Origin: Minisyncoccota bacterium
GTDB taxonomy: Bacteria > Patescibacteriota > Microgenomatia > PFEM01 > JAFGMK01
Assembly: GCA_016927565.1 (NCBI GenBank)
Contig: JAFGMK010000018.1
Location: forward strand, 13,119 to 77,118
Direction of reading: 5' to 3'
Length of the DNA stretch: 64,000 bases
Part shown: positions 1 through 64,000 of the stretch, piece after piece
How positions within the stretch are numbered: position 1 is the first letter of the stretch
Layout: each line of letters starts with the position of its first letter
The notes under the pieces: model-generated
Told to the model about the DNA's origin: nothing
Seen by the model: only the letters and a program-made list of their open reading frames with translations
The model's database searches: none
Translations under genes and position numbers: made by a program

Positions 1-571
1 GCTCAAGCTTAGTCGGCGGCTCTATTTTGACAATCAATCTGACCGAATCTGTCAGAACCCTAATCTTGTCCTTATCAAGGCTTAAATCTTCCACCTTAAT
101 CATATCTCCAACCTCAGCCAGCACGGTAGTATCAACCTCAATTTTTTCAGGTAAATCGGTCGGTAAAGCCTCAACCTCAAGTTCATCCAAAAGCCTGACC
201 AAAATTCCGCTTTTCTGCTCGGCCGCCGGCGATTCACCGATGAGCTCAATCGGAATTTCTGCTTTCACCTTTTCTGACAAATTCACCTGATGGAAATCAG
301 CATGAATTGCCTGATCAGTAACCGGATCAAATTGAACATTATGAATTAAAACCGGCCGGGAATTTTTTTCTTTGGCCAAAGACAAATCCACTATCCCCGT
401 TTCGCCCACTTCCCGATAAACCGGCATAAACTGCCTCACCTCAAGCTGAACTGCCTGCGATTTGACTTTTTTACCATAGATATTAGCAGGCAGAATCCCC
501 TGCTCACGAAGTTTCTTGACCTTCCGCCCAAAAATTTCCCTTTTTTCAACAACAAGCTTAACCTTTGCCAT
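1..571 (-). CDS. rplY: 50S ribosomal protein L25 / general stress protein Ctc, 3'-truncated by the window edge
   Basis: Reverse-complement translation from the ATG at 571 gives MAKVKLVVEKREIFGRKVKKLREQGILPANIYGKK...HADFHQVNLSEKVKAEIPIELIGES...EVD, which matches the Ctc-type L25 pattern. The frame stays open to position 1, so the gene is absent from the ORF track. Confidence 0.7.
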   Translation of the reverse strand, partial: MAKVKLVVEKREIFGRKVKKLREQGILPANIYGKKVKSQAVQLEVRQFMPVYREVGETGIVDLSLAKEKNSRPVLIHNVQFDPVTDQAIHADFHQVNLSEKVKAEIPIELIGESPAAEQKSGILVRLLDELEVEALPTDLPEKIEVDTTVLAEVGDMIKVEDLSLDKDKIRVLTDSVRLIVKIEPPTKLE

Positions 572-624
572 GATGGTTTGCTATTGTAACCAAAAAAACC
601 CTCCCCGTCAACCGCAATCCCGGA

Positions 625-771
625 GACTGTTGAATAATGTCTTGATCCATTGTTATTCTGATCCCGCCCCGTCATTCAGAGGCCGAAGACCGAAGAATCC
701 CTTCGGGTTCAAGCCGGGGATCCTTCGTTTTACTCAGGATAACGGTGAGAAAATTTTTATTCAGCAGCCTC
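625..771 (+). repeat. Structured intergenic element, family copy A
   Basis: The closing stem is GUUAUUCUGA/UCAGGAUAAC. Relative to copy C, the third base pair is U-A instead of C-G, which is a compensatory change. Confidence 0.6.
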
Positions 772-784
772 ATCTTAAAAGCTT

Positions 785-3718
785 TCAGAGTCTGACCCTG
801 GTCTGTAAAACAAGGTCTTTATTAAAAATGTCTTCAAACCAAAGACTCCGGTCAATTGCCGCCGGCGTCGGATTAGCTGATAGGAAAGAAGCTCCCGGCG
901 GCAATTCAATATTGACTTTCAAATGACTCGGATGACTGCCTGACTGGCGTTGGAGAAAAAGAAGATAATCGACTTCCTTTCCCTGTTCTGCTTGAAAAGG
1001 AGGCCGGTAAACCACCTCCAGCCTTAATTCTTTTCCCGGAGGAACAACTACTAAAAAACCGAAGTAAGCTTTTCCTGCAGAAATACCCCGGTCGATTTCA
1101 TTTTCGGAAAGAATTTTTTCCCCAACCTTAACCTGATCCAATTCGGAACCAAGGGGAAAATAAAGCCGCAGATAATTTTTATAATCACCTCCGAAGGGGC
1201 TTGATTTCGAGCTGTTATTAAGATAACCAATTTTTAGAATGTTTTTAAAAGTCCTTTCCTGGTCAATAATTACTCTCAAGCCCAAGCTTCGCTTCAAGTA
1301 ATAGTTAACCTTATTTACACCCAAATTAGCCTCGACAATCATCAGATAATCCTTGAGGCAGTCAACAGCTTCATCCAAGCAGTTTAAAGTCCGGAGGGAA
1401 CCTTCCCAAGATAAATTATTAATCGTCGTCATTAAATGAGGATCCTCTAAATAAATCATCAGGTCCTTCTCTTCAAGAGATGAATAAACTGCCTCCAGAA
1501 TAGCCAGCGACTTTCCCGGGCCGCTCTCTTTAATTCTTTCGAGCAAAGCCTTAGCTAAGTTGCCCAGAAAATCTTTTTTTTGGGTTGAACCGGGAAAAAA
1601 ATTATCCTGACTGTAACTTTGGGCTTTTTCAAATAAGTTCTCGGCCTTAACTTCCTCTCTAAAATCGATCAACCGCAGCGGTCCGGTTTTTTCCAGAATT
1701 TTTTGAGGTAATCCGAGATTGATGGCAATAACTCCGTCTGCCTTTTTGTTAAGAGCCTTTTGCAGAAACCACAAAGCTCTGTGGGCTGAAGTGGGAAAAT
1801 TAGGATCCCAATTAGAATCGCGTAGATACCAGCCTCCTTCTCCCAAATACTCTTTAATCGGCGGCGGCGGTTCAATATGACCCTTTATCTGACCGTCAGC
1901 ACTATAGACATCGCTCACTTCAAAAGCGACTAGCCGCCCCTTTTTAAAACTTGCCTGAGCGAATGAACCGATAAAACCACCGGTCGGCCGAAGCTCCATA
2001 TTATTCTGAAACAAAACCAAATAATTTTTTTCTCCTTCCCAACCGACTAAATCAGGCAGAATCTTTAAAAACGAATCTGCCTCTGAAAGCCCTTTCCTTA
2101 ATCGGGGCAAATTAGTTTTAAGACTGACAACCAAAGGAGAAAGATTAAAAAATTCATTTTGAAGAATCCCCAAGTCATTAAGTTGAAGACTGGCTTCAAG
2201 AAACGAAGTTTCCCGCCAGACAGTTTGGGTAATCAACCTTAATTCAGCTGACAACTCGTCCAGATTTCCCGGGCCGCCGTTTAACACCATTTGGCTTAAT
2301 TCTTCTCCTTTAGCCATTGCCAAAACTAAGTCGTTGCCGATTTTAGCCCCGCTTTTAATCGTTGAAACCATTGATAATAATTTCTGGGCCTTTTCCGGCT
2401 GGCCCAGAAAAAACAAAACTTCAGCGATTTGATTTAATCCCTGGTTGGCCTTTTCAAAATTTTTCAAGGAACGGACAATTTTATTTTCAAAACCGGCCAT
2501 CTCTTCCTCCCCTAAGGCCCGATAGGCTTTTTTCAATTCTGCGGCTCCTGACCAGATGCGGAAAAAGGGTAGGGAAAAAGGCAACGCCATTGCAAAAATT
2601 AAAAAAACAAAAACCAATACAAAAAACCCTATTTTTAATCTTGGTCTTGGCTTGCTTGTGTTTGGCCTGGTTTCAGCCTGAATAAATTTTGTTTGGGCCG
2701 GCGGACATGGTTGAATCGGCAAAGAGGGCTCTAATGGCCGTTCTGTCACCAACCGCGTCTTACCCTCAATTGGCTTCATTGAAAAAAAACGGCCGGTTCG
2801 TTCTAAACCTTCATCAATCCCTATTTTTGCCCGCCAACCGGGCAGTAATTGATTTTCACCTGCCAAAAGGCGAAAATCGGCCAAGTCTTTTTTGGCCGGA
2901 ACAAACTTAACCGGCAGCTTTTGACCGCTTAGATTTTTAATTTTCTGAGCCAGATCAACAAGCTTGATTTTTTCCGGGCCCCAAAGTGAGAAAATTTCTC
3001 CCTTTGTTTGACTGACAAACATTGCTTTGATCAGGCCGAACACCACATCAGAAATAAAAGCCGGACAAATTATTTGCTCACCGTCACCCGGAATTTCAAG
3101 AGGTAAACCCTGGACGAAACTTTTTAAAAAAAGGGCCATTCCTCTGGCTGAAGCCAAGTTCATCCGCGGCCCGTACACCCAGCCCAAACGAACTATCCGG
3201 ATATTCAAGCCCTGCTTAAAATAAGCCAAAGCCATTTCTTCAGCAAAACGCTTGGCTTCATCATGTAAGGCCAAAATCTTTTTTTCGCGCCTTTGATTTT
3301 TTGATCGGGAAAGCAAAAAAAGATTAAAATCGTCCAATGATGAACCGAGCAGAAATTTAGCCTGATGCTGTCGGGCATATTCCAAAAGATTTTTAGTCCC
3401 CTGAGAATTAACCACAAGATGTTTTAAGGGATAAGCCTGATTTCCTTCCATCCCCGCCAGATGAAAAACGTAGTCAGCTCTCTCCACCTTTTCCAGTGGC
3501 CGATTAAGATCAAACTCCTGAAAAGAAAAATCCGGCTGGGTAAAACACGCTTTGAGATTAATCCGACTGCCGCTTGACAGATTATCCAGCGCCAATACAC
3601 GGCAACCCTGAAGCAGTAAGCTTTGGCAGACAAACGAACCGATAAACCCGGCTCCGCCGGCAACCAGGGCAGTCGGCTTATAGACTAAAGCAGGTGGCAA
3701 CTGATCATTACTTGTCAT
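785..3718 (-). CDS. Fusion protein: N-terminal NAD-dependent sugar epimerase/dehydratase, one TM helix, and a roughly 600-aa extracytoplasmic domain (DUF4012-like by memory)
   Basis: The N-terminus has a Rossmann motif LVAGGAGFIGS and reads like an epimerase for about 330 aa. A hydrophobic helix IGFFVLVFVFLIFAMALPF follows, then a long soluble C-terminal region containing GGFIGS..GWYLRDSNWDPNFP. Confidence 0.55.
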   Translation of the reverse strand: MTSNDQLPPALVYKPTALVAGGAGFIGSFVCQSLLLQGCRVLALDNLSSGSRINLKACFTQPDFSFQEFDLNRPLEKVERADYVFHLAGMEGNQAYPLKHLVVNSQGTKNLLEYARQHQAKFLLGSSLDDFNLFLLSRSKNQRREKKILALHDEAKRFAEEMALAYFKQGLNIRIVRLGWVYGPRMNLASARGMALFLKSFVQGLPLEIPGDGEQIICPAFISDVVFGLIKAMFVSQTKGEIFSLWGPEKIKLVDLAQKIKNLSGQKLPVKFVPAKKDLADFRLLAGENQLLPGWRAKIGIDEGLERTGRFFSMKPIEGKTRLVTERPLEPSLPIQPCPPAQTKFIQAETRPNTSKPRPRLKIGFFVLVFVFLIFAMALPFSLPFFRIWSGAAELKKAYRALGEEEMAGFENKIVRSLKNFEKANQGLNQIAEVLFFLGQPEKAQKLLSMVSTIKSGAKIGNDLVLAMAKGEELSQMVLNGGPGNLDELSAELRLITQTVWRETSFLEASLQLNDLGILQNEFFNLSPLVVSLKTNLPRLRKGLSEADSFLKILPDLVGWEGEKNYLVLFQNNMELRPTGGFIGSFAQASFKKGRLVAFEVSDVYSADGQIKGHIEPPPPIKEYLGEGGWYLRDSNWDPNFPTSAHRALWFLQKALNKKADGVIAINLGLPQKILEKTGPLRLIDFREEVKAENLFEKAQSYSQDNFFPGSTQKKDFLGNLAKALLERIKESGPGKSLAILEAVYSSLEEKDLMIYLEDPHLMTTINNLSWEGSLRTLNCLDEAVDCLKDYLMIVEANLGVNKVNYYLKRSLGLRVIIDQERTFKNILKIGYLNNSSKSSPFGGDYKNYLRLYFPLGSELDQVKVGEKILSENEIDRGISAGKAYFGFLVVVPPGKELRLEVVYRPPFQAEQGKEVDYLLFLQRQSGSHPSHLKVNIELPPGASFLSANPTPAAIDRSLWFEDIFNKDLVLQTRVRL

Positions 3719-3944
3719 TGGGCAGAGAAATCCGGATCAGGCCGTTATCAACAACCCGACACCGAAACAGCAATTTCCTTTTATTCATCATACCTAAACT
3801 CTTCAGTTCTTTCAAGGAAATAACAAGGTTTGACAAATTGTTCATCACCGAGAAATCCTGGACAATACCCAAAACCCGGCCAGACAAAACCTCAAACAAA
3901 AAATGAGAAAAAAGGGGGGAAATATCCTTACATTTTGGTTTTTT

Positions 3945-4385
3945 TCAAACAAGGGCGGTGAGATTTTTTTTGATGATTTGATTAACCAGAGCGTCGGCTT
4001 CTTTATTTTTTTCCCGGGGAACATGTTGATAAAAAACTGCCCCTTCAATTTCATTTTCCAATTGTCTGACCGTAATAATCAACTCTCTTAAACCCGAGTT
4101 TTTTATCTTATAAAGACCGTTCAGCTGATTAACCACCAACATTGAATCCAGATGAAATCTAATTTCCGATAGTTCCCCTATCCGATTGGTTTTAAACCAT
4201 TTTAAAGCCTCGACTACTGCCCGGTATTCAGCTACGTTATTAGTAGCCCGTCCAATGAACCTGGCTCCCTTAGCCAGAACATGGCCCGAATAATCATAAA
4301 CAACAAATCCAACTCCGGCAGGCCCCGGGTTTCCCCGCGCCCCACCATCGCAATAAACTGAATAATTCACTCTTTTTTTATCCAC
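3945..4385 (-). CDS. rnhA: Ribonuclease HI
   Basis: VYCDGGARGNPGPAGVGFVV...NNVAEYRAVVEAL...REKNKEADALV is a classic RNase H type 1 signature. Confidence 0.85.
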   Translation of the reverse strand: MDKKRVNYSVYCDGGARGNPGPAGVGFVVYDYSGHVLAKGARFIGRATNNVAEYRAVVEALKWFKTNRIGELSEIRFHLDSMLVVNQLNGLYKIKNSGLRELIITVRQLENEIEGAVFYQHVPREKNKEADALVNQIIKKNLTALV

Positions 4386-4397
4386 TTGTGCCCTTTT

Positions 4398-5714
4398 TCA
4401 AAACAGCCTTTCTTTTCGTCCGATTAATTGCCTGATAGTTTTGGGAAAGGAAAAAAATTTCAAATCAAAATCAGTCGCCCTTCTCAAATATGAAAATGTT
4501 AAAACAAATATTAATCCCTCTGTCAAGACGCTGACTCCGGCGGCACCCGAATAAGAAAAGCGGGGAATAAACAAAAAATTCAAGATAATATTTAAAAAAA
4601 GAGCTATCAAAGAAAATCTTAAATGGATTCTTTGTTTGCCCAAAGCAGCTAAAGAATAGCCGCTTAAATGATTAAGATAGGCAAAACCCGTCGTTAGAAT
4701 CAAAATCCGCAAAATCGTCAACGATTCCCCGAATTCTTCACCCCCAAGGATTCTGATTATCAGAGGCGCGAAAATTAAAACACCGGCCACCACTATCAAA
4801 GCCATGACAATCAATAAATCAAGCGCCCTCTGAATCAAGTTTTTTAAATCCGGGTGTTTGGCCGGAGAATTAGCCAAATTAACAATCACCGGGAAAAAAG
4901 CACCCATTAAATAGGCCGCCCCTAAAACCAGATTGTCGTGAACTTTATAAGCCAAAAGATAAAGACCGGTAACGGTTTCGCCTTTTAAGAACTGAAGAAT
5001 AAAGGTATCGGCCCGGCTGTAAACAGAATAAACGGTTAACAATGCCCCCATCGGCAATGATTCTTTCAGCAGATAAAGCAGTAATTCTTTATTCAGCCGG
5101 AAGTCAACTTTGATTGTTTTCAAAACCACAATTATTGCTCCGCCAGCCGACAAAGCCGAAGTAACTATCAAAGCAAAAATTGCCTGGCCCAAAACAATTT
5201 CCTGCCAAAAAAGGAGAAAAATTAAAAACAAGATTGAGGCCAACAACTCTATTAGGGCTGTCCAGTAAAGCTTCAGACGGGCGTGAAAAACAATCTGAGC
5301 CGAAGTTTTAACAGATAAGAATAAAATGATTAGAGCCGCTGATAAGGCCTGGTCTCTAAATCCCGCCAAAGACGGATTAAACCAAATAAAAAAAATAAAA
5401 AAAATTATTCCCAGAAAAGCCATCAGCGTCCTTAGAAAAAGAGAGTTGGCAAATATCTTGCCCGTCTCCTCAGGCTTTTTAGCAGCTTCCCTCACTGCAA
5501 TCAGATTTGTTCCCCAGTCAGCGAAAGAAAAAAAAATTACTACTGCTGTATTAATCACCCCAAAAGCGCCATAACCTCCCTGGCCCAAACGACGGGTCAA
5601 CATTGCCGTCGTGAAGAGAGAAATTAAAATCACTCCAATCCGGCCAATTACTTGGATTAGAGTATTGAAAGCGATTTTCTTTGAAAGTTCCACTAAAACA
5701 AACTTAAAGATCAA
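4398..5714 (-). CDS. Polytopic membrane protein, polysaccharide flippase-like (MOP/Wzx superfamily)
   Basis: The 438-aa product has roughly 12-14 predicted TM helices and lies next to the epimerase fusion and the O-antigen ligase-like gene. Confidence 0.45.
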   Translation of the reverse strand: MIFKFVLVELSKKIAFNTLIQVIGRIGVILISLFTTAMLTRRLGQGGYGAFGVINTAVVIFFSFADWGTNLIAVREAAKKPEETGKIFANSLFLRTLMAFLGIIFFIFFIWFNPSLAGFRDQALSAALIILFLSVKTSAQIVFHARLKLYWTALIELLASILFLIFLLFWQEIVLGQAIFALIVTSALSAGGAIIVVLKTIKVDFRLNKELLLYLLKESLPMGALLTVYSVYSRADTFILQFLKGETVTGLYLLAYKVHDNLVLGAAYLMGAFFPVIVNLANSPAKHPDLKNLIQRALDLLIVMALIVVAGVLIFAPLIIRILGGEEFGESLTILRILILTTGFAYLNHLSGYSLAALGKQRIHLRFSLIALFLNIILNFLFIPRFSYSGAAGVSVLTEGLIFVLTFSYLRRATDFDLKFFSFPKTIRQLIGRKERLF

Positions 5715-5749
5715 TAAGGAATGGCCGGAATTATTTTAGCACAGTTTAC

Positions 5750-6979
5750 TCAGGCACGTCTTTGCCAGACAAGTCCCAAAACCAAAGCAAAGACAAGCTG
5801 GCCCTGCTGGAGTGTCAACCAGTAATGATCAAATAAGCCGGTAAATAAAATTGCCAGCAAGGAAATTAAAACTCTTTTTTCCTTAACAATTTTGGCTAAA
5901 CTCCGCCAGAGAAAAAAACAACTCCCCAAAAGTCCCGCCAAGCCGGTTTCGGCACCAATTAAAAAATAAAGATTATGAACCGGTTGCCAAAACCGGCCTA
6001 TCTCCCGGGCCTGCCAAAAATCCGGCAGGTGAACCAGAAAATTACCTAAACCGACTCCGATAATCGGATTTCTTTTAATCATCAAAACAGCCGCTTCGGA
6101 TAAAGCCAGCCGTCTTAAAATTGATAAACGGGCCGGGAAAAAAAATAAGAGGGAACCGGCCAGCAGTAAAAAAATCAGTACCGGCCCGGCTTTGGAAAAT
6201 TTTTTTGATAAAAAAAAGGATCCTGCAATTGCTCCGGCCAGCCAGACAGGCCGGGAAAAACAGAAAAACAAAACCGGCCCGGCTATAAAAAACAGCAGCC
6301 AGGACCGGCAATTTTTTTTCCGGTTCCAAGCGAGAATTAAACTCACCAACAAAAAGCCGGCTAAAACATTCGGATGGGGAAAGACACCATAAGGCCGGAG
6401 ATAAACTTTATTTCCCAAATAAGCCCTGGCAATCCCGGGAGTGCCAAGAGTAAAAGTCCTTTCCCCCAGCCACCAGAAAATCCCGTTTAAAGAGCTTTGT
6501 TTAAAAAGCTGGCCAAAGGCAATCAGACAATTATAAATAATTGTTATCGGCAGAATCCGGCAGATTGTTTTTTGGGTTTCCTGATTTCTGGCAACATAAA
6601 GAGCAAACAAAAAAAACTCAACCGATTTCGATAACTTATAAAAAGCCAATCCCCGGCTTTTAGCCCAAAAACTATTTAGGATTAAAAAAATTCCCGATAG
6701 TAAAATAAGGTTTAAGTGTTTTAACTCCCGGATGCCGGCTCTCTGTCTGCGACCCGCCGCCCATTGTGTTTCCAGCACCCAGCTAAGCAGCGTTGCCAGC
6801 ACCAGAAAATCAGTCAGGTAGACAGTTGGTGACAAGTAATCAACCCGCAATCCCCACAAAAGGGAAAATTCGGGCCAGAAGTGTTTCCCCAGTTGAAGCG
6901 GTAAAAAAAGAATCAGAAGCTTAAAAAAAAAGCGGTGGAGGTTTGTTAAAAAATTTTTAAAAACTGAATCCCAAGTCAT
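5750..6979 (-). CDS. O-antigen ligase/polymerase-like membrane protein (Wzy_C-like)
   Basis: The 409-aa product is a multi-TM protein with a central loop GNKVYLRPYGVFPHPNVLAGF. Its locus context supports the call. Confidence 0.4.
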   Translation of the reverse strand: MTWDSVFKNFLTNLHRFFFKLLILFLPLQLGKHFWPEFSLLWGLRVDYLSPTVYLTDFLVLATLLSWVLETQWAAGRRQRAGIRELKHLNLILLSGIFLILNSFWAKSRGLAFYKLSKSVEFFLFALYVARNQETQKTICRILPITIIYNCLIAFGQLFKQSSLNGIFWWLGERTFTLGTPGIARAYLGNKVYLRPYGVFPHPNVLAGFLLVSLILAWNRKKNCRSWLLFFIAGPVLFFCFSRPVWLAGAIAGSFFLSKKFSKAGPVLIFLLLAGSLLFFFPARLSILRRLALSEAAVLMIKRNPIIGVGLGNFLVHLPDFWQAREIGRFWQPVHNLYFLIGAETGLAGLLGSCFFLWRSLAKIVKEKRVLISLLAILFTGLFDHYWLTLQQGQLVFALVLGLVWQRRA

Positions 6980-7035
6980 AGCCCAACCGCCCCGCCTGAG
7001 TGAAGTTATGATTGCTTCAATTAGGCTGTCTGTGA

Positions 7036-7515
7036 TCAGCCAGTTAAATCTTCCCTTCTTTCCGCCGGTTTAACCATTATCCGCCTGCCTCTTCCTTCCC
7101 CTTCTGACTCAGCAATAATTCCTTCTTCCCGGGCTAAAACAAGATGAACAATCCGACGTTCAAAAGCCGGTAAAGGCGGCAGAGCCAAAACCCGGCCTGA
7201 AGTTTTTACCCGACGGGCCGCGGAAAGAGCCATATTCTCTAAAACCCTCTCCCGGTTTTCCCGATAACCGCCCACTTCAACCATCAAAGAAGGCCAATGG
7301 CTGGTTTTTTGATAGACGATCATTTTCAACAGATGTTGAAAAGAGTTCAGATTTTCTCCATGATAGCCAATCAACACCCCCGATTCCCGATCTTTCAAAA
7401 CAACTTCCAGTTTCTGGCGATCTTTAGACAAGTTGATTTCGGCTTCAAGTCCCAGCTTAGCCAAAATATCTTCGGCTGTTTTTATAACCACCTGATCTGT
7501 TTCTGATAAAGTCAT
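7036..7515 (-). CDS. khpB: RNA-binding protein KhpB/Jag (KH + R3H)
   Basis: The C-terminal R3H-like segment RRIVHLVLAREEGIIAESEGEG sits immediately downstream of yidC, the conserved jag position. Confidence 0.75.
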   Translation of the reverse strand: MTLSETDQVVIKTAEDILAKLGLEAEINLSKDRQKLEVVLKDRESGVLIGYHGENLNSFQHLLKMIVYQKTSHWPSLMVEVGGYRENRERVLENMALSAARRVKTSGRVLALPPLPAFERRIVHLVLAREEGIIAESEGEGRGRRIMVKPAERREDLTG

Positions 7516-8309
7516 TTTTTCAAACGGCTCTCTTTCTTAGTTTTTTTAATTAATAACTGCTGGCCAAGACTTGCCAACGAAAAGACTAACATATAAATTA
7601 CCAATCCCGAAGGAAAAGCAAGGCCAAAAAAGATTGTCATAAAAGGCAGGATATAAACCATCTGTTTTTGGGTTGCCGCAGCAACATCGTCAATTTCTCC
7701 CGGAGTTTCAGAAGCAATCTGCTTAGTTTTCTTTAAAGACGGCAGCATTTTCTTAGAAGAAATGAATTGAATTAAAACTGCCGTAATTAAAAAAAGGCCC
7801 GGCAGTTTAACCTTTCCCAGATTAAATACGTCAGGCTTAGTCAGATCAAGATATAAGAAACGGGTGTTGAGTTGAGTTCCCGGAACCAACTTCAAAGCCG
7901 GATAAAGAACTTCGTTCAACTTAGCAACGATATCGCCATTTCCCCTAAGGATAGTGTTAAAAGCCCGAAAAAAAGCCACCAAAACCAGAAGTTGGATTAT
8001 CTGAGGCAAACACCCGGCCGCGGGGTTAATCCCCTGCTGTTGATAAAGCTGCATCTGGGCCTTGGCAAAAGATTGTTTGTCATCTTTGTATTTTTTCTTC
8101 AGCTTGTTGATTTCTGGCGCAATCTCTTTTAAACGATCGGCTGTTTTTAAAGAAGGCAAAGTTAAAGGCAAAAGGGCCAGACGCAGCAAGCCGGTCATCG
8201 CAATTACTGCCCAGCCTAAATTATCAAACATCTGATAAAAAAAAATCAGACTATTGAGAAGCGGTTGATATAAGAGTGTCTGCCACATGTTGCTAGGCTT
8301 AAAAGGCAA
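7512..8309 (-). CDS. yidC: Membrane protein insertase YidC
   Basis: GWAVIAMTGLLRLALLPLT...KEIAPEINKLKKKYKDDKQ...QQGINPAAGCLPQIIQLLV is the YidC/Oxa1 core. Confidence 0.9.
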   Translation of the reverse strand: MPFKPSNMWQTLLYQPLLNSLIFFYQMFDNLGWAVIAMTGLLRLALLPLTLPSLKTADRLKEIAPEINKLKKKYKDDKQSFAKAQMQLYQQQGINPAAGCLPQIIQLLVLVAFFRAFNTILRGNGDIVAKLNEVLYPALKLVPGTQLNTRFLYLDLTKPDVFNLGKVKLPGLFLITAVLIQFISSKKMLPSLKKTKQIASETPGEIDDVAAATQKQMVYILPFMTIFFGLAFPSGLVIYMLVFSLASLGQQLLIKKTKKESRLKK

Positions 8310-8325
8310 AGCGCATAACTAAGAA

Positions 8326-8547
8326 CTAATTATTAAAATCAGGCACCGGGTCAATTCCTCCTTTAGTCCAGGGATGGCAACGGATAATTCTTGTAAAACC
8401 CATCCAGACTCCCTGTAATATACCATATTTTGAAATTGCCTGATAAGCATATTCCGAACAAGTCGGTTGAAAACGGCAAGCAGAGTGGGAAAGAAAAAAA
8501 GGCAAACGCTGATAAAACCGGATTAGCCTGAGAAAAAATTTTTTCAT
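8326..8547 (-). CDS. yidD: Membrane protein insertion efficiency factor YidD
   Basis: RFYQRLPFFLSHSACRFQPTCSEYAYQAISKYG...GFTRIIRCHPW is the YidD signature. Confidence 0.9.
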   Translation of the reverse strand: MKKFFLRLIRFYQRLPFFLSHSACRFQPTCSEYAYQAISKYGILQGVWMGFTRIIRCHPWTKGGIDPVPDFNN

Positions 8548-8596
8548 TCTTGATTTGAGAGCATTTATGATCCGGGATCGGAGATTGATCCCTAGT

Positions 8597-8938
8597 TTAT
8601 TTTAAAAATCCCGCTTTTTTTAAGATCGCAGCTACCGCAATTTTAATCTCTTCAGACCGCCGACCGACAGTTTCTTTTTTAACTAGGAACAAGCCCAATT
8701 TGCCGTCCTTAATCTTGTCAATTTTCAGCCGAATGACCTCTCTTAATTTTCTCTTGATCTTATTCCTTTCAACCGCCTTTTTGGCTGTTTTAAGAGAAAC
8801 GATAAAAGCAAATCGGGAAGGCCGGGAATCATCAAGATCATAAACCAGCAAACCAAAAAGAGGGCCGGAGATTAGTCTTCCTTCTTCACGAGCAAGAACG
8901 ATTTCGGCTGGATTGGCGCGGTTTTTACGAGAGAGCAA
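8597..8938 (-). CDS. rnpA: RNase P protein component
   Basis: [16 protein letters not shown] matches the RnpA basic motif, and the gene sits between rpmH and yidD. Confidence 0.85.
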
Positions 8939-9065
8939 TTCTTTTTCTTTTTTTTAAAGTCCGCCGTTTTAAAACCTTTTGTCCGTCCCTGGTTTTTTTC
9001 CGAGCCCGATAGCCGTAGGTTCTTTTTCTTTTGATCTTGCTGGGGGAATAAGTTCGCTTGGTCAT
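8925..9065 (-). CDS. rpmH: 50S ribosomal protein L34
   Basis: Reverse-complement translation gives [46 protein letters not shown] (46 aa), the L34 signature. It is below the ORF-track size cutoff. Confidence 0.85.
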
Positions 9066-9148
9066 TTGCCTGGTTATCAGTTATTAAAGGTTAATTCTGC
9101 GATTTATTATAGTTTTTTTCAACTTCAAAAACAAGCGAAATTAATTTG

Positions 9149-9988
9149 CTAGTCTTCCTGCCACTGCAGACTAACTATTCTGAGTCCCGTTTCAGTTATA
9201 AACTTATCGACATGCGCGGTTTTAGAATCTGCCGCTAAATCCTGATAAGTTTCTTCAGCCCGAGCAATATCGTTTAGACTAAAATCACTTACTCTAGTTT
9301 TCAACAAATCTCTATTATAGGTAATCACCCATCTTCTCTCTCGACCGTCCCCGGCAGGTTCTAGCAAATTTCTTCCAGACATAGCCTGTCCGGCAACAAT
9401 CAGCTCTCCATAGTCCGGAAGATCAATTTCCGGCGCTCCGTCGGTTCCTAAACTTACAACCTCCACTGTAAAACCACTCGTAGGATCAGCCAAAACCGTA
9501 GCCCGCCTCTCGGCTTGTTCTTCCGCCGGCGTTCCCTTTTTCTCCTTTGGTCTTTTACTCGCCCTGATAGCAAGAGAGGGAAAAGTTGCCTCTGCCTCAA
9601 TCCGACCCCGGCCATCATCAACGGGCACCCACCGGTAAACAAGATTTCCACCGTAAGATCCACTAAGGATTTGTCTGGCTGTGGCAATCCCCGCCCCTCC
9701 AGGTCCTGAACAAACAACTCGATCTTTTCTTTTTTTTTGAGAAGCCGGCTTTGGATCATTCAGATTTCTTAACATTGCCTCTTTCTCAGAAACAGGATAG
9801 GTTTTATCATCCCTGACAGTCATTTTCCTTCTCCAGGGATCAATTCTAACATCCACAAAACCAGCTGCCTGCTCCTCGCAATTTTTCACCAGCTCATTAA
9901 GAACTGAAGCTATTGGGGTATGTTTTCCCGAAAGACCATACTTGTCTTTAATCCGGATTTCCGACGGGCAACCTACAGCTTCAGACAT
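9149..9988 (-). CDS. Hypothetical protein with no recognisable domain, inserted between rpmH and dnaA
   Basis: The 279-aa ORF has no overlapping alternative and no TM segment. Confidence 0.4.
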   Translation of the reverse strand: MSEAVGCPSEIRIKDKYGLSGKHTPIASVLNELVKNCEEQAAGFVDVRIDPWRRKMTVRDDKTYPVSEKEAMLRNLNDPKPASQKKRKDRVVCSGPGGAGIATARQILSGSYGGNLVYRWVPVDDGRGRIEAEATFPSLAIRASKRPKEKKGTPAEEQAERRATVLADPTSGFTVEVVSLGTDGAPEIDLPDYGELIVAGQAMSGRNLLEPAGDGRERRWVITYNRDLLKTRVSDFSLNDIARAEETYQDLAADSKTAHVDKFITETGLRIVSLQWQED

Positions 9989-10055
9989 ACTGATTTTGAT
10001 TAATCATTTTTTTCTTTAAATTATTTTAGCCAAAAAAAACCGGATTAGCAAACTT

Positions 10056-10186
10056 TAAAATGGCGAGACTGTTGAATAATATCTCAGCCGCTTGTCATTC
10101 TGAGGCTAAAAGCCGAAGATCCCCGTCCGGAAGAAATCCTTCGTTATGCTCAGGATGACGATGCGAAAAAGAATATCCAACACTCT
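10056..10186 (+). repeat. Structured intergenic element, family copy B (diverged and shortened), about 200 nt upstream of dnaA
   Basis: It shares TTGAATAAT, GTCATTCTGAGG, GCCGAAGA, CCTTCGTT and CTCAGGATGACG with the other copies. Its closing stem is extended to 11 bp. Confidence 0.5.
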
Positions 10187-10393
10187 CAAAACAGCTGAAC
10201 CTCCGGGATTTAATCAATTTTTTTTTCCTCTAAGCCAGAAACCAAACAATTGAAGAATCGACTCTTTAAGCTTCTGGCGGAAGCCGGCCGAGACATTTAT
10301 CCCCAACTGTTTTTTAACCCTTGACCGGTTGTGGAAAACTTGCTTAAATGATTTCTGCTGCCCTTCTTATTTGGCTTCAATTTAAGATCATTT

Positions 10394-11752
10394 ATGAACA
10401 AAGAAATTCTTTGGCAAACTGTTATTGAAACCTTAAAAATTAATCTCTCTCCAGCTAACTTTTCCACCTGGTTTCCCCAAACCTTTATCCTGAAAATTAA
10501 AAAAGTAAATAATCAACATCAAATTGTGGAAATCGCCTGTCCGTCAACCTTTGTTAAAAACACTATCGAAGATCGTTATTTTGGTCAGATCAAAGAAATT
10601 ATCGATTCCGCCACCGGCCAGAAGTCAAACCTTATTTTCTCCATCAAGCAAGCTGACCAAACCAAAACAACCGCTAATCCGCCCCTTTTCCAATCAACTC
10701 CCGCACCGGTATCAACAGTTAATCATAATAACCAGGGTCTCAATCCCCGATTCGTATTTGAAAGTTTTATTGTCGGCAGCAGCAATAATTTTGCCCATGC
10801 CGCCGCCCGGGGAATTGTGACCAATCCCGGCAAAGCTTACAACCCCTTTTTTATTTATGGCGGAGTAGGCGTCGGCAAAACCCATTTAATGCAAGCTATC
10901 GGCCACGGGATCAGCCAACATTTTCCTGACCACAAAATTATTTATGCTTCCGCTGAAACTTTCACTAATGAACTGGTTGCCAGTCTGCAAAATAAGACAA
11001 CACCAAAATTTAAAAAAAAATATCGCGAGGTTGATGTTCTACTGATTGACGACATTCAATTTATCAGCGGCAAGGAATACTCCCAGGAAGAATTTTTCCA
11101 CACTTTCAACAGTCTTTATATGAACGGCCGTCAAATCGTTTTAACCGCTGACCGGCGGCCTGAAGAAATCTCCCGCCTGGAAGACCGGCTGGTTTCCCGT
11201 TTTCTGGGAGGTTTAACCGTTGACATCCAAGCTCCGGATTACGAGATGAGACTGGCCATCCTCAAGCAAAAATGCCGTCAAAAACAAAAAGAAGTCAGCG
11301 GGGAAGTTTTGGACTTCATTGCCACTCAAGTTGAATCCAATGCCCGGGAGCTGGAAGGAGTTCTTGTCCAAATCCTCACGCTGACCGAGACCAACCGAGC
11401 TGACCTTGATCTTGATTATGTTAGAAAATTCTTTGGTGTTAAAAAGAAACAGCGATCTTTAAAAATCACCCCGGAGAAAATCGTTTCCCTAATCGCAAAA
11501 GAGAGCGGTTTTAAAATCAAAGAAATAACCGGACTTAGCCGGAAGGCCCCTCTGGTTAAAGCCCGACACTTAGCTATGTATCTTTTAAGAAATGACCTGG
11601 AACTGCCTCTGACCAAGATCGGAGAAATATTCGGCGATCGTGACCATACAACGGTGATGCATGCCACGGATAAGATTCAACGCCTTTTTACTTCCAATCA
11701 AAATTTGAGAAGCGAGGTGGTGAATTTAAGAAATAATTTATTTAAGCAATAG
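10394..11752 (+). CDS. dnaA: Chromosomal replication initiator DnaA
   Basis: Walker A GGVGVGKTHLMQAIG and Walker B LLIDDIQF are present. The C-terminus carries the DNA-binding helix LTKIGEIFGDRDHTTVMHA. Confidence 0.95.
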   Translation: MNKEILWQTVIETLKINLSPANFSTWFPQTFILKIKKVNNQHQIVEIACPSTFVKNTIEDRYFGQIKEIIDSATGQKSNLIFSIKQADQTKTTANPPLFQSTPAPVSTVNHNNQGLNPRFVFESFIVGSSNNFAHAAARGIVTNPGKAYNPFFIYGGVGVGKTHLMQAIGHGISQHFPDHKIIYASAETFTNELVASLQNKTTPKFKKKYREVDVLLIDDIQFISGKEYSQEEFFHTFNSLYMNGRQIVLTADRRPEEISRLEDRLVSRFLGGLTVDIQAPDYEMRLAILKQKCRQKQKEVSGEVLDFIATQVESNARELEGVLVQILTLTETNRADLDLDYVRKFFGVKKKQRSLKITPEKIVSLIAKESGFKIKEITGLSRKAPLVKARHLAMYLLRNDLELPLTKIGEIFGDRDHTTVMHATDKIQRLFTSNQNLRSEVVNLRNNLFKQ

Positions 11753-12099
11753 AAAATCAATAAAATAAGTTTTGCACAATCTAAGCCGACTTATTCACAT
11801 AATTATCAACAAAAAAGCCGGGGTTTTACAGACGAAAAAGGGCCAAAACAAAGTTAGCCTATAGGGCAGAAAAGTTTTCTTTGTAAGTTAGTAGGATAAT
11901 TCTGGAGTTATCCACTTTTCAGCAGGCAAAACGCAGTCGCGATTTGCACTTTTACCCAAAGACTATTAGAACTACTACTATCTTTAGATAGTATTTAATT
12001 TTTAGTTGCTGATTATTAAAGACAATGGGGATAACTATCCAAAGATTTTCTTTCTGGAAAAACATAATTATTTAATTTACAATGAGAAAGGGTCTTTTT
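11753..12099 (+). promoter_or_regulatory. Putative oriC segment in the dnaA-dnaN spacer, with DnaA-box-like 9-mers and an AT-rich stretch
   Basis: TTATTCACA lies at 11791-11799 and TTATCCACT at 11908-11916. The AT-rich run tatttaatttttagttgctgattattaaag lies at about 11985-12020. The region upstream of dnaA also holds 1-mismatch boxes, TGTGGAAAA and TTATCCCCA. Confidence 0.5.
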
Positions 12100-13221
12100 A
12101 TGAAACTGACAGTTTTACAGGAAAATTTAAATAAAGGCTTGCTAGTCGCCGCCAGGACAGTCGCTTCCCGGCCTCAGTTACCGGTTTTAACCCATGTTTT
12201 ATTGGCTGCTGACAAGGGCCGATTGAGAATCGCCTCGACTAATTTGGAAACCGGGATTAACCTTTGGGTTGGGGCTAAAATTGAAGAAGAGGGTTCAATT
12301 ACTATTCCGGCCAGGATTCTTTCTGAATTTGTTTCTTCCCTTCCCTCTGATAAGGTTGTTCTTCAAACCAAAGAAAACCTTTTAAATTTGATCTCAGGGC
12401 GTTTTAGGGCCTCTTTTAATGGCCTGTCAGCCAGTGAGTTTCCCAAAATTGCTTCAACTCAAGGAAGGCCGATTTTAACGATTGAATCTGAAACACTGAC
12501 CAAAGCTGTCAGCCAGGTAGCTTTTGCAGCGGCCGCTGATGAAACCCGGCCGGCCTTAACCGGAGTTTTCTTTTTTCCCAAAGGGGAAAATCTGAATTTA
12601 GTGGCAACTGACGGATACCGCTTGAGTCTTAAAACGCTGACATCTTCTTTAACGCCTGAGGCAAAAGAGAAATTAACCAAAGGGATAGTGGTGCCCGCTC
12701 GGGCCTTTAGTGAGGTAGCTCGGATTGCCGGCGATGAGGAAGGCAAAGTTAAATTTTATTTTATGCCCGAAAGCAGTCAGTTGATTTTTATGATTAATCA
12801 GATTGAGGTGGTGACTCGTCTGATTGAGGCGGATTTTCCGGAATTTGAAAAAATAATTCCGGTTGAAGGCAAAATCAAGGCAGAGATCGAAACCCAGGAT
12901 TTTATTCGGGTGATTAAAATGGCGGCCATTTTTGCGCGGGAAAGCGCCAACATTATCCGTTTTTCTCTGGGTAAATCCGGTGTGGAGGTAAGTGCCAATA
13001 CCGCTCAGGTAGGCGAAAATAAAAGTTTGGTAGAGGTGAAGGTGGAAGGAGGAGAAGATAAAATTGCCTTTAATTCCCGCTATCTTTTGGATTTTTTAAG
13101 CGCAGTTAGGGACGAGTCTTTTACTTTGACCATTAATGGGCCATTGAGTCCGGGTGTTTTTAAACCCTTGAAAGACAACTCTTTTCTTCATGTGATTATG
13201 CCGGTGCGGGTGCAGGAGTAG
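12100..13221 (+). CDS. dnaN: DNA polymerase III beta sliding clamp
   Basis: MKLTVLQENLNKGLLVAARTV...LTHVLL is a typical DnaN N-terminus. The ATG at 12100 has an upstream AGAAAGGG Shine-Dalgarno-like sequence; the ORF track starts 18 nt earlier. Confidence 0.9.
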   Translation: MKLTVLQENLNKGLLVAARTVASRPQLPVLTHVLLAADKGRLRIASTNLETGINLWVGAKIEEEGSITIPARILSEFVSSLPSDKVVLQTKENLLNLISGRFRASFNGLSASEFPKIASTQGRPILTIESETLTKAVSQVAFAAAADETRPALTGVFFFPKGENLNLVATDGYRLSLKTLTSSLTPEAKEKLTKGIVVPARAFSEVARIAGDEEGKVKFYFMPESSQLIFMINQIEVVTRLIEADFPEFEKIIPVEGKIKAEIETQDFIRVIKMAAIFARESANIIRFSLGKSGVEVSANTAQVGENKSLVEVKVEGGEDKIAFNSRYLLDFLSAVRDESFTLTINGPLSPGVFKPLKDNSFLHVIMPVRVQE

Positions 13222-13247
13222 ACGGGTTTGGGATTAGTTAGCTATCC

Positions 13248-13282
13248 GATCCCGGATCGAAGGATTAAGACGATCCGGGATC
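13248..13282. repeat. Palindromic element GATCCCGGATCG-N11-CGATCCGGGATC, copy 1 of 3, between convergent gene ends
   Basis: A perfect 12-bp inverted repeat with an 11-nt loop. Related copies lie at 33460-33494 and 34685-34720. Confidence 0.6.
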
Positions 13283-13298
13283 AGTCATTTTTTGTCAC

Positions 13299-14336
13299 CT
13301 ATTCTAAGTATTCTGGAGAGATGGCGGGAATGATGATGGAGAGGATAACGGCTTTTTGGTCGCTGGCAACTCCTTTACCGGAAAAGAGGTAGTGGGGAAT
13401 CAAAATATCTTCTTGAGAGTAGAAATAAACTAGCTGAACTTGATCTAGGTTGGCTGATTTAAGACCGGTGATGTTTAGAGGTATTTCCGAGTAATCATTT
13501 CCTTGACTTTTCGATGAATAATGAAGAAAGGTTATTTGACCTTGCCCTTGGTTAATGAGAGTGATTGCCTGGTCGAGGCTCGTTAAGGGATAGGTTTCTT
13601 GCTTTTCAAACTCTTGGGGTAGAAATTTGAAGACGGTTTTGGAGATTCTATTTTCTGAACCAACCCAGACGGTGAAAGGAAAGGTATTAGTGCCGAGTTG
13701 GAAGATTGGCCAGGAATCAAGTTTCTTTTGATAATTCAGCTTGATAGTGGTGGCTTTTTCAAAATCGGAAGGGAGATATTCGCCGCCACCGGATTTTAAA
13801 TAACTAATGCTTTCCTGGTCAAGCTCGAATTGATCAGGATTAAGTTTGATTTGGCTGGCAAAATTAGAGACGGCTTCTTGAGCTTTGGTTAAGTCTGGTT
13901 TCTTTCCCAGCGAAGGTTCTTGGTTAAAACGGACAAGATTTTGCCTTAGATCGCAATTTAGGCTGTAGTTTTCACTTTGCCAAAACCTAAAAAAATCATC
14001 GCTGACAAGCCGGTTTTCCTGGAGTTTAAACAGGTCGGCAATAGTCTGGCAAAATGAAATCATGTCCGGGTTTTCTGCGGCCTGATAAAGAGCCAGTTTT
14101 TGAGGAAAATCCGGCCGTTTGCCCGAAAAGCGGATATTTTGAATTTGAAATTGGCCTTGAGAATCGTTTTTAACGGTTGGTTTTTTGACCAGGGGCAGGT
14201 TGGGTTGGCTGGTTGGGGAGGGTTTTCGTCCCGGTGTTTGATTAGTCAACCAGGCCAAACCGACAATTAGAACAATTAAGATCATAATCAGCCAAAAAGC
14301 CGGTTTTTTAAAAAGGTTCTTGATTTTATTAATCAT
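13299..14336 (-). CDS. Hypothetical single-pass membrane protein with a large extracytoplasmic domain; last gene of the T4SS-like operon
   Basis: An N-terminal TM helix FWLIMILIVLIVGLAWL is followed by a 300-aa soluble region. A VirB8-like role is speculative. Confidence 0.4.
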   Translation of the reverse strand: MINKIKNLFKKPAFWLIMILIVLIVGLAWLTNQTPGRKPSPTSQPNLPLVKKPTVKNDSQGQFQIQNIRFSGKRPDFPQKLALYQAAENPDMISFCQTIADLFKLQENRLVSDDFFRFWQSENYSLNCDLRQNLVRFNQEPSLGKKPDLTKAQEAVSNFASQIKLNPDQFELDQESISYLKSGGGEYLPSDFEKATTIKLNYQKKLDSWPIFQLGTNTFPFTVWVGSENRISKTVFKFLPQEFEKQETYPLTSLDQAITLINQGQGQITFLHYSSKSQGNDYSEIPLNITGLKSANLDQVQLVYFYSQEDILIPHYLFSGKGVASDQKAVILSIIIPAISPEYLE

Positions 14337-14350
14337 GATTTTATTTTGTC

Positions 14351-17300
14351 CTAAGGACAGCTAGAACTAACATTAATTCGATCCAGATATGGCGGCAGAT
14401 AGACTTTTTCTTCAATTGGTGGCGAAGTGGCCGGAACGTAACTTAGAATGTCAACTCCCAGGCCGGGATTGCCTCTTAATTCATAGTGAAGATGATTGCC
14501 TTCTGAATTCCCGGTGCTGTTTACAAAGCCGATTAACTGACAAAAGCTGACTGAAGTATTGCCGCCGTCATCAATGTCTGAGAATTCGGTGGCAAATTTC
14601 TGTAGGTGGACGTATCGAGTTTCAAAATGGTCACAACCCAGGGACGAACATAGCTTGATCCAGTTACCGCCGGTGCCACCCTTACCGCCGTCGCGGTAAA
14701 AATAGGCGGTGCCATTATGAGTGGCGTAAACTGGGGTGCCTTCTCCGGCGGCAATGTCGATTGAATTTGAATAAGCGCCGTCGGGGTCGTGAGAGCCGCC
14801 AACAGCTCTCGGTCCTTGAGTGATAAAGCCGGAAGTAGGCCAGCCGGTGGGGATCATTTCCGAGGGGTCACCGATCTTGACGCGGGCAGAAGCGCTTTGG
14901 CTTTCGCCGATGATATTTTGTTCCGGATCGTCAGGATCAATTATTACATCGGCGGTGGCAATGACGGTGTCAATCAGCCAGGAGTCATGGATTTGACTGA
15001 TATCGGTAATTTCAACTCCGACTTGACTTTCGATCGCGCTGCGGACTAGGGCAACATCATATTCCAGAACAATTACTTCATCCGGATTTAAGATTAGTGG
15101 AATTAGCTCGGAGTTGCTGCTGTCCCAGAGCCTGATTTGATTGCCGGAGGCGTCTTTCACCACTTGATATTCGCCCTGAACATCCGGATTAAGATTGTGA
15201 ATGACAGTTTCATTGCTGACAGTAATGTTGGTCAGAGCGTTTTCTACGGCATAAATTTCGATTCGGTAATTGATAATTGCCGGCTCCTTGGTTTGAAGAG
15301 GATTAGCTACTTCCCCGGGGACGGCAGTTTTAACCACATCAATGTAGGCTGAGCTGATAATCTCTTCTTCAAAACGACCCTGGGGGGTTTCCTGGGGAGT
15401 GACCATAAAAGCGCCGCCGCTGATTAGTACCACGATAAAAGTGCTTAGAGAAATCAGAATTAAATAAAGAGCAATGATCCGGCGCAGGTTTAGCCGGATT
15501 TGCCATTGCCAGAGCCAAGCTAGAAAAGCAGTGGTGCCGGTGGTGACCAGGGTAGTGGTGGTAGTAGCGAGGACGGCGGTCGTGGCGGCAATGGTTGAAA
15601 GTGATCCGATGATGACTACGCTGCCGATAACCAATCCGGCGCCGATTAATAAGGCGGTTGGTCCCAGGGTGAAAAAGGCGGCCATTAAAAGCGGTCCGGC
15701 TAAACCCAGAATATTAAAAATCTGTTTTAAATTACCCTTAAGGCCGCCTTCTTTTTGGCCTTCACGGAAGTAACGGAAGGTGATTAATCCGCCGAAAATC
15801 TTAAAACCTCTTCTGAGCATGCCGATCGGGCCGGCGGCGATATCTATTAATAATCCCAGTGGTTTGCCGATCACTGGAATTGCCTCAACCAGACTGACGG
15901 CCATATCGTAAAAACCGAAAATTGCCAAAACTTGAGTGACTCCGGTAGGCAGGGCCAGGGCGGCAAGGTTGACAGAGCCTTTAATGCCGAGTTTTTTTGC
16001 CAGCCAGGCGGCTCCTTTGCCGGCCAATTCTGCTGCTTTTTCTTTTACAGCTTTTCTGGCAGCTTTGAGCGATTGCTGAACCCAGGCGTAAGCTTTTTTA
16101 AAAGGCCGGAGGAGGGCCCGGCTGGCCCGGCCGGCGTATTCGCCGACGAATTTGCCGGCTTGGCCGACATATCTGGCGCCGGTAGTAAATAGTTGCCGGC
16201 CTTGGGTTAAAATCCAGGCAAAGGGCCGGCCAATCCCGGAGCGGTTGAGAATAAGAATCAGTTTTTCAAGACCGGCCCCGGCTAACTTGAAGGGGGTGCC
16301 CAGGCCTTTGCCAATTATTTTCAGGGTTTTTCCTAAACCGCTGGTGATTCCCTGCCATATCTTTTTCAGCCTTTCCGGAACCTTTATTTTTTGCTTGATT
16401 TCAGCGAGTCGTAATTTCAGCTGGGGGAGGCCCAATTTTTCCCTGATTTTTTCAAGCCTGCTTTTGGTAAATCCCCGGCGCCGTTCTTTGTCAAAAGCCA
16501 GTCTCAAAGCTTCAGCGATCTTGGGATGCTCTTCTTCAAATTTCAGAAGATTATTCCTGAGATGGCGGTACTGGCCGATAAGCCCCTGATTAACATCGAT
16601 GTTGCCGGGGGCAACATCACGGAGAATCGCTTCCAGCTGGATAATCGTTTCGTCGATGTCTTCCAGCCTGACGCCATTGGCCAGAATCACCAGGGGATGC
16701 TGAGGACCGTATTGGGGGTGTTTTTCCAGGTAAGGGGCGAGTTGTTTTAGAATTTGAGAGCGGACAGGAGTCGGCGATCGGTTGAAGAAAAACTGGAAAA
16801 GGTTAGCCTCTTCTGATACAGGAGCTGGTTCTGCTGATACAGGAGCTGGTTCTGCCGGCGCCGGTGGTTCTTCGGGCCGCGTTGGGGTTGGGGAAGGGCG
16901 TCTTCTTCTGGCAGGCGCCGGAGGAGTTCTTCTCGGAGGAGGTTGATAATGGCCGGTTTCATCTACCGGCAGCTCGTCCAACTTTTTCTGAGTCTCCGGT
17001 GCTAATTCCTGTCCGATTATCTCAGGTTCAATTACGGTTTGCATTTCTGCAACCATTTTCTCAATTTCCCGGTCTTTGTCTGCAATGCTAACCCAATAGG
17101 CCTTAAGTGCTTCTTTCAAGGCTGTTTCGGCTTGTTCTCGAGTGGCGCCGGGGGGGAGATTTTGGCGGATACTTCCTAAAACGGCCTCCTTGATTTTTTG
17201 CCTGGCATATGTTTCAAAAGAATTGTCAAAGCCAGGAATGATTGCTAAAAAGGGATGAAGTTCTCTTTGTCTTTTTTTGGCTTCCTCAATGGCTTCTTGG

Positions 17301-18154
17301 ATTTCAGGCTCATCCTCCAACAGCTCGTCAAGCAGGTCGTTGAAATCGGGGGTGACGGTTACCGGGATTGGCTCATTATCACCGGCGCGGCCGTATTGAG
17401 CAATAGGGGCTTCTTCTTGCTGGGGTGACGGCCGGCTTGGCGGAGACAGAGGCGGGGTGAGGGGATGAGGAACAGTGGCTGCTGGTCTGGTTTTGGGCAG
17501 AGCAGCAGCTCTGGGCGGAGGAGGGTTGGGATTAAAATCTCGGGGAAAGGGTTTGCTTCTGACGGCATGGTCTCTCCGCCCTCCCAGATCAACATTGGCT
17601 AAGATAGTGAGTCGGCCGGGCCGGATTTCGGCGGGATTGCCGCGAGAGTCAGTGATTGGGCCTCCGTTGCTTTCCCGAATTAAAGCAAAAAGATTTTCCG
17701 GTTTTTCTTCAAGCGCCTGGGCCAGTCTTTCGGCTTCTTCTTGACTGGTTATCCAGACTGCCCGCAAAGCGTTGCTTCTGGCCCCACCGGTACCTTCATC
17801 AGGGCCTCTTTGGTCAATGTGATGACCGTGAACGGCTGCTAAAGTAATCACATCATTAGGACTGAATTTGCCTTTTAAATTTCCTTTTACTTTTGGGGGG
17901 ATGGCAGGACTGCTAAGAGGAACCTGAATAACACGGCTGTAGCCTTCCTGAGGAACATCATATCCGGGGAGAGTTAGCCGGACTTCGCTGTCAATAGGCG
18001 TGCTTTGAAGTAAATCGTAAACTTGATTATCGCCCCGGACCTGATAACCTCTGGGAGAATAATTTTCGATTGCCTGGCCTTTGATTGCAAATTTTTCTGC
18101 GTGACCAGTGGTGGATTCTGTATTAATGGCGGCCATTAGAAGTAATGATACCAA
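14351..18154 (-). CDS. Giant 1267-aa membrane protein with a C-terminal M23 (LytM) metallopeptidase domain; candidate T4SS cell-wall hydrolase
   Basis: The C-terminus carries FVNSTGNSEGNHLHYELRG and GGSHDPDGAYSNSIDIAAGEGTPVYA, which are M23 signatures. The central part has a block of 4-5 TM helices, and there are Pro-rich linkers. It sits directly downstream of VirB4. Confidence 0.7.
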   Translation of the reverse strand: MVSLLLMAAINTESTTGHAEKFAIKGQAIENYSPRGYQVRGDNQVYDLLQSTPIDSEVRLTLPGYDVPQEGYSRVIQVPLSSPAIPPKVKGNLKGKFSPNDVITLAAVHGHHIDQRGPDEGTGGARSNALRAVWITSQEEAERLAQALEEKPENLFALIRESNGGPITDSRGNPAEIRPGRLTILANVDLGGRRDHAVRSKPFPRDFNPNPPPPRAAALPKTRPAATVPHPLTPPLSPPSRPSPQQEEAPIAQYGRAGDNEPIPVTVTPDFNDLLDELLEDEPEIQEAIEEAKKRQRELHPFLAIIPGFDNSFETYARQKIKEAVLGSIRQNLPPGATREQAETALKEALKAYWVSIADKDREIEKMVAEMQTVIEPEIIGQELAPETQKKLDELPVDETGHYQPPPRRTPPAPARRRRPSPTPTRPEEPPAPAEPAPVSAEPAPVSEEANLFQFFFNRSPTPVRSQILKQLAPYLEKHPQYGPQHPLVILANGVRLEDIDETIIQLEAILRDVAPGNIDVNQGLIGQYRHLRNNLLKFEEEHPKIAEALRLAFDKERRRGFTKSRLEKIREKLGLPQLKLRLAEIKQKIKVPERLKKIWQGITSGLGKTLKIIGKGLGTPFKLAGAGLEKLILILNRSGIGRPFAWILTQGRQLFTTGARYVGQAGKFVGEYAGRASRALLRPFKKAYAWVQQSLKAARKAVKEKAAELAGKGAAWLAKKLGIKGSVNLAALALPTGVTQVLAIFGFYDMAVSLVEAIPVIGKPLGLLIDIAAGPIGMLRRGFKIFGGLITFRYFREGQKEGGLKGNLKQIFNILGLAGPLLMAAFFTLGPTALLIGAGLVIGSVVIIGSLSTIAATTAVLATTTTTLVTTGTTAFLAWLWQWQIRLNLRRIIALYLILISLSTFIVVLISGGAFMVTPQETPQGRFEEEIISSAYIDVVKTAVPGEVANPLQTKEPAIINYRIEIYAVENALTNITVSNETVIHNLNPDVQGEYQVVKDASGNQIRLWDSSNSELIPLILNPDEVIVLEYDVALVRSAIESQVGVEITDISQIHDSWLIDTVIATADVIIDPDDPEQNIIGESQSASARVKIGDPSEMIPTGWPTSGFITQGPRAVGGSHDPDGAYSNSIDIAAGEGTPVYATHNGTAYFYRDGGKGGTGGNWIKLCSSLGCDHFETRYVHLQKFATEFSDIDDGGNTSVSFCQLIGFVNSTGNSEGNHLHYELRGNPGLGVDILSYVPATSPPIEEKVYLPPYLDRINVSSSCP

Positions 18155-18189
18155 TTTTCGGCTTGGGAGTAAATAGGCGGGGACTCTTT

Positions 18190-20151
18190 TTATTCCCGGA
18201 AATTACCGGTCAGAGAAGCTACTTCGGCTGGTGAAGCTGCGTTTTGGGGAGTGACGGTTTCTATCCGGAAGGCTGATTCATCCGGCGGCAGATTGGGAGT
18301 AAGGGTGATTTTGGCTTGAGCCTTGGCGGCTTCAATTTTTTTTCTTTTCTCCTCAGCCAGGCGGAGGAGTTCTTCCGGATTACTGGTAATTAAGTTGTGC
18401 TCTTCAGGAGAGGCAACGACACGGATAGCCACATGATTAGCTCCGGCAAAGAAAAGGCCCTCGCCGACATCAGCCGCCAAAAGGAGATGTCTTTCTCCTT
18501 CGGAAAGGTAAAAAACCTCAGCTAATTTGTCAATCGCGGCCGGCGATTGCTTCATCAGGATTTGAATGGAGGAATTAGTGACGATTTCCTTACCGTATTC
18601 GGTTGCAAAAAAGTCTTCAACATCCTGGGTGATGGTGGTTAATCCCAGGTAGTATTTCCGGGCTCTTTTGGCAATTGAACGCAGGAAATTAGCCGAATCG
18701 GGATAACGCATCATGTACCAGGCTTCGTCAACGACCATGATTCTTTTTTTCATCTCTTTTCTGACTCTGGTCCAGATATAGTCAAGAATAATAAACATCG
18801 CTACCGGCCGGAGAGTGTCTTCCAGATCTCTCAGGGAAAAAGCGGTGAAGGGATTGCTCAGGTCGACGTTCGAATGTTGATCAAAAATACCCCGGAATGA
18901 GCCTCTGACGAACTTTTCAATCCGGTCGGCTAAAGATCGGGCTTCGGCTTCTTCCATGCCGGTGAGAGCTTTATAGAGATCTTCCATTAGGGGAGGTTCG
19001 TTTTGTTGAGTTGCCGGATCGGGGGTGATGCCTTTCATTTTGTAGGTGAGAACCAGAGCGCGGTCAAGAGTGGCTTCCTCGGAAGGGGTCAGATGGCCCA
19101 TGACTACCTTAAAAAGCGAGTGAAGGGAAAGGATTTTTTGATTCAGCTCGTTTTCGCCTTCAGCATAAACGGCTGAAAGATCGAAGGGGTTAATTTTAGC
19201 TTGAGAGCCGAAGCCGAAACTAATGTATTGACCGTCAAGAGTTTCGCAGAGCGTTTTATATTCTGATTCAGGATCGATCACAATGACTTCTGCCCCGAAC
19301 ATTATCGAGCGGAGCGATTCCAGTTTGACCATGTAAGATTTCCCGGCCCCGCTTTTGGCAAAAACAACCGCATTGGCGTTTTCCATGGTAAAGCGGTCGA
19401 AAATTACCAGAGAGTCATTGTGTTCATTGATGCCGTAAAGAATGCCTTCGTTAGCTGTCAGTTCTGAAGAGGTAAAGGGAAAGGTGGTGGCGAGAGAGGT
19501 GGTGTCCATGTTGCGGCTGATCATCAATTTATCGGTGCAGATGGGGATGGTGGTTTTAAAACCTTCTTCCATTTGAAGGGTGGCGTGTTTGGAAATAATT
19601 AAAAGTGAGCCTAGGGTGGCCTCGATTTGTTTTGAAACCTGATTCAGTTCTTCTAAGGATTCAGCCGGGATGGTGACATATAGGGAAAACTGGAAAAAGC
19701 GCTCGGCGCCTTTGACTAATTCTGCCTGGAGTGACTGGGCGTCTTCCAGTTTTGCCTGAGTGCCGGGGTCGACTATCCGGCCTCTCTCGAGGTCGGTTTT
19801 AATCTCAGCTTCCATTTCGGCAATCTTTCTTCTTAATTTGTCCAGGATTGAACGTCCTTCGACCGGATAAACAAACATCGAAACATCAAGGGAATGGTCA
19901 AAGTTAATCAGAGGGGCCAGCCAGTTGGCGGAAACATAGCGGGGATAGCCGGAGACGAAAAGAGTTCTGAAATAGGTGGTGCCGATTTTGATGTGGTCAA
20001 AATCCACTTCAATGGCTGAGGGGGCGATGATGTCTTGGATGCTGACAATTCCCTGAGACAATTTGTCTTCAACCGAAGCCGCTGATAGCCCCTGATTTTT
20101 AACCGGAGCCGTTTTTTGTTTTTTCTTTTTGAACTTGTCTAAAAAGGTCAT
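18190..20151 (-). CDS. virB4: Type IV secretion ATPase, VirB4/TrbE/TraC family
   Basis: Walker A VVFAKSGAGKSYMV and Walker B IMVVDEAWYMM are present. The 653-aa size fits the family. Confidence 0.8.
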   Translation of the reverse strand: MTFLDKFKKKKQKTAPVKNQGLSAASVEDKLSQGIVSIQDIIAPSAIEVDFDHIKIGTTYFRTLFVSGYPRYVSANWLAPLINFDHSLDVSMFVYPVEGRSILDKLRRKIAEMEAEIKTDLERGRIVDPGTQAKLEDAQSLQAELVKGAERFFQFSLYVTIPAESLEELNQVSKQIEATLGSLLIISKHATLQMEEGFKTTIPICTDKLMISRNMDTTSLATTFPFTSSELTANEGILYGINEHNDSLVIFDRFTMENANAVVFAKSGAGKSYMVKLESLRSIMFGAEVIVIDPESEYKTLCETLDGQYISFGFGSQAKINPFDLSAVYAEGENELNQKILSLHSLFKVVMGHLTPSEEATLDRALVLTYKMKGITPDPATQQNEPPLMEDLYKALTGMEEAEARSLADRIEKFVRGSFRGIFDQHSNVDLSNPFTAFSLRDLEDTLRPVAMFIILDYIWTRVRKEMKKRIMVVDEAWYMMRYPDSANFLRSIAKRARKYYLGLTTITQDVEDFFATEYGKEIVTNSSIQILMKQSPAAIDKLAEVFYLSEGERHLLLAADVGEGLFFAGANHVAIRVVASPEEHNLITSNPEELLRLAEEKRKKIEAAKAQAKITLTPNLPPDESAFRIETVTPQNAASPAEVASLTGNFRE

Positions 20152-20177
20152 GGTTCTTCTTTTTTTATAGGCTGTTT

Positions 20178-21278
20178 CTAAGGAACAGGACTGGTTATTT
20201 CGGGCGGTTTTTCCTCCTGAGGCGCCACTGCTTTGACTAATTTATCGATTTCTGCCTGAGTACTTTCTTCTCCGGTTTCATTAACGGCTTCTTCTGCTCG
20301 GGGAAGAGTGGTGGTAGGAAATGTTTTCGCCGAGACCGGCCGGGAGGGAAGAGTTTGATCTTGAGATGAAGTTTCGATCTGAGGCGGTAGGGAATTTTTA
20401 GTTGAAACCGGTTTGATTGCCGGTGGATTTGGGGCCGAAGAAGAAGCGGGTGCCGGTGTTGGGATTGGCGGCGATGGTGGATTTGGGGCCGGCGGAGCCG
20501 GAGGAAGCGGGGATTCGGGTGTCTGGCCGGATTTTTCTGTCGGTTCGGCGGCGGTTTCAGCCGGAATGACAACCGGAGCCTGAATAAAATTAGCGGCAGG
20601 CTTAACTAAGGGCGTCTCATAATCGGCTGAGGTAGATAAAATCTGCCCGAAGCTGTTGGGATTGTAGATCTCATAAAAAAGCTTGATTAATTCCTGGTTG
20701 TTTAATTGCCTTGATCTTAAACCCAGGCGGTTTAATAGTCTGATGAGATGATCTCTTTTGGGGAATAAGTTGGTTTTGGCTTTGTTTAGGACATAGTCCT
20801 TGGGAAAGGGCAGGCCCCGCTTTTTTTTAAGCTTAGAGCCTAAGTTTTGGCTGATTCCCAGTTCCAAAGATGACATGGGGATAATGATATAAAAACTTTT
20901 TTCCAGGACATTGTTGACCTGGACGGTATTTTGAATAAATTCGTGGTATTTTTGAATTTGAGTCTTAAATTCTTTTTTGACGGTCCTTTTTTCCTGTTCG
21001 GTAATTAATTTCAGGTAGGCGGTGATGTCTTTTCTTTTTGACCGGATTAAAATCTGGATTGAGAAGGTGAGCGAGTTCAGAAGGGCGCCATAAGCATAAA
21101 TGGCGGCATCTTGTTCTTTCTCGGACAAAAGGCCAAAGTTAATCGCAGTGGTGGTAATGATTAAGATGCAGCTGCCGTCCTTGAGAATAACGATGCCTTC
21201 CTTAATGTCTTCAATTTCCAAAAAAGATTGGGTGCTGGCTTTGACTGGGGTGGTGCTGGCAGGTTTTCCTGATTTCAT
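20178..21278 (-). CDS. Hypothetical T4SS-associated protein with a Pro-rich C-terminal half
   Basis: The 366-aa ORF lies between the PrgI-like gene and virB4. A PAPPAPNPPSPPIPTPAP tract is present. Confidence 0.35.
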   Translation of the reverse strand: MKSGKPASTTPVKASTQSFLEIEDIKEGIVILKDGSCILIITTTAINFGLLSEKEQDAAIYAYGALLNSLTFSIQILIRSKRKDITAYLKLITEQEKRTVKKEFKTQIQKYHEFIQNTVQVNNVLEKSFYIIIPMSSLELGISQNLGSKLKKKRGLPFPKDYVLNKAKTNLFPKRDHLIRLLNRLGLRSRQLNNQELIKLFYEIYNPNSFGQILSTSADYETPLVKPAANFIQAPVVIPAETAAEPTEKSGQTPESPLPPAPPAPNPPSPPIPTPAPASSSAPNPPAIKPVSTKNSLPPQIETSSQDQTLPSRPVSAKTFPTTTLPRAEEAVNETGEESTQAEIDKLVKAVAPQEEKPPEITSPVP

Positions 21279-22318
21279 TTGGCTCTGATTTCAATGGGAG
21301 GAACAATTTCTCCGGTCAGATTTAACTTGATTATATCAAAAACCAACTCTTCTTTTTCAACCTCGATTTCATAAGTGCCGTTGCTTAAAGGAGTAACAAT
21401 CTGGAATTGGCCGAGGCGATTAGTTCTTAAAGCTCTGACGGGTAAACCCTCTCTGTCTCTGATTTCAATAATTGCATTCTCGACGATTTTGCCTTCCCGG
21501 TTTAAAACCATGCCGACGATAATGTTAGGCTGGGTGGAGGCGTTGGGAATGGGAAGTTCGGTTGAGGTTTTAGCCTGAACGCGGAGCTGGTCTTTTCTAG
21601 GTTTAGACGGCGAAATTTTTATCCGGGGTAATTTGACTGACTTCGGCTTCTTTTTTTCTTGGGTGGGAGGAGCCGGCAGGGAGGTTTTTTTAGCCGTTGG
21701 CGGGAAGCCGATTTTAATAACGGCTGCCTCTGAAGGCGGAGCCGATAATTTACGGGGTTTGATTTTGAGCTGGGGCATGAGCTGGTCGGTGATTTTTAGT
21801 CTTTTGGGTTCAGGAGTGATGGTTGGCGGCAGTTTGGTTGAGGCAAAAAGGTTGTTAATGGATGATAAGGCTGCGGTTTCTTCTTTTTCCGCCTCGGTTT
21901 CAGAAGCCGGGGGTGAAAGAGTATTGAGATATTTTAAAAGATTGGCCTGAGTCAGTTGAGTTGCCGGAGCAGTGGCGGTTTGGGAAATTGGCCGCAATCC
22001 CGGAGTATCTGCTAAAAAGGCAGGCAGTCTTTTTTCCTTTCGCCAGACAAACATCGTGGGGGTGTAAATTGAGTTGATAAAGGCCGTTAGCCATTGGTCC
22101 AGCGGCCGGTCTTCCAGAGGCAGAAATGCCAGAGCAAAACCAAGAAGTCCGAATAAAAGAACAAAAAACCATTTAAATAATCCCGGGATCGGGAGAACAT
22201 AGAAAAAAAGAGCCAGGACCAAGCCGCCGGCCAATTGAGAAAACTGGCGCAAAGTCATATCGCCGATCAGGCGAAATTGATAGGCTGATATCTGCTGAGG
22301 AATCGGGTGTTGTTCCAT
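21275..22318 (-). CDS. PrgI/VirB3-like membrane protein with a long C-terminal extension
   Basis: The N-terminus IPQQISAYQFRLIGDMTLRQFSQLAGGLVLALFFYVLPIP is followed by a second TM helix. It resembles the PrgI-family consensus (VPQ.I..EDKI.GPLT.KQF.YL.GG) as I remember it. Confidence 0.5.
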   Translation of the reverse strand: MEQHPIPQQISAYQFRLIGDMTLRQFSQLAGGLVLALFFYVLPIPGLFKWFFVLLFGLLGFALAFLPLEDRPLDQWLTAFINSIYTPTMFVWRKEKRLPAFLADTPGLRPISQTATAPATQLTQANLLKYLNTLSPPASETEAEKEETAALSSINNLFASTKLPPTITPEPKRLKITDQLMPQLKIKPRKLSAPPSEAAVIKIGFPPTAKKTSLPAPPTQEKKKPKSVKLPRIKISPSKPRKDQLRVQAKTSTELPIPNASTQPNIIVGMVLNREGKIVENAIIEIRDREGLPVRALRTNRLGQFQIVTPLSNGTYEIEVEKEELVFDIIKLNLTGEIVPPIEIRAK

Positions 22319-22400
22319 GAGTATTTTACTTTAACATAACCGGCTTTAAGGCTCAATAAGATCTCAGGATTATTTAAGGGTAAAACCCGGGGCTGCCGGG

Positions 22401-22985
22401 GTGGTTTGTTTTCTATTTTCTAATTTCCGGTTTTATTGTAATATAAGCCTAATGGTTTCCACCGGAGCTTTGATTATTCTGGCGATTTTGGCCTTGTCTG
22501 TCTTTTTATGGCCGACATATATTATGCTGGCTGATTTAATGGGAGCACCTTACGTGCCGGTTGAGCCGGAAGTAGTTAAACGGATTCTGGAATTGGCGGA
22601 AGTAAAAAAAGGAGAGGTTTTTTATGATCTGGGCTCCGGCGACGGCCGGGTGGTGATTGGAGCAGCTTTAAAAGGAGCTCGGGCTTATGGGGTGGAAATT
22701 GATCCCTTTCGGGCTTGGTATTCGCGGTTTTGGCTGAAGCTTCTGCGCTTAAAGCAAGCCAGGATTATCCGGAAGGACTTCTTTGATGTTGATCTGTCGA
22801 AGGCTGATGTGGTTTGTTTTTTTCTCTTGCCGGAAACGAACAGGAAGCTGGAAAAAAAACTGAGAAGGGAGCTTAAGAAAGGCGCTCGGGTAGTTTCGGT
22901 CAGCTTTCCGGTGCCGGGGTGGCGGCCGGTAGCAGTTGATCCCCGCGGACCGATTTACGGCCCGATCAGGCTTTATCAGGTTTAA
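22401..22985 (+). CDS. Class I SAM-dependent methyltransferase with an N-terminal TM anchor
   Basis: Motif I VFYDLGSGDGRVV is present. An N-terminal hydrophobic helix ALIILAILALSVFLW precedes it. Confidence 0.55.
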   Translation: MVCFLFSNFRFYCNISLMVSTGALIILAILALSVFLWPTYIMLADLMGAPYVPVEPEVVKRILELAEVKKGEVFYDLGSGDGRVVIGAALKGARAYGVEIDPFRAWYSRFWLKLLRLKQARIIRKDFFDVDLSKADVVCFFLLPETNRKLEKKLRRELKKGARVVSVSFPVPGWRPVAVDPRGPIYGPIRLYQV

Positions 22986-23054
22986 GGCTGGTTTTTTAAG
23001 CTGATTTTATGTTAAAATTGAAACGCTGGTAGATATTTTAAAAAAAGCAAAAAG

Positions 23055-25574
23055 ATGACAGAACAAGATGGGCTCGATCCTAATCCGGATCGCGGACTTA
23101 AAGAATACTGGGCTCAGCAAGAGGCGAGAGGAGCCCAAGGACCCGGTCGTTTGAGAAGCGCTTACCAGGAAAGTCCTTTCCACACCCGTCTTTTTAACGC
23201 GGAGCGGGAAAGAGTTCCGGAAAGAATACCGGGAGTAATGCGCCGGTCGTTGCACGAGATTTTGGCGGTCCAACTTGAAATATTGGGGGAAGACAGGTGG
23301 TTTGAAGGCCAATTTGGCAATCCTTATGATTTAAAGAGGCTGTTGGATAACCTGGCTTACCAGGCTAGAATCTGGCAAGCACAGTTAAGTCCGGAATTGG
23401 TAAATGAGCTTGGGTTAGATCAGATTTCTCCTCGGGCAATGATTCCCGAACTTCTTCCTGATGGTCGGCCGAGGCCGGGTATTTGGGTAGAGAGGGCTGA
23501 TCCGGTTTACGATCCGATGACATTGGAGCCTATTCCTGACAAATACAAAAGAGTTACTGTTTATCATGAATTTAAAAAGCCGGTGAGTGATGCTCAGCTG
23601 GAGGGGGCGGTTATTGGAGCTGATTATGCTCAGACCTTTCTTAAGGCCTGGTTGACGATGATGGATGATTTTTTGGCCCAGATGAGAATGGGAGGGGATG
23701 CCGGTCGGGCGACAGAGGGGGCAATGCAGGCTGAGTGGAGAGATACAACCCCGATGGGGCTTTTGGCGGTTCTTTTCCGTCGGGAAAATATAGCCTTAAC
23801 TGATGAGTTGGCAAGGGCTTTGACTCCTGCGGTGAAGGCAGCGATTCGGGCAGGTAGAACTAGTGATGAAAGGATAAGAACTGAAGCGGAGAGAGCGTTG
23901 CGATTAATAACGGCCAAAGAGGAGGAGAAAAGGGAAGCAGGGATGGTGCAAAGAGCCTATGAGGGTTGGGAGATTGTGGGGAAAGTTTATAACAAAAATG
24001 GGCTTCAAGGGGCCGGAGTGGTTAACATTTTTAATGAGCCGCCGACTGGAGACCACCGAAAGCACGCCTTAGAGTGGGTGACAGCCAGAGTTTTAGGCCG
24101 GCCTTTGCCGCCCGCCCGCCTGGATCAGCTTAGGGATCCAGGCGTTAAAGCGGCGAAATCAATTGCTTTGGAAGGATTAGCTCTATATCGGTTTTTATGG
24201 GGGGATACCGAGGCGGCCGGGGCCAGAAAACAAAAAGGCGATGGGAGCTGGGATGTAGTTAAAAAAGGGGATCTTTATAATCTTTGGCTTGGTTTGCCGC
24301 CCGGGGCTCCTAAGACTTCGGTTGATGCGGGCAAGGTGACGGCCAGTGATGCTTCAAGACTAGTCCATTTTCCCGGATATGCGGCTGCGCAGGTGACTAA
24401 AAAACATCCTTATTATATGGGTCCGGTTAGTCCGCTTATTTGTGCCTTTCCCAGGTTGACGCTTCAAAATCTTGATCTTTTTGCGGCATATCGGCAAAGC
24501 CGGACAGGCAAAGAACAACGTCTAAGCTTTACCCGGTTGAGAGAAATGGGGGTTGAACTGGCAGAATTGCCTTGGGATGTGAGTAGCTGGGAGGGAGGGC
24601 ATAGATATTTTGACCATGCTTTTGGGACGCCTGAGTCAGAAAAGGCTGAATGGAGAGCGGTTGGTGAGCCGGTTGGACCGCGGGTTGATGGTGATGATGT
24701 GCCGGCGCTTTATCACCACATGCGGGCGTATAAAGATTTTTATGATCCGCTGACGACTAAGGATGTGGCTAAGTTTTGGCAATGGGCTATTGATCCGGCC
24801 CAAATGAATGCCGAAAACAAAGGGATTAATCTTTGGGCTTTAATGATGATGGGCCATCTAAAGGTTACGGATCCAAGCATGGCCGAGAGGTTGGGGCAAT
24901 TTCTTAAGGTTCATAAAAGAGCCGCGGCTTGGTTGAGTAAGCATGGCACTTTAGATAAGTCAAACGAATATCCGGGAAAACGAACTGGTTGGGGAGCAAG
25001 AGGTGTAATAGGGCTTAATACTCCACTAGATCCGGAGGTTCAGACCCTGCAGGGAGCAGGGAATGAAAGTGTAATAAGAACTCTGGCGGAAGAGTTTGTT
25101 GACAAAGGTAGGCGGCGGTTATATTGGACTCAGCAAAGAGGCATGGTAATATGGCCAACCGGAGATGCTCATAAGTTGGAAGAAGAGCTTTTTTACAGAA
25201 TAATCAACCAGCGGCGCGGGGTCAGTCCCAAGGATTCGGGTTGGTGGAGTGATAAGGAGTTGTGGCAGTTGGCGCCACTTTATTCTGATTTGGGAATCGG
25301 GTATCAACAAAGCGAGCTTTTGGGGTTTTTGAACGAGACAGATCCCGGTAAGCCGCAAATTACTGATCCTCGCTTATTGCAGGATTTGGGTTTTACCACT
25401 AAGTTGTCTGATGAACAACTTGATAGTTTGAGTAGAAGGACCAGGACAGTGACAGACCAGAGAGGCGGCCAGAGGCAGGAGCGGGTTTTTAGCGAAGAGG
25501 CTCTTAGGCATTTGGTGTGGCTGGGTCATCCCTTTGATCCCCGCTTGCCCGAGGGATGGATGCCGCCGGTTTAG
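23055..25574 (+). CDS. Large 839-aa cytoplasmic hypothetical protein with no recognisable domain
   Basis: The ORF is long, uninterrupted and GC-richer than its surroundings. It has no TM segment and no Walker motifs. It is followed by a rho-independent terminator. Confidence 0.5.
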   Translation: MTEQDGLDPNPDRGLKEYWAQQEARGAQGPGRLRSAYQESPFHTRLFNAERERVPERIPGVMRRSLHEILAVQLEILGEDRWFEGQFGNPYDLKRLLDNLAYQARIWQAQLSPELVNELGLDQISPRAMIPELLPDGRPRPGIWVERADPVYDPMTLEPIPDKYKRVTVYHEFKKPVSDAQLEGAVIGADYAQTFLKAWLTMMDDFLAQMRMGGDAGRATEGAMQAEWRDTTPMGLLAVLFRRENIALTDELARALTPAVKAAIRAGRTSDERIRTEAERALRLITAKEEEKREAGMVQRAYEGWEIVGKVYNKNGLQGAGVVNIFNEPPTGDHRKHALEWVTARVLGRPLPPARLDQLRDPGVKAAKSIALEGLALYRFLWGDTEAAGARKQKGDGSWDVVKKGDLYNLWLGLPPGAPKTSVDAGKVTASDASRLVHFPGYAAAQVTKKHPYYMGPVSPLICAFPRLTLQNLDLFAAYRQSRTGKEQRLSFTRLREMGVELAELPWDVSSWEGGHRYFDHAFGTPESEKAEWRAVGEPVGPRVDGDDVPALYHHMRAYKDFYDPLTTKDVAKFWQWAIDPAQMNAENKGINLWALMMMGHLKVTDPSMAERLGQFLKVHKRAAAWLSKHGTLDKSNEYPGKRTGWGARGVIGLNTPLDPEVQTLQGAGNESVIRTLAEEFVDKGRRRLYWTQQRGMVIWPTGDAHKLEEELFYRIINQRRGVSPKDSGWWSDKELWQLAPLYSDLGIGYQQSELLGFLNETDPGKPQITDPRLLQDLGFTTKLSDEQLDSLSRRTRTVTDQRGGQRQERVFSEEALRHLVWLGHPFDPRLPEGWMPPV

Positions 25575-25599
25575 GATTAAAAACGTTTGAGGGTATTTT

Positions 25600-25627
25600 G
25601 CCAGGCGGTTACCTGGCCTTTTTTTCT
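25600..25627 (+). terminator. Rho-independent terminator
   Basis: The hairpin gccagg-cggtta-cctggc is followed by cttttttttc. Confidence 0.6.
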
Positions 25628-25752
25628 TTGTTCTTCCGGGGTTAAAGAACGGGTGGTTTCTTGAGCTTCAAGATTTTGTTTTTCTCGCGCCAATTTAGCA
25701 TCAACTACGCCGAAGATAATATTTTTGACAACATTGTCCATTTTTTTTGCTT

Positions 25753-27420
25753 TTAGCCTCGGAAAAGCCCGCCGATTTGCTGGCCGATCCGCTGGGCGGC
25801 TTGAAGTTTTTTAAGTTTTGCAAATTCGGCTTCATAGGTTGATCCTGCAGGAACATTCCTGACTAATTGTTGCTGGATATCAGCGCGGTGGCCGAGGTAG
25901 CCTTGAGCTCCGCTAGAAATTGGACCAACTGCTTCTCCAATCGCCGTGTCACGGCCGCCCAGACCGGCTTTAAGCATTGATTGAGCCATTTCGGCAATTT
26001 TCGGGGCATAGAAAAACATCCCCAAGCCTAAAATTTGCAATGCGTGTTCTGGAGAAAACTCACCCATTAAAGGCAGGCGGATTTCATGAGCCCGGGCTTC
26101 GAGTCCGATCGGAATTTCGCCTCTGGCACCGCCCATAAAGATTGATGACAGGACAAAAAGAGTTCCGGTGACCGGAAAAGTCACCGCCTGAGCCATTACA
26201 TTTTTGAGCCAGCCGTTAAAGGCTTTAGAGCCCGGGAAAACATCCATGAAGATCCACAGCGGGGCAACAATGGTGTAAAGAACGAGGAAGATAAAAGCTT
26301 TAATGATCATCCAGGTGGTTTTAATTGCTGTCCAAAGCAAAATAGCGGCGAGAATAAACCAGCCGATTACCATTAAACCCTGCTCGGTTAAACCGGCCGG
26401 ACCGCCGAAAACCGCCTGGGCGGCATTAGCCAGACCAACAAAGGAAGCGATAAAGCTGTTCGGCAGGATCCTCCACATTGAGTAGCCAAAAGCACTGCGT
26501 TCCATCAGCCCCCGCCGGAAGCCGTCATAAGCCAGAGTATTGCGGAAATCGCCGACACTGGAAACGATTTCGTAGGCAAAGAGAGTTGAAAACCAGATCA
26601 GATCCATAATCAGACCGACAATAGCGTAAGAAAAAGTGACCAGAAGGAGAGTGATAATCATTTTAGGCAGGGCCTGCTGGATAGTGACTACGGTACGGGG
26701 GTCAAGTTTGGTTCTAAACATTATCATAAAACCAATAATGACGGCGGCGACGGCGAAAAGAGCATAGGCGGCATTTCTGAACACTGTCCACCAGGGGATT
26801 AGTCCGGCCATGGAGTTATAGCCGAAACCCTGAGCCTGAGCCGGTTGTGATAAGCCGACTTTTTGACCCAGCCAGCTGAAATACCGGAAGCCGGAAACCG
26901 GCATTTTTTGAGAAATAAGCCTGGTCATTGTCAGGGTTCTGGTCAGGATGCCGGATTCCAAACCGGCGATTGGCAGGGGCTCTTTATTTTCGACAAACCA
27001 AAGAGCGGCGTCGGCGCAATAGGGAACAACATTTAAACAATCGCCGAAATCAGCAATGTCACCGCTGAAAACTTTATGGCTGCAGAGGACGCCCCAATAA
27101 AGACAGTTAATCAGTTCTATCCGGGTGAGGTAGTAAATCGGAATTCCCAAAAAAAGAGCTTTAAAGGTTTCGGAAACAAAGCTTTCCAAATTCATTTCCG
27201 GCGATTCAAGAGCGGGGTGGAAAACATCGGCGTAGTATTCTAACAAACCGGTTTCAGTATCGCCGATTACGCCGAGGAAATTAATGGCTTTGAAAGGGGT
27301 GGAGTCGTAAGCAAGTGCCGGTTTGGCAGATAGAGGCAATAAAATGACCAGCAGAAGAAGCGCCAGTCCTCTTTTCAGCTTTGCCAATTTTTTCAGGATC
27401 ATATAGTTTAAGTTTAACAA
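25753..27420 (-). CDS. VirB6/TrbL-like polytopic T4SS channel protein
   Basis: A signal peptide is followed by an extracytoplasmic domain of about 200 aa and then 5-6 TM helices. It lies in the T4SS cluster. Confidence 0.5.
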   Translation of the reverse strand: MLNLNYMILKKLAKLKRGLALLLLVILLPLSAKPALAYDSTPFKAINFLGVIGDTETGLLEYYADVFHPALESPEMNLESFVSETFKALFLGIPIYYLTRIELINCLYWGVLCSHKVFSGDIADFGDCLNVVPYCADAALWFVENKEPLPIAGLESGILTRTLTMTRLISQKMPVSGFRYFSWLGQKVGLSQPAQAQGFGYNSMAGLIPWWTVFRNAAYALFAVAAVIIGFMIMFRTKLDPRTVVTIQQALPKMIITLLLVTFSYAIVGLIMDLIWFSTLFAYEIVSSVGDFRNTLAYDGFRRGLMERSAFGYSMWRILPNSFIASFVGLANAAQAVFGGPAGLTEQGLMVIGWFILAAILLWTAIKTTWMIIKAFIFLVLYTIVAPLWIFMDVFPGSKAFNGWLKNVMAQAVTFPVTGTLFVLSSIFMGGARGEIPIGLEARAHEIRLPLMGEFSPEHALQILGLGMFFYAPKIAEMAQSMLKAGLGGRDTAIGEAVGPISSGAQGYLGHRADIQQQLVRNVPAGSTYEAEFAKLKKLQAAQRIGQQIGGLFRG

Positions 27421-27443
27421 CTTCTAAATTAAAAAGCAAGAGT

Positions 27444-30400
27444 TCAAAACTTAACCATTTCTTTGGGTACCATTTCATTCATGAAGTATTTCCGGAAAAC
27501 ATCAACCGCGCCGATATAGGGATAGTAAAATCTGGCCTGAGTATCGTTGATGCTTTCCCAGCCTCTAAAATCCCGGCCGAGAGAGTCTTTAGTCGGCGGT
27601 TCCCCTCCGGGGGCATTTTCGCCGCAGCCGTCGCTGTGGCAAATTCTTTCGCTGTCTTCGCAATCCGGATCATTGAGGCATTCGTCGCAGTTGCAATTGG
27701 CTTCGCAGTTGGGGGCCGGGTTGCCGCCGCATGGAGTGCCGCAGCTGTCTGTTCCCGCGCAGTAGTCAATGCAGCGATTTTCTTCGCAGACACATTCAGT
27801 GCCGGCGCATTCCCGCCGCACAATGAAAAAACCTGCCGTTCCGCCGCAATTAAAAGAATCATAAACATCGCTGGCCATGCACATCGGGTTGTTGTCCCAA
27901 CTGAAATTTCCGAGAGGACAGAAGTTAAGCTCGTTTATATCCGGTTCGAGGCCGCATTCCCGATCCTCAAAAGCTTCGCAACAGCCCCAGTGGGTTTGGG
28001 GGTTTTCTTCTCTTTCGAGATTATTGTCGTATTCGTAACTGGCGGGGCCGTAGCCTGGCAGTTCATACCAGAGCAACCGGCCCCCGGCGACTTCTTTGAT
28101 TAAACCGATGATGTTCTCAGTATAGAATTGAGGTAACATCAGCCGGAAAAGGCCGGCGGGGCCAATCGTTCTTTTGGCAATTTCCCTCAGATAGGGGATT
28201 TTGGTGGTGATCCAGGCATGAGGCCATTCAGGAGTTTCCCAGGTGTTGCGGGAAAAGACGCTGGTGTGGCGTTCGGGGAAGACGCAGGAAGGTTCAGAAT
28301 CACAGCCCCAGTCGCCGGCACCAGCTTCTACTTCATCATACCATTCGTTGTAAAATTCAATGCCCCGATCAGTGTACCCCGGCGCATCTCCGGCGATAAC
28401 ATCATTGGCCAGGGCATTGCCGGGTCCGCCGCGTACTACGCTGTTGACATTGCAATTTAAAAATTGAGAAAAAGGATTGTCCAGGGCCAGGGTGGTCATT
28501 GAGCCGTCGTTTCCCCAATACTCTTCCGAGTCGCGGTTTTGATAAACGAAGGGAGTCAGGGGCATTGCCGCCCATTCCGAAAGCTCTTTAGATTCCGGAA
28601 TATGGGGAATATAGATCATCTGAACATAGTGGAGCTCATAAAGAGGCTCGCCGCTGATTTCAGAAGCGACTCTTTCCGGCGGATTGCCCAGCCAGAGCTC
28701 AAGCCAGTAGTAGCCGTCGTGGTTGTTAACGGCGTCGTAAAGATAATCAATCGGAAGGGAAGAGGGAACGGTAATTTCCCGGAGGCGAGAGGTGTAATTT
28801 TCGCCGGGAATGTCGATATTAGCCGGGTCGGGCCAGATGCTGGTTACTCCCAGATCGACAAAAGCGGGGGCGTCCTCTTTTGAAGCCAGAGGAAAATAGT
28901 GGAGCCAGGCGGTCTTTTGGTCACCGGTCAGCGGCAGGGAAATGCCGCTGGGCAAGTCGGACAAAGTGATATCTTTGTAGAGGTGATAATCGTGAACCGG
29001 ATCATTGGAAATCAGCCGGCTATAGTTATTCTTTAGAATCTGGTCCTGCCAGCCCGGTTCGCAGACCCGGTCCGAGCTGTTTCCCATTCGGCATCGGATA
29101 AACTGCCTCCTATAGGCATTATCCCGCAGGATGGGATCGGGAAACAGTTTTCTGATCGGTCCGCTTTCATTTTGAATCCGGCGGTATTCTTTTTCCTGGT
29201 CTTCGAAATCAGCGTTCCGGTTATCCTTAACTTCTTCACCGTCAAAATAAACCGTTCCCCGTAAGAAATCGCTTAGGAAAAAGGACATTCTTTCCGTATA
29301 ATCTGCAAATTGGCGGGAGGCAGTTTCGCTGTTCCCCAAAAATGGAATTTGGGTGGCGCGGACGCTGTCGATCCATTGAGTTTTGATCTCGCCGAGCAAT
29401 TCGAAGTAGTGAGTTAAACCGTTTGGCTCATCCGGAAGGGGGAACCAATCCAGATTATCAGTGATCTCAGGTGCCGGGTTGCAGTAAACGGTAATTTGAT
29501 TATCATTGTCAAGTTTAGTCAGGTCGTAGCAATTGGCCGCACCCCGGCGGGCATCGGCATCGCCCGGAAAAGGACGCCAGGGGGATCGGTCGTTATAGAG
29601 ATCGCCCAAGCTTTTTCTGCAAGGAATTCCTTCGCCATAGACCGGCGGTCGGGCCCATTCGGTATTGCGTTTCGGGGGTAATTCAATTGGTCCCATTGAG
29701 CCTCTCTCGCTTTCGCTAACCAGTTCACAACCATCGGTTAATTCTTCGTTGTTGAAGGTGTAGAAGCGAATGTCGCTCAAATTTGGAGCAGAGGCCGACC
29801 AGCCGAAGGTGGCGCCGGTACACATGTCTAAGGGAAGAGGGGTGACGGCAATAAAACCGTCTGCTTGGAAATATTTGCTTCCGTGTTGGATCAGATCAAC
29901 ATAGAAACTGTAATAATTGCTTGGGGGGAGAGAGGGATTGGGGCCGTATTCGGTAAGGATTCTTGGTTTATTAGTGTTGATGCCAAAACTATTCATCACT
30001 CCGATTTCCCAACGCCAAGAACGCCTCCCAAAAGGGTCCTCGGCACAATCAGGTCCGCAATTGGGGTTGTCATAAGCGACAAAGGCAAGAACTTGCAGGC
30101 TGTTTAAAACCGCTAAGCCGTCAGGAGCGTCAGCAGCATACTGCCAGAATCGATCAGCACTGCCGCAGTGGGTGCAGAGGGGAGCATTAGCGGCCCGGAA
30201 GTTGCCTTGACGGGTAGTGAATTCTTTTAAAAGCCTGATGTAGTCGGCGGTAACTTTTCGGAAACTAGCTTCATCTTTGTCAATATGGGTTCCTCCCCAT
30301 TCGTCATAAACATTAGGTTCATTGAGGACGCTGATAATTGGGATCCAACCGTCAGGAAAACTGACATTAGCCTCAGCAATACCGGCAGAAAGGCCTGTAG

Positions 30401-30758
30401 CGGCAGCAACAGCCTCTTCTTGAGTCATAATTGCCCAGTGTCCGCTTTGAGTGCGGGTGACGAGCCTGATGATAGGTAAAAAATGGAGGCTGTGAAGATC
30501 GTGGATTAAGCTGGCAACATGATCCGGGTCAGCCGCGCGATCGACACCGACCATAAGAGTGACCGGGACCCAATCGGCTCCCAAGTTGTTGGATCGTTCT
30601 CGGACAGTTTGAAAAAATCCCCGATCGCTATTATTAATCAGGTGAGTTCCAAGCATTTGCCGGGATTCGCCATAAACGTGATTGGGGAAAACCCCGCTGA
30701 GAATTAAGCCGGAAAGAACTAAAAAGCTCCTCACAAGCCAAGTTTTGATGAGTTTCAT
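27444..30758 (-). CDS. Secreted roughly 1100-aa protein with a GH clan-A (GH5-like) TIM-barrel glycoside hydrolase signature and a Cys-rich C-terminal region
   Basis: The likely start is ATG 30758 (MKLIKTWLVRSFLVLSGLILSGV, a signal peptide). IISVLNEPNV is an NEP acid/base motif, and RILTEYGPN is a TE(Y)G nucleophile motif. The C-terminal roughly 150 aa contain about 30 Cys in CxxC, CxC and CNC patterns. Confidence 0.45.
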   Translation of the reverse strand: MKLIKTWLVRSFLVLSGLILSGVFPNHVYGESRQMLGTHLINNSDRGFFQTVRERSNNLGADWVPVTLMVGVDRAADPDHVASLIHDLHSLHFLPIIRLVTRTQSGHWAIMTQEEAVAAATGLSAGIAEANVSFPDGWIPIISVLNEPNVYDEWGGTHIDKDEASFRKVTADYIRLLKEFTTRQGNFRAANAPLCTHCGSADRFWQYAADAPDGLAVLNSLQVLAFVAYDNPNCGPDCAEDPFGRRSWRWEIGVMNSFGINTNKPRILTEYGPNPSLPPSNYYSFYVDLIQHGSKYFQADGFIAVTPLPLDMCTGATFGWSASAPNLSDIRFYTFNNEELTDGCELVSESERGSMGPIELPPKRNTEWARPPVYGEGIPCRKSLGDLYNDRSPWRPFPGDADARRGAANCYDLTKLDNDNQITVYCNPAPEITDNLDWFPLPDEPNGLTHYFELLGEIKTQWIDSVRATQIPFLGNSETASRQFADYTERMSFFLSDFLRGTVYFDGEEVKDNRNADFEDQEKEYRRIQNESGPIRKLFPDPILRDNAYRRQFIRCRMGNSSDRVCEPGWQDQILKNNYSRLISNDPVHDYHLYKDITLSDLPSGISLPLTGDQKTAWLHYFPLASKEDAPAFVDLGVTSIWPDPANIDIPGENYTSRLREITVPSSLPIDYLYDAVNNHDGYYWLELWLGNPPERVASEISGEPLYELHYVQMIYIPHIPESKELSEWAAMPLTPFVYQNRDSEEYWGNDGSMTTLALDNPFSQFLNCNVNSVVRGGPGNALANDVIAGDAPGYTDRGIEFYNEWYDEVEAGAGDWGCDSEPSCVFPERHTSVFSRNTWETPEWPHAWITTKIPYLREIAKRTIGPAGLFRLMLPQFYTENIIGLIKEVAGGRLLWYELPGYGPASYEYDNNLEREENPQTHWGCCEAFEDRECGLEPDINELNFCPLGNFSWDNNPMCMASDVYDSFNCGGTAGFFIVRRECAGTECVCEENRCIDYCAGTDSCGTPCGGNPAPNCEANCNCDECLNDPDCEDSERICHSDGCGENAPGGEPPTKDSLGRDFRGWESINDTQARFYYPYIGAVDVFRKYFMNEMVPKEMVKF

Positions 30759-30954
30759 CTTGCCTCTAATTTTACAATTTTTCTGCCCGGGAAACAAGAC
30801 TTGATTGGCTGGCGCGGCAATTTGGAGAATGAACGATTGCAGGTCGATCCGGTGATTTAGGATTAAAGGATGAAAACGATTCGAGATTGGAAAAGCGCTT
30901 CCGAGATAAATCAATAAAAAAGGAAATGGGCAATTATTGGATCAGAGAGTCTAA

Positions 30955-31365
30955 TTAGTTAGTAGGTTCGGGAAGGGTAAAGATGGTGACATTGAGGCCG
31001 GTGATCAGCTTGATGGCCTGTAAAATGAGCCAAGCGGCCAGAATAACGGCTAAGCCAATCACTGCGTAAGTTAGGGTTCCGCTCGCTTTTTGAGCCTGTT
31101 TGGGGTCTTCGCCGGCAGTTAAATACTGAAAACCGCCGATTACAAACATTACTAAAACCCCCATTCCGGCCAGGGTGGTGACAACCATCACTACCCGTCG
31201 GAAAACAAACTCCAAGTCATAAATCTGAGCCGGTTGATCAGTTTGGGACCAGCCGGAGACCGGAGAGAGTTCCAAAAACAAGGTTAAAACAAAAAAAGAC
31301 CCCCAGAAGAATAATTGATTTAAAGTTTTTTTTAATTTCATTAGTTTTTTAAACCGACTCTCCAA
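30955..31365 (-). CDS. T4SS pilin-like protein (CPR T4SS_pilin/VirB2-like), paralogue 6
   Basis: A signal/TM segment is followed by FQYLTAGEDPKQAQKASG and a second TM helix (two hydrophobic helices with a divergent GEDP form of the GGDK motif). Confidence 0.6.
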   Translation of the reverse strand: MESRFKKLMKLKKTLNQLFFWGSFFVLTLFLELSPVSGWSQTDQPAQIYDLEFVFRRVVMVVTTLAGMGVLVMFVIGGFQYLTAGEDPKQAQKASGTLTYAVIGLAVILAAWLILQAIKLITGLNVTIFTLPEPTN

Positions 31366-31366
31366 G

Positions 31367-31407
31367 TTATCTCCCGTTCTTTCCGCTGGGGGGAGAACGG
31401 GAGATAA
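31367..31407 (-). terminator. Intergenic stem-loop with a 14-bp perfect stem between pilin paralogues 5 and 6; candidate attenuator or terminator
   Basis: gttatctcccgttct-(13 nt)-agaacgggagataat. A hairpin after the first pilin gene is common in pilin operons. The downstream U-tract is weak. Confidence 0.35.
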
Positions 31408-31422
31408 TCTTGGATTTGCCGC

Positions 31423-31839
31423 TTAGCTGGCAACACTCAGGTCGCTCAGGTTAAGCTGAAGCAGACTGACACCAAAGAACATCTGAATCAATTGGATAAT
31501 TGCCCAAGAACCAAAGACAATTAAAAGACCAACCAGGGCGGCAGTGATGGTGTTACGGGCGGCTTCGGTTTTGCCCTTGTCGCCACCAGAGGTGATCCAC
31601 TGGATACCGCCGTAGATCAAAAAGCCAAAAGCGATCATAGCGGCAATGACCAGTGCCAGAACAATCAAACTCCTGATCATTCGGGGAAGGCTGATGTTGC
31701 CTAAACTGGCGAATTGGTCACTTGGTGAAATGTTAAACGTCAAGTCATCGGCCAATACAGGGCTAGCGGCCGTAATCAACGGCAGAGCTGCCAAAGCCAG
31801 AACCCCGGCTGTTTTAATCAGTTTTTTCATATTTTTCAC
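31423..31839 (-). CDS. T4SS pilin-like protein, paralogue 5
   Basis: A signal peptide is followed by IQWITSGGDKGKTEAARNTITAALVGLLIVF. Confidence 0.65.
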   Translation of the reverse strand: MKNMKKLIKTAGVLALAALPLITAASPVLADDLTFNISPSDQFASLGNISLPRMIRSLIVLALVIAAMIAFGFLIYGGIQWITSGGDKGKTEAARNTITAALVGLLIVFGSWAIIQLIQMFFGVSLLQLNLSDLSVAS

Positions 31840-31941
31840 CCCCCTTCAAATTCTCAAAAAAAGACTTTATTATTTAATTTTTAAAAAAAAAGATTGCTAA
31901 GTCAACCCGGTCAGCCCGATTTCATCTAGAAAACCGGTTTT

Positions 31942-32301
31942 TTAGGAACTGACCGTCGGTAGTTTAATCTGAATTAGATTAATTCCAAATATTGCTCCGA
32001 TTGCTTTTATTATAGCAAAAAGGGAGAAGAGAATAAAGAGTCCGAGAAGCGCCTGGGCAATCTTGTCTTTGGCCTGCGCCAGCAGGGCTTTGTCACCGCC
32101 GGCGCTCATCCAGTGATAAGTACCCATTACCAGATAGAGGAAAGCGGATAAAAAGCCGATAATTAATAGGGTTGTAACGGTAATTGAAATAATTTTTCCT
32201 AAAATTTCAACCCCGTCACCGCTGCCCAGAACCGGCAGGGCTTCGTTGACAATTCCTTGAGCTAAAACAGCTGAACTAATCAAAAAGGTTAAGAGCCCCA
32301 T
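31942..32301 (-). CDS. T4SS pilin-like protein, paralogue 4
   Basis: YHWMSAGGDKALLAQAKDKIAQALLGLFILF flanked by two TM helices. Confidence 0.65.
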   Translation of the reverse strand: MGLLTFLISSAVLAQGIVNEALPVLGSGDGVEILGKIISITVTTLLIIGFLSAFLYLVMGTYHWMSAGGDKALLAQAKDKIAQALLGLFILFSLFAIIKAIGAIFGINLIQIKLPTVSS

Positions 32302-32657
32302 ATGTCTCCCAATAGGCTGCCGGGCTGAAGGATGGAAAAGCCCAAAACAAAGCCTAAGACTGAAATAATGGCGTAGGCGGCCACCAGGACAACCAGGCCG
32401 ATAACGGCTTGAACAATTTTATCTCGGGCTTTCTGGAGTTTATTTTTATCGCCGCCGGCTTCGATCCATTGGAAAGCGGCAGTGATAAAAATAAATAGGA
32501 AATAGATGCCTCCGCCAATTGTCATAATCCCGATTATTACTGAGATTACTTTTTCCAAAAGGGAAAGGGGTTCGGCCGGGTTAATGTTGGTATACATCGG
32601 GCCGACGCCGACAAAGTTGCCCAGACTGACCGAACTGGCATGCACTTTTCCGATCAT
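32289..32657 (-). CDS. T4SS pilin-like protein, paralogue 3
   Basis: FQWIEAGGDKNKLQKARDKIVQAVIGLVVLV flanked by two TM helices. Confidence 0.65.
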   Translation of the reverse strand: MIGKVHASSVSLGNFVGVGPMYTNINPAEPLSLLEKVISVIIGIMTIGGGIYFLFIFITAAFQWIEAGGDKNKLQKARDKIVQAVIGLVVLVAAYAIISVLGFVLGFSILQPGSLLGDIWGS

Positions 32658-32681
32658 ATTTTTTAAAGAAATTAATTTTGA

Positions 32682-33056
32682 TTAGTTAGGTGTATAAATT
32701 TTCGGATTGATAATCGCGGTCGGATCATTAAAGATAAGCCAGCCCAAGATAGCCGCCAGAGCCAGGGAACCGGCAACTACCGCTACTCCTAAAAGTGATT
32801 GCCAAATTTTGTTCCAGGCCTGGACAACTTTGTCCATATTGCCGTCGGCATTAAGAAAGCCGTAGCCGGCAGTGATAACATTGAAAAGAGCCCAGATACC
32901 GCTGAAGACAATGATGGTTCTTAAAAGGTTGTTAGCCAGGATAATAAGACCCTGGCCTTCAGTGCTGGGGTAAGAATCGGGGCTGATTGTTGCCCAGGGA
33001 TCGCTGATAGAACCGAAAACAGTCAGCATTCTAAAAAATAGGATTAAGAATATCAA
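32682..33056 (-). CDS. T4SS pilin-like protein, paralogue 2 (divergent motif)
   Basis: Two TM helices flank NADGNMDKVVQAWNKIWQSLLG. Confidence 0.5.
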   Translation of the reverse strand: MIFLILFFRMLTVFGSISDPWATISPDSYPSTEGQGLIILANNLLRTIIVFSGIWALFNVITAGYGFLNADGNMDKVVQAWNKIWQSLLGVAVVAGSLALAAILGWLIFNDPTAIINPKIYTPN

Positions 33057-33357
33057 TGCCGGTAATGGCGCCGATAATCTGAATTATCCAATAAGAACTA
33101 ATAATAATCAAAAAACCTACGATGGCAACGGTAACCATTCCTTTATTTTTGGCAAAACCTTCTTTTTCACCTTTGCCTGCGTTCATGATAATCCCAAACC
33201 CGCCAGCGATCAAGAGGAAGAAAAAGATAACCCCGGCGAGAATATAAATGTTGGGCAGCATTACTTGAATTAGGTGACCGAAGGAAGTAAAAACCGGCGG
33301 ATTAAGGTCCGGTTCAAAGATATCGACGCCGCCGCCGGCGAAAACAGGTTTAATCAT
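33031..33357 (-). CDS. T4SS pilin-like protein, paralogue 1 (divergent motif)
   Basis: Two TM helices flank NAGKGEKEGFAKNKGMVTVAIVGFLII. Confidence 0.5.
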   Translation of the reverse strand: MIKPVFAGGGVDIFEPDLNPPVFTSFGHLIQVMLPNIYILAGVIFFFLLIAGGFGIIMNAGKGEKEGFAKNKGMVTVAIVGFLIIISSYWIIQIIGAITGIDILNPIF

Positions 33358-33459
33358 GATTATAATTTTAACTGAAAGGAAGTTTGTTTTGCAAATTAGG
33401 AGGGGTTGTTGGCCGAAAATCTTGTTCTTTTTATTCTGGTCGATCAGACAGCTCCCTCC

Positions 33460-33494
33460 GGTCCCGGATCGAAATCCGCAGACGGTCCGGGATC
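33460..33494. repeat. Palindromic element GGTCCCGGATCG-N11-CGGTCCGGGATC, copy 2 of 3
   Basis: The arms differ from copy 1 at two symmetric positions, so that G-U pairs replace A-U. The loop AAATCCGCAGA resembles the copy 3 loop. Confidence 0.55.
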
Positions 33495-33512
33495 ATTATC
33501 TTTGTTAAAGGC

Positions 33513-34646
33513 ATGAGTAATTACGGAGTCGGATGTTTAGAAAGAGGATTTAAAAAAAATCGTGTTATACTAGCAGGCACTGTGGATGTAAAAAAATACT
33601 TGGCTTCTTATCGGGAAAGGGCTGGTCGGTTTATCGATTCCTTCTTTGAGGTTGAGGCAGAAAAAGCAGCTCTGGTTTCACCTTTTTGCGCCGAGTTAAT
33701 GAGAATCTATCAGAAGTTTGCCAAGGGGGGGAAGATGGCTCGAGGGGCGTTGGTGTGTTTAGGGTACCAATCGATTGGCGGAAAGGATCATTCAGCGATT
33801 TTAGCCCCCTCAATAGCCGTCCAGCTAATTCATTCTTTTTTATTAATCCACGATGACTGGATTGATGGAGATTTAAAGCGCTATGGCCAACCGACGGTTT
33901 ATAAACAGATTGAGAAGATTTATGGAGAACGCTTTAAAAAGGGTGATCGTCAGCGCTGGTCCGGAGGATCGGCTTTTGTTCTGGGAGACATTGGTTGCTT
34001 TTTGGCCCATAAGTTGATAGCAGATTCAGATTTTCCTGCTCGGGCAAAGGTGAGGGCGATTTCTTTCTTGTCGCAGAATCTGGTTCAGACTGGTCATGGG
34101 GAAATTTGGGACATTACCTATGATTTAGTGACTGGTTTTTCCTGGGATGAAATAGTCAAAATCCGGAAACTAAAAACTGCTTACTACACTTTGGTGATGC
34201 CGCTTCAGGTAGGGACTTGTTTGGCTGGCGGGAGTCAGGCGGAGCTTAAGGCGGCCGAAGAATACGGTTTTCCGGTGGGGATTGCTTTCCAGTTGCGGGA
34301 TGACTATCTGGGCCTGTTCGGGGATGAGGTGAAAACCGGCAAATCGGCCAGTTCGGATTTACGGGAAGGAAAAAAGACTTTAATAATTGCCAAGGCGCTT
34401 GAGATTTTAAAAGGGAAGGAAAAAAAGATTTTGAAGCAAGCTTTGGGAAATAGAGAATTGACTGGGGAACAAATTAACCAAGTAAGATTAATTATCAAAG
34501 CCTCAGGAGCGGTAGACGATTGCCAGAACCTGGCTCAAGAGCTAATTGAAAAGGGTAAAAAAGCGATTCCAAAACTAACGAGTGATAAGAGCCTGCAGGA
34601 AATTTATGCCAGTCTGGCGGACTATTTAGTCAATCGGGAGAAATAA
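33513..34646 (+). CDS. Polyprenyl diphosphate synthase (trans-isoprenyl diphosphate synthase family)
   Basis: The first Asp-rich motif LLIHDDWIDGD and the second FQLRDDYLG are present. The start was moved to ATG 33513 because the upstream in-frame extension overlaps the palindromic repeat. Confidence 0.8.
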   Translation: MSNYGVGCLERGFKKNRVILAGTVDVKKYLASYRERAGRFIDSFFEVEAEKAALVSPFCAELMRIYQKFAKGGKMARGALVCLGYQSIGGKDHSAILAPSIAVQLIHSFLLIHDDWIDGDLKRYGQPTVYKQIEKIYGERFKKGDRQRWSGGSAFVLGDIGCFLAHKLIADSDFPARAKVRAISFLSQNLVQTGHGEIWDITYDLVTGFSWDEIVKIRKLKTAYYTLVMPLQVGTCLAGGSQAELKAAEEYGFPVGIAFQLRDDYLGLFGDEVKTGKSASSDLREGKKTLIIAKALEILKGKEKKILKQALGNRELTGEQINQVRLIIKASGAVDDCQNLAQELIEKGKKAIPKLTSDKSLQEIYASLADYLVNREK

Positions 34647-34684
34647 AAAGATAACTCAGTTTCTTTAACAATCCAGGATTATCC

Positions 34685-34720
34685 GATCCCGGAAGGGAAA
34701 TCTGCAGACGATTCGGGATC
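34685..34720. repeat. Degenerate copy 3 of the GATCCCGG palindromic element
   Basis: GATCCCGGAAGG-GAAATCTGCAGA-CGATTCGGGATC, with the conserved flank TCCGATCCCGGA shared with copy 1. Confidence 0.4.
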
Positions 34721-34853
34721 GGGGAGAACTAATTACAAAGCAAACAGCCCAGGGGTGTTTGCAGAATTAATGCTAATCACTCCTGCAAGGTGGCACCCTG
34801 CCATCGGCGGGGATAACTTCTTGAAGTGTGTGATGGTTAGGAGGGATTGAAGA

Positions 34854-35426
34854 ATGCGGGAGAGCATAACCAACCGGGTGATTCAAAAAGCGATTTTCGG
34901 TGATAAGACGGCCCAGGGGGAAATTTTTAAAGGCTATAGGAAACGGGTTTTGAATTTTATTCTTCAGCGGGTTGAAAATTTGGAGGATGGGGAGGAAATT
35001 TTGCAGGAAACTTTTATTTCCGTTTTTGAGGCTTTGCCCTTTTATTCAGCTCGTTCAACATTGCTGACCTGGATTTGCGGCATTGCCCGGCATGAGGTGG
35101 CTGATTTTTACCGCAAAAAAAAGATAAAAACGGTTGTTTTTTCCTTTTTTCCCGGCTTGGAAGGGTTTGTCAGTCGAGCCTTATCGCCGGAGGGGATTCT
35201 GGAGCAGAAAGAAGCCAGGGAAAAAATTAAAAAAATTCTGGCGCTTTTGGCCGAAGGATATGAGCAGGTTCTGCGACTAAAGTATATTGAGGGCTTTTCG
35301 GTTGCTCAGATTGCTCAGGAACTGGATGAAACTCAAAAAGCAATCGAATCCCGGTTGACCCGGGCCCGGGAGGCCTTCGGGAGGCTTTATGTCGTTATCA
35401 ATTCAAAAAGCCAAGAAGGAGATTAG
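34854..35426 (+). CDS. ECF-type RNA polymerase sigma factor (sigma-70 regions 2 and 4)
   Basis: Region 2 ILQETFISVFEALPFY...TWICGIARHEVADFYRKK and region 4 GFSVAQIAQELDETQKAIESRLTRAR are present. Confidence 0.8.
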   Translation: MRESITNRVIQKAIFGDKTAQGEIFKGYRKRVLNFILQRVENLEDGEEILQETFISVFEALPFYSARSTLLTWICGIARHEVADFYRKKKIKTVVFSFFPGLEGFVSRALSPEGILEQKEAREKIKKILALLAEGYEQVLRLKYIEGFSVAQIAQELDETQKAIESRLTRAREAFGRLYVVINSKSQEGD

Positions 35427-35790
35427 TTTTTTAAAAAGATTGTTTTTATTAGTAGGCTTCCGGCAGGTCTATTTTTTTTTGAAAAATCTTCTGGGGATGA
35501 TAATTCATCCCAGGTTGACAACCGCTAAGATCTTAAAAAACCGTGATTACTCCCAAGCCTTTTTAGTTTTTGGCCTGCCTATTGGTCTTTGGTTGGTGCT
35601 TTTGGGTGTTAGCTTTGTTGGCTGGTATTTTCTGCGGCCAAGTAACTGGTTTTTTTATTTAGGCTTGGGCTTTTTTCTGACGTTTTCTCTTTTTCTGCTG
35701 GTATTAGTGCTGTACGACTTTTATTGGGTGGGGAAGTACTTTGAAGGAAAAAGGAGAAAAGAGGAAAAAAAAGGGGGGTGGAGGAGTTAA
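35389..35790 (+). CDS. Small polytopic membrane protein downstream of the ECF sigma; possible anti-sigma factor
   Basis: Three or four TM helices; it overlaps the end of the sigma gene. Confidence 0.3.
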   Translation: MSLSIQKAKKEISFLKRLFLLVGFRQVYFFLKNLLGMIIHPRLTTAKILKNRDYSQAFLVFGLPIGLWLVLLGVSFVGWYFLRPSNWFFYLGLGFFLTFSLFLLVLVLYDFYWVGKYFEGKRRKEEKKGGWRS

Positions 35791-36090
35791 TTGTGGGAGT
35801 TGCGCAGTTTTATCGGTTGAGAAACCAATTTCTTCGTTTGGAAGGCGAAGAATGTTTAAGTGAGGGTTGTCGGGATGGGGAAGGAAAGGGCGGTTGCAAG
35901 ATGTTTCCGCCTCATGATGTTTGTCGGAGGTGTGGAGGAACTGATCCTCAAAGGGTCTACAGATTAGATGGAGATAAACCAACGCTGCGGGAAGTCCGGT
36001 TTCCGGTTTTAGCGCGAGTTGGCGGACGAGAGAGGGGCGGATAAGGGCTTTGTTTTTTTTATAAAGCTGCTTGTATTTAAGGAGAAAAGA

Positions 36091-36852
36091 ATGGAAAAGG
36101 GAATCGGGGCTTTTGATCCTGCTCTTTGGCCAGATCGATCAAAAGGTTATAAAGAATTAGGTTGGGTAAATGCTCGGGGGCCGCTTGAAAAGATGGTGGA
36201 GTTGATTGCGCCTAGGGGAAATGAGATTATTTTGGATGTTGGAACCGGGACTCAGGCGATTCCTAAAGAACTGGCGCCTTTATTGCCTGATGGTTCTATT
36301 CTGGCTTTTGATCTTTCTGCAGATATGTTAAGAGCTGATGGGACGACGAGTGCTGATTTGTTTAGAGCTGATGCTCATCAGATTCCTTTGGCTGAGGGAA
36401 GTGTTGATGTGGTGACAGCAAGAATGATCCTTCACCATTTAGAAAAACCCGATGTGGCTTTGGAAGAGATGTGCCGGGTGTTGGTTCCTGGTGGATTTAT
36501 GGTGGTTAGTGAATATGTGGCTATAGATGAAGAGATTTGGACGTTCGAAAGGGGAGTTTTTGATATTAAGGAGCCAGGAAGACATCTTTGGACTGGGGAT
36601 CAATTGGCATCTTTAATATCTTCGACTTTGGGAGTGGCGGTGGAATTGGACTATGCAATGATGCCGAGATATAGTGTGAGAGATTGGATGGGGAAGAGCG
36701 GATTGTCACCGGAAGTTCAAGAAAGAGTTTTGAATTGTTACCTTTGCGCACCTCAAACAATTGTTAAAAAGATGGGAATTGTTTATTCTGATGGTGATGC
36801 TTTGGTTGATCGTTCTTTTGGTTTTGTTAGAGCGTTCAAACAAGATGAATAA
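36091..36852 (+). CDS. Class I SAM-dependent methyltransferase (Methyltransf_11/UbiE-like)
   Basis: Motif I ILDVGTGTQAI and the post-I acidic DLSADML are present, as is VDVVTARMILHHL. The start was set at ATG 36091, which has an AGGAGAAAAG Shine-Dalgarno sequence. Confidence 0.7.
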   Translation: MEKGIGAFDPALWPDRSKGYKELGWVNARGPLEKMVELIAPRGNEIILDVGTGTQAIPKELAPLLPDGSILAFDLSADMLRADGTTSADLFRADAHQIPLAEGSVDVVTARMILHHLEKPDVALEEMCRVLVPGGFMVVSEYVAIDEEIWTFERGVFDIKEPGRHLWTGDQLASLISSTLGVAVELDYAMMPRYSVRDWMGKSGLSPEVQERVLNCYLCAPQTIVKKMGIVYSDGDALVDRSFGFVRAFKQDE

Positions 36853-37447
36853 AAAGCAATTACAACAGATTGAAGAACTGGCCAGAGTCTTTTATAAAAA
36901 GACGGGCAATTACCATGATTGGGGTCATGTCTTGGCGGTAAAGAAGCATATTTTAAATTTACTGAGGGAGATTGACAGAGCCAATGAAAATCTTTTGTTG
37001 GCGGCATGTTATCTTCACGACATTGGTCGCTCGGTTAAGGATGAAGGTCATCCGGCTGAAAGCGTCCGTCTAGCAAGCCCCTTGCTTAAGAAAGTTGGTC
37101 TTAGTAAAGCGGAAACAGATATTATTTTAGATGCGATTGAGTTTCACACAGCCCCTGAGATTTGTCAGGCAAAGACCTTGGAGGCAAAGATTCTTTTTGA
37201 AGCAGATAAGCTGGAGATTCTTTCAGTGGCTGGTTTTTTGCGGACCCTACTGTTTGTAATTGAAGAAAGGAAGATGAGTTTGTCAGCAGGGCTGGATTTT
37301 CTTTGGAGTTATGCCCGAGAGGTACAAAAGAAATATCTTTGGACAGAGAGAGCTAAGAGTGTTGCCAAAAGGGAGATGAAAGTACTTGGTCAGGTTTATA
37401 TCTTTTATAAAAGATGGCAAAGCCGATATTGGAAACAAAAGGAATAA
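36845..37447 (+). CDS. HD-domain phosphohydrolase
   Basis: H...HD motif: WGHVLAV...LAACYLHDIGR. The start was set at ATG 36845. Confidence 0.65.
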   Translation: MNKKQLQQIEELARVFYKKTGNYHDWGHVLAVKKHILNLLREIDRANENLLLAACYLHDIGRSVKDEGHPAESVRLASPLLKKVGLSKAETDIILDAIEFHTAPEICQAKTLEAKILFEADKLEILSVAGFLRTLLFVIEERKMSLSAGLDFLWSYAREVQKKYLWTERAKSVAKREMKVLGQVYIFYKRWQSRYWKQKE

Positions 37448-38202
37448 CTGTGAAAATTAGAAGCCAGTTAAAACTGGATCCGAAAAAAATTCCTGCCCAT
37501 GTGGCGATTATTATGGACGGGAACCGGCGTTGGGCGGCTAAACACGGTTTGGGGCCGGTCGATGGCCATTGCCAAGCGGCTCAAGAAGCGATTGAGCCCC
37601 TGATCAAAGCAGCAATTGGGTTGGGGATTAAGTATTTAACTCTCTGGGCGTGGAGCACCGAAAACTGGCGCCGGGATAAAATTGAAGTGAACGGGATCAT
37701 GAAGCTTTTCAGTAATGGTCTTAAAGACAATCTGGAGCGGTTTCAGAAAATGGGAGTGAGGTTGAATTACCTGGGTGATTTGTCCCGCTTTTCGAAGGCA
37801 ATCAGCCGGCGGGTTTTAAATCTGGTTAAGAAATCAAAAGAGAACAAGGTGATCACCGTGACTTTTGCGCTAAACTATGGCGGCCGGGATGAGATTTTAA
37901 GAGCGGTTAAAAGGCTGATTAAGACGGGAAGAAAAGTTTCTGAGATTGATGAGAATCTTTTTGCCAGTTGCCTTGATACTGCCGGAATGCCTGATCCGGA
38001 TTTGGTCATCAGGACCGGTGGCGCCAATCGTCTTTCCGGATTTTTACCCTGGCAGGCAGTTTACTCGGAGTTTTACTTTACGCCGGTCCTGATGCCGGAT
38101 TTTACTCCCGGGAAGCTTAAGAAGGCGATTGCTTCTTTTCAGAAAAGGGAACGCCGCTTTGGCGGCGGCAGTTTTTCTGTTTACCGGAAAAATAAGGGAT
38201 AG
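37414..38202 (+). CDS. uppS: Undecaprenyl diphosphate synthase (cis-prenyltransferase)
   Basis: HVAIIMDGNRRWA...YLTLWAWSTENWRR...IRTGGANRLSGFLPWQAVYSEFYF is the canonical UppS sequence. Confidence 0.9.
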   Translation: MAKPILETKGITVKIRSQLKLDPKKIPAHVAIIMDGNRRWAAKHGLGPVDGHCQAAQEAIEPLIKAAIGLGIKYLTLWAWSTENWRRDKIEVNGIMKLFSNGLKDNLERFQKMGVRLNYLGDLSRFSKAISRRVLNLVKKSKENKVITVTFALNYGGRDEILRAVKRLIKTGRKVSEIDENLFASCLDTAGMPDPDLVIRTGGANRLSGFLPWQAVYSEFYFTPVLMPDFTPGKLKKAIASFQKRERRFGGGSFSVYRKNKG

Positions 38203-38221
38203 TTTCTGAGAAAGGAACTTT

Positions 38222-38839
38222 TTAAAGAGATTCTGGAACTCCGGAAATGGTTTTGATGATTTGGTAAAGCCAGTAAGAAGCAATAACGATGGCGAAGCCA
38301 ATGACGGCGTTGGTTAAAATCTTTTGGCCGGCCGCGGCCGATTTGGGATCGCCGCTGGAGGTCAAAAGCTGGAAACCGCCCTTGATGATAAAGACCAAAA
38401 GAATCAGGCCGGCGGCAACGAACAGATAGGGTAAGATTTGACCAATTACGCCACCCAGGCTCTCATTGGCAAAGGTAAAGCCGGGGGTTTTGAGGAAATC
38501 AGGCAAGTCATCGTAGTCCGGCAACCCCGAACCTATCGGAGAGCCAAGTGTTGGAGTCGGGAGAACTGGAGTGGGAGTAGGATCGCTGGCTAGCTGGCAG
38601 ATACCGCGCGGGTTGGTATCCCAACAAACTTCAACGCCGACCTCGCAGGAAATGGGACCACTGCTTCCTGGAGTTATGGTGTAGCAGTCGTTTTGACTGG
38701 GTCGGTAATACCAGTTTTCCGGACAGCAGAATCCGCCGACGGTGGCTTGAGCCTGCGGCTTGGTTAAAAGAGTAATCAATGGAAAAATAACCAAAAGCAA
38801 AAAGATTATTTTTGCGAAGAAGAAGAATTTCTTTTTCAT
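38222..38839 (-). CDS. Pilin-domain fusion: signal peptide, Cys-rich ectodomain, then a C-terminal T4SS-pilin-like module
   Basis: The C-terminus ILPYLFVAAGLILLVFIIKGGFQLLTSSGDPKSAAAGQKILTNAVIGFAIVIASYWLYQII aligns with the pilin paralogues at 30955-33357. The N-terminal 110 aa contain 7 Cys. Confidence 0.55.
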   Translation of the reverse strand: MKKKFFFFAKIIFLLLVIFPLITLLTKPQAQATVGGFCCPENWYYRPSQNDCYTITPGSSGPISCEVGVEVCWDTNPRGICQLASDPTPTPVLPTPTLGSPIGSGLPDYDDLPDFLKTPGFTFANESLGGVIGQILPYLFVAAGLILLVFIIKGGFQLLTSSGDPKSAAAGQKILTNAVIGFAIVIASYWLYQIIKTISGVPESL

Positions 38840-38860
38840 TGTCTTGATAAATCCGTAAGC

Positions 38861-39619
38861 TTAATCCAATCCCGGTATCTGCAATATGTTGACGCCGATG
38901 AGCCTTAAAATGAAGATGGCAAAGATGATTAACAGGAGTCCGCTGATGGCGGCGGTTAAAAGCTCTCTGCCGGCCTGGACCCGCTCAGGTTTGCCGGAAG
39001 CAGTCAAAATCATAAAGCCGGCAATGACCATAAGAATAAAGGCAACTCCACCGGCAATGGCCATGGCGCGACCGATGAGCCAGGGACTAAACTGGTCAGC
39101 TCTGGTCGGAATGCAACCCAAGGCGGTCTTGGTTCCGGTAAGCTCGCCATTAATGAGACATTGAACATCGGGTAATTTTCTGGCTTGGCATTCACAACCA
39201 ATGCAGTTTACGGTATCAATGATGACCGGCCGGGTGTCTTCGGGACAGCGGCCGACCTCGTCGTTTTGGATGGGAACACAGCCGAAAAAGGTTTTGTTAG
39301 TTCCGCAGCCGCCGCCTTCGGGAGTGCGGGTCGGAGTGGGCTTAGGAACAGCACAGGCGCCGGCATTGTCAGGGGTCTGTTCACAAATTTCCCCGGGGTC
39401 GCAATTAATGGGTTGTGAAGTTCCCGGAGTTCGACCAATGCAGCGGCCGGAGCTAGGAGAATAATAATACTCGGACGCGATATCACAACAAGGGTCACCA
39501 GGAGCGGCTTGAGCCTGAGATTTTATAACTGAACCCATCAGTGGGAGGAGAATTAAGAGCCAAACAGCGGTTTTCGTTAAAAACGAAACAATCCTTTTCA
39601 TATGCTTTAATTTTAACAT
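38861..39619 (-). CDS. Pilin-domain fusion: signal peptide, Cys-rich ectodomain (about 14 Cys), then a C-terminal T4SS-pilin-like module
   Basis: The C-terminus LIGRAMAIAGGVAFILMVIAGFMILTASGKPERVQAGRELLTAAISGLLLIIFAIFILRLI matches the pilin module. Confidence 0.55.
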   Translation of the reverse strand: MLKLKHMKRIVSFLTKTAVWLLILLPLMGSVIKSQAQAAPGDPCCDIASEYYYSPSSGRCIGRTPGTSQPINCDPGEICEQTPDNAGACAVPKPTPTRTPEGGGCGTNKTFFGCVPIQNDEVGRCPEDTRPVIIDTVNCIGCECQARKLPDVQCLINGELTGTKTALGCIPTRADQFSPWLIGRAMAIAGGVAFILMVIAGFMILTASGKPERVQAGRELLTAAISGLLLIIFAIFILRLIGVNILQIPGLD

Positions 39620-39711
39620 AAAAAAGATTCCAGATACAAGAGGGAAGCGAAGACCGCCCTCAAAAAGATGGTATTATAAAAAAGGCAGAATAGTCAAATA
39701 GCAAAAAGGCG

Positions 39712-39862
39712 GGAGATTATTGAATAAAGTCTTGATCCATTGTCATTCTGACCCTGCCTTGTCATTCAGAGGCCGAAGGCCGAAGAATCCCTTCGGGTTC
39801 AAGCCGGGGATTCTTCGCTTCTTTCAGGATGACGGCGAGAAAATTTTTATTCAACAGTCTCA
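39712..39862 (+). repeat. Structured roughly 150-nt intergenic element, family copy C (candidate ncRNA or cis-leader)
   Basis: About 90% identical to the copy at 625-771, with a diverged copy at 10056-10186. The closing stem is GUCAUUCUGA/UCAGGAUGAC. An inner perfect 11-bp stem is CGAAGAAUCCC/GGGAUUCUUCG, and there is a GGCC-GAA-GGCC hairpin. Confidence 0.6.
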
Positions 39863-39889
39863 AAAAGACAGGCATGATAGCTGAGATAA

Positions 39890-41671
39890 TTGATGAATAA
39901 ATCCCTAAAAGCAGTTAAAAAAGTTTTTCTCCTAAGCCTGATTGCTTTGTTTTTTTGGGCCCTTTTTTCTTTGGAAGAAGTCAGGCAAAATTTTGTTTTT
40001 GCCGCCACTTGCGACACGGCCGATTGCGGCAGTATTGAAGAGTGTCAGCAAAAACAAAACGAATGTTGGGAGATTTGGGGCTTGTATGACGTGGCTAATG
40101 AAAAAAACAAAGAGGAGCTGGCAGTTTTAAAAAAAAGACTGGATGAAATTGTAATTGGCCTGTCAAAGGCCCAGGATCAGATCGATCAATTGGAAAAAAG
40201 CATTGTCCGGCAGGAAGAGGTTTTAAAAAGCAAAGAAAAAGTTTTTGCTTTCCGGGTTCGCAGTTTTTATAAAAGAAGCTATCAATTTTCCCCTTTGCTG
40301 GTTTTTTTAGCATCGAACACAGCCTCTTCGTTGACCCGGGAACTTTCTTACCGCCAAGCGGCGGCAGACGAGGACAGAAAGGCGATTGCCAGTCTCTCGA
40401 TCAGTTTGAATAATCTTGAGAAAGACAAGCAGTCACTGGAGGAAAAAGGAGCCTGGCTGGAGAAAACTCAGGCTGAAATCAGTCAGACAACTTTGTTTTT
40501 AGATCGGGAAGTTGCCAAAGCCGAGGCCTACTTGGGCAGTCTGAAAGGGAGAATTGCCCAATTATCAGCCAAACAAGAGGCTTTATTAGCGGCCAGAGCC
40601 GGGACTTTTACCACCAGTGTGGGCGAGGTGCCGATTTCAAATATTCCCTGTTCCGGTCCGCCCGGCAGTCCTTCTTTTTGTGACCCGGGCGGGGGAGATT
40701 GGTTTGGGGCCTTTTCTTTCGGCGGCTGGACTCACCGGAAAGGGATGAGTCAGTATGGCGCTAAGGGCCGGGCTGAAGCCGGTCAAAATGCCAGCCAGAT
40801 TCTTCAGGCTTATTACGGTCGGGAACCGGTCGGCAAAGACACCGGAGGAGCAATCCAGGTAACTGGAATTGGCGCCCTGGATTTTGAGAATTACTATTTG
40901 ATGGGAATTGCCGAAATGCCTTCCGGTTGGTCTCAGGAGGCTCTCAGGGCTCAGGCGATTGCCGCCCGGAGCTTTGCCTACCGGTATAAGAGCCAGGGTC
41001 GGGCGATTTGTACTACTCAGGCATGCCAGGTTTTTTCCAGTTCTAAAGCTAATAATCCGCCGTCAGCCTGGCGGCAGGCGGTTGAATCAACCCGGGGTCA
41101 GGTGATTGAAGAAGTGGTGGCTTTTTATTCTTCGACGGCCGGCGGGTATTTAACTTATCCGACCGGTCTTTGGGATACAATCGACGGTCAGGGCGGGCCG
41201 GGATTTGCTTCCCGAGCTTGGGAAAGCAAGGCCGGTTCACCCTGGTTTTATTCCAGTTGGTATACTCAGAATTTCACTGCCAGCTCGGCCAAGTGCGGCC
41301 GATCTCACCCCTGGCTAACCGCTGAGGAAATGGCTGATATCTTAAATGCCTGGCAGGTTTTAACTCATCAGGAAAATGACAGCCGGATTTTGCCGGAAAC
41401 TATTAATCAGTGTCCGATAGGCGGGGTTTCAGGCAGTCCTTATTCCAAAATTGAGTTAAAGGAACGGGCGGAAAGTCTTGGCCGCGGTTTTTCCCGTGTT
41501 TCCGGAGTAACGGTAATTTATAGTCAAAACGGAGAGACCAGTTCGGTTAATCTGGAAACTGACCGGGGTTCAGTTAGCCTTGCCGGCTCAGAGTTTAAAC
41601 AGGCTTTTAATCTTCGAGCGCCCGGTTATATTGCTATCCGCAGTCCTCTATTTAGTATTGAGAGGAAATAG
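39890..41671 (+). CDS. SpoIID/LytB-domain protein (amidase enhancer family) with an N-terminal anchor and coiled coil
   Basis: YYLMGIAEMPSGWSQEALRAQAIAARSFAY matches the SpoIID core. The N-terminus has a TM helix followed by a heptad-rich coiled-coil region. Confidence 0.7.
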   Translation: MMNKSLKAVKKVFLLSLIALFFWALFSLEEVRQNFVFAATCDTADCGSIEECQQKQNECWEIWGLYDVANEKNKEELAVLKKRLDEIVIGLSKAQDQIDQLEKSIVRQEEVLKSKEKVFAFRVRSFYKRSYQFSPLLVFLASNTASSLTRELSYRQAAADEDRKAIASLSISLNNLEKDKQSLEEKGAWLEKTQAEISQTTLFLDREVAKAEAYLGSLKGRIAQLSAKQEALLAARAGTFTTSVGEVPISNIPCSGPPGSPSFCDPGGGDWFGAFSFGGWTHRKGMSQYGAKGRAEAGQNASQILQAYYGREPVGKDTGGAIQVTGIGALDFENYYLMGIAEMPSGWSQEALRAQAIAARSFAYRYKSQGRAICTTQACQVFSSSKANNPPSAWRQAVESTRGQVIEEVVAFYSSTAGGYLTYPTGLWDTIDGQGGPGFASRAWESKAGSPWFYSSWYTQNFTASSAKCGRSHPWLTAEEMADILNAWQVLTHQENDSRILPETINQCPIGGVSGSPYSKIELKERAESLGRGFSRVSGVTVIYSQNGETSSVNLETDRGSVSLAGSEFKQAFNLRAPGYIAIRSPLFSIERK

Positions 41672-41695
41672 TATAATCAAAGCTAAAGAGAAAAA

Positions 41696-42328
41696 ATGAC
41701 TAAGCAGAACCCGAAGGCGGTTATTGAGGATAAGCGGCCGGAATTAGAAAAAGTCAAAGAAGAGAAAAAGGCCCATCCTATGGCTGCCTTTGTTCCGGTG
41801 CCCAGCAATTGGCGATTTGAAACCCAGGAAAAGAAAGAAAAGATTATTCTTTTGCTCCGGCGCCATTGGTTTACTAATCTGAGCTGGTTTCTGGCCGGAG
41901 TCTTCTTTTTTATTTTACCCGGAATTCTTTTCTTATTTGTTTCTTTCGATTTTATGCCGTTGCGTTTTCGAGTTGTCGGATTGGTGATTTGGTATTTAGT
42001 TTTAGCCGGATATTTTTTTGAACGCTTCTTAAATTGGTATTTTAATGTTTTTATCATTACCGATGAAAGGATTATTGATTTTGACTTTTTTGGTCTGATT
42101 TACAAGGAAGTCTCTGATGCTAAAATTGAAGATATTCAGGATGTGACCTATCGGGTAGGCGGTTTCGTCAGGAATTTGTTTGATTTCGGGGATGTTTTTT
42201 TTCAAACCTCGGCCGAACTTCCAAGGTTTGAGTTTCGTGATGTTCCTCAACCGGCCCGGGTAGCCAGAGTTCTGCGGGAGTTAATTACGGAAGAGGAAAT
42301 CGAAAAAATGGAAGGCAGGATCAGATAA
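41696..42328 (+). CDS. Membrane protein with a bacterial PH (bPH_2/YdbT-like) domain
   Basis: Two TM helices are followed by NVFIITDERIIDFDFFGLIYKEVSDAKIEDIQ. Confidence 0.5.
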   Translation: MTKQNPKAVIEDKRPELEKVKEEKKAHPMAAFVPVPSNWRFETQEKKEKIILLLRRHWFTNLSWFLAGVFFFILPGILFLFVSFDFMPLRFRVVGLVIWYLVLAGYFFERFLNWYFNVFIITDERIIDFDFFGLIYKEVSDAKIEDIQDVTYRVGGFVRNLFDFGDVFFQTSAELPRFEFRDVPQPARVARVLRELITEEEIEKMEGRIR

Positions 42329-42344
42329 TAATCTTTTAAAAAAT

Positions 42345-42596
42345 ATGACAGAATCACCTTTTGCTGAAATCTCGGGAGGATTGGTTGGTCTGAACCTTGG
42401 ATTATGGGGGCTGGTGAAGTTGGGGGTAGTCCTCGGTCTGCTTATCTATGTTGGTTTTGCCGTGATGATCTTGAGACAGGTGGGTTTAATGAACCAGTCT
42501 TTGAGTGCCGACCTCAGTTTGCGATTGAACTATTTAGCCCGTTTTTATTTGACAGCCACAATTATTGTTTTTTTTATCGCCCTCATCTTCCTTTGA
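42345..42596 (+). CDS. Small membrane protein (two TM helices)
   Basis: An 83-aa hydrophobic ORF in the same orientation as its neighbours. Confidence 0.3.
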   Translation: MTESPFAEISGGLVGLNLGLWGLVKLGVVLGLLIYVGFAVMILRQVGLMNQSLSADLSLRLNYLARFYLTATIIVFFIALIFL

Positions 42597-42605
42597 AAAA
42601 AGAGA

Positions 42606-44432
42606 ATGCTGAATTTTTGTTTTGAGATTGCCAAAATTGTGGGGGCTTCAACTGACCGGGCTTGGGCTCAGGTTCATACTTTTTTGCCGATCCAATCAGA
42701 AAAACTTGAGAAAAGGGGTCAGCTTCTGGCTGTTTTTTCCCTGAGGAAAACCGGGGAAGGGAGTGAAATTGCCGCTTTCGGGCGGGAGGTGATTACCCGA
42801 TTTCATGAAGAGTATTTTGGCCGTTTGGGGGGCTCGATTCATCGCTGTCTCAGACAGGCGGTTGCCAAAGTGGCGGCAGAGGCCGCCGGAGGTTTTGAGA
42901 TTGAAATCGTGGCGGCTGTTTTGGGATCGGGAGCGGTTTTTTTGGTTGCCTTTGGTCCGGGGAAAGTTTTTTTAAAACGGAATGGTTCTTTAGCAGTTAT
43001 TTGTAGCGGCAAAAGAGGAAAGATTGTTTCTTCCAGCGGTTATCCTCAAAAAGGCGACTTTTTCTTTTTGACTAATCGGCGCCTGGGGGAAAATCTGGCT
43101 GAGGGAACTTTACAGGCAGTTTTGGGAGGATGTCTGGTTCGGGAATCAGCCGAAATTTTAGCCCCCTTTGCCTATCAAAAAAGAGGTCTTTCGACTCCGG
43201 CAGGAGTAGTTGCTGAGATAAGGTCGGCAGAAAGGATAATCGAGGAAGAGAAAAAACAAAAGAGAAAAAAAAGCCGCTTGCTAAAAATAAAACCGGCTCT
43301 CAAAAAACCGTTGTTTTTTAAGTCAGCGGCTGCCAATAAAAGGAGAAAATCTGAAGTGGCTTTCGGAGTGGTTTTTGCTTCAGCTCTTCTTTTAGCAGCT
43401 AGTTTGATCCGGGGCGGTTTAAAGAAGGCCGGATTTTGGCAGCCGTCGGAAGACTCTGTGATTAGTCAACAGATCCAAGTTAAAATTAACGATGCCCAGT
43501 CTTTGATTGACCTTAACCCCACTCGGTCGAAACAGCTTTTTTTGGAAGCCGAGCAGATGCTGGATGATTTGACTGACAGGAGAGCGGCAGAGATTATCCC
43601 GGAATTCAGGCAGGTGATTCTGACAGGCCTGAGGCTGATATCGGGAGAACACGTCCTGGACCGGCTGCCCCTTTTTTTTGATTTGGAAATTATTAAAGAA
43701 AACGGCCGGGGCGAGAGTTTGGCTCTGGGAGGTGAAAGCTTGTTGGTCTTGGATATCGGCAGTCAGGTTATTTATCAGCTGGAAATTTCAGACAGGAAGG
43801 GAGAAATTTTGGCCGGAGGGGAGATTTTGGAGGGAGCGGTTGGTTTGACGGTTTCGCTTCAGGAAATCTTTGTCCTTACCGCCCGAGGGGTAGTTCAGAT
43901 GGGAATAAGAGATGATGGTGTGGTGCAGATAATAGAAGCGGATAGTAATTGGCAGGAGCCGGTTAGTCTTAATTTCTTCGGAGACAATCTTTACCTTTGG
44001 GACAGAGGCCGTTTGGATTTATATCGTTATCCGGCAGTTGAGTCGGGCTTCGGACCGCGGCAATTTTGGCTTAGGGAAAAAAGAGAAAATTTAAAAGGAG
44101 TTGTTTCGGTCGCGATTGATGGCGCGGTTTGGTTCTTGAAAGAAGACGGGGAAGTTCTAAAATTTACTCGCGGGACGGCAGAAGATTTTTCGGTGGTTGG
44201 TCTTGAAGAGCCGTTTGCTTCTCCCCGGAAAATTTTTACCGGGCCGGATCTGGAGCGGCTTTATATTTTGGATTCAGAAAACCGGCGGGTAGTCATTTTG
44301 GGAAAAGACGGCCGGTATGAATCCCAGTATAAATGGTCGGAAGAAAGAATTGAAGATCTGGTTGTTTCGGAAGAGAGAGGGAAAATTTGGTTGTTGGGGG
44401 AAAATAAGATTTACGAGATGGAGTTGGAATGA
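42606..44432 (+). CDS. Hypothetical 608-aa protein with one central TM helix and a repeat-containing (beta-propeller-like) C-terminal half
   Basis: A long ORF. C-terminal repeats of the type LYLWDRGRLDLYRY, VWFLKEDGEVLKF and LYILDSENRRVVILGKDGRY are present. Confidence 0.4.
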   Translation: MLNFCFEIAKIVGASTDRAWAQVHTFLPIQSEKLEKRGQLLAVFSLRKTGEGSEIAAFGREVITRFHEEYFGRLGGSIHRCLRQAVAKVAAEAAGGFEIEIVAAVLGSGAVFLVAFGPGKVFLKRNGSLAVICSGKRGKIVSSSGYPQKGDFFFLTNRRLGENLAEGTLQAVLGGCLVRESAEILAPFAYQKRGLSTPAGVVAEIRSAERIIEEEKKQKRKKSRLLKIKPALKKPLFFKSAAANKRRKSEVAFGVVFASALLLAASLIRGGLKKAGFWQPSEDSVISQQIQVKINDAQSLIDLNPTRSKQLFLEAEQMLDDLTDRRAAEIIPEFRQVILTGLRLISGEHVLDRLPLFFDLEIIKENGRGESLALGGESLLVLDIGSQVIYQLEISDRKGEILAGGEILEGAVGLTVSLQEIFVLTARGVVQMGIRDDGVVQIIEADSNWQEPVSLNFFGDNLYLWDRGRLDLYRYPAVESGFGPRQFWLREKRENLKGVVSVAIDGAVWFLKEDGEVLKFTRGTAEDFSVVGLEEPFASPRKIFTGPDLERLYILDSENRRVVILGKDGRYESQYKWSEERIEDLVVSEERGKIWLLGENKIYEMELE

Positions 44433-44920
44433 CAGGCAATAGGGGCAAGGTAATGAGGAAAGGAAAAAAGAGTTTTATGAAAGTTTTTAACCGGCGGGCA
44501 AAATATGATTATTATCTTCTGGAAAAATTTGAAGCGGGAATTGTTTTGACCGGAGCTGAAGTTAAATCGGTCAGAGAGAATAAAATTAAGCTGGCAGAAA
44601 GTTTTGTTCGGTTAAGAGAGGATGGGGCTTATCTGGTTAACGCTCATATTTCTCCCTACCGATATGCCCGAAACCAGTCTTATCAGCCAACCAGATCCCG
44701 CCGCCTTCTGCTTCATAAAAAACAAATTCTTTCTTTGATGAAAAAGATGGAGGGCCGGGGTTTGGCTTTGGTTCCGTATAGTTGTTATCTTAAAAGAAAC
44801 AAAATTAAACTGGGGATTGCTTTGGCTCGGGGAAAGAAAAAATGGGACAAGAGGGAGGCAGTTAAAAAGAGAGATTTAAAAAGAGAAGCGGAAAGGGAAC
44901 TTCGGGCCTATGAGAGTTGA
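44429..44920 (+). CDS. smpB: SsrA-binding protein SmpB
   Basis: NRRAKYDYYLLEKFEAGIVLTGAEVKSVRENKIKLAESFV...HKKQI is the SmpB sequence. The true start is probably an internal ATG, at 44453 or 44477. Confidence 0.9.
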   Translation: MTGNRGKVMRKGKKSFMKVFNRRAKYDYYLLEKFEAGIVLTGAEVKSVRENKIKLAESFVRLREDGAYLVNAHISPYRYARNQSYQPTRSRRLLLHKKQILSLMKKMEGRGLALVPYSCYLKRNKIKLGIALARGKKKWDKREAVKKRDLKREAERELRAYES

Positions 44921-44955
44921 TTTCAGGGTCTTGATTTGGTAGAATGCTTCTCATT

Positions 44956-45343
44956 GGGGACGAAAGGTTTCGACGGAGCCGGCTCTTTAACAACTGCAAG
45001 CCGCCGTTGATTCATCGGCGTTAAACAGAATCAAAAAAATAAATGCTGAAGACGAAGATTTCAGCGGTTCTTATGCTTATGGCAATTTTGTCTACGCAAC
45101 CTTGCCTTGCTAAGACCTGTCTTTGAGATTCTTTCCTGATGGAGTCTTTAAAGGCATAAACCCAGTCAGGATGCCGTCTTAAAACAGTTGACTAGCGGTT
45201 TAAGATCAAGCCTAATTAGTCTTAGCCCCGCTTTCCGGTTGGCAGGATCAGGCTGGGGTGAAAAAAAATAAAAGCCGACTAAGCTTGTAGAAGTTGTTGA
45301 AAGTATGTTTCGGACCCCGGTTCAAATCCGGGCGTCTCCACCA
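44956..45343 (+). ncRNA. ssrA: tmRNA (ssrA)
   Basis: The 5' end GGGGACGAAAGGUUUCGACGG is paired with the 3' end GGUUCAAAUCCGGGCGUCUCCACCA. This gives a tRNA-Ala-like acceptor with the G3:U70 pair, a T-arm and CCA. It lies immediately downstream of smpB. Confidence 0.8.
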
Positions 45344-45351
45344 AAGAAAAA

Positions 45352-45379
45352 GCCCGGTCTTAGGCCGGGATTTTTTTTA
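45352..45379 (+). terminator. Rho-independent terminator after tmRNA
   Basis: The hairpin cccgg-tcttagg-ccggg is followed by a T8 run. Confidence 0.6.
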
Positions 45380-45394
45380 TGCTAAGCTTGATTA

Positions 45395-46090
45395 ATGGCT
45401 TTAGTTGATTATATTTTTCCCCGTCGCTGTTTGGGCTGCGGAGAATTTGGCAATTATTTTTGCTCTGAATGTCTGAAATTGATTAAGCCGCCCAGGCGGC
45501 CGATTTGTCCGCAGTGTTTTAATCCCTCGCTTTTGGGTTCAACTCACTCTGCCTGTTTGAAACCGCTTTCGCTTGATGGCCTGGTTGCTGTTTCCAATTA
45601 TGAAGGCGCGGTTAAACAAGCGATCAAGAAATTAAAATACCAGTTTGTAACTGATTTAGCCGGGGATTTGGCTTCTTTGATGATCCGGTTTCTCAGGAAG
45701 TATCAGGGTAAATTATGGCCTGAGTTTGATTCGTCTTGGGTTTTGCTTCCGATTCCTCTTTATCCTCAAAGACAAAAATGGCGCGGTTTTAATCAGGCCG
45801 GACTTTTAGGGAGATTGATCGCCGGCAAGATGGGTTGGAGTTATAAAGACGGGATATTGATTAGAACAAGACCTGCTAAGCCTCAAGCCGAAATAAATAA
45901 CAGTAAACAGCGTCGGGCAAACGTCCGCTGGGTTTTTAAAGTGAGGCGCGAAGTTCAGGCTGTCATCCGGGAAAAGAAAGTTATTCTTTTTGATGATGTC
46001 TGGACAACCGGCTCAACGATTAAGGAATGTGCCCAGGTTTTAAAGAGAAGGAAAGTAGGTAAAGTTTGGGGATTGGCATTGGCTCGTTAG
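45395..46090 (+). CDS. comFC: ComF-family phosphoribosyltransferase-like competence protein
   Basis: An N-terminal Cys4 zinc ribbon (CLGCG...CSEC...CPQC) is present. The C-terminal PRTase motif is VILFDDVWTTGST. Confidence 0.7.
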   Translation: MALVDYIFPRRCLGCGEFGNYFCSECLKLIKPPRRPICPQCFNPSLLGSTHSACLKPLSLDGLVAVSNYEGAVKQAIKKLKYQFVTDLAGDLASLMIRFLRKYQGKLWPEFDSSWVLLPIPLYPQRQKWRGFNQAGLLGRLIAGKMGWSYKDGILIRTRPAKPQAEINNSKQRRANVRWVFKVRREVQAVIREKKVILFDDVWTTGSTIKECAQVLKRRKVGKVWGLALAR

Positions 46091-46126
46091 GGAAATGAGG
46101 CTGAATTTGATATACTATTAACCTGG

Positions 46127-46209
46127 GGAGAGTTGCGCCGAATGGCAAGGCACAGGTTTGCTAAACCTGCGTCCGCAAGGACTTGTGGGTTCGAGTCCCA
46201 CACTCTCCG
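46127..46209 (+). tRNA. tRNA-Ser(GCT)
   Basis: Cloverleaf with a 7-bp acceptor GGAGAGU/ACUCUCC, anticodon loop UUGCUAA, a long variable arm and T-loop UUCGAGU. Confidence 0.8.
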
Positions 46210-46437
46210 CAATAAAAAACATTGCCGGTATCCTTAAGATCACTAAAGGCAAAAGAATAAGAGGAGCGATAATCTTTGATTATTTAGCGGCAACAGCTTT
46301 GGTGAATGGAATCGGTTGGATCTGTATTAAAAATGTTGAGGGTTTTAAGTCGGTTTGGGTAAGATTAGGCGGGAAAACCATTCGCTGTGAGCGCTTGAAG
46401 CGGAGCAGGGGGGGGTTGGCTTATTGAGGAGGGTTGG

Positions 46438-46525
46438 CTGAGCGGTTAAAAGCGGTGGTCTTGAAAACCATTGCCCCCCGTGGGCACACAGGTTCGAATC
46501 CTGTACCCTCCGCCAGTTAGGAAAT
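46438..46525 (+). tRNA. tRNA-Ser(TGA)
   Basis: Acceptor GGAGGGU/ACCCUCC, anticodon loop CUUGAAA, a long variable arm and an encoded CCA. Confidence 0.8.
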
Positions 46526-47850
46526 GTCTTTGTTGACTCGCCCTCTGCGAGGGCTCGCCAGCCGATTTTAAGCGCGAATTGGAATTTTTTATTTTTGGCC
46601 CGAAGAGGCTGGCAAAAAGCGGGATTTTTTCATTTTTAATCATAGCGGGCTTCTTATATTTCTGAGTTTTGGGTTGGCCACTTGCGTATATCTTTGCGTT
46701 GTTCTTACATTTGAATCACGCAAAGCGTTCTTAAAAACTTTTTGTGCTGTTCTTGAGTTTCAGAAGCTTAATAAAGCTGAGAGTGAAGGTCAGGAAAACT
46801 GTACAACATTGAGAGGGATTTTTTGGCAGCTTGGTGTATTCTATTTCTTAGAAGGATAAATATTAATGGCTATAGGAAAAGAAATCAGTAGGAGAGATTT
46901 TTCTCCGAACTAGCGCTTTGGCTGCCGCAGACATGGCCGCAGCTGCTTGCGAGCCAAGGGCCGGATGGTTACCTGAACTCCCCTCTCCAGCAGAAAGACC
47001 AGAGGACGAAATCCTAGCCACTCATCCCCCGCCTAACAAAGAAGGAACAGGAAAGCCCTTTACTACCCGGAGAATTCTATGCTTACCCCTCTGTTGACTG
47101 CCAAGCCAGAATCTAAAGAGGATGACGGCGATCCACAAAAGCAAGCAAGAAAAATGATGTTGGAGGCTCTTTGGGGAAGGTTTAAGGCAAAGCTGTTAGA
47201 ACGCTTCCCAAAAAAACTCAATAGTTCCTCCGGAACACCTTGCTTTTCACACGGCTACCTAGCCCAATTATCAGCTCAATGGTAAAATAGAACCAGAAAA
47301 AGTGGTAAAAAAGTGAAGAAGACGTATTTATTAGCAGACAGCGCTCTAGCATATCTACTCCAAGTTGCCTTGAGCTTCCAGAAACCTTACAAGGAAAAAA
47401 TTGACTCTATAACTTACAGGGAAAGCTCTCTCATGTGTGTTAAAACAGAAGCCTCTTTAGCGACGCTCGCTTCAGTCGAAGGAAAAGATAAGTTATTTAC
47501 CTTAAAAACCATGCTCGGCTTCCAAACAGTAACAAGGCTTAAAGAACAAGCTAGAAATCTTAAACAGAAGGTTTGCGCTTCACAGGTTGTGGGAGGCTCA
47601 AGGAGCAACGTGGTAGCAATTGCATCACTCTTACACGACGCAGAACAACTTTCCAAGTACGCTGACAGTTTATCAAAGTATAAGTAAGAAAGATGAAAAC
47701 CTGGGTCTAAAAGAGTTGTTCGAAAAAATCAGCTAACATCGGTATATACCGAAACGTCAGTCTGAAAATTTCATCTTTTCCTGCCACAGCGCATAGTTGC
47801 CGGGCGTTATCGGAAATAACAAAAGCCCTGCTTAATGGTTATAAAAAACT

Positions 47851-48231
47851 ATGAGGATAAATCATATTACTATCTTAGTTTCTAACAGGCTAAAATCTGC
47901 TAAGTTTTATTCAGAGATTTTGGGACTGGAAATAGCTGAAAAGGGCAAGTCAAGATGGATAAAAATTGGTGACCAATATTTACACTTAGCGCAAGATTCT
48001 GGAAAACCGATTAAGGGCAGTTTCTATCATTTTTGTATTGAAGTAAAGAACGTTATTGATTTCGTCAAAAAATTGATTTCTAAAGGGGTTGACGTTTTTG
48101 ATCTCAACGATGAGCTAAATAAGGTAAATGTCAATCAAAACTTAGACAGAAAACACCGCCAATTTTTCATAAATGATCCGGACGGCAATATGATAGAGTT
48201 ATGCGACAAAAATAACGAGTACTTTAAATAA
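47851..48231 (+). CDS. VOC-family protein (glyoxalase/bleomycin-resistance fold)
   Basis: MRINHITILVSNRLKSAKFYSEILGLEI...HFCIEV...DPDGNMIEL is a typical VOC pattern. Confidence 0.75.
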   Translation: MRINHITILVSNRLKSAKFYSEILGLEIAEKGKSRWIKIGDQYLHLAQDSGKPIKGSFYHFCIEVKNVIDFVKKLISKGVDVFDLNDELNKVNVNQNLDRKHRQFFINDPDGNMIELCDKNNEYFK

Positions 48232-48336
48232 ACGTTTTTGTTACATCTAATAATACGGTATTTCCGGTTTGCTGCCCGGTTTGCGCTTGTTCTTTTATCT
48301 TGATATAATTTAGGTATTAGAAGTTAGTTTAAAAAC

Positions 48337-49098
48337 ATGCGCAAAATTAATCTGAAAAATCTTGTTTGGAAAGGGGGGAAATATTATGTTTCCTGCATTT
48401 CTTTGATTGCTGTTGCCTTGATTGCCGGGAGTGTCGTTTATTGGCGGCAGAAAACTCTATTTCAAGTTAAATGGGAAGGATTCCAGTTACAATTGGCTTC
48501 GTTGAATAGCCGATTAGAATCAGCCCAACAAGAAAATGAAGAACTTGCCAAAAAGTTGAGTATCAAATCGGAAGTTGCCACCGGCAGTAATCAAATCGAA
48601 GAGCCTGCCTCTGACAGCAAGTGGAATAAATTTATCTCTGATAGTTCTGGCCCTCTGGCTAAAACCTATTTATTGAGAGAGGATGGGTTATCATATTCAT
48701 CTGTCGAATCTGATATTTCTTTTTCAATTGAATATCCTGCCGATTGGACATGTAACAATGGCGTCTTTTCTTCAAAAGGTAAAAAGATCGCCGAATTTTC
48801 CCCGGGACTTGTTATTTTACAGCCTGGCCAGGGATGTTTTGAGGGTGGAATAATGGATCATGGCGGTGAGTTAATTTCTGAGACAACTGTTTCTATTGGT
48901 GGCCGCCAAGGGATACATCGAGTTGAGATTTGCGGTTATGAGGGCGGTTATCCGGATTACATTGGCACCTGGTACCCGAATATCTTCTGTTTAGAAGAAG
49001 GAGAAAAAGCTTTTAAGATGTCATTTTATGAACATGAATTGGGGGCTGGAGATAGAGCGCTTTTCGAGAAAATATTAGCAACGCTAAAATTTGAATAA
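48337..49098 (+). CDS. Hypothetical membrane-anchored protein: N-terminal TM, coiled coil, then a soluble domain
   Basis: A 253-aa ORF. The TM helix is YYVSCISLIAVALIAGSVVYW. Confidence 0.4.
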   Translation: MRKINLKNLVWKGGKYYVSCISLIAVALIAGSVVYWRQKTLFQVKWEGFQLQLASLNSRLESAQQENEELAKKLSIKSEVATGSNQIEEPASDSKWNKFISDSSGPLAKTYLLREDGLSYSSVESDISFSIEYPADWTCNNGVFSSKGKKIAEFSPGLVILQPGQGCFEGGIMDHGGELISETTVSIGGRQGIHRVEICGYEGGYPDYIGTWYPNIFCLEEGEKAFKMSFYEHELGAGDRALFEKILATLKFE

Positions 49099-49290
49099 AA
49101 AACCGGCCCGATATCACATCACACGGCATGCGAAGTTCGACGCTTAGCTCATGCTTCGCCCAACCCTCTGGATTGTTGTACAATACGATTATGGCGATCG
49201 ATAGGTTTTTAAGGCACACCGCCGGTCGGAAAATGTCTTTGTTGGCTTACTCTTTGAAGGGCTCGGCCGGTTATTTTCTATATACGGAAT

Positions 49291-49821
49291 ATGTCTGAAA
49301 CCGAAAAGATTTTACGATCAAAAATCAAGCCCAAGGAAAAACGGACTTTGCTCGTGGAGGCGGTTGTCACAGGCAAAATTCCGATAAAGGAATTTATGAC
49401 ATTTTTTAAGTCGGCCAAGGATAAGGACAAAGGTTCTTGCGCTGATATAATGAAGCATGTTTCAGTCCGGAAACCGGGGCTTCTTGCTCCTTACATTGAA
49501 ACGCTGATTGAATATGTTAATTTTCCCTTGCCTAGAGTGAAATGGGGTGTGCCGGAAGCTATCGGCAATCTGGCCAAGGATTATCCCGACAAGGTTGCTG
49601 AAGCCATGCCGAATTTGATCAAAAATACGACTGATGACAAAACAAACACGACGGTTATCAAATGGTGCTCGGCTTACGCTTTGACTGAAATTGCCAAGCA
49701 TAATCGAAAGACGAGAATTCAGCTTTTGCCGATTTTTGAAAAGATCATCAAAAAAGAGCAAAACAACGGCGTGAAGAATGTTTATATTAAAGCGCTCAAA
49801 GTAATTAAAAAAGAAAAATAA
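49291..49821 (+). CDS. Hypothetical cytoplasmic protein, helical-repeat-like
   Basis: A 176-aa ORF in an AT-rich islet. No diagnostic motif was recognised. Confidence 0.4.
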   Translation: MSETEKILRSKIKPKEKRTLLVEAVVTGKIPIKEFMTFFKSAKDKDKGSCADIMKHVSVRKPGLLAPYIETLIEYVNFPLPRVKWGVPEAIGNLAKDYPDKVAEAMPNLIKNTTDDKTNTTVIKWCSAYALTEIAKHNRKTRIQLLPIFEKIIKKEQNNGVKNVYIKALKVIKKEK

Positions 49822-49823
49822 CT

Positions 49824-50171
49824 ATGGACAAAAAAGTAAAACAATACATAGACAAGCAAAAATCACCGCAAAAAGAAATTATTATGGCCGTCCGAAAAAT
49901 ATTTTTCAAAACCTTAAAAAATTGTGAGGAAAAATATGGCTGGGGAGTAATCGTCTTGTGCAGGGGCAAATTTTATATTGCGGCCATGAAAAACAGGGTG
50001 CATGTCGGTTTTTCTATCATTGGTTTAGATAAGGAAGAGATTAAATTTTTGGAAGGGGGAGGTAAAACCATGAGACATATTAAAATTCCGGATCTAGTCA
50101 GTATTGACGAAGTAGAATTGAAAAAATTAATTGAATTGGTCAATAAAAAGGCCAAGTGTGTTAAGTGTTAG
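49824..50171 (+). CDS. DUF1801 (YdhG/YdeI-like) family protein
   Basis: The length and the pattern ...GWGVIVLCRGKFYIAAMKNRVHVGF... resemble DUF1801 as I remember it. Confidence 0.45.
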   Translation: MDKKVKQYIDKQKSPQKEIIMAVRKIFFKTLKNCEEKYGWGVIVLCRGKFYIAAMKNRVHVGFSIIGLDKEEIKFLEGGGKTMRHIKIPDLVSIDEVELKKLIELVNKKAKCVKC

Positions 50172-50196
50172 AGTCATTATCAATATAGTTAAAAAT

Positions 50197-50727
50197 ATGA
50201 ATAATCAAAATCAATCCTTCAACAATGTTCCCTCCGACGCTGAGGTTGTGGCGGGCAAGCAGGATAAGGAATGCTGTCCCAGATTTGACCCTGCGCCTTG
50301 GGACGGAAAAGTTTTAGAGTGGAATAATAAAAAATTTATCAAGGGCAGGGTGTTTACCTTGTTTTATATGCCGATAAATTTTGGTTCAGTTATGAAAAGA
50401 CTTGATGCAATAGTACGAAAAGCTGGAGCGAAATTTGAAGACAACATGGGACTTTCTGACCATACTTCCAAATGGAATATGGATATTTACCTGGCGGTTG
50501 ATAAAGAAATCCCCGGTATTGAAAACACTACACTTTCGGGGAAATTTTACACCAAAGTTTATGAGGGTGATTTTAAGGAAACCGGTAAATGGTGCAAGGA
50601 TTTTGAAAGTGTCGTTAAGGGCAGGGGAAAGAGTGTTGAGAAATGGTATATGTGGTACACCACTTGTCCCAAATGCGCCAAGAAATACGGCAGGAATTAC
50701 GTAGTGATTATCGGAAAGATAGGTTAA
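50197..50727 (+). CDS. Hypothetical protein
   Basis: The ORF from MNNQNQ onward ends in a C-terminal CPKC motif. It lies in the AT-rich islet. Confidence 0.4.
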   Translation: MNNQNQSFNNVPSDAEVVAGKQDKECCPRFDPAPWDGKVLEWNNKKFIKGRVFTLFYMPINFGSVMKRLDAIVRKAGAKFEDNMGLSDHTSKWNMDIYLAVDKEIPGIENTTLSGKFYTKVYEGDFKETGKWCKDFESVVKGRGKSVEKWYMWYTTCPKCAKKYGRNYVVIIGKIG

Positions 50728-50912
50728 GAAGAATTTGCCGCCAAATCTAGCGAATCTTAAAGTTTTGCTGAATGCGGAATAAAAACTTGCTTGGCCGAAA
50801 GATCGCTTCTTTTGCTTGGCCGGGACTGTGATGGGCAAGTGTGGATGGACGGAAGGTAAGATGAGAAATTCCGCCCACTGGGTAAATCAGTTCGACAAGT
50901 TCAGGACAGTTT

Positions 50913-51581
50913 TTGGGCGAAATCAATCCTGATTTTTTTGAAAGCAACTCTCTACTTATGATGTTCTCCAATTCCCTCTTGTCTTTTCAGAAGGATTTGG
51001 CTATGATTGAAGGAAAGGAGGAAAGGATGTCAGCGCCTCGTAAAGCTCCAGTAAAACCCTTAGAAGAGGAAGAAGCCAATTCAGAAAAGGTTTCAAGAAT
51101 TAAGGAATTGCTTGCCTGGGAAGCTCCGGCCAGGCCTTTTAAAAAGCGAAGCAAGGAGTTTTTTTCTACTGTCAGCGCCATTGCTTTTTTGGTGATGGTG
51201 ATTTTAGTTTTTTTGAAAGAATGGTTTTTAATTATAGCGATTATCGCCTTTTCTTTTTTGATCTATGTTTTGTCGACTATTCCGCCTCAGAAAGTAAAGC
51301 ATAAAATCACCAACCGGGGAATTACCACTAATGATAAAGAATATTTCTGGGAAGAGTTGGGCAATTTTTGGTTTACTCAGCAGTTAGATGAGACGATTTT
51401 GAATATTAAAATGCCTTTTCGATATCCCGGGCGGCTAATGATGCTTCTGGGAAATCAAAAAGAGGCCAAAGTTAAGAAAGTCTTAAGCCGCTTTTTAAGC
51501 CTGGAAAAAGTTTCGCCAACCTGGATTGAGAAAGCCGGAAAATGGTTAGCCGAAAAAGTTCCTCTTGAAGGATCTTCCTAG
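50913..51581 (+). CDS. Hypothetical membrane protein
   Basis: A 222-aa ORF with two central TM helices (IAFLVMVILVFL and IIAIIAFSFLIYVL). The true start may be an internal ATG. Confidence 0.35.
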   Translation: MGEINPDFFESNSLLMMFSNSLLSFQKDLAMIEGKEERMSAPRKAPVKPLEEEEANSEKVSRIKELLAWEAPARPFKKRSKEFFSTVSAIAFLVMVILVFLKEWFLIIAIIAFSFLIYVLSTIPPQKVKHKITNRGITTNDKEYFWEELGNFWFTQQLDETILNIKMPFRYPGRLMMLLGNQKEAKVKKVLSRFLSLEKVSPTWIEKAGKWLAEKVPLEGSS

Positions 51582-51623
51582 CTTCAAATCGGCACTATTC
51601 CATGATAAAATAAGCCCTAACAA

Positions 51624-51696
51624 GCGCTCGTAGTTCAATGGATAGAACACTTGATTGCGGATCAAGCGGTTGGAGGTTCGAGTCCTCCCGGGCGCA
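51624..51696 (+). tRNA. tRNA-Arg(GCG), an unusual anticodon
   Basis: Acceptor GCGCUCG/CGGGCGC with one G-U pair, D-stem GUUC/GAAC, anticodon stem CUUGA/UCAAG and loop UUGCGGA, T-loop UUCGAGU, discriminator A. Confidence 0.7.
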
Positions 51697-51915
51697 CCCC
51701 GCCAAGCGGGGTCGCTCGTGGAGGCGAGAACCTCCACCAGGGAAATTTTTGATTAGGAAGACTTAAGCAGTTCGTTAAAATGAGGAGGTTTTGAGGAATT
51801 GGGAAGACAGGCGGATTTTGTGTTAGATGCTTGGTGCAAACTGGATTGGAGAAAAAGACTGGGGAATGTTGAATAGTTTGCCTGTGGGAATAGGAATAGA
51901 TTTCCTGTAGGCAGA

Positions 51916-52001
51916 GGAGGGTTGGCTGAGTGGTTAAAAGCGATCGCTTCGAAAGCGATTGGGTTGAAAGATCCACAGAGGTTCGAATCCTCTACCCTCC
52001 G
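51916..52001 (+). tRNA. tRNA-Ser(CGA)
   Basis: Acceptor GGAGGGU/ACCCUCC, anticodon stem AUCGC/GCGAU and loop UUCGAAA, a long variable arm. Confidence 0.8.
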
Positions 52002-52032
52002 CTTAGAATAGGATTTTACCAGGAAGTAAAAA

Positions 52033-52108
52033 GCGCCCGTAGTTCAATGGATAGAACGTCGGATTCCGGATCCGAAAGTTGGGGGTTCGAGTCCCTTCGG
52101 GCGCACCA
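52033..52108 (+). tRNA. tRNA-Arg(CCG)
   Basis: Acceptor GCGCCCG/CGGGCGC, anticodon stem UCGGA/UCCGA and loop UUCCGGA, T-loop UUCGAGU, and an encoded CCA. Confidence 0.8.
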
Positions 52109-52241
52109 AAAAGTGCGGCGGAAGGGCGAGAAGTTTACCCCGCCGAACAAAGCGAAGAAACTGTAGCGGAAGTGAAAGCGGGGAGTCCCTTCGGGCGAGC
52201 TTCGCGCCTAGTCGCTCAGGGTGAACATTTAAAAGTTTAAA

Positions 52242-52757
52242 GTGAAAAGTTCAAAGTCAGGCGGAAACGAAAAGGGGCCTATAAAGCGAGAGTACTCGGC
52301 TGGAGGGGTGGTATATAAGAAATCTAAAACCGGAAGCCGGGGATGGGAAATATTATGGCTTTTGATCCAGCCTAAAGTGACTAGAGAAGAGCCTTGGCGG
52401 CAGGGAAGGTGGCAATTGCCCAAAGGTTGGATTGATGAGGGTGAAACCAGCCGGCAGGCGGCTTTACGGGAAACAAGGGAAGAAGGAGGAGTAGAGGCAG
52501 TTTTAGGAGAAAAAGTTGACCGCATTACAATTTTTTTTACTAATAACAGGAAAGAAAAAGTTCTAAAAGACATTGTCTTTTATTTAATGGAGTGGCAACG
52601 CAATTTGCCTGATGGCTTTGGAGACGAGACTCAGAAAATTTTATGGCTACCGTTCAAAGAGGCTGAGGAGAAGTTAACTTTTAGGTCAGAAAGGAATGTT
52701 TTGAGAAAAGCTCGGGAAGTTTTGGGCAGATCGGAGAAGCAGCCGAGGTTGATTTAG
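52242..52757 (+). CDS. NUDIX hydrolase
   Basis: Nudix box GWIDEGETSRQAALRETREEGGV (GX5EX7REUXEEXGU). Confidence 0.8.
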   Translation: MKSSKSGGNEKGPIKREYSAGGVVYKKSKTGSRGWEILWLLIQPKVTREEPWRQGRWQLPKGWIDEGETSRQAALRETREEGGVEAVLGEKVDRITIFFTNNRKEKVLKDIVFYLMEWQRNLPDGFGDETQKILWLPFKEAEEKLTFRSERNVLRKAREVLGRSEKQPRLI

Positions 52758-52777
52758 TAAGTGAGTGAGGTTAATTG

Positions 52778-52864
52778 GGAAGGGTACGAAAGTGGTTTAA
52801 TCGGCGGCACTGGAGATGCCGTGTGGCGGCAACGTCACCGTGGGTTCGAATCCCACCCCTTCCG
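52778..52864 (+). tRNA. tRNA-Ser(GGA)
   Basis: Acceptor GGAAGGG/CCCUUCC, anticodon stem CGGCA/UGCCG and loop CUGGAGA, a long variable arm and T-loop UUCGAAU. Confidence 0.75.
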
Positions 52865-53050
52865 CTTTGGCTTGAGGGGCGCTGAAGTGGTTACAGAGGC
52901 AAAAGGCGGATAAAAATAAAATTATTAAGAGGAAGGGTGACCCCCCGGAAAGGCCTGATCAGACATTTTATAACCCGAGAGGTCGGCGATAGTGATTCTA
53001 ATTGCCCCGATGGCAGCTGATTTAGTTCCACGATCAAAGCCTTGATCTGA

Positions 53051-54595
53051 GTGGATTTTGGGTGTCTTTGCAGAAATAATGCAGTAAATTTGCGGAGAAA
53101 AAAGTTGAGAGTAAGCTTTTTAAGCTTTAAAACAAAGCCCGGTCGATTTCTGGCTTTTTTGCTTCTTTGGGGTATCTTTTATGTTGCCGCGAGGCAGTTT
53201 TTAGATCCTGACCTTGGTTGGCATTTAAAAACCGGGGAATGGATTTGGCAAAACCGGCGTTTGCCGGAAAAAGACCTTTTTTCTTACACGATGCCGGATT
53301 ATTCTTGGCGCTTGCATTCTTGGTCGGGAACCTTAATTTTTTATTTGATTAATCAGCAGTGGGGTTATCAGGGCATGCTTTTGTTTTCAAGCCTAGTTTT
53401 GGCTTTGGCCTTTTGGTTGGCAGCAGGACCTAAAAAAATAGTCTTAAGCTGGTTCCCGTTGAGTTTGGCATCTTTAGCCGGGCTTTCTTTTGTCGCGCCG
53501 CGCCCAAGAGTGATAGGGATTTTGTTGGCGGCTGTAGTCTTTGGGTGTTTGCGGATTTCTTGGTCAAAGCCGGCTTGGTTGCTTCTTGTGCCGCCTGTTT
53601 TTGGAATTTGGGCTAATCTGCATGGGGGCTTTCCGTTGGGCCTGGTAATTTTTTTCTGGGCAATAATTAGTCAGTTGATTTTATTTTTTAAGCAAAAAAA
53701 GAAATTGAGTCCATTTTTGGGATGGTTGGGATTGGCTTTTTTGTTTTCGGTCGGGGCGACGCTGATTAACCCCTATGGCTTTGGTTTTTATCAGGAAGTT
53801 TTTGGAGAGATGGCCGGTGGACAAAAAGTTCATTTGCGGATCGGGGAGTGGTTGCCTTATTCTCAGTTTGATCCGGCGATGATTGTTTTTACCAGTCTTT
53901 TTTTGGTTTTGGCATTTTTTTTGAAAAAAAGCCTTTCTTTTTGGGAAAAAACTGTTAGTTTCGGCTTGCTTTTGGCAACTTTGTTTTCGGCTCGATTTTT
54001 GATTTATTATTTGCTTTTTGCTTTGCCGCTTTTGGTTCGGTTGATAAAGGATTTTTTAAAGCTGGTTTCAAGCCACGAGAGATTTCAGCTTTTGGTTTTG
54101 AAAAAGAGCTGGTTTTTGGGAGGGATTGTTACTTTGTTTTTGGTAAGCTTGACTGGTCGATTGATTAGCTTTGGCGGTTTGTCTGAGAAGAGATTTTACC
54201 CTCAGGGGGCAGTGGCTTTTTTAGGCCAGGAAAAAATATCGGGCAATCTTTTTTCAATTTATAACTGGGGTGGCTACTTGATTTGGAAGTTTCCGGGGAA
54301 AAGAGTTTTTGTTGATGGTCGGATGTTAATTTGGCAAGAGGATGGTTATTCAGCTTTTGAACAGGAGCTTAGACTTAAAAGAGGGGAAGAGGACTTTCAA
54401 GCTGTTTTTGAAAAATACCAAATTTCTCATGCCTTGTTAGCAGTAGGGGAGTCGGCAAGTGATCCTCTTTTAGTGTCTTTTAAAAATTTTTTGGGAAAGA
54501 CAACTCCGAATTTTGATTTAGGCCAAGAGCTGTTGGCTAAAAACTGGCGTTTGATTTATAAGGACGAAGTGGCTCAAGTTCTGGAAAAGCCTTAA
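53051..54595 (+). CDS. Polytopic membrane protein, GT-C-fold glycosyltransferase-like, with a C-terminal soluble domain
   Basis: The 514-aa product has 10-12 TM helices. A conserved-looking first loop DLGWHLKTGEWIWQNRRLPEKDLFSYT is present. Confidence 0.3.
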   Translation: MDFGCLCRNNAVNLRRKKLRVSFLSFKTKPGRFLAFLLLWGIFYVAARQFLDPDLGWHLKTGEWIWQNRRLPEKDLFSYTMPDYSWRLHSWSGTLIFYLINQQWGYQGMLLFSSLVLALAFWLAAGPKKIVLSWFPLSLASLAGLSFVAPRPRVIGILLAAVVFGCLRISWSKPAWLLLVPPVFGIWANLHGGFPLGLVIFFWAIISQLILFFKQKKKLSPFLGWLGLAFLFSVGATLINPYGFGFYQEVFGEMAGGQKVHLRIGEWLPYSQFDPAMIVFTSLFLVLAFFLKKSLSFWEKTVSFGLLLATLFSARFLIYYLLFALPLLVRLIKDFLKLVSSHERFQLLVLKKSWFLGGIVTLFLVSLTGRLISFGGLSEKRFYPQGAVAFLGQEKISGNLFSIYNWGGYLIWKFPGKRVFVDGRMLIWQEDGYSAFEQELRLKRGEEDFQAVFEKYQISHALLAVGESASDPLLVSFKNFLGKTTPNFDLGQELLAKNWRLIYKDEVAQVLEKP

Positions 54596-54603
54596 AAGGA
54601 GGA

Positions 54604-56376
54604 TTGATGAGTCAAGATCAATTAGACGAAATCAGACAGAAAATAAATTTGGTTGATCTGGTCAGCGAATATACACCCCTCAAAAAAGCCGGACGGAATT
54701 TTAAAGCCCTTTGTCCTTTTCATTCCGAAAAGACTCCTTCCTTTATTGTTTCCCCGGAGAGGCAAATTTTTAAATGCTTCGGTTGTGGTGAGGGCGGCGA
54801 CATCTTTAGCTTTTTAATGAAAGCTGAGGGAATGGAGTTCAGTGAAGCTTTGGAAAAATTGGCTGACAGAGCGGGAATAAAACTCAAGGATTACCATCCT
54901 TCCCAGGATTGGCAAAAAAAACAACATTTATTTGAAATTAATCATTTAGCGGCCGAATTTTATCATTTCTTGCTGCTTAGCCATCAAATTGGAAAAAAAG
55001 CTTTGGATTATATTCTGGGACGGGGAATCAGCCGAGATTCTCTGATGCGTTTTAAACTGGGTTATTCCCCGCCTTTTTGGGACGGCCTCCAAAAATTTAT
55101 GGTCAGTAAGAAAAAATATCGCCTTGATAAGCTCGAAGAAGCGGGTTTAATTATCCGGAGTCAGCGGGGGTTTTATGACCGGTTCCGTGACCGGCTGATG
55201 TTTCCCTTGCGCGACTATCAAGGCAATATCTGCGGTTTTGCCGGTCGCGTGCTGGAAAAGGAAGCTAAGGCGGCAAAATATGTCAACTCTCCGGAAACGC
55301 CGGTCTATTTTAAAAGTCAATTGCTTTATGGGCTTTGGCTGACCCGGTCGGAAATTAAAAAACGGGACGAGGTGGTTTTGGTGGAGGGAGAGCTGGACGC
55401 AATTTCTTCTTATCAGGCAGGAGTGAAATCTGTAGCAGCGGTTAAGGGTTCAGCATTGACTGAGGGACAGTTGAATCTTATCAGGCGCTTTACCAAAAAC
55501 CTGATTTTGGCGCTTGACGCTGATTTTGCGGGTGACGCGGCCGCAAAGAGAGGCATTGAGTTGGCCGATCGGTTGGGATTTGCTGTCAAGGTGGTTGAGG
55601 TAAAGGGAGGTAAAGATCCTGATGAGGTAGCTCGAAAGAATCCTGGCCGCTGGCGGAAATTGGTCAGCCAGGCGATGCCGGTTTACGATTTTTTTCTAAA
55701 CTCAGCTTTTAACCGCTATAATGTCAAAACAGCTGAGGGTAAAAGAAAAATCGGTCAGGAGCTGGCGCCGATTTTGGCCAAGATTAATGATAATATTGTC
55801 CAGGCTCATTATTTGAGCCAGGTGGCTTCTCGGTTAGGAGTGAGCGAGGAAGCGGTCAGTCGGGAGGTGGCTAAACTTTCCCGAATGGCGTCTTTGGCAA
55901 ATCAGCCAATTTCCGTGCCGGGATTTGTCACGGTTTCCAAAACGCGGCAGGAGGTTTTGGAAGAATACCTTTTAAGTCTTTGTTTCCAGAGCAATCGCTG
56001 GTCCGATTTAACCAAAAAAAGCGTCAAAAAACTGATTACTGTTCCGGCTTATAAGCGGATAATCAAGATGTTGAAACAATATTTTGGAAAACATCAATCT
56101 CCTCAGGGTGAACTTTTGGTTAAGATGTTGCCAGCAGAACTGATTGAAATTTATAATCAGTTTTATCTTAACGATTTAGGGGATTGGTTGACAGACGGAG
56201 CAGAGGTAAAAAAAGAGATTAAAAAAACCATTCAAGGATTGAAAAAAACAAGGATAAAAACAAGACTGAAAGAGCTTGCCCGCGAAATTGCCCTTTTGGA
56301 AAAGGATAAAGATCAGGAGGCTAAATTGGAGGAGCTAAATCAGAAATTTCGCCGACTCTCAGCGAAGTTGGTTTAA
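54604..56376 (+). CDS. dnaG: DNA primase
   Basis: The zinc-binding [26 protein letters not shown] is present. The Toprim region reads [12 protein letters not shown]...[10 protein letters not shown]. Confidence 0.95.
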
Positions 56377-56407
56377 TTCTGATAAAATAAGAGAAGCTGT
56401 CTTAACC

Positions 56408-57538
56408 ATGACTAAGAAAAAAGAAACACCCATTATCGAAGCTTCGAAGACTAAGAGAGGAAAACCCGTGAATGTTTCGGCTTTGATCAAGAAAGGGCGG
56501 AAGCAGGGTTTTATTATTCAGGAAGAGATTCTGGCTCTTTTCCCCGATGCGGAAGATAGGATTGAGGAACTTGATAATCTTTACGACCGGCTTCTGAAAG
56601 TGAAGGTGGATGTATTTGAAACGGCTACCAAAGAGGAAATGATCGAGGATGAAAAATCGGCTTCCCGGTTGGCCAAAGAGCTGGAAGTTTTAGCGACTCT
56701 CAAAGACAAGACAATTACTGATCCAGTCAGAATGTATCTTAAAGAGATTGGTCGGATTCCTTTGCTGACGGCTGAGGAAGAGGTTAGTTTGGCTCAAAGG
56801 ATTGAAAAAAACTCAAAAGCAGCTCGAAGAAAACTGATTCAATCCAATCTCCGATTGGTAGTTTCAATCGCAAAAAAATATGTTGGCCGGGGAATGATTT
56901 TTTTGGATTTGATTCAGGAGGGAAATCAGGGTTTGATGCGAGCGGTCGAAAAATATGACTGGCGTCGGGGATATAAATTTTCCACTTATGCTACCTGGTG
57001 GATTCGACAGGCAATCACTCGGGCAATTGCTGACCAGGCCAGAACAATCAGAATTCCGGTTCATATGGTGGAAACGATCAATAAAGTGATCCGGACTTCC
57101 CGGCGGTTGATGCAAAGATTGGGTCGCGAGCCGGCGCCTGAAGAGATCGGTGAAAAGATGGAAATGTCGGCCGATCGGGTTAGAGAGATTTTAAAAATTG
57201 CCCAGAGCACTACTTCTCTGGAAAAACCGGTCGGAGACGATCAGAATTCATTTTTAGGAGATTTTATCCAGGACACTTCTCAACCTTCGCCTTATGACAC
57301 TGCCTCAAGACAGCTTTTAAAAGAGAATATAGGAGATGTTTTACAGACTCTTTCTGATCGGGAAGCCAGAGTTTTAAAGATGCGGTTTGGTTTGGGTGGC
57401 TCCCGGCCGATGACTCTGGAGGAAGTGGGGCAGGAGTTTGGGGTGACCCGAGAAAGAATTCGGCAAATCGAGGCCAAAGCGCTGCGGAAACTCAAGCATC
57501 CTTCAAGACGAAAAAAACTTCAGGACTATTTGGAGTAA
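56408..57538 (+). CDS. rpoD: RNA polymerase sigma-70 factor
   Basis: Region 2 is [47 protein letters not shown]. Region 4 is [26 protein letters not shown]. Confidence 0.95.
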
Positions 57539-57539
57539 G

Positions 57540-57890
57540 ATGAACTCTGATCTAAGACAGGGTATTCTGTCGGCAATCTATTCCACTTGGCTTCATAATA
57601 ACTTGGCGATTGGTTTAGTGATAGGAATCGGACTGACAGCGGCCTTGTTGATTTTTAAGCCTAAGAGAAAATATGTGTTTTTTCTGCTCGGCTTTATTCT
57701 CCTTCTTTTGCAATTTGAGTATCAAAAGCATTTTGGTAAGTCTTTAGAGAATCAGACGATTATTGCCGTTATTGCTCAGGGTGAGAACCCGGGAGCCCGG
57801 AGTTTGATAAGGCAGGTTTTTTCCAAGGCAATTCCATTTTTGCTTTGGTTGTTTGGTTGGGGGTTGGTTTTTTTGGGAATAGTGTTTTAG
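57540..57890 (+). CDS. Small membrane protein (hypothetical)
   Basis: A 116-aa ORF with 3-4 TM helices, translationally coupled to the rpoD stop. Confidence 0.35.
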   Translation: MNSDLRQGILSAIYSTWLHNNLAIGLVIGIGLTAALLIFKPKRKYVFFLLGFILLLLQFEYQKHFGKSLENQTIIAVIAQGENPGARSLIRQVFSKAIPFLLWLFGWGLVFLGIVF

Positions 57891-57951
57891 GTAATTTCGA
57901 CTTCTGGAATTTTATTCTAGTGAATGATAAAATTGGGCAGTTCGTTGACAA

Positions 57952-58027
57952 TCCCCGGTAGCTCAATTGGCAGAGCGTTCGCCTGTTAAGCGAAGGGTTA
58001 CTGGTTCGAGTCCAGTCCGGGGAGCCA
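57952..58027 (+). tRNA. tRNA-Asn(GTT); integration site of the downstream element
   Basis: Acceptor UCCCCGG/CCGGGGA and anticodon loop CUGUUAA. The T-arm ACUGGUUCGAGUCCAGU is identical to E. coli tRNA-Asn. A CCA is encoded. Confidence 0.85.
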
Positions 58028-59497
58028 GTCCCTACTTACTCTAACTTTTCTCGAGTTAAGTAGTTTTTTGAAGAGTGGCGTATAGGCAACTTTCGCCACT
58101 TTTTTGTCTTTAATATCAAACCTCTCAAAGAAGATAGCTAAGTAGTGTCTTTTGGCTTCAAAGCTAGCGTCACAATAAACCTCATAGATGTTGTTGGTGA
58201 GCTTTAATACTTCTTCTATAACATCAACGTCAAAGCCTCTTTGGTTTTCAATAGTGGCAATATCATTCTCTAAGTTTTGAATCTGGAAGTTAAGGTCCTG
58301 GTGTTTGCGTTTGAAAGATTCTTTGTCGATAGTCTTGTCTAAAAGATTATCCTCTAAGATATTGCGCTTATCTTCTAGCTTTTTAATGGCATTGCGTACA
58401 CCTTGAATTTCGCTATCTCTTGACTCTCTAGACTGTTTAACTAGGCTTTTAGCCTTGTCTAAGACAGCTTGTATAAACTCTTCTGATAACTGTATCTTCT
58501 TAAATTCTTTAGCTACAGCTTTTTCAAGCTCATCTAGGGGGATGTAGTGGCTACAGCCATTTCTAGCGCTTCCATGATAATAGGCCTTGTTTTTAGCATG
58601 AACACCATCTCCATACAATCGAGCGTCACATTCTTGGCAGTAAGCAAAGCCATTCAAGAGCCACTTATACTTTCTTCTTCTGCAAGCATTGTGGTTGTTG
58701 CGAGCCATTATCTTTTGACAAGTCTCGAATATTTCTGGTGTAGTTAAACTCTTATGGTTTCCTTTATGGAGCTTCCCGTTGTATCTCATCCATTTAACAT
58801 AAAAAGGATTTTTAAGAATCTCATAAACAATACTGCGGTACATTTTTTTACCAGTTTTACTACGTAGTTTTTTATCATTAAGATAATCGACCATTTCATC
58901 GACTGAATAGTTACCAGTAGAGTAGAGCCTAAATAACTCACTTATGAGGAAACTTTTTTCTTTGTCTACTTTTATGACACGGTTGGGTTTGTCTTCTGAG
59001 CCTAGATTGACATTTTTATAGCCTAAAGGTGCCCAACCTGGCCAATTGCCGTCTTGAATTTTCTTTTCTAAACTTTTTTTAACCTTGCGACCAGTTAAAC
59101 GACTATAGAAAGCATTAATACTAGCTAACATTCCATCCATAAGCTTACCTTCAGCAGAATCATCAATCATTGGTTGGCTTATGGCTATTAGTTGAGTGTT
59201 GCAGTCTTTAAGAACATGTTTGATTTTGTAGTGGTCAAACTCATTTCGAGCTATTCTGTCTGTATCGATAACCAAGGCCACGTCTATAGTCTCTTCTTGG
59301 CATTGGATAATCATATCTTCCAAACCTTCTCGGCCAACTGTCTTGGTGCCAGTTTTGCCACCATCTTTGAATACACCAACTACTTGATAGTTGTTTTTCT
59401 TAGCCCATTCAGCACACTTTTCCTTTTGAACATCAAGAGATAAACCGCCTACTTGGCCTGGGTCTGACACTCTGGAATAGATAACTGCTTTTTTCAT
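57998..59497 (-). CDS. Large serine recombinase (integrase)
   Basis: The N-terminal resolvase catalytic domain AVIYSRVSDPGQ...GKTGTKTVGREGLEDMI is followed by a recombinase domain and a zinc ribbon CQECDARLYGDG...CSHY. The last about 10 codons read through the tRNA-Asn 3' end. Confidence 0.85.
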   Translation of the reverse strand: MKKAVIYSRVSDPGQVGGLSLDVQKEKCAEWAKKNNYQVVGVFKDGGKTGTKTVGREGLEDMIIQCQEETIDVALVIDTDRIARNEFDHYKIKHVLKDCNTQLIAISQPMIDDSAEGKLMDGMLASINAFYSRLTGRKVKKSLEKKIQDGNWPGWAPLGYKNVNLGSEDKPNRVIKVDKEKSFLISELFRLYSTGNYSVDEMVDYLNDKKLRSKTGKKMYRSIVYEILKNPFYVKWMRYNGKLHKGNHKSLTTPEIFETCQKIMARNNHNACRRRKYKWLLNGFAYCQECDARLYGDGVHAKNKAYYHGSARNGCSHYIPLDELEKAVAKEFKKIQLSEEFIQAVLDKAKSLVKQSRESRDSEIQGVRNAIKKLEDKRNILEDNLLDKTIDKESFKRKHQDLNFQIQNLENDIATIENQRGFDVDVIEEVLKLTNNIYEVYCDASFEAKRHYLAIFFERFDIKDKKVAKVAYTPLFKKLLNSRKVRVSRDWLPGLDSNQ

Positions 59498-59679
59498 TTT
59501 ATTTTCTCTCTAGAAAATCTATCGCCCTTTATTGAAATTAGTTTGAATTTATTTCTTTTTGAATAACCACGTACTATTTTTTCTTGGGTTTCAGCCTGGG
59601 ATTTTTGAGTAAATTGTTTTGTGCTAGAAACACGGTTATAAAGTGCTGTTTTTTGCATTTTTATGACTCCTTTCTTCAA
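59494..59679 (-). pseudogene. Remnant encoding a resolvase N-terminus-like peptide (KTALYNRVSSTKQ...), directly upstream of the intact recombinase
   Basis: The 61-aa ORF has the pattern A(L/V)xYxRVSxxxQ, which aligns with the first about 55 aa of the neighbouring recombinase and then stops. Confidence 0.35.
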
Positions 59680-60015
59680 ATCCTTTAACTCTATTTAATA
59701 TGTTGTTCATTACGGTATCTTCAGGAGATAAAGAATTATCTCTAATAATATGCGCTTTTGATTCAACAACCTGTTTAACACGCTTCCAGGCAGGGTATAT
59801 GCCATGAACAAAACGAAAACCAACTTCAGATAACCTAACTTCAGCTAGTTTTTGTGCCATCAATTCGAGCCAGTTGTTATTATCTTTGAGCATATTTATT
59901 GAATATTCTTTAACATTACAATATACACATTGTACTACATAAATAATATTTAGTCAACAATATACACATAGCACACAAATTGCATTTATAACATAAATGA
60001 GTTACAATTGGAGCC

Positions 60016-60243
60016 ATGCAAGTAGAGTATAAATACACTGTAGAAGATATTGCCGAAATGCTTACCGTTAGTACAGAAACGGTTAGGCGTTGGTGTCGTA
60101 ACAAACAAATAAATCACATTAAGTTGCCAGGGAGGAAAGGTGGATTTAGATTTTCCAAAAATGATATTGTCGATTTTGTCGCCAAGCTTAATAGCAATCC
60201 TTATGATAAGGGGGGTACCCAGGGTTCAGAAAATTCAACTTAA
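60016..60243 (+). CDS. Helix-turn-helix DNA-binding protein (excisionase or regulator-like)
   Basis: YTVEDIAEMLTVSTETVRRWCRNKQINHIKLPG is an HTH signature. It faces the recombinase across a promoter region that contains repeats. Confidence 0.55.
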   Translation: MQVEYKYTVEDIAEMLTVSTETVRRWCRNKQINHIKLPGRKGGFRFSKNDIVDFVAKLNSNPYDKGGTQGSENST

Positions 60244-60480
60244 AAACTGGATGGGTATCTCTCAATAAATATTGCCTTTCTCCTTATATCCCCCCTTTTG
60301 ATAGTGTTTAACGTAAGCTGGGTTGAGTGAACCTGTTCTCAATTCCCTCATCTATGAGGCAACTCTTGTCTTTAGCCTTAAAATCAAGACTTTGACTCTT
60401 CTTTTAATAGACTCATTTATGAGTGAAGTCCCGCATATATTGCGGTTAAGCCTAAACTTATTAATTAGAAAACTAAGCGT

Positions 60481-61128
60481 TTAGGTTGTTCTTTTGTCTT
60501 CAGACTTTATTTCAACAACTTCACACATTGCATGCAATCGACTTACTAACCTATCGCCAATCAGACTTGCCAACTTTGTTTCTCCAAAGTTTGTAGTAAT
60601 AATGGTTTGCTTTACCCTGTTGTAGCGACCATCGATAATCAGATATAGGATTGAATTGGTCCAATCGCTTGTCTTTTCAGCGCCAATATCATCTAGTACT
60701 AATAACTCCACATCAACAATATTTTGTATAAAGAGCATGTTTTTGTCGTTTTCTCCATCAAAATTTGTTTGCATAGTAGTTAAAAGCTCGACAAGGTTGA
60801 CGTAAGCAATATCGCTTTCTTCATCGTTCCTTAGGCGTTCTTGTAGGGTCCATGCCGCTAGATGACTTTTACCCACTCCCGCATCTCCGAATAGATAGAG
60901 GCCACTTTCAGTGTCTTTCTTGGCAATTAAATTAGCCTGTTTCCAGGCCTGGACATTTCCAGTCTCAGCTTTAAATGGTTTATCGAGAAATAGTGGTGGA
61001 ATACCAGCGTCCCCAATTATTGAGTAATCAGAATCGTAATAACTATATTTACTTTTTTCTGAATATAGTCTTTTAGGTACGATACTTGCTAGGTTTTGGG
61101 AGATTCCTGTTTTCATAAATTTTTTCAC
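60481..61128 (-). CDS. IstB/DnaC-like AAA+ ATPase (helicase-loader-like)
   Basis: Walker A LYLFGDAGVGKSHLA and Walker B LLVLDDIGAEK are present, as is sensor TIITTN. Confidence 0.75.
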   Translation of the reverse strand: MKKFMKTGISQNLASIVPKRLYSEKSKYSYYDSDYSIIGDAGIPPLFLDKPFKAETGNVQAWKQANLIAKKDTESGLYLFGDAGVGKSHLAAWTLQERLRNDEESDIAYVNLVELLTTMQTNFDGENDKNMLFIQNIVDVELLVLDDIGAEKTSDWTNSILYLIIDGRYNRVKQTIITTNFGETKLASLIGDRLVSRLHAMCEVVEIKSEDKRTT

Positions 61129-61618
61129 CTCCTTTACTTTTTTTATTTTTATAACTTTGTATATATTTATTATTTGTAGATACTTTTATTTGTTTTTCTT
61201 TCTCTTTGTATGTTCCAGTTTCTGGATTAGTGACTGTTCCAATTTTTGGACCAGTACTATTCCAACTATTGATAAAGTAGTTATCCAATTCTTGATATAA
61301 AAAGTCGGATAGTCGATAATAAATCATTGCCCTGGAACCTTTTTTGACCTTAACTATTAAATTTTCTTCATCATCAAACCTTTCAATATAGCCATTATCA
61401 ATTAGCCAGTTTATTGCGGGCGAAATTGTAGCTTTAACGTACTTAGTTTTCTTTTCAATGAAGCCATACCTGATAAAATCTTTTTCTTTTTGAAAGCCAA
61501 GTGTTTGCCTGAATATTAAAAGAAGAATCTTAAATGTAGAGTTGGGAAACATTGACTGATTGTCCGCAAGCCAGTTATATGACGCTAGCTGGAAAAGAGG
61601 GTCTTTGCGTCTTTTCAT
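61073..61618 (-). CDS. Replication-initiation/replisome-organiser-like protein (winged helix; DnaD-like N-terminus)
   Basis: Its position directly upstream of the DnaC-like ATPase gives the typical phage or plasmid replication-module arrangement. The sequence is weakly diagnostic. Confidence 0.35.
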   Translation of the reverse strand: MKRRKDPLFQLASYNWLADNQSMFPNSTFKILLLIFRQTLGFQKEKDFIRYGFIEKKTKYVKATISPAINWLIDNGYIERFDDEENLIVKVKKGSRAMIYYRLSDFLYQELDNYFINSWNSTGPKIGTVTNPETGTYKEKEKQIKVSTNNKYIQSYKNKKSKGGEKIYENRNLPKPSKYRT

Positions 61619-61866
61619 AGCGTTTCCCTCCTTTCAGCAAAAAGCCTATCTTTTAGTTCGTTTAGGCAAGAAAACAATTTTTTGGGGTTTATTAAAGCAA
61701 CATCGTCCCAATACTCGTTTATGAGTTTTTGACAGAGCAGTGTGTTTTCAAATACAAACAATACTTTTTTAGGAGAAATTTTTTCTAGACAGAGGAGAGG
61801 TACATTACCAGTAGCTAGTAAATAGGTAGCGATATAAAGCTGGTGTGTTTTAAATACGTTTTTCAT
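61615..61866 (-). CDS. Small conserved hypothetical protein (DUF5659-like by memory)
   Basis: MKNVFKTHQLYIATYLLATG...KKVLFVFEN...EYWDD resembles a short family often seen on CPR mobile elements. Confidence 0.35.
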   Translation of the reverse strand: MKNVFKTHQLYIATYLLATGNVPLLCLEKISPKKVLFVFENTLLCQKLINEYWDDVALINPKKLFSCLNELKDRLFAERRETL

Positions 61867-62159
61867 TTCAATTTACCTCTCAATCTCAATATTGGTTGCT
61901 TATATTGAGCAAACAAAAAAGCAACCGTTTAATGCTAGTTAAACTAGCTTCAACGATTGCCACCCGAATTAAGAGGTCTTAGTTTCTAAAAGCCAATGCT
62001 TTGAAACCAAGGCAATGTTTTGTTGCAAATTGAGATAAGTATTGAGGTTTTCGTAACACTACAAAAACACTACTTTCTCTATGCTAAAACTAGATTATCA
62101 CATTTCAATTTTGCGGTCAATTGGTTATAATTGGAAGTAGGTTATAATGAGGTATATTT

Positions 62160-62357
62160 ATGATTAAAGAACCAAAGGTTAAAAAAATCTTAACCATAGG
62201 AGAAGCGTCAGAAATGCTTGGTGTGACTGTAACAACACTAAGAAAATGGGATAAAAATGGCCATTTTAAGGCCTTGAGAATTGGTACTCGCAAGGGCGTT
62301 GGTGATAGACGTTACCGATTAGAGGATATTAAGAAGTATTTGATAGCAGATAAATAG
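62160..62357 (+). CDS. MerR-family or excisionase-like HTH protein
   Basis: ILTIGEASEMLGVTVTTLRKWDKNGHFKALRIGTRKGVGDRRYRLEDIKKY. Confidence 0.6.
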   Translation: MIKEPKVKKILTIGEASEMLGVTVTTLRKWDKNGHFKALRIGTRKGVGDRRYRLEDIKKYLIADK

Positions 62358-62393
62358 AAAATTAAAGAAAATTAAAAGAGAATTTAGAAAATT

Positions 62394-63944
62394 ATGGCAA
62401 AAAACAAGAAACTTGAGCTAACTTGGTTCAATAAAGATAAAAGTCTTTTTTATGACCTTGAAGATAAAAAATATATTTGGGTAGATAAAAAAGACCCTCG
62501 TGTATCTGAACCTCGAATTCTTCTTGAAAAAGCTTCTTATGGAGATAAAAATTCCGAAAATATGCTTATTAAGGGAGACAACCTTTTGGCCTTAAAAGCG
62601 CTGGAATCAGATTTTAGAAATACATTTAAGCTGATATTTTTAGACCCGCCATACAATACTGGAAGTGCTTTTGAACAGTACAATGATGGTCTTGAACACT
62701 CAATATGGTTAGGAATGATGAAGACCAGATTAGAGTCACTTTATAAACTTTTAAGCACATCTGGCTCTCTTTGGATAACTGTTGATGACAATGAGTCTCA
62801 TTATTTGAAAGTGTTATGCGATGAAATATTTGGGAGAAAGAATTTTGTTGCGAATATTATTTGGCAAAAAAAATACACAAGAAGCAATGATGCAAAATGG
62901 TTTTCAGATAATCATGACCACATATTAATTTTTGCTAAGAATAAAGATTCCTGGAAATTAAATAAACTACCAAGAACTGAGGAAATGGATAAGAGATATA
63001 AGAACCCCGATAATGACCCAAGAGGTCCCTGGATGACTCAACCTCTTCATGCTAAGAGCGGAACAGACAAATCTTACTCCTTCACTTTTGAAAATAATAT
63101 TGTTTGGAAACCACCTTCTGGAACTTTCCCAAGGTACAGCAAGAATACTCTTGAAGAAGCAGACAGAGATGGGCGTATATGGTTTGGTAAAACTGGAAGT
63201 GCTGTCCCAAGGATGAAGAAATATTTAGCAGACATGAATAAAGGCGTTGTACCTATGACAATATGGACCTACGGAGAAGTGGGCAGTAATGATGATGCAA
63301 AAAGGGAAGTAAAACAAGTAAATCCAAAAGATGTTTTTTCTACTCCAAAACCAGAAAAATTAATGCACAGAATTATACAAATGGCTACGGCTGAGAATGA
63401 CTGGGTCTTGGATTCTTTTGCTGGCTCGGGTACTACAGGAGCTGTTGCACACAAAATGAACAGAAGATGGGTAATGATAGAAATGGAAAACCATGCTGAA
63501 ACTCACATCGTGCCTAGAATGAAAAGAATTGTAGACGGAAAAGATAAGAATAAGACTTCAAAATTAGTGAAATGGAGTAAAGGTGGAGGATTTTCATATT
63601 TACAACTTGGAGATAGTTTATTTGTACAAGATGATGACCTTAAATTAACCATATTGAATCAAAAGATGTATAACGGGCCTTTGATTCGTGCGGTCTTAAA
63701 AGTAGAAGGTTTTAAGCTTAAAAATCCTGACAATGGGATACATGGTATAGCTGGTAAAACAATTGCCCATGTCACTGAACAATATATTAGCCAACAATAT
63801 ATAGATGTTCTTATAGATGAAATTGGCTCTGCAGGAGATTTTATAATAGTTTATGCCAAGACAATTTCAAGCAGTCTGGAATTACCCGATAACGTTGAAG
63901 TTAGAAGAATTCCAGATGTTCTATTAAGGAGATTCAAAGTATGA
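62394..63944 (+). CDS. Beta-class N6-adenine/N4-cytosine DNA methyltransferase, probably the Type III R-M Mod subunit
   Basis: Motif IV IFLDPPYNTGSAF precedes motif I VLDSFAGSGTTGAV, which is the beta-class order. Its stop overlaps the ATG of the next ORF (ATGA). Confidence 0.65.
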   Translation: MAKNKKLELTWFNKDKSLFYDLEDKKYIWVDKKDPRVSEPRILLEKASYGDKNSENMLIKGDNLLALKALESDFRNTFKLIFLDPPYNTGSAFEQYNDGLEHSIWLGMMKTRLESLYKLLSTSGSLWITVDDNESHYLKVLCDEIFGRKNFVANIIWQKKYTRSNDAKWFSDNHDHILIFAKNKDSWKLNKLPRTEEMDKRYKNPDNDPRGPWMTQPLHAKSGTDKSYSFTFENNIVWKPPSGTFPRYSKNTLEEADRDGRIWFGKTGSAVPRMKKYLADMNKGVVPMTIWTYGEVGSNDDAKREVKQVNPKDVFSTPKPEKLMHRIIQMATAENDWVLDSFAGSGTTGAVAHKMNRRWVMIEMENHAETHIVPRMKRIVDGKDKNKTSKLVKWSKGGGFSYLQLGDSLFVQDDDLKLTILNQKMYNGPLIRAVLKVEGFKLKNPDNGIHGIAGKTIAHVTEQYISQQYIDVLIDEIGSAGDFIIVYAKTISSSLELPDNVEVRRIPDVLLRRFKV

Positions 63945-64000
63945 AAAAAATTGTTGAACAAATCACCAAAGAATTAAGTTTAAGAAAACCACAGGCATTA
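63942..64000 (+). CDS. 5' end of an ORF translationally coupled to the methyltransferase; possibly a Type III Res (helicase-like) subunit
   Basis: MKKIVEQITKELSLRKPQAL... runs to the window end. LRKPQ resembles the helicase Q/motif-I lead-in L-R-x-Y-Q. Only 19 codons are visible. Confidence 0.3.

Follow-up and report, generated by a model that had tools for sequence, protein, structure and literature searches.

Introduction

Can a T4SS pilin carry a folded domain in addition to its membrane hairpin? The question is raised by two adjacent reading frames, termed A and B, in a 64,000-nucleotide stretch of DNA from a Minisyncoccota bacterium (the window, from whose first letter all positions are counted). 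Patescibacteria account for a large share of bacterial diversity and their cultivated representatives are obligate epibionts. T4SS and pilin array are essential for this lifestyle in the only species studied by genetic means, and in Southlakia the pilin arrays were found to be essential for epibiotic growth (PMC10633639). The VirB2-like arrays described in Patescibacteria (PF18895; Wang et al. 2023 Cell, PMC10633639; Quinonero-Coronel et al. 2025, PMC12102498) consist of tandem, highly divergent paralogues in a T4SS context next to dnaA/dnaN, and the hairpin and the context of their pilins are shared by A and B. The described pilins contain about 100–140 aa, similar to six short pilins of the window, and extra domains are not mentioned in either study. 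In contrast, A and B carry ectodomains of 95–140 aa that are predicted to be disulfide-rich, and B-type proteins constitute a separate, better conserved subfamily distinguished by a Cys-bracketed neck, by hypervariable heads and by a constant place beside a gene for a SpoIID-domain protein.

Organization of the locus and architecture of its head-bearing proteins

The T4SS core of the window is located next to dnaN (13299..30914, minus strand, with two genes at 22401–25574 on the plus strand) and encodes a giant M23 peptidase, VirB4, a TrsD-like protein, PrgI/VirB3, a 555-aa VirB6-like polytopic protein and a 1156-aa Cys-rich protein. Adjacent to it are six tandem short pilins of 108–138 aa (30955..33357, minus strand), which form the rest of the array, and between these and its first two pilins resides an inserted block on the plus strand (33384..38202). 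A sequence-only reading had located two genes at 38222–39619, 5 kb from the main array and beyond isoprenoid and ECF-sigma genes; both are found there on the minus strand at a measured distance of 4.9 kb, and the block contains, besides a polyprenyl synthase and the ECF sigma factor, also genes for a small membrane protein, a methyltransferase, an HD protein and UppS. The membership of A and B in a T4SS locus is reflected in the presence of VirB4, TrsD, PrgI and six pilins in the window, the nearest pilin being 4.9 kb away.

ORF B (38861..39619, minus strand, 252 aa) is the leader head-pilin and ORF A (38222..38839, minus strand, 205 aa), separated from it by 21 bp, is the second pilin of the array, which carries a head in this organism. 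NCBI places the start of B at M7, resulting in a protein of 246 aa, and the NCBI record MBN1263433.1 is 100% identical to B. The reading frames recur in this record and in a second, independently obtained assembly (L015) of the organism, and the architecture is common to about 95 homologues, which rules out an assembly artefact. A promoter-like site (39668..39697, minus strand, 9/12 matches) is located in a 270-bp divergent intergenic region that is common to B and the gene of the SpoIID-domain protein (39890..41671, plus strand), a conserved neighbour of the leader head-pilin, and a GC-rich hairpin with a T-rich tract (38152..38170, minus strand) is found 50 nt downstream of A within the 3' end of the convergent uppS; both were obtained from consensus scans whose hits are not enriched enough over shuffled sequences to carry weight.

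In both proteins, a signal peptide precedes a Cys-rich ectodomain and a VirB2-like T4SS pilin hairpin, in line with the architecture proposed in the sequence-only reading. In B, a Sec-type signal peptide ending in KSQAQA|AP (residues 1–38, 39506..39619, on the minus strand as are all parts of both genes), which contains a hydrophobic segment (9–32) and an AxA site where it is probably cleaved, is followed by a 6-Cys module of the pattern CC-x14-C-x12-C-x5-C-x9-C (mod1, residues 39–89, 39353..39505), a short P/T linker (residues 90–100, 39320–39352), a second Cys-rich module with 7 Cys including CxxCxC (residues 101–153, 39161..39319), a neck composed of C154-x14-C169 with TALGCIP (residues 154–173, 39101..39160) and the pilin hairpin (residues 174–252, 38864..39100), whose helices 174–206 and 211–245 are connected by the loop SGKPERVQAGRE and followed by the tail NILQIPGLD. 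By eye, the second Cys-rich module resembles the pre-neck region of another member of the B family (P0007). In A, a signal peptide ending in KPQAQA|TV (residues 1–32, 38744..38839), likewise presumably cleaved, leads into a 6-Cys module paralogous to mod1 (residues 33–81, 38597..38743), a linker rich in Pro, Thr, Gly and Asp that contains no Cys and is predicted to be disordered (residues 82–127, 38459..38596) and a pilin hairpin (residues 128–205, 38225..38458) with helices 128–159 and 165–199 connected by the loop TSSGDPKSAAAGQK; the TALGC neck motif is absent. Every Cys of both proteins is located between signal peptide and helix 1, and the inter-helix loops contain Lys/Arg. The 14 Cys of B agree with the earlier count, whereas A contains six (positions 38, 39, 52, 65, 72 and 81) instead of seven. 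Similarly, the CC spacing ascribed to the pair is found in both proteins, and CxxC and CxC in B only (C139-x2-C142-x-C144). The domains of 110–170 aa assigned previously have to be revised to mature ectodomains of about 95 aa in A (33–127) and 140 aa in B (39–178).

Relationship of the C-terminal modules to T4SS pilins

In hydropathy analysis, A and B show the layout of PF18895 pilins, where two hydrophobic helices that bracket a short polar or basic loop come after a signal peptide. A matches the PF18895 family (T4SS_pilin) with 34.3 bits (E=2.6e-8), thus exceeding the curated cut-off of 26.6 bits, and B alone scores below it (21–22 bits, E=3e-4); a match at E<=0.01 was found in 93 of the 96 sequences of the B-family alignment. 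When the profile of the B-family C-termini was aligned to that of the six tandem pilins with hhalign, a probability of 97.9% and an E-value of 4e-13 were obtained over 73 columns, which include the non-membrane loop motif G-F-x-x-[LIM]-T-[AS]-x-G-[DNK]-P. Both the PF18895 match of A and the profile alignment of the B family substantiate the kinship to the tandem pilins that had been claimed on first inspection, and since the significant alignment extends over the polar loop, the likeness goes beyond a generic transmembrane composition. We thus regard the hairpins of A and B as homologous to the six tandem pilins on the basis of these comparisons. With 205 and 252 aa, both proteins exceed the single-domain size of about 100–140 aa of PF18895 pilins described so far and, because of the added ectodomains of 95–140 aa, they are variants rather than ordinary members of this family.

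The same data bear on a reading where A and B have no relation to the secretion system and are Cys-rich proteins of a generic secreted or membrane type, which resemble pilins only by their transmembrane composition. It would be compatible with the score of B below the Pfam cut-off, the non-specific fold matches that helical hairpins tend to yield and the 4.9 kb that separate both genes from the array of the window. However, it is largely refuted by the profile–profile E-value of 4e-13 including the polar loop, by the position of A above the Pfam cut-off and by the direct adjacency of B-type genes to pilin arrays and VirB6-like genes in other genomes, and we consider it scarcely credible.

Other assignments were rejected. 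Neither protein contains the prepilin motif of Type IV (T4P/T2SS) pilins (G|F/M-x-x-x-E, followed in these by a single hydrophobic alpha1 helix at the N-terminus). Their signal peptides are of the ordinary AxA type and their helices are C-terminal; A and B are T4SS-type and not T4P-type pilins. The ALGC of the neck is unlikely to act as lipobox, as it is found 40–320 residues after the signal peptide and is preceded by polar sequence, and a C-terminal sorting signal was dismissed since the conserved IPGF tail follows the helix and closes the protein, whereas the order is reversed in PGF-CTERM/PEP-CTERM signals.

AlphaFold2 (AF2) predictions were based on alignments of 96 sequences for B and 12 sequences for A. 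As proposed for follow-up in the earlier reading, they provided confident models of the hairpins of both proteins, with pLDDT values above 90 in B (block means of 91–95 in the helices) and of 80–91 in A, and no confident fold of the heads, where pLDDT is below 50 except for one small beta-hairpin at 50–70. Low values extend over the second Cys-rich module of B (<50) and mature residues 27–77 of A (<50), with values of 50–56 in the last part of its linker. The neck of B is predicted as a beta-hairpin just outside the membrane (strands 115–133 in mature numbering), where the block-mean pLDDT climbs from 79 to 93. A Foldseek search of the PDB with the model of B yielded helical hits of a non-specific kind only, the best of them with an E-value of about 1 and the best pilin match being 8dfu (E=2.1), and solved conjugative pilins were not detected in PDB sequence-profile searches with three alignments.

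A family of leader pilins with conserved anchor and variable head

The B family comprises at least 95 patescibacterial proteins, whose pilin modules are about 52% identical, with a between-genome median of 51% compared to 33% for array pilins. The modules align in all 2701 of 2701 pairs, in contrast to the heads, for which this is the case in 27/2701 (1%), and 47 of 74 heads are singletons. The heads span 40–320 aa (median 141 aa) and are usually Cys-rich, with a median of 8.5% and up to 40 Cys. An exhaustive phmmer search among 1.84 billion representatives with the 127-aa head of B recovered only itself, and the heads of the family show no match to a known adhesin or to any Pfam domain. The taxonomy of the cluster look-up assigns 'Candidatus Pacebacteria/Paceibacterota' at its finest level.

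Between anchor and head, a neck motif C-x10-12-TALGC-IP is found in 93 of the 95 homologues, and in those with the motif the neck Cys always has a partner Cys 6–25 residues upstream, most often at a distance of 11. B thus typifies a leader pilin subfamily of its own, which is defined by a comparatively well conserved hairpin, a Cys-bracketed neck and a hypervariable head, and the fusion of head and pilin is not peculiar to this genome but characteristic of a large family with conserved gene position. In the sequence-only reading, such a fusion was not known to have been described and, consistently, head-bearing PF18895 pilins are not described in PMC12102498, PMC10633639 and PMC12857230 and were not found in full-text literature searches. 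The B family is widespread and apparently undescribed.

The features of the neck could also reflect a different role of the Cys-rich region. Long leaders and proteolytic processing are known from VirB2/TraA/TrbC pilins and would provide a precedent for pro-pilins, where the Cys-rich region serves as pro-segment (acting as intramolecular chaperone or assembly inhibitor) that is cut near the neck before the hairpin serves as ordinary pilin. The near invariance of the TALGC neck would be expected for a processing site. Conversely, one would hardly expect a disposable segment to grow to 300 aa, to contain up to 40 Cys and to differ in nearly every genome, the invariant neck Cys always has an upstream partner that would tie the head to the hairpin, and A has no neck motif. 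We consider processing of this kind improbable.

The head of A has apparently a different history. Its 6-Cys module is related to mod1 of B (BLASTP E=8e-8, 43% identity over 51 aa), and among the sequences collected here the module was found nowhere else by phmmer, HMM and Cys-pattern regex searches. The regex produced one extra match in a 52-Cys protein of L012 without sequence similarity, and a word-index search with a two-sequence module profile one unscored candidate, while it missed both known copies too and was therefore disregarded. The search for Cys patterns of the N-terminal domains, which had been recommended at the outset, thus disclosed no relatives beyond the module shared by A and B, and no similarity to either head was detected in the Cys-rich C-terminus of the neighbouring 1156-aa protein. 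The closest relatives of A, P0002 and P0003, are head-less pilins of 118–123 aa. In L014, no further pilin separates P0003 from UppS, which makes P0003 the positional orthologue of A. Since the module of A matches only that of B, a local duplication of the latter is suggested as its origin. With its relatives being head-less, the head of A appears to be a recent gain, and A is an ordinary second-position pilin that in this lineage has acquired a copy of mod1 and a long P/T linker.

Gene order across loci

The loci compared were retrieved by similarity to B or A, and their synteny thus describes the placement of B-type genes rather than a fraction of T4SS loci; the locus search with a 6-sequence alignment returned 7 loci. 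One or two B-type genes are found in each of 13 distinct loci (13/13), 12 of which contain a divergent SpoIID-p210-p608 block. SmpB accompanies this block in all 12 loci except for L007, whose flank ends there. The B-type genes are followed by 6–8 short pilins in L003, L007, L008 and L010–L013, and the short pilins by a homologue of the 555-aa VirB6-like protein of the window in L003, L007, L010, L011 and L013; this succession is seen in every locus whose flanking sequence extends far enough. The co-occurrence that had been suggested as a check is thus observed, as B-type genes adjoin arrays of short pilins, within loci retrieved through their similarity to A or B. UppS occupies the same position as in the window in L001, L006, L007 and L014 and is absent there in L003, L008 and L010–L013. 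Since pilin positions 1–2 directly adjoin the array in L003, L008 and L010–L013, the 5-kb separation found in the window is secondary.

Discussion

In the reading that we prefer, and to which we assign a probability of about 0.5, A and B are the first two array genes of a monoderm-type T4SS, whose head pilins would be sparse or distal and contact the host. The array would encode VirB2-like pilins of a chromosomal T4SS, where an insertion of envelope and isoprenoid genes has parted pilins 1–2 from the other six. Upon cleavage of the signal peptide the head, assuming its retention, would be located outside of the membrane, where it might fold oxidatively with three disulfides in A and seven in B; an MdbA-like thiol-disulfide oxidoreductase and VKOR are enriched in CPR genomes (bioRxiv 10.1101/335083). 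The basic loop would face the cytoplasm as in VirB2/TraA pilins, and the hairpin would dock into the pilin-assembly site of the T4SS. Since a bulky head of 10–15 kDa would be hard to pack on every subunit of a conjugative-type filament with outward-facing N-termini, head pilins might be incorporated either sparsely or first and consequently reside at the distal end, a step that presumes the polymerisation of PF18895 proteins itself and for which gene order provides weak evidence. At this end, the hypervariable head could contact the surface of the host cell and thereby fill the role of VirB5-type tip proteins or of the separate adhesins of other T4SSs, both of them undetected in Patescibacteria. 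Adhesins of the PrgB type were not detected in Patescibacteria (PMC12102498).

A role of the head pilins as tip or minor-pilin adhesins is plausible, with location, Cys content and hypervariability as the sole features that would point to adhesion. It is a more tentative proposal, and one we would not count on, that B-type pilins determine the host-specificity of the T4SS, with the head, as a disulfide-knotted receptor-binding domain on a pilin anchor, nucleating and capping a monoderm filament in replacement of VirB5 or separate adhesins, and with head swapping and local module duplication (as from B to A) driving host switching of the epibionts.

The architecture of A and B would fit equally well to non-polymerising surface-display anchors, where the hairpin serves as membrane anchor, perhaps docked to the T4SS, and where the heads act as membrane receptors, adhesins, enzymes or inhibitors that are not part of a filament. 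The lattice of a conjugative pilus would poorly accommodate bulky heads, some family members carry heads of 300–420 aa or C-terminal domains, and a pilus of a patescibacterial (CPR) T4SS, considered a possibility only, has not been observed (PMC12857230). However, the B-type hairpin is more conserved than array pilins and has kept the loop and tail motifs of pilins, which a mere anchor should not need, and the gene has a fixed position beside the pilin array. We therefore view display on such anchors as possible but doubtful and retain the distal, host-contacting pilin as preferred interpretation.

In the B family, a conserved module for docking to the machine is joined to an orphan, disulfide-rich and nearly genome-specific head, and the genes hold a fixed position beside the array. 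This combination of conserved module, variable head and fixed position makes it a concrete candidate for a host-contact element. If true, it would, as far as we could find, be the first case of an additional folded domain in a family of VirB2-type pilins, which bears on the ways in which conjugative-type filaments may be assembled and decorated. Should the heads instead be cleaved pro-segments or simple surface proteins, the finding would shrink to a refinement of the PF18895 annotation.

The proposed design has parallels in known systems. FimH (with lectin and pilin domain) and the bulky minor pilins GspK/PilX follow the same principle, as they combine a polymerisation module with a bulky binding domain and are restricted to the tip since they cannot be packed in the shaft. 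Their folds, assembly machines and origins are unrelated to those of the head pilins, which consist of a membrane hairpin with an N-terminal disulfide-rich head. The role proposed for head pilins as low-copy, distal, host-contacting subunits resembles that of the tip proteins VirB5/TraC/CagL by analogy only. VirB5 proteins are soluble and helical and are not pilin fusions. No VirB5/TraC Pfam family was matched by A or B at E<=1 or by B-family members at E<=0.01, and VirB5 is lacking in monoderm and patescibacterial T4SSs (PMC12857230).

A pilin-like protein of Mycoplasma ICEs (NCBIfam NF045849, Mbov_0395 family), which contains about 80 aa and no head, is weakly matched by A (E=5e-4) and two pilins of the window (4e-7 and 1.5e-4), every match being far below the 40-bit cut-off, and it is not matched by B. 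With the diderm VirB2/TraA/TrbC (PF04956) and archaeal conjugation pilins, A and B share signal peptide, two-helix hairpin and basic loop. We know of no folded N-terminal domain in these pilins. Unlike them, A and B show no match to PF04956 at E<=1, nor do they match solved pilins significantly; among the relatives of A, P0004 matches both PF18895 and PF04956. In both groups the two termini are expected to be located outside of the membrane, and this topology fits with the features of two B-family members, P0008 and P0012, where a Cys-rich domain is instead found after helix 2.

A pilin module fused to cysteine-rich heads

Two neighbouring reading frames on the minus strand, ORF A (38222–38839, 205 aa) and ORF B (38861–39619, 252 aa), are separated by 21 bp. 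The N-terminus of each is a hydrophobic signal segment whose last residues are QAQA; cleavage is predicted after residues 32 (A) and 38 (B). In both proteins, every cysteine follows the signal peptide and precedes the first C-terminal helix. Of the counts in the sequence-only reading, 7 and about 14, the latter holds for B (14), whereas A contains six, at positions 38, 39, 52, 65, 72 and 81. L015, another assembly from this organism, contains the same two frames, and the NCBI entry MBN1263433.1 ('Candidatus Pacebacteria', phylum Minisyncoccota/Patescibacteria) is 100% identical to B.

The proposed kinship of the C-terminal modules with the tandem pilins of the window is borne out by their match to PF18895 (T4SS_pilin), which exceeds the curated cut-off in A (E=2.6e-8) and falls below it in B (E=3e-4), and by the alignment of a profile built from 31 B-family C-termini with that of the six tandem pilins (97.9% probability, E=4e-13, 73 columns). 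PF18895 is matched by 93 of the 96 sequences in the B-family alignment, and AF2 models show two long helices connected by a short loop (block-mean pLDDT 91–95 for B and 80–91 for A). Since the profile alignment extends through the polar inter-helix loop, and in light of the PF18895 matches and predicted hairpins, the similarity is not one of composition only. That A and B would be unrelated to the T4SS is essentially excluded. Fold searches and PDB profile searches provided no direct link to solved VirB2/TraA-type pilins, and the Pfam naming, weak NCBIfam matches to a Mycoplasma ICE pilin-like family and the structure-based annotation of these pilins (PMC10633639) tentatively hint at such a relation.

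Arrays of short VirB2-like pilins are known in Patescibacteria (PMC10633639, PMC12102498, PMC12857230) and essential in Southlakia (PMC10633639). Whereas the pilins described there are short, A and B add cysteine-rich ectodomains. These papers and full-text searches contain no mention of pilins with an extra ectodomain, in agreement with the earlier impression of an undescribed fusion, nor of the subfamily with a TALGC neck and its constant location next to SpoIID described below.

A conserved anchor with a hypervariable head

The fusion of head and pilin is a family trait, and head-bearing pilins are real and widespread. B has 95 database relatives of 139–412 aa, 93 of which carry the motif [TS][AGS][ILVA]GC[ILVFM] about 88 residues before the C-terminus, preceded by 43–324 residues with 2–40 cysteines (median 12). 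In all 93, the cysteine of this neck has an upstream partner at a distance of 6–25 residues (mode 11) and, since the AF2 model of B places the stretch in a β-hairpin directly ahead of helix 1, the neck is probably stapled by a disulfide bond. The heads (median 141 aa, 8.5% Cys) contain no domain match in a Pfam scan covering the entire family.

For the 74 members whose heads reach 60 aa or more, modules align in all 2701 pairs (median identity 52%), compared to 27 pairs (1%) for the heads, 47 of which are singletons, and a search of 1.84 billion cluster representatives with the 127-aa head of B returned that head alone. B-type proteins thus combine a conserved anchor with a hypervariable head. 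Between genomes, the median identity of their modules is 51% versus 33% for ordinary array pilins; within arrays, an average of 25% has been published (PMC12102498).

Head-bearing pilins as leading members of the array

Loci from long contigs and a genome-collection scan were annotated with profiles of the window's own proteins; as their retrieval relied on similarity to A or B, they define gene position rather than the fraction of T4SS loci with such genes. Each of the 13 distinct loci contains one or two B-type genes, which in 12 cases directly adjoin a divergent block encoding SpoIID and proteins of about 210 and 610 aa, followed by SmpB in all but L007, whose flank ends there. In the window, this block (SpoIID-domain protein, 210-aa and 608-aa proteins, SmpB) spans 39890–44920 on the plus strand; in other genomes, a DUF5657 gene intervenes between those for the 210-aa and 608-aa proteins. 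The SpoIID-domain protein of the window has its own N-terminal cysteine cluster, CDTADCGSIEECQQKQNEC, and could be a lytic transglycosylase-like peptidoglycan-remodelling partner of the pilin system, substituting for VirB1.

In L003, L008 and L010–L013, the B-type gene is directly followed by a second pilin and then by 5–8 short pilins, while the order in L007 is second pilin, UppS and six short pilins. After the short pilins, a large protein and a homologue of the 555-aa polytopic protein of the window follow in L003, L007, L010, L011 and L013, with PrgI also present in L003. The window, L001, L006, L007 and L014 each have UppS, alone or together with other genes, inserted behind the leading two or three pilins. 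The contiguous order elsewhere and this insertion pattern identify A and B as array members 1 and 2. The initially noted distance of 5 kb from the array is correct in its extent (4.9 kb), and the separation is secondary. The intervening genes encode polyprenyl synthase, an ECF sigma factor, a small membrane protein, a methyltransferase, an HD protein and UppS. The contigs of L009, L011, L012 and L013, metagenome-assembled with typical Patescibacterial T4SS/pilin synteny, are publicly titled 'uncultured Gammaproteobacteria bacterium', probably by mis-binning or mislabelling.

Origin of the head of A

The hairpin of A most closely resembles the head-less pilins P0002 (51% identity) and P0003 (45%), the latter its positional orthologue as the final pilin ahead of UppS in L014; second-position pilins of L001, L006 and L007 are equally head-less. 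The six-cysteine module of A (CC-x12-C-x12-C-x6-C-x8-C) shares 43% identity with the first module of B (E=8e-8) and matches nothing else among all collected sequences. In the simplest reading of these sequences, a local duplication would have placed the B module on the adjacent pilin, connected through a long P/T-rich linker. Second-position pilins of L010 (269 aa with 12 Cys) and L012 (519 aa with 52 Cys) bear heads as well, so head gain is recurrent. An A relative from an ENA metagenome (P0004, 351 aa) contains three consecutive pilin modules with the loops SSGDPTKV, SAGDPNKL and SSGDPTKV, matches both PF18895 and PF04956, and is therefore a covalently fused array.

Candidate role in host contact

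Beyond the observed architecture, homology, array membership and head variability, we infer a mechanism in which the heads would be exported and disulfide-bonded, consistent with the even cysteine counts and with the enrichment of MdbA-like oxidoreductase and VKOR in CPR (10.1101/335083). A head acting as a pro-domain that is cleaved off appears improbable. The hairpin would adopt a VirB2 topology with both ends outside. In two B relatives, P0008 and P0012, a cysteine-rich domain of about 100 aa ending in ...WCFCQ is located after helix 2, replacing or adding to the one before helix 1, a layout consistent with two extracellular termini. The subunits of solved conjugative pili point their termini outwards and are added at the base. 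A subunit with a 10–15 kDa head would more plausibly be sparse, or incorporated first and thus distal, than part of the shaft. VirB5 and PrgB-type adhesins are absent from Patescibacteria (PMC12857230, PMC12102498). This absence, the outward termini and the bulky head favour, at about even odds, a host-contact role of B-type proteins as tip or minor pilins, A being an additional head-bearing subunit specific to this lineage. The main rival, in which the hairpin is a membrane anchor or docking element only and the heads work at the cell surface, is less probable but well ahead of the pro-domain. The head-bearing pilins suggest host recognition as a candidate function.

Genomic setting

The window includes the replication-origin region (7036–13221), with jag, yidC and rnpA on the minus strand, dnaA (10394–11752), dnaN (12082–13221) and a cumulative GC-skew minimum near 12 kb. 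Directly after dnaN begins a monoderm-type T4SS locus, the Patescibacterial arrangement of Quinonero-Coronel et al. 2025 (PMC12102498), encoding an M23-peptidase giant, VirB4, TrsD-like, PrgI/VirB3, the 555-aa and a 1156-aa Cys-rich protein and the six tandem pilins. VirB4 appears to be split (18190–21278, minus strand), with a 366-aa TrsD-like protein, which matches the N-terminal part of VirB4 models, directly upstream of a 653-aa P-loop VirB4; its presence agrees with the abundant TrsD described for Patescibacteria. The 555-aa protein (25753–27420, minus strand), which matches no Pfam or NCBIfam family and whose homologue adjoins the head pilin in L005, is probably a highly divergent VirB6/TrbL, a component scarce in Microgenomatia according to the 2025 survey (PMC12102498). 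Between its gene and the array, the secreted 1156-aa protein (27444–30914, minus strand), extremely Cys-rich in its C-terminal 150 aa, matches no known family and is not similar to the head of either A or B; its place is taken by large genes in other loci (e.g. 813 aa in L003). Past 58 kb, the GC content falls from about 0.43 to 0.34–0.36, starting at a tRNA-Asn (57952–58027) that overlaps the 3' end of a large serine recombinase gene (57998–59497, minus strand), and the region 57952–64000 may be an integrated mobile element.

Follow-up and report, generated by a model that had tools for sequence, protein, structure and literature searches.

Three intergenic copies of a repeat

The window analysed here, a 64-kb stretch of a metagenome-assembled Pacebacteria genome, carries a repeat in three copies, which we call A (623–771, 149 bp), B (10065–10187, 123 bp) and C (39713–39861, 149 bp). 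Each boundary is placed to ±1 nt (A, 622/623 to 771/772; B, 10064/10065 to 10187/10188; C, 39712/39713 to 39861/39862). A preliminary description of this DNA had placed A and C close to these coordinates, but its start for B (10056) lies about 8 nt too far left. An nhmmer profile search of the window with the --max option recovered these three copies only, all in the plus orientation, with scores of 83–100 bits (E values of 4e-28, 6e-25 and 4e-30 for A, B and C) versus ∼26–31 bits on the opposite strand. A pattern anchored on the helices matched three times in the window and not once in 100 shuffles. Copies A and C are 88% identical across 151 nt, close to the earlier figure of about 90%, and B is indeed shortened: its duplicated half-site (19 nt) is missing, as are 7 nt of the central loop. 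An inverted-repeat-like match at 23336 was considered as a fourth copy and rejected, as it lies within an ORF and has no partner.

All three copies are intergenic, as had been reported, and their flanking sequences are mutually unrelated. Copy A is neighboured by the stop codon of an epimerase/DUF4012 gene (785) and by a promoter-like site of rplY (L25); the flanking gene annotation bears out that no plus-strand gene lies downstream of it. The neighbours of copy B are the start of a minus-strand gene of 279 aa (9988), which is lineage-specific and has no Pfam matches, and a conserved dnaA promoter block (10318–10352). Copy C is flanked by a T4SS-pilin-like gene (minus strand, start at 39619) and a SpoIID-domain gene (39890/39893, plus strand), whose start is ∼30 nt from the end of the element, in line with the placement given before. 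In each case (n = 3), the left end of the copy lies 11–15 nt upstream of the –35-like hexamer of the minus-strand gene. Such spacing might stem from how targets are chosen, from survivorship in short spacers or from a function at the locus.

An inverted pair of hairpin units at the core

The core of the element is a pair of units in inverted orientation: a left unit (GTCATTCTGA-mini-hairpin-GAAGAATC), a spacer and a right unit (GATCCTTC-mini-hairpin-TCAGGATGAC). The helices of the preliminary description are the arms of this pair. Its closing helix, GUYAUUCUGA/UCAGGAURAC, is present in the copies. The 11-bp helix CGAAGAAUCCC/GGGAUUCUUCG, described as near-perfect, is likewise present but perfect only in C, and the GGCC-GAA-GGCC hairpin belongs to C, with GGCC/GACC in A and GGC-UAAAA-GCC in B.

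Each unit consists of an unpaired (C/T)GTC tag, a 5-bp stem, a tandem G·A/A·G step, a mini-hairpin and a short tail (CTC or CCC) that pairs with the tail of the other arm. In every unit of the window the stem starts A-T/T-A, with ATTCT/AGAAT on the left and ATCCT/AGGAT on the right. The left tag is TGTC (TGTT in A) and the right tag, read on the minus strand, is CGTC (CGTT in A); the same tag pattern is found in 125 matches elsewhere, among those listed. In copy A, the left (T-type) unit GTCATTCAGA-GGCCGAAGACC-GAAGAATC occupies 671–699 of the plus strand and is followed by a spacer with complementary ends (CCC...GGGG, 700–718) and by the right (C-type) unit, which reads GTTATCCTGA-GTAAAAC-GAAGGATC on the minus strand (719–743). 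The left unit of copy B (10094–10121, plus strand) reads GTCATTCTGA-GGCTAAAAGCC-GAAGATC, with one A missing from its 3' half, and the right unit (10135–10159) reads GTCATCCTGA-GCATAAC-GAAGGATT on the minus strand. Copy C has a T-type left unit, GTCATTCAGA-GGCCGAAGGCC-GAAGAATC (39761–39789, plus strand), which includes the GGCC-GAA-GGCC hairpin, a spacer with complementary ends, CCTTCGGGTTCAAGCCGGG (39790–39808), and a degenerate C-type right unit, GTCATCCTGA-AAGAAGC-GAAGAATC on the minus strand (39809–39833). Left units of the window have a stem of 11 positions; in B and C, the right unit is without an inner stem. The family consensus, ATCCTGAGC-GAA-GCGAAGGAT, has nine stem positions, two of them G·A, and a 3-nt loop, or else eight with a 5-nt loop. 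Upstream of the left unit, copies A and C contain a duplicated half-site on the plus strand comprising the tag and the 5' half of a unit (TTGTTATTCTGA at 650–661; TTGTCATTCTGA at 39740–39751), and this duplication recurs in three contigs from elsewhere (L061, L119 and L016).

The core is widespread. We scanned contigs representing one genome per species with the pattern TTGTYATTCTGA-N44-74-TCAGGATRACG and found it in at least 120 stretches, where by our estimate ∼2 matches would be expected by chance. Assigned by record title, the matches listed fall into ∼18 bacterial phyla. Carriers include many classes of Patescibacteria as well as Planctomycetota, Verrucomicrobiota, Bacillota, Bacteroidota, Rhodothermota, Pseudomonadota (alpha, beta and gamma), Acidobacteriota, Myxococcota, Omnitrophota, Chloroflexota, Nitrospirota, Elusimicrobiota, Actinomycetota, Aquificota, Thermotogota, Melainabacteria and Binatota. 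A profile built from dimers of other phyla only matches the three cores of the window, with E values from 9e-7 to 2.5e-5.

Across the family, the A-T/T-A start of the stem is invariant in 34 of 34 aligned dimers. The third stem pair, scored in 308 units among the matches listed, is T-A in 153, C-G in 145 and not Watson–Crick in 10, and the order of the units is fixed: the T-A version is always on the left, and the C-G version is always the inverted right unit. Within units, the exceptions at this pair are equally rare in either form (four U-G versus six C-A). The mini-hairpin, typically RCGNAGY (e.g. GCGAAGC or GCGCAGC), is freely swapped, as seen in contigs L127, L128 and L129. At least two anchored pairs are found in 81% of mini-hairpins, compared to 14% of shuffles, and the left and right mini-hairpins of a dimer resemble each other no more than random pairs do (similarity 0.47 versus 0.41). 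Spacer ends are complementary over at least 3 bp in 55% of dimers, compared to 5% of shuffles.

Terminal inverted repeats and target-site duplications

Every copy is bounded by 15-nt imperfect terminal inverted repeats, GAGAYTRTTGAATAA...TTATTCARCAGYCTC, which had been overlooked. They contain two or three mismatches per window copy and have the consensus SAGRYTGTTGAAWAA. The left repeat reads GAGACTGTTGAATAA in both A (623–637) and B (10065–10079) and GAGATTATTGAATAA in C (39713–39727). On the right are TTATTCAGCAGCCTC in A (757–771), ATATCCAACACTCTC in B (10173–10187), which has three mismatches to its left partner, and TTATTCAACAGTCTC in C (39847–39861), which has none to the consensus. The whole element is a nested palindrome. 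In 11 related elements, 84.8% of the cells of the outer repeats are paired, with symmetric changes at five pairs. Such changes are equally compatible with an RNA helix and with ends bound by a transposase.

At the window copies, we found no target-site duplication for A and nothing clean for B, where the flanks AAAATGGC/AAAACAGC agree at six of eight positions, or for C, where AAAAAGGCGG/AAAAAGACAGG form an imperfect 10-mer. A metagenome scan for the core together with a window-type right end yielded seven loci, and ends related to SAGRYTGTTGAAWAA are also present in Omnitrophota and Nitrospirota contigs. With element boundaries taken from the repeat alignment, relatives with window-type ends are flanked by exact 5-bp direct repeats: ATACT in L127, AACTT in L128 and CTCAA in L130. 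Another relative, in contig L070, has TTAG on both sides. An inverted-repeat-like match at position 12143 of contig L129 was set aside, as it lies within coding sequence.

The clearest case is a Planctomycetota MAG in which identical YTAR 4-mers, seven of them non-palindromic, flank 11 of 12 shelled copies (121–123 bp). This is classical target-site duplication. About one third of dimers lie inside outer inverted repeats, and the repeats differ between genomes. The preliminary description had taken terminal inverted repeats plus target-site duplications as the signature of a MITE; the former are present in all three copies, while the latter are clear in relatives and not at the window copies.

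Predicted folding and covariation

The plus strands of the copies are predicted to fold more stably than their shuffles (C, –60.9 kcal/mol, z = –5.5; A, z = –4.1; B, z = –4.6), and the minus strand folds well too (z = –3.8). No Rfam family reached its gathering score anywhere in the 64 kb. At permissive thresholds, the best match for copy C was mir-145, which scored 22.6 bits where 50 are required and reflects generic hairpin similarity. Two known RNA motifs were considered and rejected: a hammerhead-like core (CUGA...GAA around a GNRA-like hairpin), in which the N-G-A of CUGANGA is absent by inspection, and a K-turn, whose 3-nt bulge is absent, the tandem G·A lying within a continuous helix.

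We compared a long hairpin with the local arms in 34 dimers of equal length. The arms pair in 97.6% of cells and the long hairpin in 89.5%. In the long hairpin, one position is a fixed U-G, and its mirror position is an A-C mismatch in 33 of the 34 dimers. On the minus strand this A-C would be G-U, such that the two positions swap roles between strands. Given this mirror mismatch, it follows that the U-G wobble, formerly read as marking the plus strand as the transcript, does not identify the transcribed strand; it is a property of the two-unit heterodimer.

Between copies A and C there are 18 differences, of which 16 are transitions. Mapped on the long-hairpin fold of copy C, these differences compensate one pair, leave pairing intact in six one-sided cases and break four pairs, two of which are in the outer repeats. 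The compensatory C-G/U-A change that had been put forward as evidence of an RNA helix is thus real, but it is one of 18 A/C differences, and random placement of 18 such changes yields at least one compensated pair in 43% of trials (P ∼0.43). Its tag position varies in four family matches and is compensated in none of them. In the A/C fold, the 34 dimers and the 308 units listed, we found no covariation or strand asymmetry beyond that of a DNA palindrome.

Generic DNA parameters give the expected arm hairpins with a stability not above that of shuffles, and the right arm of copy C is predicted to have no fold by itself. Because single-arm energies are no better than those of shuffles, the case for local hairpins rests on covariation. 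The strong predicted RNA fold is probably a by-product of the DNA palindrome.

Relatives and gene context

The nearest sampled relatives, whose DnaA proteins are 67–73% identical to that of the window, keep the gene order L25–epimerase ... rnpA–dnaA–dnaN. In four relatives with this order (contigs L122–L126), the element is absent from both the L25/epimerase and the rnpA/dnaA spacers. The promoter block of dnaA, including a DnaA-box-like TTTTCCACAA, is retained in these relatives. Because copy B is situated upstream of this block in the window, it is not a dnaA leader. Similarly, the L25 promoter (TTGACC-17-TAGAAT) is present in L122 without the element and hence is ancestral. No exact empty site was recovered, because the nearest relatives are distant (DnaA at most 73% identical) and their spacers too diverged. 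An independent Logan assembly (contig L121) has copy B beside the same dnaA, the contig ending inside the copy, a break that also speaks for mobility. These data show that the three insertions are lineage-specific, arising in the Pacebacteria lineage after its split from the nearest sampled relatives.

Among the 125 family matches listed, 85 are intergenic, and their orientations relative to the adjacent genes (24/28/18/15) reveal no bias. Copies inside ORFs occur in both orientations. In-frame copies are found within rpoC of a Saccharibacteria MAG (L016), within pcrA/uvrD (L057) and within an hsp70-type gene of a Rickettsiales MAG (L094), where they add ∼25–30 residues (RHPE...QNDK). These genes are intact on both sides of the insert, and both sides match solved structures. 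In the case of rpoC, the peptide encoded by the element starts at residue 927, directly after the residue (926) at which alignments break.

Comparison with known elements

CGTC-tagged REPs were defined by Di Nocera, De Gregorio & Rocco (2013, BMC Genomics 14:522; PMC3733652). They have an unpaired CGTC, often TGTC, tag, an 8–9 bp stem whose first two positions are complementary A and T, a small loop (4–5 nt) and a 3-nt tail with the consensus CCA (PMC3733652). Most form head-to-head dimers, frequently heterodimers, whose spacers have complementary ends; some dimers are nested in longer genome-specific palindromes, e.g. in Halothiobacillus neapolitanus; and in-frame intragenic copies occur, notably in replication and repair genes including the uvrD type (PMC3733652). 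The class includes dRS3 of Neisseria and RPE-4 and RPE-6 of Rickettsia, is reported from five phyla, mainly from Alphaproteobacteria, and has no associated transposase, its mobiliser being stated as an open question (PMC3733652). Rickettsia palindromic elements (RPE) in general are in-frame insertions in protein genes (cited in PMC3733652). The in-frame family members in rpoC, pcrA/uvrD and hsp70-type genes resemble them, whereas the three window copies are all intergenic.

The elements described here share with CGTC REPs the tag, the stem start, inverted heterodimers, structured spacers, intragenic copies, nesting in palindromes and the lack of a linked transposase. The fit is looser for stem and loop length and for the tail (CTC/CCC here versus CCA). 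They differ in having a tandem G·A step and a freely exchangeable mini-hairpin, and the window copies combine longer left units, of 11 positions, with degenerate right ones. They also differ in range, the core being found in ∼18 phyla, Patescibacteria included, among the matches listed, versus five. Judged by this described architecture, and not by the CGTC-1 to CGTC-4 consensus sequences (ATCCTGA and ATTCTGA do not occur in the supplements), the core is a CGTC/TGTC-tagged REP heterodimer, of a kind already described in other bacteria and present here in a CPR genome.

REPINs, reportedly introduced by Bertels and Rainey in 2011, are said to be REP doublets that form hairpins and are mobilised by RAYT tyrosine transposases. 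They are similar in that two inverted REP hairpins and a spacer act as one dispersed, non-coding unit, presumably as single-stranded hairpin DNA. REPINs, however, are GTAG-tagged and have a cognate, REP-flanked RAYT, whereas the tags here are CGTC/TGTC. Pfam scans of the ∼50 window ORFs detected no DDE or Y1 transposase domain. The only recombinase among these ORFs is a serine integrase located at a tRNA.

Bacterial MITEs provide a further comparison. The Correia elements of Neisseria, for example, are 100–155 bp long, have terminal inverted repeats, generate a TA duplication and are transcribed into hairpins. With MITEs our elements share their size (123–149 bp), terminal inverted repeats, non-coding, multi-copy and intergenic nature, presence/absence between related genomes and, in related copies, target-site duplications. 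In contrast to MITEs, the window copies have no recognisable duplication, and the interior is a conserved REP dimer instead of a deleted IS interior. A search for a parent IS found no IS-sized inverted-repeat pair in ∼1.2 Mb of sequence, a small sample. As to possible vehicles, the core matched one viral contig, no phage record and, among plasmids, two Planktothrix records; none of the three stands out as the main vehicle. Literature searches by sequence strings returned primer coincidences only, and in the literature collection searched we found no paper tying Patescibacteria to REPs or MITEs.

Discussion

Taken together, these data indicate, with a probability that we put at roughly 0.78, that the copies are palindromic mobile DNA repeats, non-autonomous and MITE- or REPIN-like, and not genes for a functional RNA. 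The preliminary description had allowed for a mobile structured element as its fallback, and this points the right way, given the terminal inverted repeats of all three copies and the target-site duplications of relatives. The element would be copied in trans by a transposase that is encoded elsewhere in the genome or has since been lost. The enzyme might be of the DDE type and act on the outer inverted repeats, an option suggested by the 4- or 5-bp target duplications of shelled relatives. Alternatively, on the model of RAYT and GTAG REPs, the tagged units might be the substrate of an enzyme that recognises hairpins in single-stranded DNA. Effects on neighbouring genes, if any, would be secondary.

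The reading favoured in the preliminary description was a novel plus-strand structured ncRNA, either an sRNA or a 5' leader, in which a long hairpin or three-way fold is functional. The very stable plus-strand fold (z from –4.1 to –5.5) and the compensated A/C pair speak for it, as does the position of copy C, which may lie in the 5' UTR of the SpoIID-domain gene. Moreover, all three copies have the same orientation, which may reflect function or target choice rather than neutrality. But the minus strand folds well too, one compensated pair is what chance would give (P = 0.43) and stands beside four broken ones, and the strands show no asymmetry, the U-G being mirrored by A-C in 33 of 34 dimers and the U-G and C-A exceptions within units numbering four and six. 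The genomic evidence points the same way: Rfam yields no match in the 64 kb, the conserved dnaA promoter is downstream of copy B, no plus-strand gene follows copy A, relatives are without the element, and the family is unbiased in orientation to genes and enters ORFs both ways, in places in frame. With covariation at the level of a palindrome, we consider a functional RNA very improbable. Less probable still, to the point of being scarcely credible, is that the repeat is not mobile: an existing spacer would have been multiplied by segmental duplication or recombination, or the copies would be products of misassembly. The window copies do lack clean target-site duplications, and the source is a metagenome-assembled genome; yet the flanks of the three copies are unrelated, copy boundaries coincide with the inverted repeats, the Logan assembly independently places copy B beside the same dnaA, and homologous elements with target duplications are found in unrelated contigs.

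Another possibility is that the element arrived as mobile DNA and was then exapted by the host as a REP-like cis element. Its role might be, for instance, to separate transcription units as an insulator or terminator, to stabilise mRNA ends, to bind a protein or to act as a module just upstream of promoters. The constant 11–15 nt between the left ends and the minus-strand –35-like hexamers, in the same relative orientation at all three loci, would fit such a role, as would the ancestral status of the L25 promoter, and in other bacteria, effects of REPs on the stability and termination of transcripts have been reported (PMC3733652). Against this, there are only three copies, and sites that tolerate an insertion are few in compact spacers; the hairpin is not followed by a T-run on either strand, and the terminator-like sites that were found are internal; relatives do without the element at the same promoters; and the gene context of the family is unbiased. 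On balance we regard exaptation as unlikely, though it is easier to entertain than a functional RNA.

A broader proposal, which we offer tentatively and regard as rather doubtful, concerns the core itself. Near-identical core 8–10-mers recur in ∼18 phyla among the matches listed. The ∼50-nt twin-hairpin core might be a pan-bacterial module, held constant because a widely distributed candidate enzyme recognises the tagged hairpins. It would ride in different MITE shells, of a 5-bp-duplication type in Patescibacteria and relatives and a YTAR-duplication type in Planctomycetota, with the mini-hairpin as its specificity or address element. The enzyme would then be the ‘missing’ mobilising protein of CGTC REPs.

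Reading the copies as mobile DNA repeats has a practical consequence: what looked like a very stable, repeated 150-nt RNA structure is palindromic selfish DNA, which removes a false lead, and such repeats should therefore be masked, not modelled, in ncRNA screens of CPR genomes. It also means that a reduced Pacebacteria genome still carries REP-dimer/MITE elements. The range of the CGTC-type core extends far beyond the five phyla of the 2013 report (PMC3733652), and the core is nested in shells with classical target-site duplications. Both its spread and its shells bear on the question of what mobilises CGTC REPs (PMC3733652).

Surroundings of the element copies

Each of the three copies of the palindromic repeat adjoins one promoter-like site, and all three sites (583-611, 10023-10051 and 39668-39697) lie on the minus strand. 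The left end of every copy lies upstream of the site's -35-like hexamer, at a distance of 11-15 nt, and the relative orientation of copy and site is the same in all three cases. The L25 promoter is also found in L122, a relative that itself lacks the element.

Copy B (10065-10187) is abutted by a minus-strand ORF of 279 aa (9149-9988), located between rnpA and dnaA, for which no Pfam hits were obtained. In the relatives, this position is either empty or occupied by a 648-aa ORF unrelated to it. A conserved dnaA promoter block (10318-10352), of sequence CCCTTGACC..TTGTGGAAAA.TTG.TTAAATGA, is common to all relatives, being present upstream of dnaA in L122, L124, L125 and L126; on its opposite strand it contains a DnaA-box-like sequence, TTTTCCACAA. 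A Logan assembly contig with identical dnaA (L121, 1-104) stops inside copy B, as expected of a repeat that breaks short-read assemblies.

Other features of the window

A further palindromic repeat, small and GC-rich (TCCGRTCCCGGATCGAA...GAYCCGGGATCA), occurs at 13245-13283 and 33457-33495, its two copies being 79% identical. The former copy sits between convergent genes, dnaN and 13299..14336. The window also carries a type-IV-secretion-like cluster (13302-22318, 30958-33357 and 38225-39619), whose members include a TraG/VirB4-like ATPase, a PrgI-like protein, an M23 peptidase protein and no fewer than five genes with T4SS-pilin domains. The relatives conserve a portion of the cluster beside dnaN. 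Toward the end of the window, a minus-strand gene for a large serine recombinase (58001-59497) abuts a tRNA gene (57952-58024) and is followed by genes for a DnaC/IstB-like ATPase (60484-61128) and then an N6/N4 DNA methylase (62394-63941). The region 57952-64000 looks like an integrated element at the tRNA gene.

Family members in other bacteria

Several family members lie in frame within genes (L016, 3351-3442; L057, 1850-1923; L094, 2550-2626; also L010, L044, L106 and L110, all contigs of other bacteria), the hosts being rpoC, pcrA/uvrD and an hsp70-type gene. The encoded peptide reads RHPE(R)SEGS...(A)QNDK or, in the other orientation, CHSE...TQDDE, and the host proteins can be aligned with solved structures on either side of the insert.

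Three related elements (L127, 6131-6262; L128, about 2985-3128; L129, 1767-1907) are almost identical in spacer and right unit, and their left-unit mini-hairpins are wholly different (ACGAAGT, GTCTGATTGATCGGAC and TCCCGCCGTGGCGGGA). The mini-hairpin change in these elements is a cassette-like replacement, not point mutation.

In the Planctomycetota MAG MFD02416.bin.2.218 (loci L005, L017, L021, L023, L026, L041, L045, L062, L072, L090 and L107), the same core is found within CCSGGATTATTCATAAA inverted repeats, forming a composite element of 121-123 bp. Identical YTAR 4-mers are present on both flanks in 11 of the 12 copies. This composite element is clearly a MITE with a 4-bp target duplication.

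Follow-up and report, generated by a model that had tools for sequence, protein, structure and literature searches.

A putative self-splitting large serine recombinase element with defence cargo at a tRNA-Asn gene of Candidatus Pacebacteria

Introduction

In phage Mx8 of Myxococcus xanthus, attP lies inside the integrase coding sequence and integration converts intP into intX (PMC6070905). The new 3' end of the recombinant gene changes the properties of the enzyme without inactivating it, which has been described as a 'molecular switch' (PMC6070905). SSV-type integrases of archaeal viruses and plasmids (type I, 'suicidal'; SSV1, pTN3 and pT26-2) also have attP in the integrase ORF and target tRNA genes, and integration partitions the gene to both ends of the element (PMC7253208). 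Where such elements integrate in tandem, reconstitution of a complete gene and formation of hybrid integrases are predicted; the enzymes are tyrosine recombinases and 'so far restricted to archaea' (PMC7253208).

Here we compare with these systems a locus that encodes a large serine recombinase (LSR). To our knowledge, characterised LSRs integrate into protein-coding genes or at intergenic sites, their attP lies outside the int ORF, and a separate RDF sets their direction. A limited literature search found no report of an LSR with attP inside its own ORF. In the 64,000-nucleotide stretch analysed (the window), the region from tRNA-Asn onwards most likely represents the attL end, next to the tRNA, of an element of >10 kb integrated in a Candidatus Pacebacteria (Patescibacteria) chromosome. 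We propose, with a probability of about 0.72, that this is a self-splitting LSR element carrying defence cargo, with attP inside the LSR ORF and a recombinase tail that would be lost on integration and restored by excision.

Results

A composition break and an intact tRNA-Asn mark the left end

We observed a GC content of 0.450 across positions 1-57951 and of 0.351 across 58028-64000 (0.343 over the 10 kb seen with the extension below). The AT-rich shift that the initial annotation had placed directly after tRNA-Asn falls below every 6-kb segment of the host, none of the 104 having a GC content under 0.411. Over 7024 bp, Logan contig L001 (11 kb, independent run) has 100% identity to the window. 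Beyond the window it adds 4 kb, which complete the Res gene and contain an ORF of 372 aa and a DUF91/PDC-S18 gene. The right end of the element had been expected outside the window; it lies beyond L001 too. L001 contains neither a detached recombinase tail nor a second P-arm motif; the window attR would be >10 kb from the tRNA. None of 59 whole-contig loci proved circular.

Table 1. Features at the left end of the element and in its extension. Window-equivalent positions continue the numbering into L001.
Feature	Position	Strand	Basis or remark
tRNA-Asn(GTT), intact, integration target (attL junction)	57952..58027	+	ARAGORN; Rfam RF00005
LSR, 499 aa, MBN1263452.1, putative integrated tail-less form	57998..59497	-	Pfam, PHROG, PDB
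Predicted crossover core GGGGAGC (reverse complement GCTCCCC)	58019..58025	.	Aligned with relatives' attL/attR/attP cores
Putative P arm of attL, within LSR coding sequence	58026..58050	.	Homology to left half of relatives' attP
Small ORF, 61 aa from TTG (54 aa in Logan contig call), gene status uncertain	59494..59679	-	Overlaps LSR start by 4 nt
Conserved 85-aa ORF just upstream of LSR	59636..59893	-	Position conserved in relatives
HTH_17 (excisionase/AlpA-like) DNA-binding protein, 75 aa	60016..60243	+	PF12728 4.5e-12
DnaC/IstB-like AAA+ helicase loader	60481..61128	-	PF01695 1.4e-12; PF00308 2.2e-10
Putative RepO-like winged-helix replication initiator, weak assignment	61073..61618	-	PF04492, PHROG
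DUF5659 protein, first gene of replication operon	61615..61866	-	PF18903 7.4e-11
MerR/HTH_17 regulator, precedes cargo	62160..62357	+	PF12728 5.6e-10; PF00376 4.3e-09
Type III R-M methyltransferase (Mod), 516 aa, MBN1263460.1	62394..63944	+	PF01555 (N6_N4) 9e-49; PADLOC
Type III Res start	63941..64000 (window edge)	+	Full gene 770 aa, to window-equivalent 66253 (L001)
372-aa ORF	window-equivalent 66260-67378		After Res, in L001
DUF91/NucS-like PDC-S18 gene, MBN1263463.1	window-equivalent 67380-68249		PADLOC PDC-S18 4.5e-65 (L001)

Integration at tRNA-Asn, as previously annotated, is borne out by the tRNA itself, its overlap with the LSR gene and the GC break. The tRNA was recovered by both ARAGORN and Rfam (69.5 bits against a gathering score of 29), and all positions of its acceptor stem (TCCCCGG/CCGGGGA) are paired. 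The gene that overlaps it encodes a serine recombinase and not a tyrosine integrase, again in agreement with the annotation: we found Resolvase (9.7e-27), Recombinase (1.1e-11) and Zn_ribbon_recom (2.6e-06) domains, a PHROG integrase match (phrog_95, 5.8e-87) and PDB matches to the TP901-1 catalytic domain (1.7e-10) and the A118 integrase C-terminal domain (5.6e-4). The ORF is intact and all conserved residues are present; among them, R9 and S11 are (nearly) invariant in the family.

The recombinase gene had also been noted to terminate inside the tRNA 3' end. This holds, with an overlap of 30 nt, but the overlap does not appear incidental and would be the signature of an attP within the LSR ORF. 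The final 10 codons, TGG CTC CCC GGA CTG GAC TCG AAC CAG TAA (WLPGLDSNQ*), read antisense through the T-arm, acceptor strand and CCA of the tRNA. When aligned with L040, L019, L070, L096 and L006, the predicted core spans positions 68-72 on the 3' strand of the acceptor stem together with the discriminator and C74, and the tRNA bases to its right (the remaining CCA) would be element-derived. The P-arm motif CTTACTCTAAC at 58035-58045, read on the LSR strand as GTTAGAGTAAG, shows homology to the palindromic attP of the full-length relative L097 (GTCAGAGTAAGG ... CCTTAATATAAC), specifically to its left half, and also to L099 and L006 (GTTAGTGTAAC).

Relatives carry attP inside the recombinase gene

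In relatives across Patescibacteria, attP within the LSR ORF is an imperfect palindrome of ~49 bp centred on GCTCC, a core that reads antisense to the tRNA discriminator and acceptor 3' strand. Full-length LSR genes carry GGTTATAAT-N31-ATTATAACC with the centre TGGCT[C]CCC; judged from the sequence, the site looks like a standard LSR attP in size and symmetry. In five bounded elements (3.7-10.9 kb), the LSR body is joined to the antisense tRNA and a tail of 35-60 codons lies at the far end. The attL and attR of bounded relatives have only GCTCC(CC), 5-7 bp, in common, and joining them in silico restored the reading frame; the resulting full-length LSR matched naturally full-length homologues. 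Looking downstream for the tRNA 3' end as a direct repeat, as first suggested, would fail because the shared sequence is this short. The diagnostic of attR would instead be a detached, in-frame C-terminal piece of the LSR beside the core.

A tail HMM, built without the detached-tail sequences of L019, L040 and L070, recovered detached copies on the LSR strand upstream of the tRNA-fused LSRs in these three loci (7.2e-11, 7.6e-11 and 3.4e-05, respectively). The copy in L040 is placed exactly between the host adenylate kinase/ASCH genes and the element genes. With the P0173 tail as phmmer query, we detected two copies (2.2e-05 and 6.5e-05) in L006, whose LSR is 73% identical to that of the window. 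P0121 (501 aa, tRNA-fused) and P0242 (533 aa), to which the window LSR is 88.5% identical, share 493 identical aa and diverge directly after DWLP; on this comparison, one LSR is on record in what would be both its integrated and its full-length state. L096 has a full-length LSR in a chromosomal contig, which we read as a tandem array because a second detached tail is present at 543-689. The full-length LSR of L097 adjoins host GAPDH/RpiB genes with no nearby tRNA, a case that an attP in the ORF leaves unexplained.

At 25 of 80 metagenomic loci with a homologous LSR (37-97% identity), tRNA-Asn(GTT) lies on the opposite strand and overlaps the 3' end of the LSR ORF. At more distant loci the tRNA is tRNA-His, -Lys, -Glu or -Tyr, and several tRNA-Asn genes missed by ARAGORN contain a group I intron. 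An antisense-tRNA end was present in 75 of 121 LSRs, a conserved tail of ~40 aa after NWLP in ~27 and a second tail type in ~11. There are at least three tail types; type 3, that of the window clade, is poorly conserved and therefore may be mere read-through with no function. In an AlphaFold2 model of full-length P0126, the split point coincides with the end of the final strand (485-487) and is followed by a low-confidence linker (490-502) and helices at 499-511 and 513-527 (tail pLDDT about 60-75, moderate). The split point is thus predicted by the model to be structurally tolerable.

A conserved backbone carries exchangeable defence genes

The backbone of the element comprises the LSR, a small upstream ORF, HTH_17 regulators and a DUF5659/RepO-like/DnaC-like replication module. 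The 85-aa ORF has homologues at the equivalent position in L097 (49% identity) and L092, and L096 and L019 have mutually homologous ORFs just upstream of the LSR. It matched no family in Pfam, PHROG or PADLOC and is, speculatively, a candidate accessory or directionality factor; the 61-aa ORF likewise had no family match above the curated cut-off. The 75-aa regulator matched the PHROG category 'excisionase and transcriptional regulator' (5.2e-08). The IstB/DnaC-like ATPase of the initial annotation was recovered by Pfam and by PHROG (phrog_50 'DnaC-like helicase loader', 5.8e-44). Its winged-helix replication protein proved RepO-like, but weakly so: PF04492 scored 23.8 bits (6.5e-05), under the 28.7 gathering cut-off, and six PHROG replication-initiator families matched at 3e-06 to 3e-04, with 'replication initiation O-like' at 3e-06. 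The gene order of the replication operon is also seen in L098. After excision, the window element may replicate. A MerR/HTH_17-type gene likewise stands ahead of differing defence cargo in L092, L097 and L098.

The cargo consists of defence genes, namely a Type III Mod-Res pair, a 372-aa unknown and a DUF91/PDC-S18 nuclease-like protein. The methyltransferase and its translationally coupled neighbour, previously described as a mod-res layout, are a true pair: Mod matched MTase_III (2.6e-144), and the ORF after 63942, complete in L001, matched REase_III (4.1e-81). The mod stop and res start overlap in ATGA at 63941-63944. At the same site, L098 combines the same backbone with another methyltransferase-led cargo, whereas L091 carries OLD+UvrD (Gabija-like) and L092 Type I R-M with SduA (Shedu). 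Since these differing cargoes accompany LSRs that are 84-89% identical to that of the window, recent mobility or turnover is indicated.

A model of recombinase splitting

In the free form, the LSR gene would be ~40 codons longer and would cross its own attP, the ~49-bp palindrome with the GCTCC centre. The attB would be formed by the 3'-terminal ~25 bp of tRNA-Asn, comprising the T-arm, the 3' strand of the acceptor, the discriminator and CCA, and by the downstream flank. Strand exchange within GCTCC would fuse the LSR body, up to and including ..DWLP, with the antisense tRNA, and the element's TGGCTCC would substitute for the last few nucleotides of the tRNA, so that the tRNA would stay intact. 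The tail-coding piece would move to the far end of the element (attR), and the prophage-state LSR would therefore be a tail-less isoform; excision would rebuild the full-length gene. We infer a difference in activity between the two isoforms, in which integration would be performed only by the full-length and excision only by the truncated one. The window LSR is itself presumably split, with its tail at attR.

Discussion

The usual picture for tRNA-integrating elements is a conventional island, in which attP lies downstream of a complete LSR gene and mimics the tRNA 3' end over a long stretch. The protein would then be unaltered by integration, its ORF would always end in ..WLPGLDSNQ* and the tRNA overlap would be incidental. 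The LSRs of L008, L009 and L025 and the first one of L032 are followed not by a whole tRNA but by a 3' fragment of it (T-arm and acceptor), which could be an attP with such a mimic, and the window attR is beyond the sequence seen. However, we consider this reading unlikely: the T-arm is not repeated at the attR of the five bounded relatives, whose ends share only the core, P0121 and P0242 differ beyond DWLP after an identical body, and the palindrome centre falls within the NWLP codons and not past the stop.

A full temperate prophage, of which the region would be the left end, with structural and lysis genes beyond the 10 kb read and the R-M genes as morons, is also improbable. The integrase phrog_95 match, DnaC-like and RepO-like genes typical of phage replication, a right end beyond the sequence seen and the distant member L032 (53-kb contig), which lies amid Rad52-like, RuvC, PD-(D/E)XK and LexA/S24-like genes, would fit a prophage. 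Against it, Pfam, PADLOC and PHROG revealed no structural gene over the 10 kb available, and the bounded relatives of 3.7-10.9 kb yielded no domain of a capsid, terminase or tail protein. Moreover, IMG/VR (2.9 million contigs) contained a single contig with a relative of >30% identity, and phage-database LSRs reach at most 29% identity. Fossil tails and degraded LSR ends at the tRNA-Asn loci of relatives (L019 at 1044, 1578 and 3097; L006 at 824) indicate that decay at this site is common, as would suit a once mobile element that is now a fixed, decaying remnant with a defunct truncated recombinase. We regard this as very unlikely for the window, where neither the LSR ORF with its conserved residues (R9, S11) nor any backbone gene is disrupted, an independent run contains an identical 11-kb contig, and the relatives with different cargo imply recent mobility.

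The self-splitting LSR element that we favour has in common with Mx8 an attP in the integrase ORF and a new 3' end after integration. Mx8 also integrates at a tRNA gene. Its Int is a tyrosine recombinase of a full-size proteobacterial phage, whereas the window family has an LSR, a core of only 5-7 bp, small elements with defence genes and a putative effect of the tail swap. The tandem integration predicted for SSV-type elements is matched here by the L096 tandem junction. In contrast to the two inactive halves of SSV-type integrases, only a C-terminal appendage of 35-60 aa is lost in the window family, and the catalytic and DNA-binding domains all remain in one piece.

Among serine integrases, those of A118/LI, TP901-1, phiC31, Bxb1 and SPbeta have the same architecture of resolvase catalytic domain, recombinase domain and zinc ribbon with coiled-coil insertion, at no more than 29% sequence identity. 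A palindromic attP of ~50 bp with a short non-palindromic centre is common to both. P4-like and PICI-type satellites are of a similar small size class (3.7 to >10 kb in the family here) and likewise run from integrase through regulators and a replication module to a variable slot of defence cargo. This likeness is architectural only; unlike these satellites, the family has no recognised capsid-redirection or packaging genes and no known helper phage, and its host belongs to the CPR. In conclusion, the window-family LSR, with the split in the window itself inferred from its relatives, would be the serine-recombinase counterpart of the Mx8 and archaeal SSV-type integrases.

A large serine recombinase gene ends inside tRNA-Asn

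We observed that the large serine recombinase (LSR) gene of the window overlaps tRNA-Asn by 30 nt and that, read as reverse complement, its final ten codons (TGG CTC CCC GGA CTG GAC TCG AAC CAG TAA) match this tRNA exactly over the T-arm, the acceptor 3' strand and CCA. GC content is 0.450 to the left of tRNA-Asn and 0.351 to its right, and every 6-kb stretch in the host part of the window lies at or above 0.411. Together with the ARAGORN, Rfam and Pfam assignments, these data bear out the initial annotation, which had described an integrated element at tRNA-Asn with a serine recombinase ending inside the tRNA 3' end and an AT-rich shift directly after it.

The catalytic domain of the recombinase (PF00239, 9.7e-27, residues 4-152) matches that of TP901-1 in the PDB (1.7e-10), and its conserved Arg (R9) and nucleophilic Ser (S11), both in the motif YSRVSD, are invariant or nearly so in 43-65 homologues. 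The C-terminal part matches PF07508 (1.1e-11) and PF13408 (2.6e-06), and the C-terminal domain of A118 integrase aligns to residues 209-417. By these domains the protein is an LSR, with a resolvase-type catalytic domain and a recombinase domain plus zinc ribbon with a coiled-coil insertion. We are highly confident that tRNA-Asn is the site of a defence island borne by an LSR.

The positions of dnaA and dnaN, at the cumulative GC skew minimum (~11-12 kb), show the window to be chromosomal, and a chromosomal replication origin is probably present, ~46 kb from the island. The tmRNA gene has an unusual ARAGORN tag peptide, AEDEDFSGSYAYGNFVYATLPC followed by a stop, which could reflect either an error in the called reading frame or a genuine peculiarity of CPR bacteria. 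A second low-GC stretch lies between tRNA-Ser and tRNA-Arg and contains mainly unannotated ORFs, a glyoxalase and a 'Bact_hydrolase' protein, with no recombinase seen; this stretch may represent an ancient island or be no more than normal variation.

Coordinates and sizes of features in the window and in related metagenomic loci (L numbers)
Locus	Feature	Position	Strand	Length or evidence
Window	dnaA	10394-11752		
Window	dnaN	12082-13221		
Window	tmRNA gene	44956-45343		Rfam 167.5 bits
Window	tRNA-Ser(TGA)	46428-46515		
Window	Second low-GC stretch	47000-51600		GC 0.38-0.41
Window	tRNA-Arg(GCG)	51624-51698		
Window	tRNA-Asn(GTT)	57952-58027	+	ARAGORN; Rfam 69.5 bits
Window	LSR	57998-59497	-	499 aa; Resolvase, Recombinase, Zn_ribbon_recom domains
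Window	Predicted crossover (GGGGAGC)	58019-58025		
L001	DUF91 protein P0001	10404-10991		
L003	DUF91/NucS-like + DUF5655 protein	5239-6108		
L006	Detached type-3 tails	2360-2479; 824-946		
L018	Group I intron in tRNA-Asn beside LSR	11962-12177		RF00028
L019	Bounded element			7,135 bp
L019	Fossil tails (type 2, W..FRT)	1044-1103; 1578-1664; 3097-3156		
L026	LOOT RNA	122-233		RF03000, 79.8 bits
L026	Group I intron in tRNA-Asn beside LSR	4316-4514		RF00028
L032	Two adjacent, different LSRs	7810-11620		
L032	Bare tRNA 3' fragment	~9460-9500		T-arm + acceptor
L040	Bounded element			7,608 bp
L040	ORF entering the detached tail	1073-1291		72 aa
L056	Two adjacent, different LSRs	2731-6412		
L070	Bounded element			3,711 bp
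L091	Group I intron in tRNA-Asn beside LSR	11520-11806		RF00028
L096	Bounded element			10,919 bp
L096	Detached tail	543-689		
L097	Full-length LSR P0126	5541-7142		
L099	MerR/HTH_17 fusion protein	922-4251		1109 aa

Backbone and cargo of the element

Beyond the LSR, the window element carries a conserved 85-aa ORF, an HTH_17 protein, a minus-strand replication operon (DUF5659, a weak RepO-like initiator and a DnaC-like helicase loader), a MerR/HTH_17 protein and a 516-aa N6/N4 methyltransferase. The metagenomic (Logan) contig L001 (10,991 bp) is identical to the window across 7,024 bp and runs ~4 kb past its end. There, an ORF overlapping the mod stop codon (ATGA) encodes a 770-aa Res with Pfam ResIII and RE_endonuc domains, and PADLOC assigned the pair to MTase_III (2.6e-144) and REase_III (4.1e-81). 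This arrangement, an N6/N4 beta-class Mod beside a helicase/endonuclease Res in mod-res order, identifies the pair as a Type III restriction-modification (R-M) system. The initial annotation had foreseen such a layout and proposed a search of the ORF after mod for Res; it had also named a DnaC-like loader and a replication protein as cargo, which Pfam and PHROG confirm, albeit with a weak RepO-like match. Its overall observation and interpretation (LSR, tRNA-Asn, GC break, replication module and Mod-Res) were right.

In L001, Res is followed by a 372-aa ORF without a family and then by the DUF91/NucS-like protein P0001, which matches the PADLOC PDC-S18 model PDLC04946 (4.5e-65) and Pfam PF01939 and PF18899. 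P0001 thus belongs to the PADLOC candidate defence system PDC-S18 (DUF91/NucS-like + DUF5655). This protein is 80-92% identical among contigs assigned to different CPR lineages. The L003 copy likewise comes after a Type III res-mod pair, there with a ClpP-like protease in between, which suggests a mobile accessory module tied to Type III R-M.

Close relatives have the site and backbone in common and differ in cargo. The locus L098 (LSR 84%) has the gene order of the window (LSR, small ORF, HTH_17, DnaC-like, 183 aa, DUF5659, MerR), after which come a distinct N6/N4 methyltransferase and, downstream of it, a large ORF. L091 (LSR 89%) has the host synteny of the window (DnaG to RpoD, small ORF, tRNA-Asn) and carries a Gabija-like OLD-family nuclease and UvrD helicase. 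The cargo is a Type I R-M system with an SduA (Shedu) nuclease in L092 (LSR 86%) and an Eco57I-type R-M system in L097 (LSR 67%). In L099, a protein whose N-terminal MerR/HTH_17 domain is joined to a large body without annotation occupies the cargo slot where other elements have a separate MerR and then defence genes.

No virion genes (capsid, terminase, portal, tail) were found in the 10 kb seen of the window element or in bounded relatives of 3.7-10.9 kb, and the bounded elements are too small for phages. Relaxase and T4SS domains were absent from the genes seen in the window, L001, L091, L092, L098 and L099. The family is best described as small integrative, probably replicative, carriers of defence genes.

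The recombinase family and its tRNA targets

A database search returned 298 homologues of the window LSR, nearly all from Patescibacteria/CPR metagenomes, and C-termini were classified in the best 120 of these plus the window LSR (121 proteins). We found that 75 of the 121 end in ..NWLP(G/R) and then (L/Q/E)DSN.., or stop at most 3 residues after NWL. About 27 carry a conserved ~40-aa tail after NWLP (type 1; consensus xPxxIITxLEDFEYMAxLKExLxxIKxF), and a second tail type (W..FRT..) is present in about 11. The motif W-L-P-G-x-D-S-N is the antisense of CCA, discriminator, acceptor strand and the T-loop GGTTCGA(A/G)TCC. Among 80 metagenomic loci gathered with an LSR family profile, ARAGORN detected tRNA-Asn(GTT) on the opposite strand, overlapping the LSR ORF end, in 25. 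In more distant family members the ORF end is overlapped by tRNA-His, -Lys, -Glu or -Tyr, and at one locus tRNA-Gln lies ~70 nt past it. Several seemingly tRNA-free loci do contain tRNA-Asn, which ARAGORN misses because it is interrupted by a group I intron (Rfam RF00028, 50-68 bits). LSR ORFs that read through this intron yield a spuriously 'conserved' peptide, ..QPSSYKNPSVTKRLGLSHH...

A single-protein scan of IMG/VR gave no LSR relatives; a profile scan gave one relative with 37% identity and five more with 21-25%. Among known phage and plasmid LSRs, identity does not exceed 29%.

Several loci show additional features. A LOOT RNA lies ~2.5 kb upstream of a related LSR in L026. In L032 and L056, distant LSRs lie directly downstream of a second, different LSR (578 and 548 aa). 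The first LSR of L032 ends in a bare tRNA 3' fragment with no tRNA body, and this phage-like locus also has Rad52-like, RuvC, LexA/S24-like and SAVED genes. Some LSRs (in L009, where it is P0133, L008 and L025) read ..NLLPALDSNH and then continue into tail-like, non-tRNA sequence (EAKILEFLRNF..); these may be hybrid att sites with a captured tRNA T-arm.

In relatives, a predicted attP lies within the recombinase gene

In order to locate detached tails, an HMM of the type-1 tail was built from full-length LSRs only and run on six-frame translations of all loci. Tail pieces were detected on the LSR strand upstream of tRNA-fused LSRs in L019 (7.2e-11), L040 (7.6e-11) and L070 (3.4e-05), with weaker matches in L054, L078 and L037/L038. 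At L040, the tail lies exactly between the host adenylate kinase/ASCH genes and the element genes. Here attL, where the LSR body runs into the tRNA, reads ..AAC TTG CTC CCC GGG AAG GAC TCG AAC.., and attR, where the host flank runs into the tail, reads ..GGA TGG CTC CCC AGT CCA AGA... The only sequence common to attL and attR in L019, L040 and L070 is GCTCC(CC), and the shared core in bounded relatives is 5-7 bp. Joining the LSR body and tail of L040 at this core gives an in-frame ..SNLLPSPRYN.., which matches real full-length homologues (..NWLPSPK..); the joins in L019 and L070 are likewise in frame and match such homologues. A small ATG-initiated ORF of L040 starts in the host flank and enters the detached tail in frame at attR, so that an integrated element might in principle produce the tail as a small protein of its own.

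In full-length LSR genes, GGTTATAAT-N31-ATTATAACC forms an inverted repeat whose centre is TGGCT[C]CCC. In these relatives, it has the length and symmetry expected of a serine-integrase attP, which is a short (40-50 bp) imperfect palindrome with a central crossover. The peptide ..KVII..NWLP..IIT.. would be conserved because its codons are the recombinase's own predicted binding site. Terminal direct repeats, as expected of circular forms, were not found in 59 whole-contig loci.

A third tail type in the clade of the window

HMMs of tail types 1 and 2 gave no match within 10 kb upstream of the LSRs in L091, L092, L098 and L099, nor in L001, because the window clade uses a third tail type. The window LSR belongs to a 90%-identity cluster that includes P0121 and P0242, to both of which it is 88.5% identical. 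P0121 (501 aa) is tRNA-fused and lies on the chromosomal contig L091; P0242 (533 aa) is on a 19.4-kb contig. The two proteins are identical for 493 residues and part directly after ..DWLP, where P0121 continues with GQDSNLRP and P0242 with LQDLLHNGYKSQLLEITSEDLRVFSEGMELDLFPKPSFIY, each followed by a stop. In L006, whose tRNA-Asn-fused LSR is 73% identical to that of the window, two detached type-3 tails each follow (TG)GCTCCCC, which sets the element at ~9.1 kb and leaves an older remnant next to it. The type-3 tail is poorly conserved, and its HMM gave no match in L001, L091 or L092; these elements are simply longer than the DNA seen.

The initial annotation had placed the right end of the element outside the window, and L001 agrees with this, ending within the DUF91 gene still without a right end. 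Exact-match scans of genome and metagenome contigs found no contig that continues beyond L001. The proposed search for a downstream direct repeat of the tRNA-Asn 3' end returned only tRNA-Asn itself in L001 (up to 3 mismatches). This check would have failed for a mechanistic reason, since attL and attR of relatives share just 5-7 bp. A second P-arm motif with core was not found in L001 either. The window P arm, GTTAGAGTAAG, lies 11-21 nt from the core and aligns with the left half of the L097 palindrome as well as with the L006 and L099 P arms. The crossover of the window element is predicted within the GGGGAGC of tRNA-Asn because of these P-arm alignments and because the close clade has split LSRs. 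A detached LSR tail is likewise predicted at the unseen right end.

In the window element, only the attL half of this arrangement is visible; a recombination site within the integrase ORF is seen in L006, L019, L040, L070, L096 and the P0121/P0242 pair. We estimate a probability of roughly 0.7 that the window's own element follows the split-gene mechanism; on this reading, the LSR/tRNA overlap noticed in the initial annotation shows one half of a split recombinase gene.

Tandem arrays, fossil tails and a possible direction control

L096 is a tandem array: a detached tail is followed by the element and then by an LSR body in frame with the tail of the next element, and this junction tail is 95% identical to the detached tail of L019. 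Upstream of its current element, L019 has three more fossil tails, each following a degraded ..CCTATCTAGCTC.. remnant of the LSR end/tRNA end, which suggests that elements have repeatedly integrated and decayed at a single tRNA-Asn. P0126, in L097, is a full-length LSR whose internal attP is intact. It adjoins host GAPDH, RpiB and LOG genes (flank to 12111), and no tRNA or T-loop motif was found within 5 kb of it. The reading that every full-length LSR represents an excised form was rejected, as L096 and L097 are chromosomal. The L097 gene, beside host genes and with no tRNA, fits neither the excised-form nor the tandem-array reading.

An integrated LSR keeps all recognised domains and loses only a C-terminal tail of 35-60 aa. 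In an AlphaFold2 model of full-length P0126, the split point is at the end of the last beta strand (485-487) and is followed by a low-confidence linker (490-502) and helices 499-511 and 513-527 (pLDDT ~60-75); long paired helices span 339-386 and 392-418. Since the split falls past the last beta strand and before the linker and two helices, the model suggests that the tail is an appendage and that the truncated LSR retains every folded domain.

Under the split-gene mechanism, full-length LSR would be made only from an excised circle or a tandem junction, and tail-less LSR from an integrated element. Because integration itself exchanges the 3' end of the gene, this topology implies that catalysis of integration would fall to the full-length isoform alone, and that of excision to the tail-less isoform alone. 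We consider it unlikely that the tail swap is a built-in directionality switch between an integration-competent and an excision-competent enzyme; direction would then be set by the 3' end of the LSR gene, instead of or besides a separate recombination directionality factor (RDF). While the element is integrated, LSR expression may also be lowered because the gene and the tRNA are transcribed towards each other.

Comparison with known systems

Strict directionality makes serine integrases valued tools for genome engineering, and their direction is generally attributed to a separate RDF. To our knowledge, integration that rewrites the integrase C-terminus has so far been known only for tyrosine enzymes (Mx8 and archaeal SSV-type). 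Its occurrence across a large natural LSR family would be a new, simple possible direction control. If the switch were real, it would provide natural 'forward' and 'reverse' LSR isoform pairs that target the universally conserved tRNA T-arm/acceptor sequence. The mobile DNA of CPR bacteria is poorly known, and the elements described here form a widespread class of small elements that moves defence systems among Patescibacteria (Type III and Type I R-M, Gabija-like, Shedu and PDC-S18). For annotation of these genomes, a recombinase 'ending inside a tRNA' is best treated as a split gene, and the far end of its element should be sought via the detached LSR tail, not a long att repeat. A literature search gave no description of an LSR with attP in its own ORF, nor of LSR elements at tRNA-Asn in Patescibacteria, although this does not show that none exists.

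Among bacterial systems, phage Mx8 comes closest: its attP lies within int, and integration replaces the 3' end of int and alters its properties (PMC6070905). In architecture, the nearest precedent is the archaeal SSV-type of 'suicidal' integrases, which were stated to be restricted to archaea; for these, tandem integration that rebuilds an intact integrase gene was predicted, not observed (PMC7253208). Both precedents are tyrosine recombinases, whereas the window family is a serine recombinase in which the shared core is 5-7 bp and the C-terminal tail alone is exchanged. In the SSV-type, both gene halves are inactive after integration, whereas the window LSR keeps every recognised domain. In conclusion, the window family works like the Mx8 and SSV-type modules and is a member of neither.
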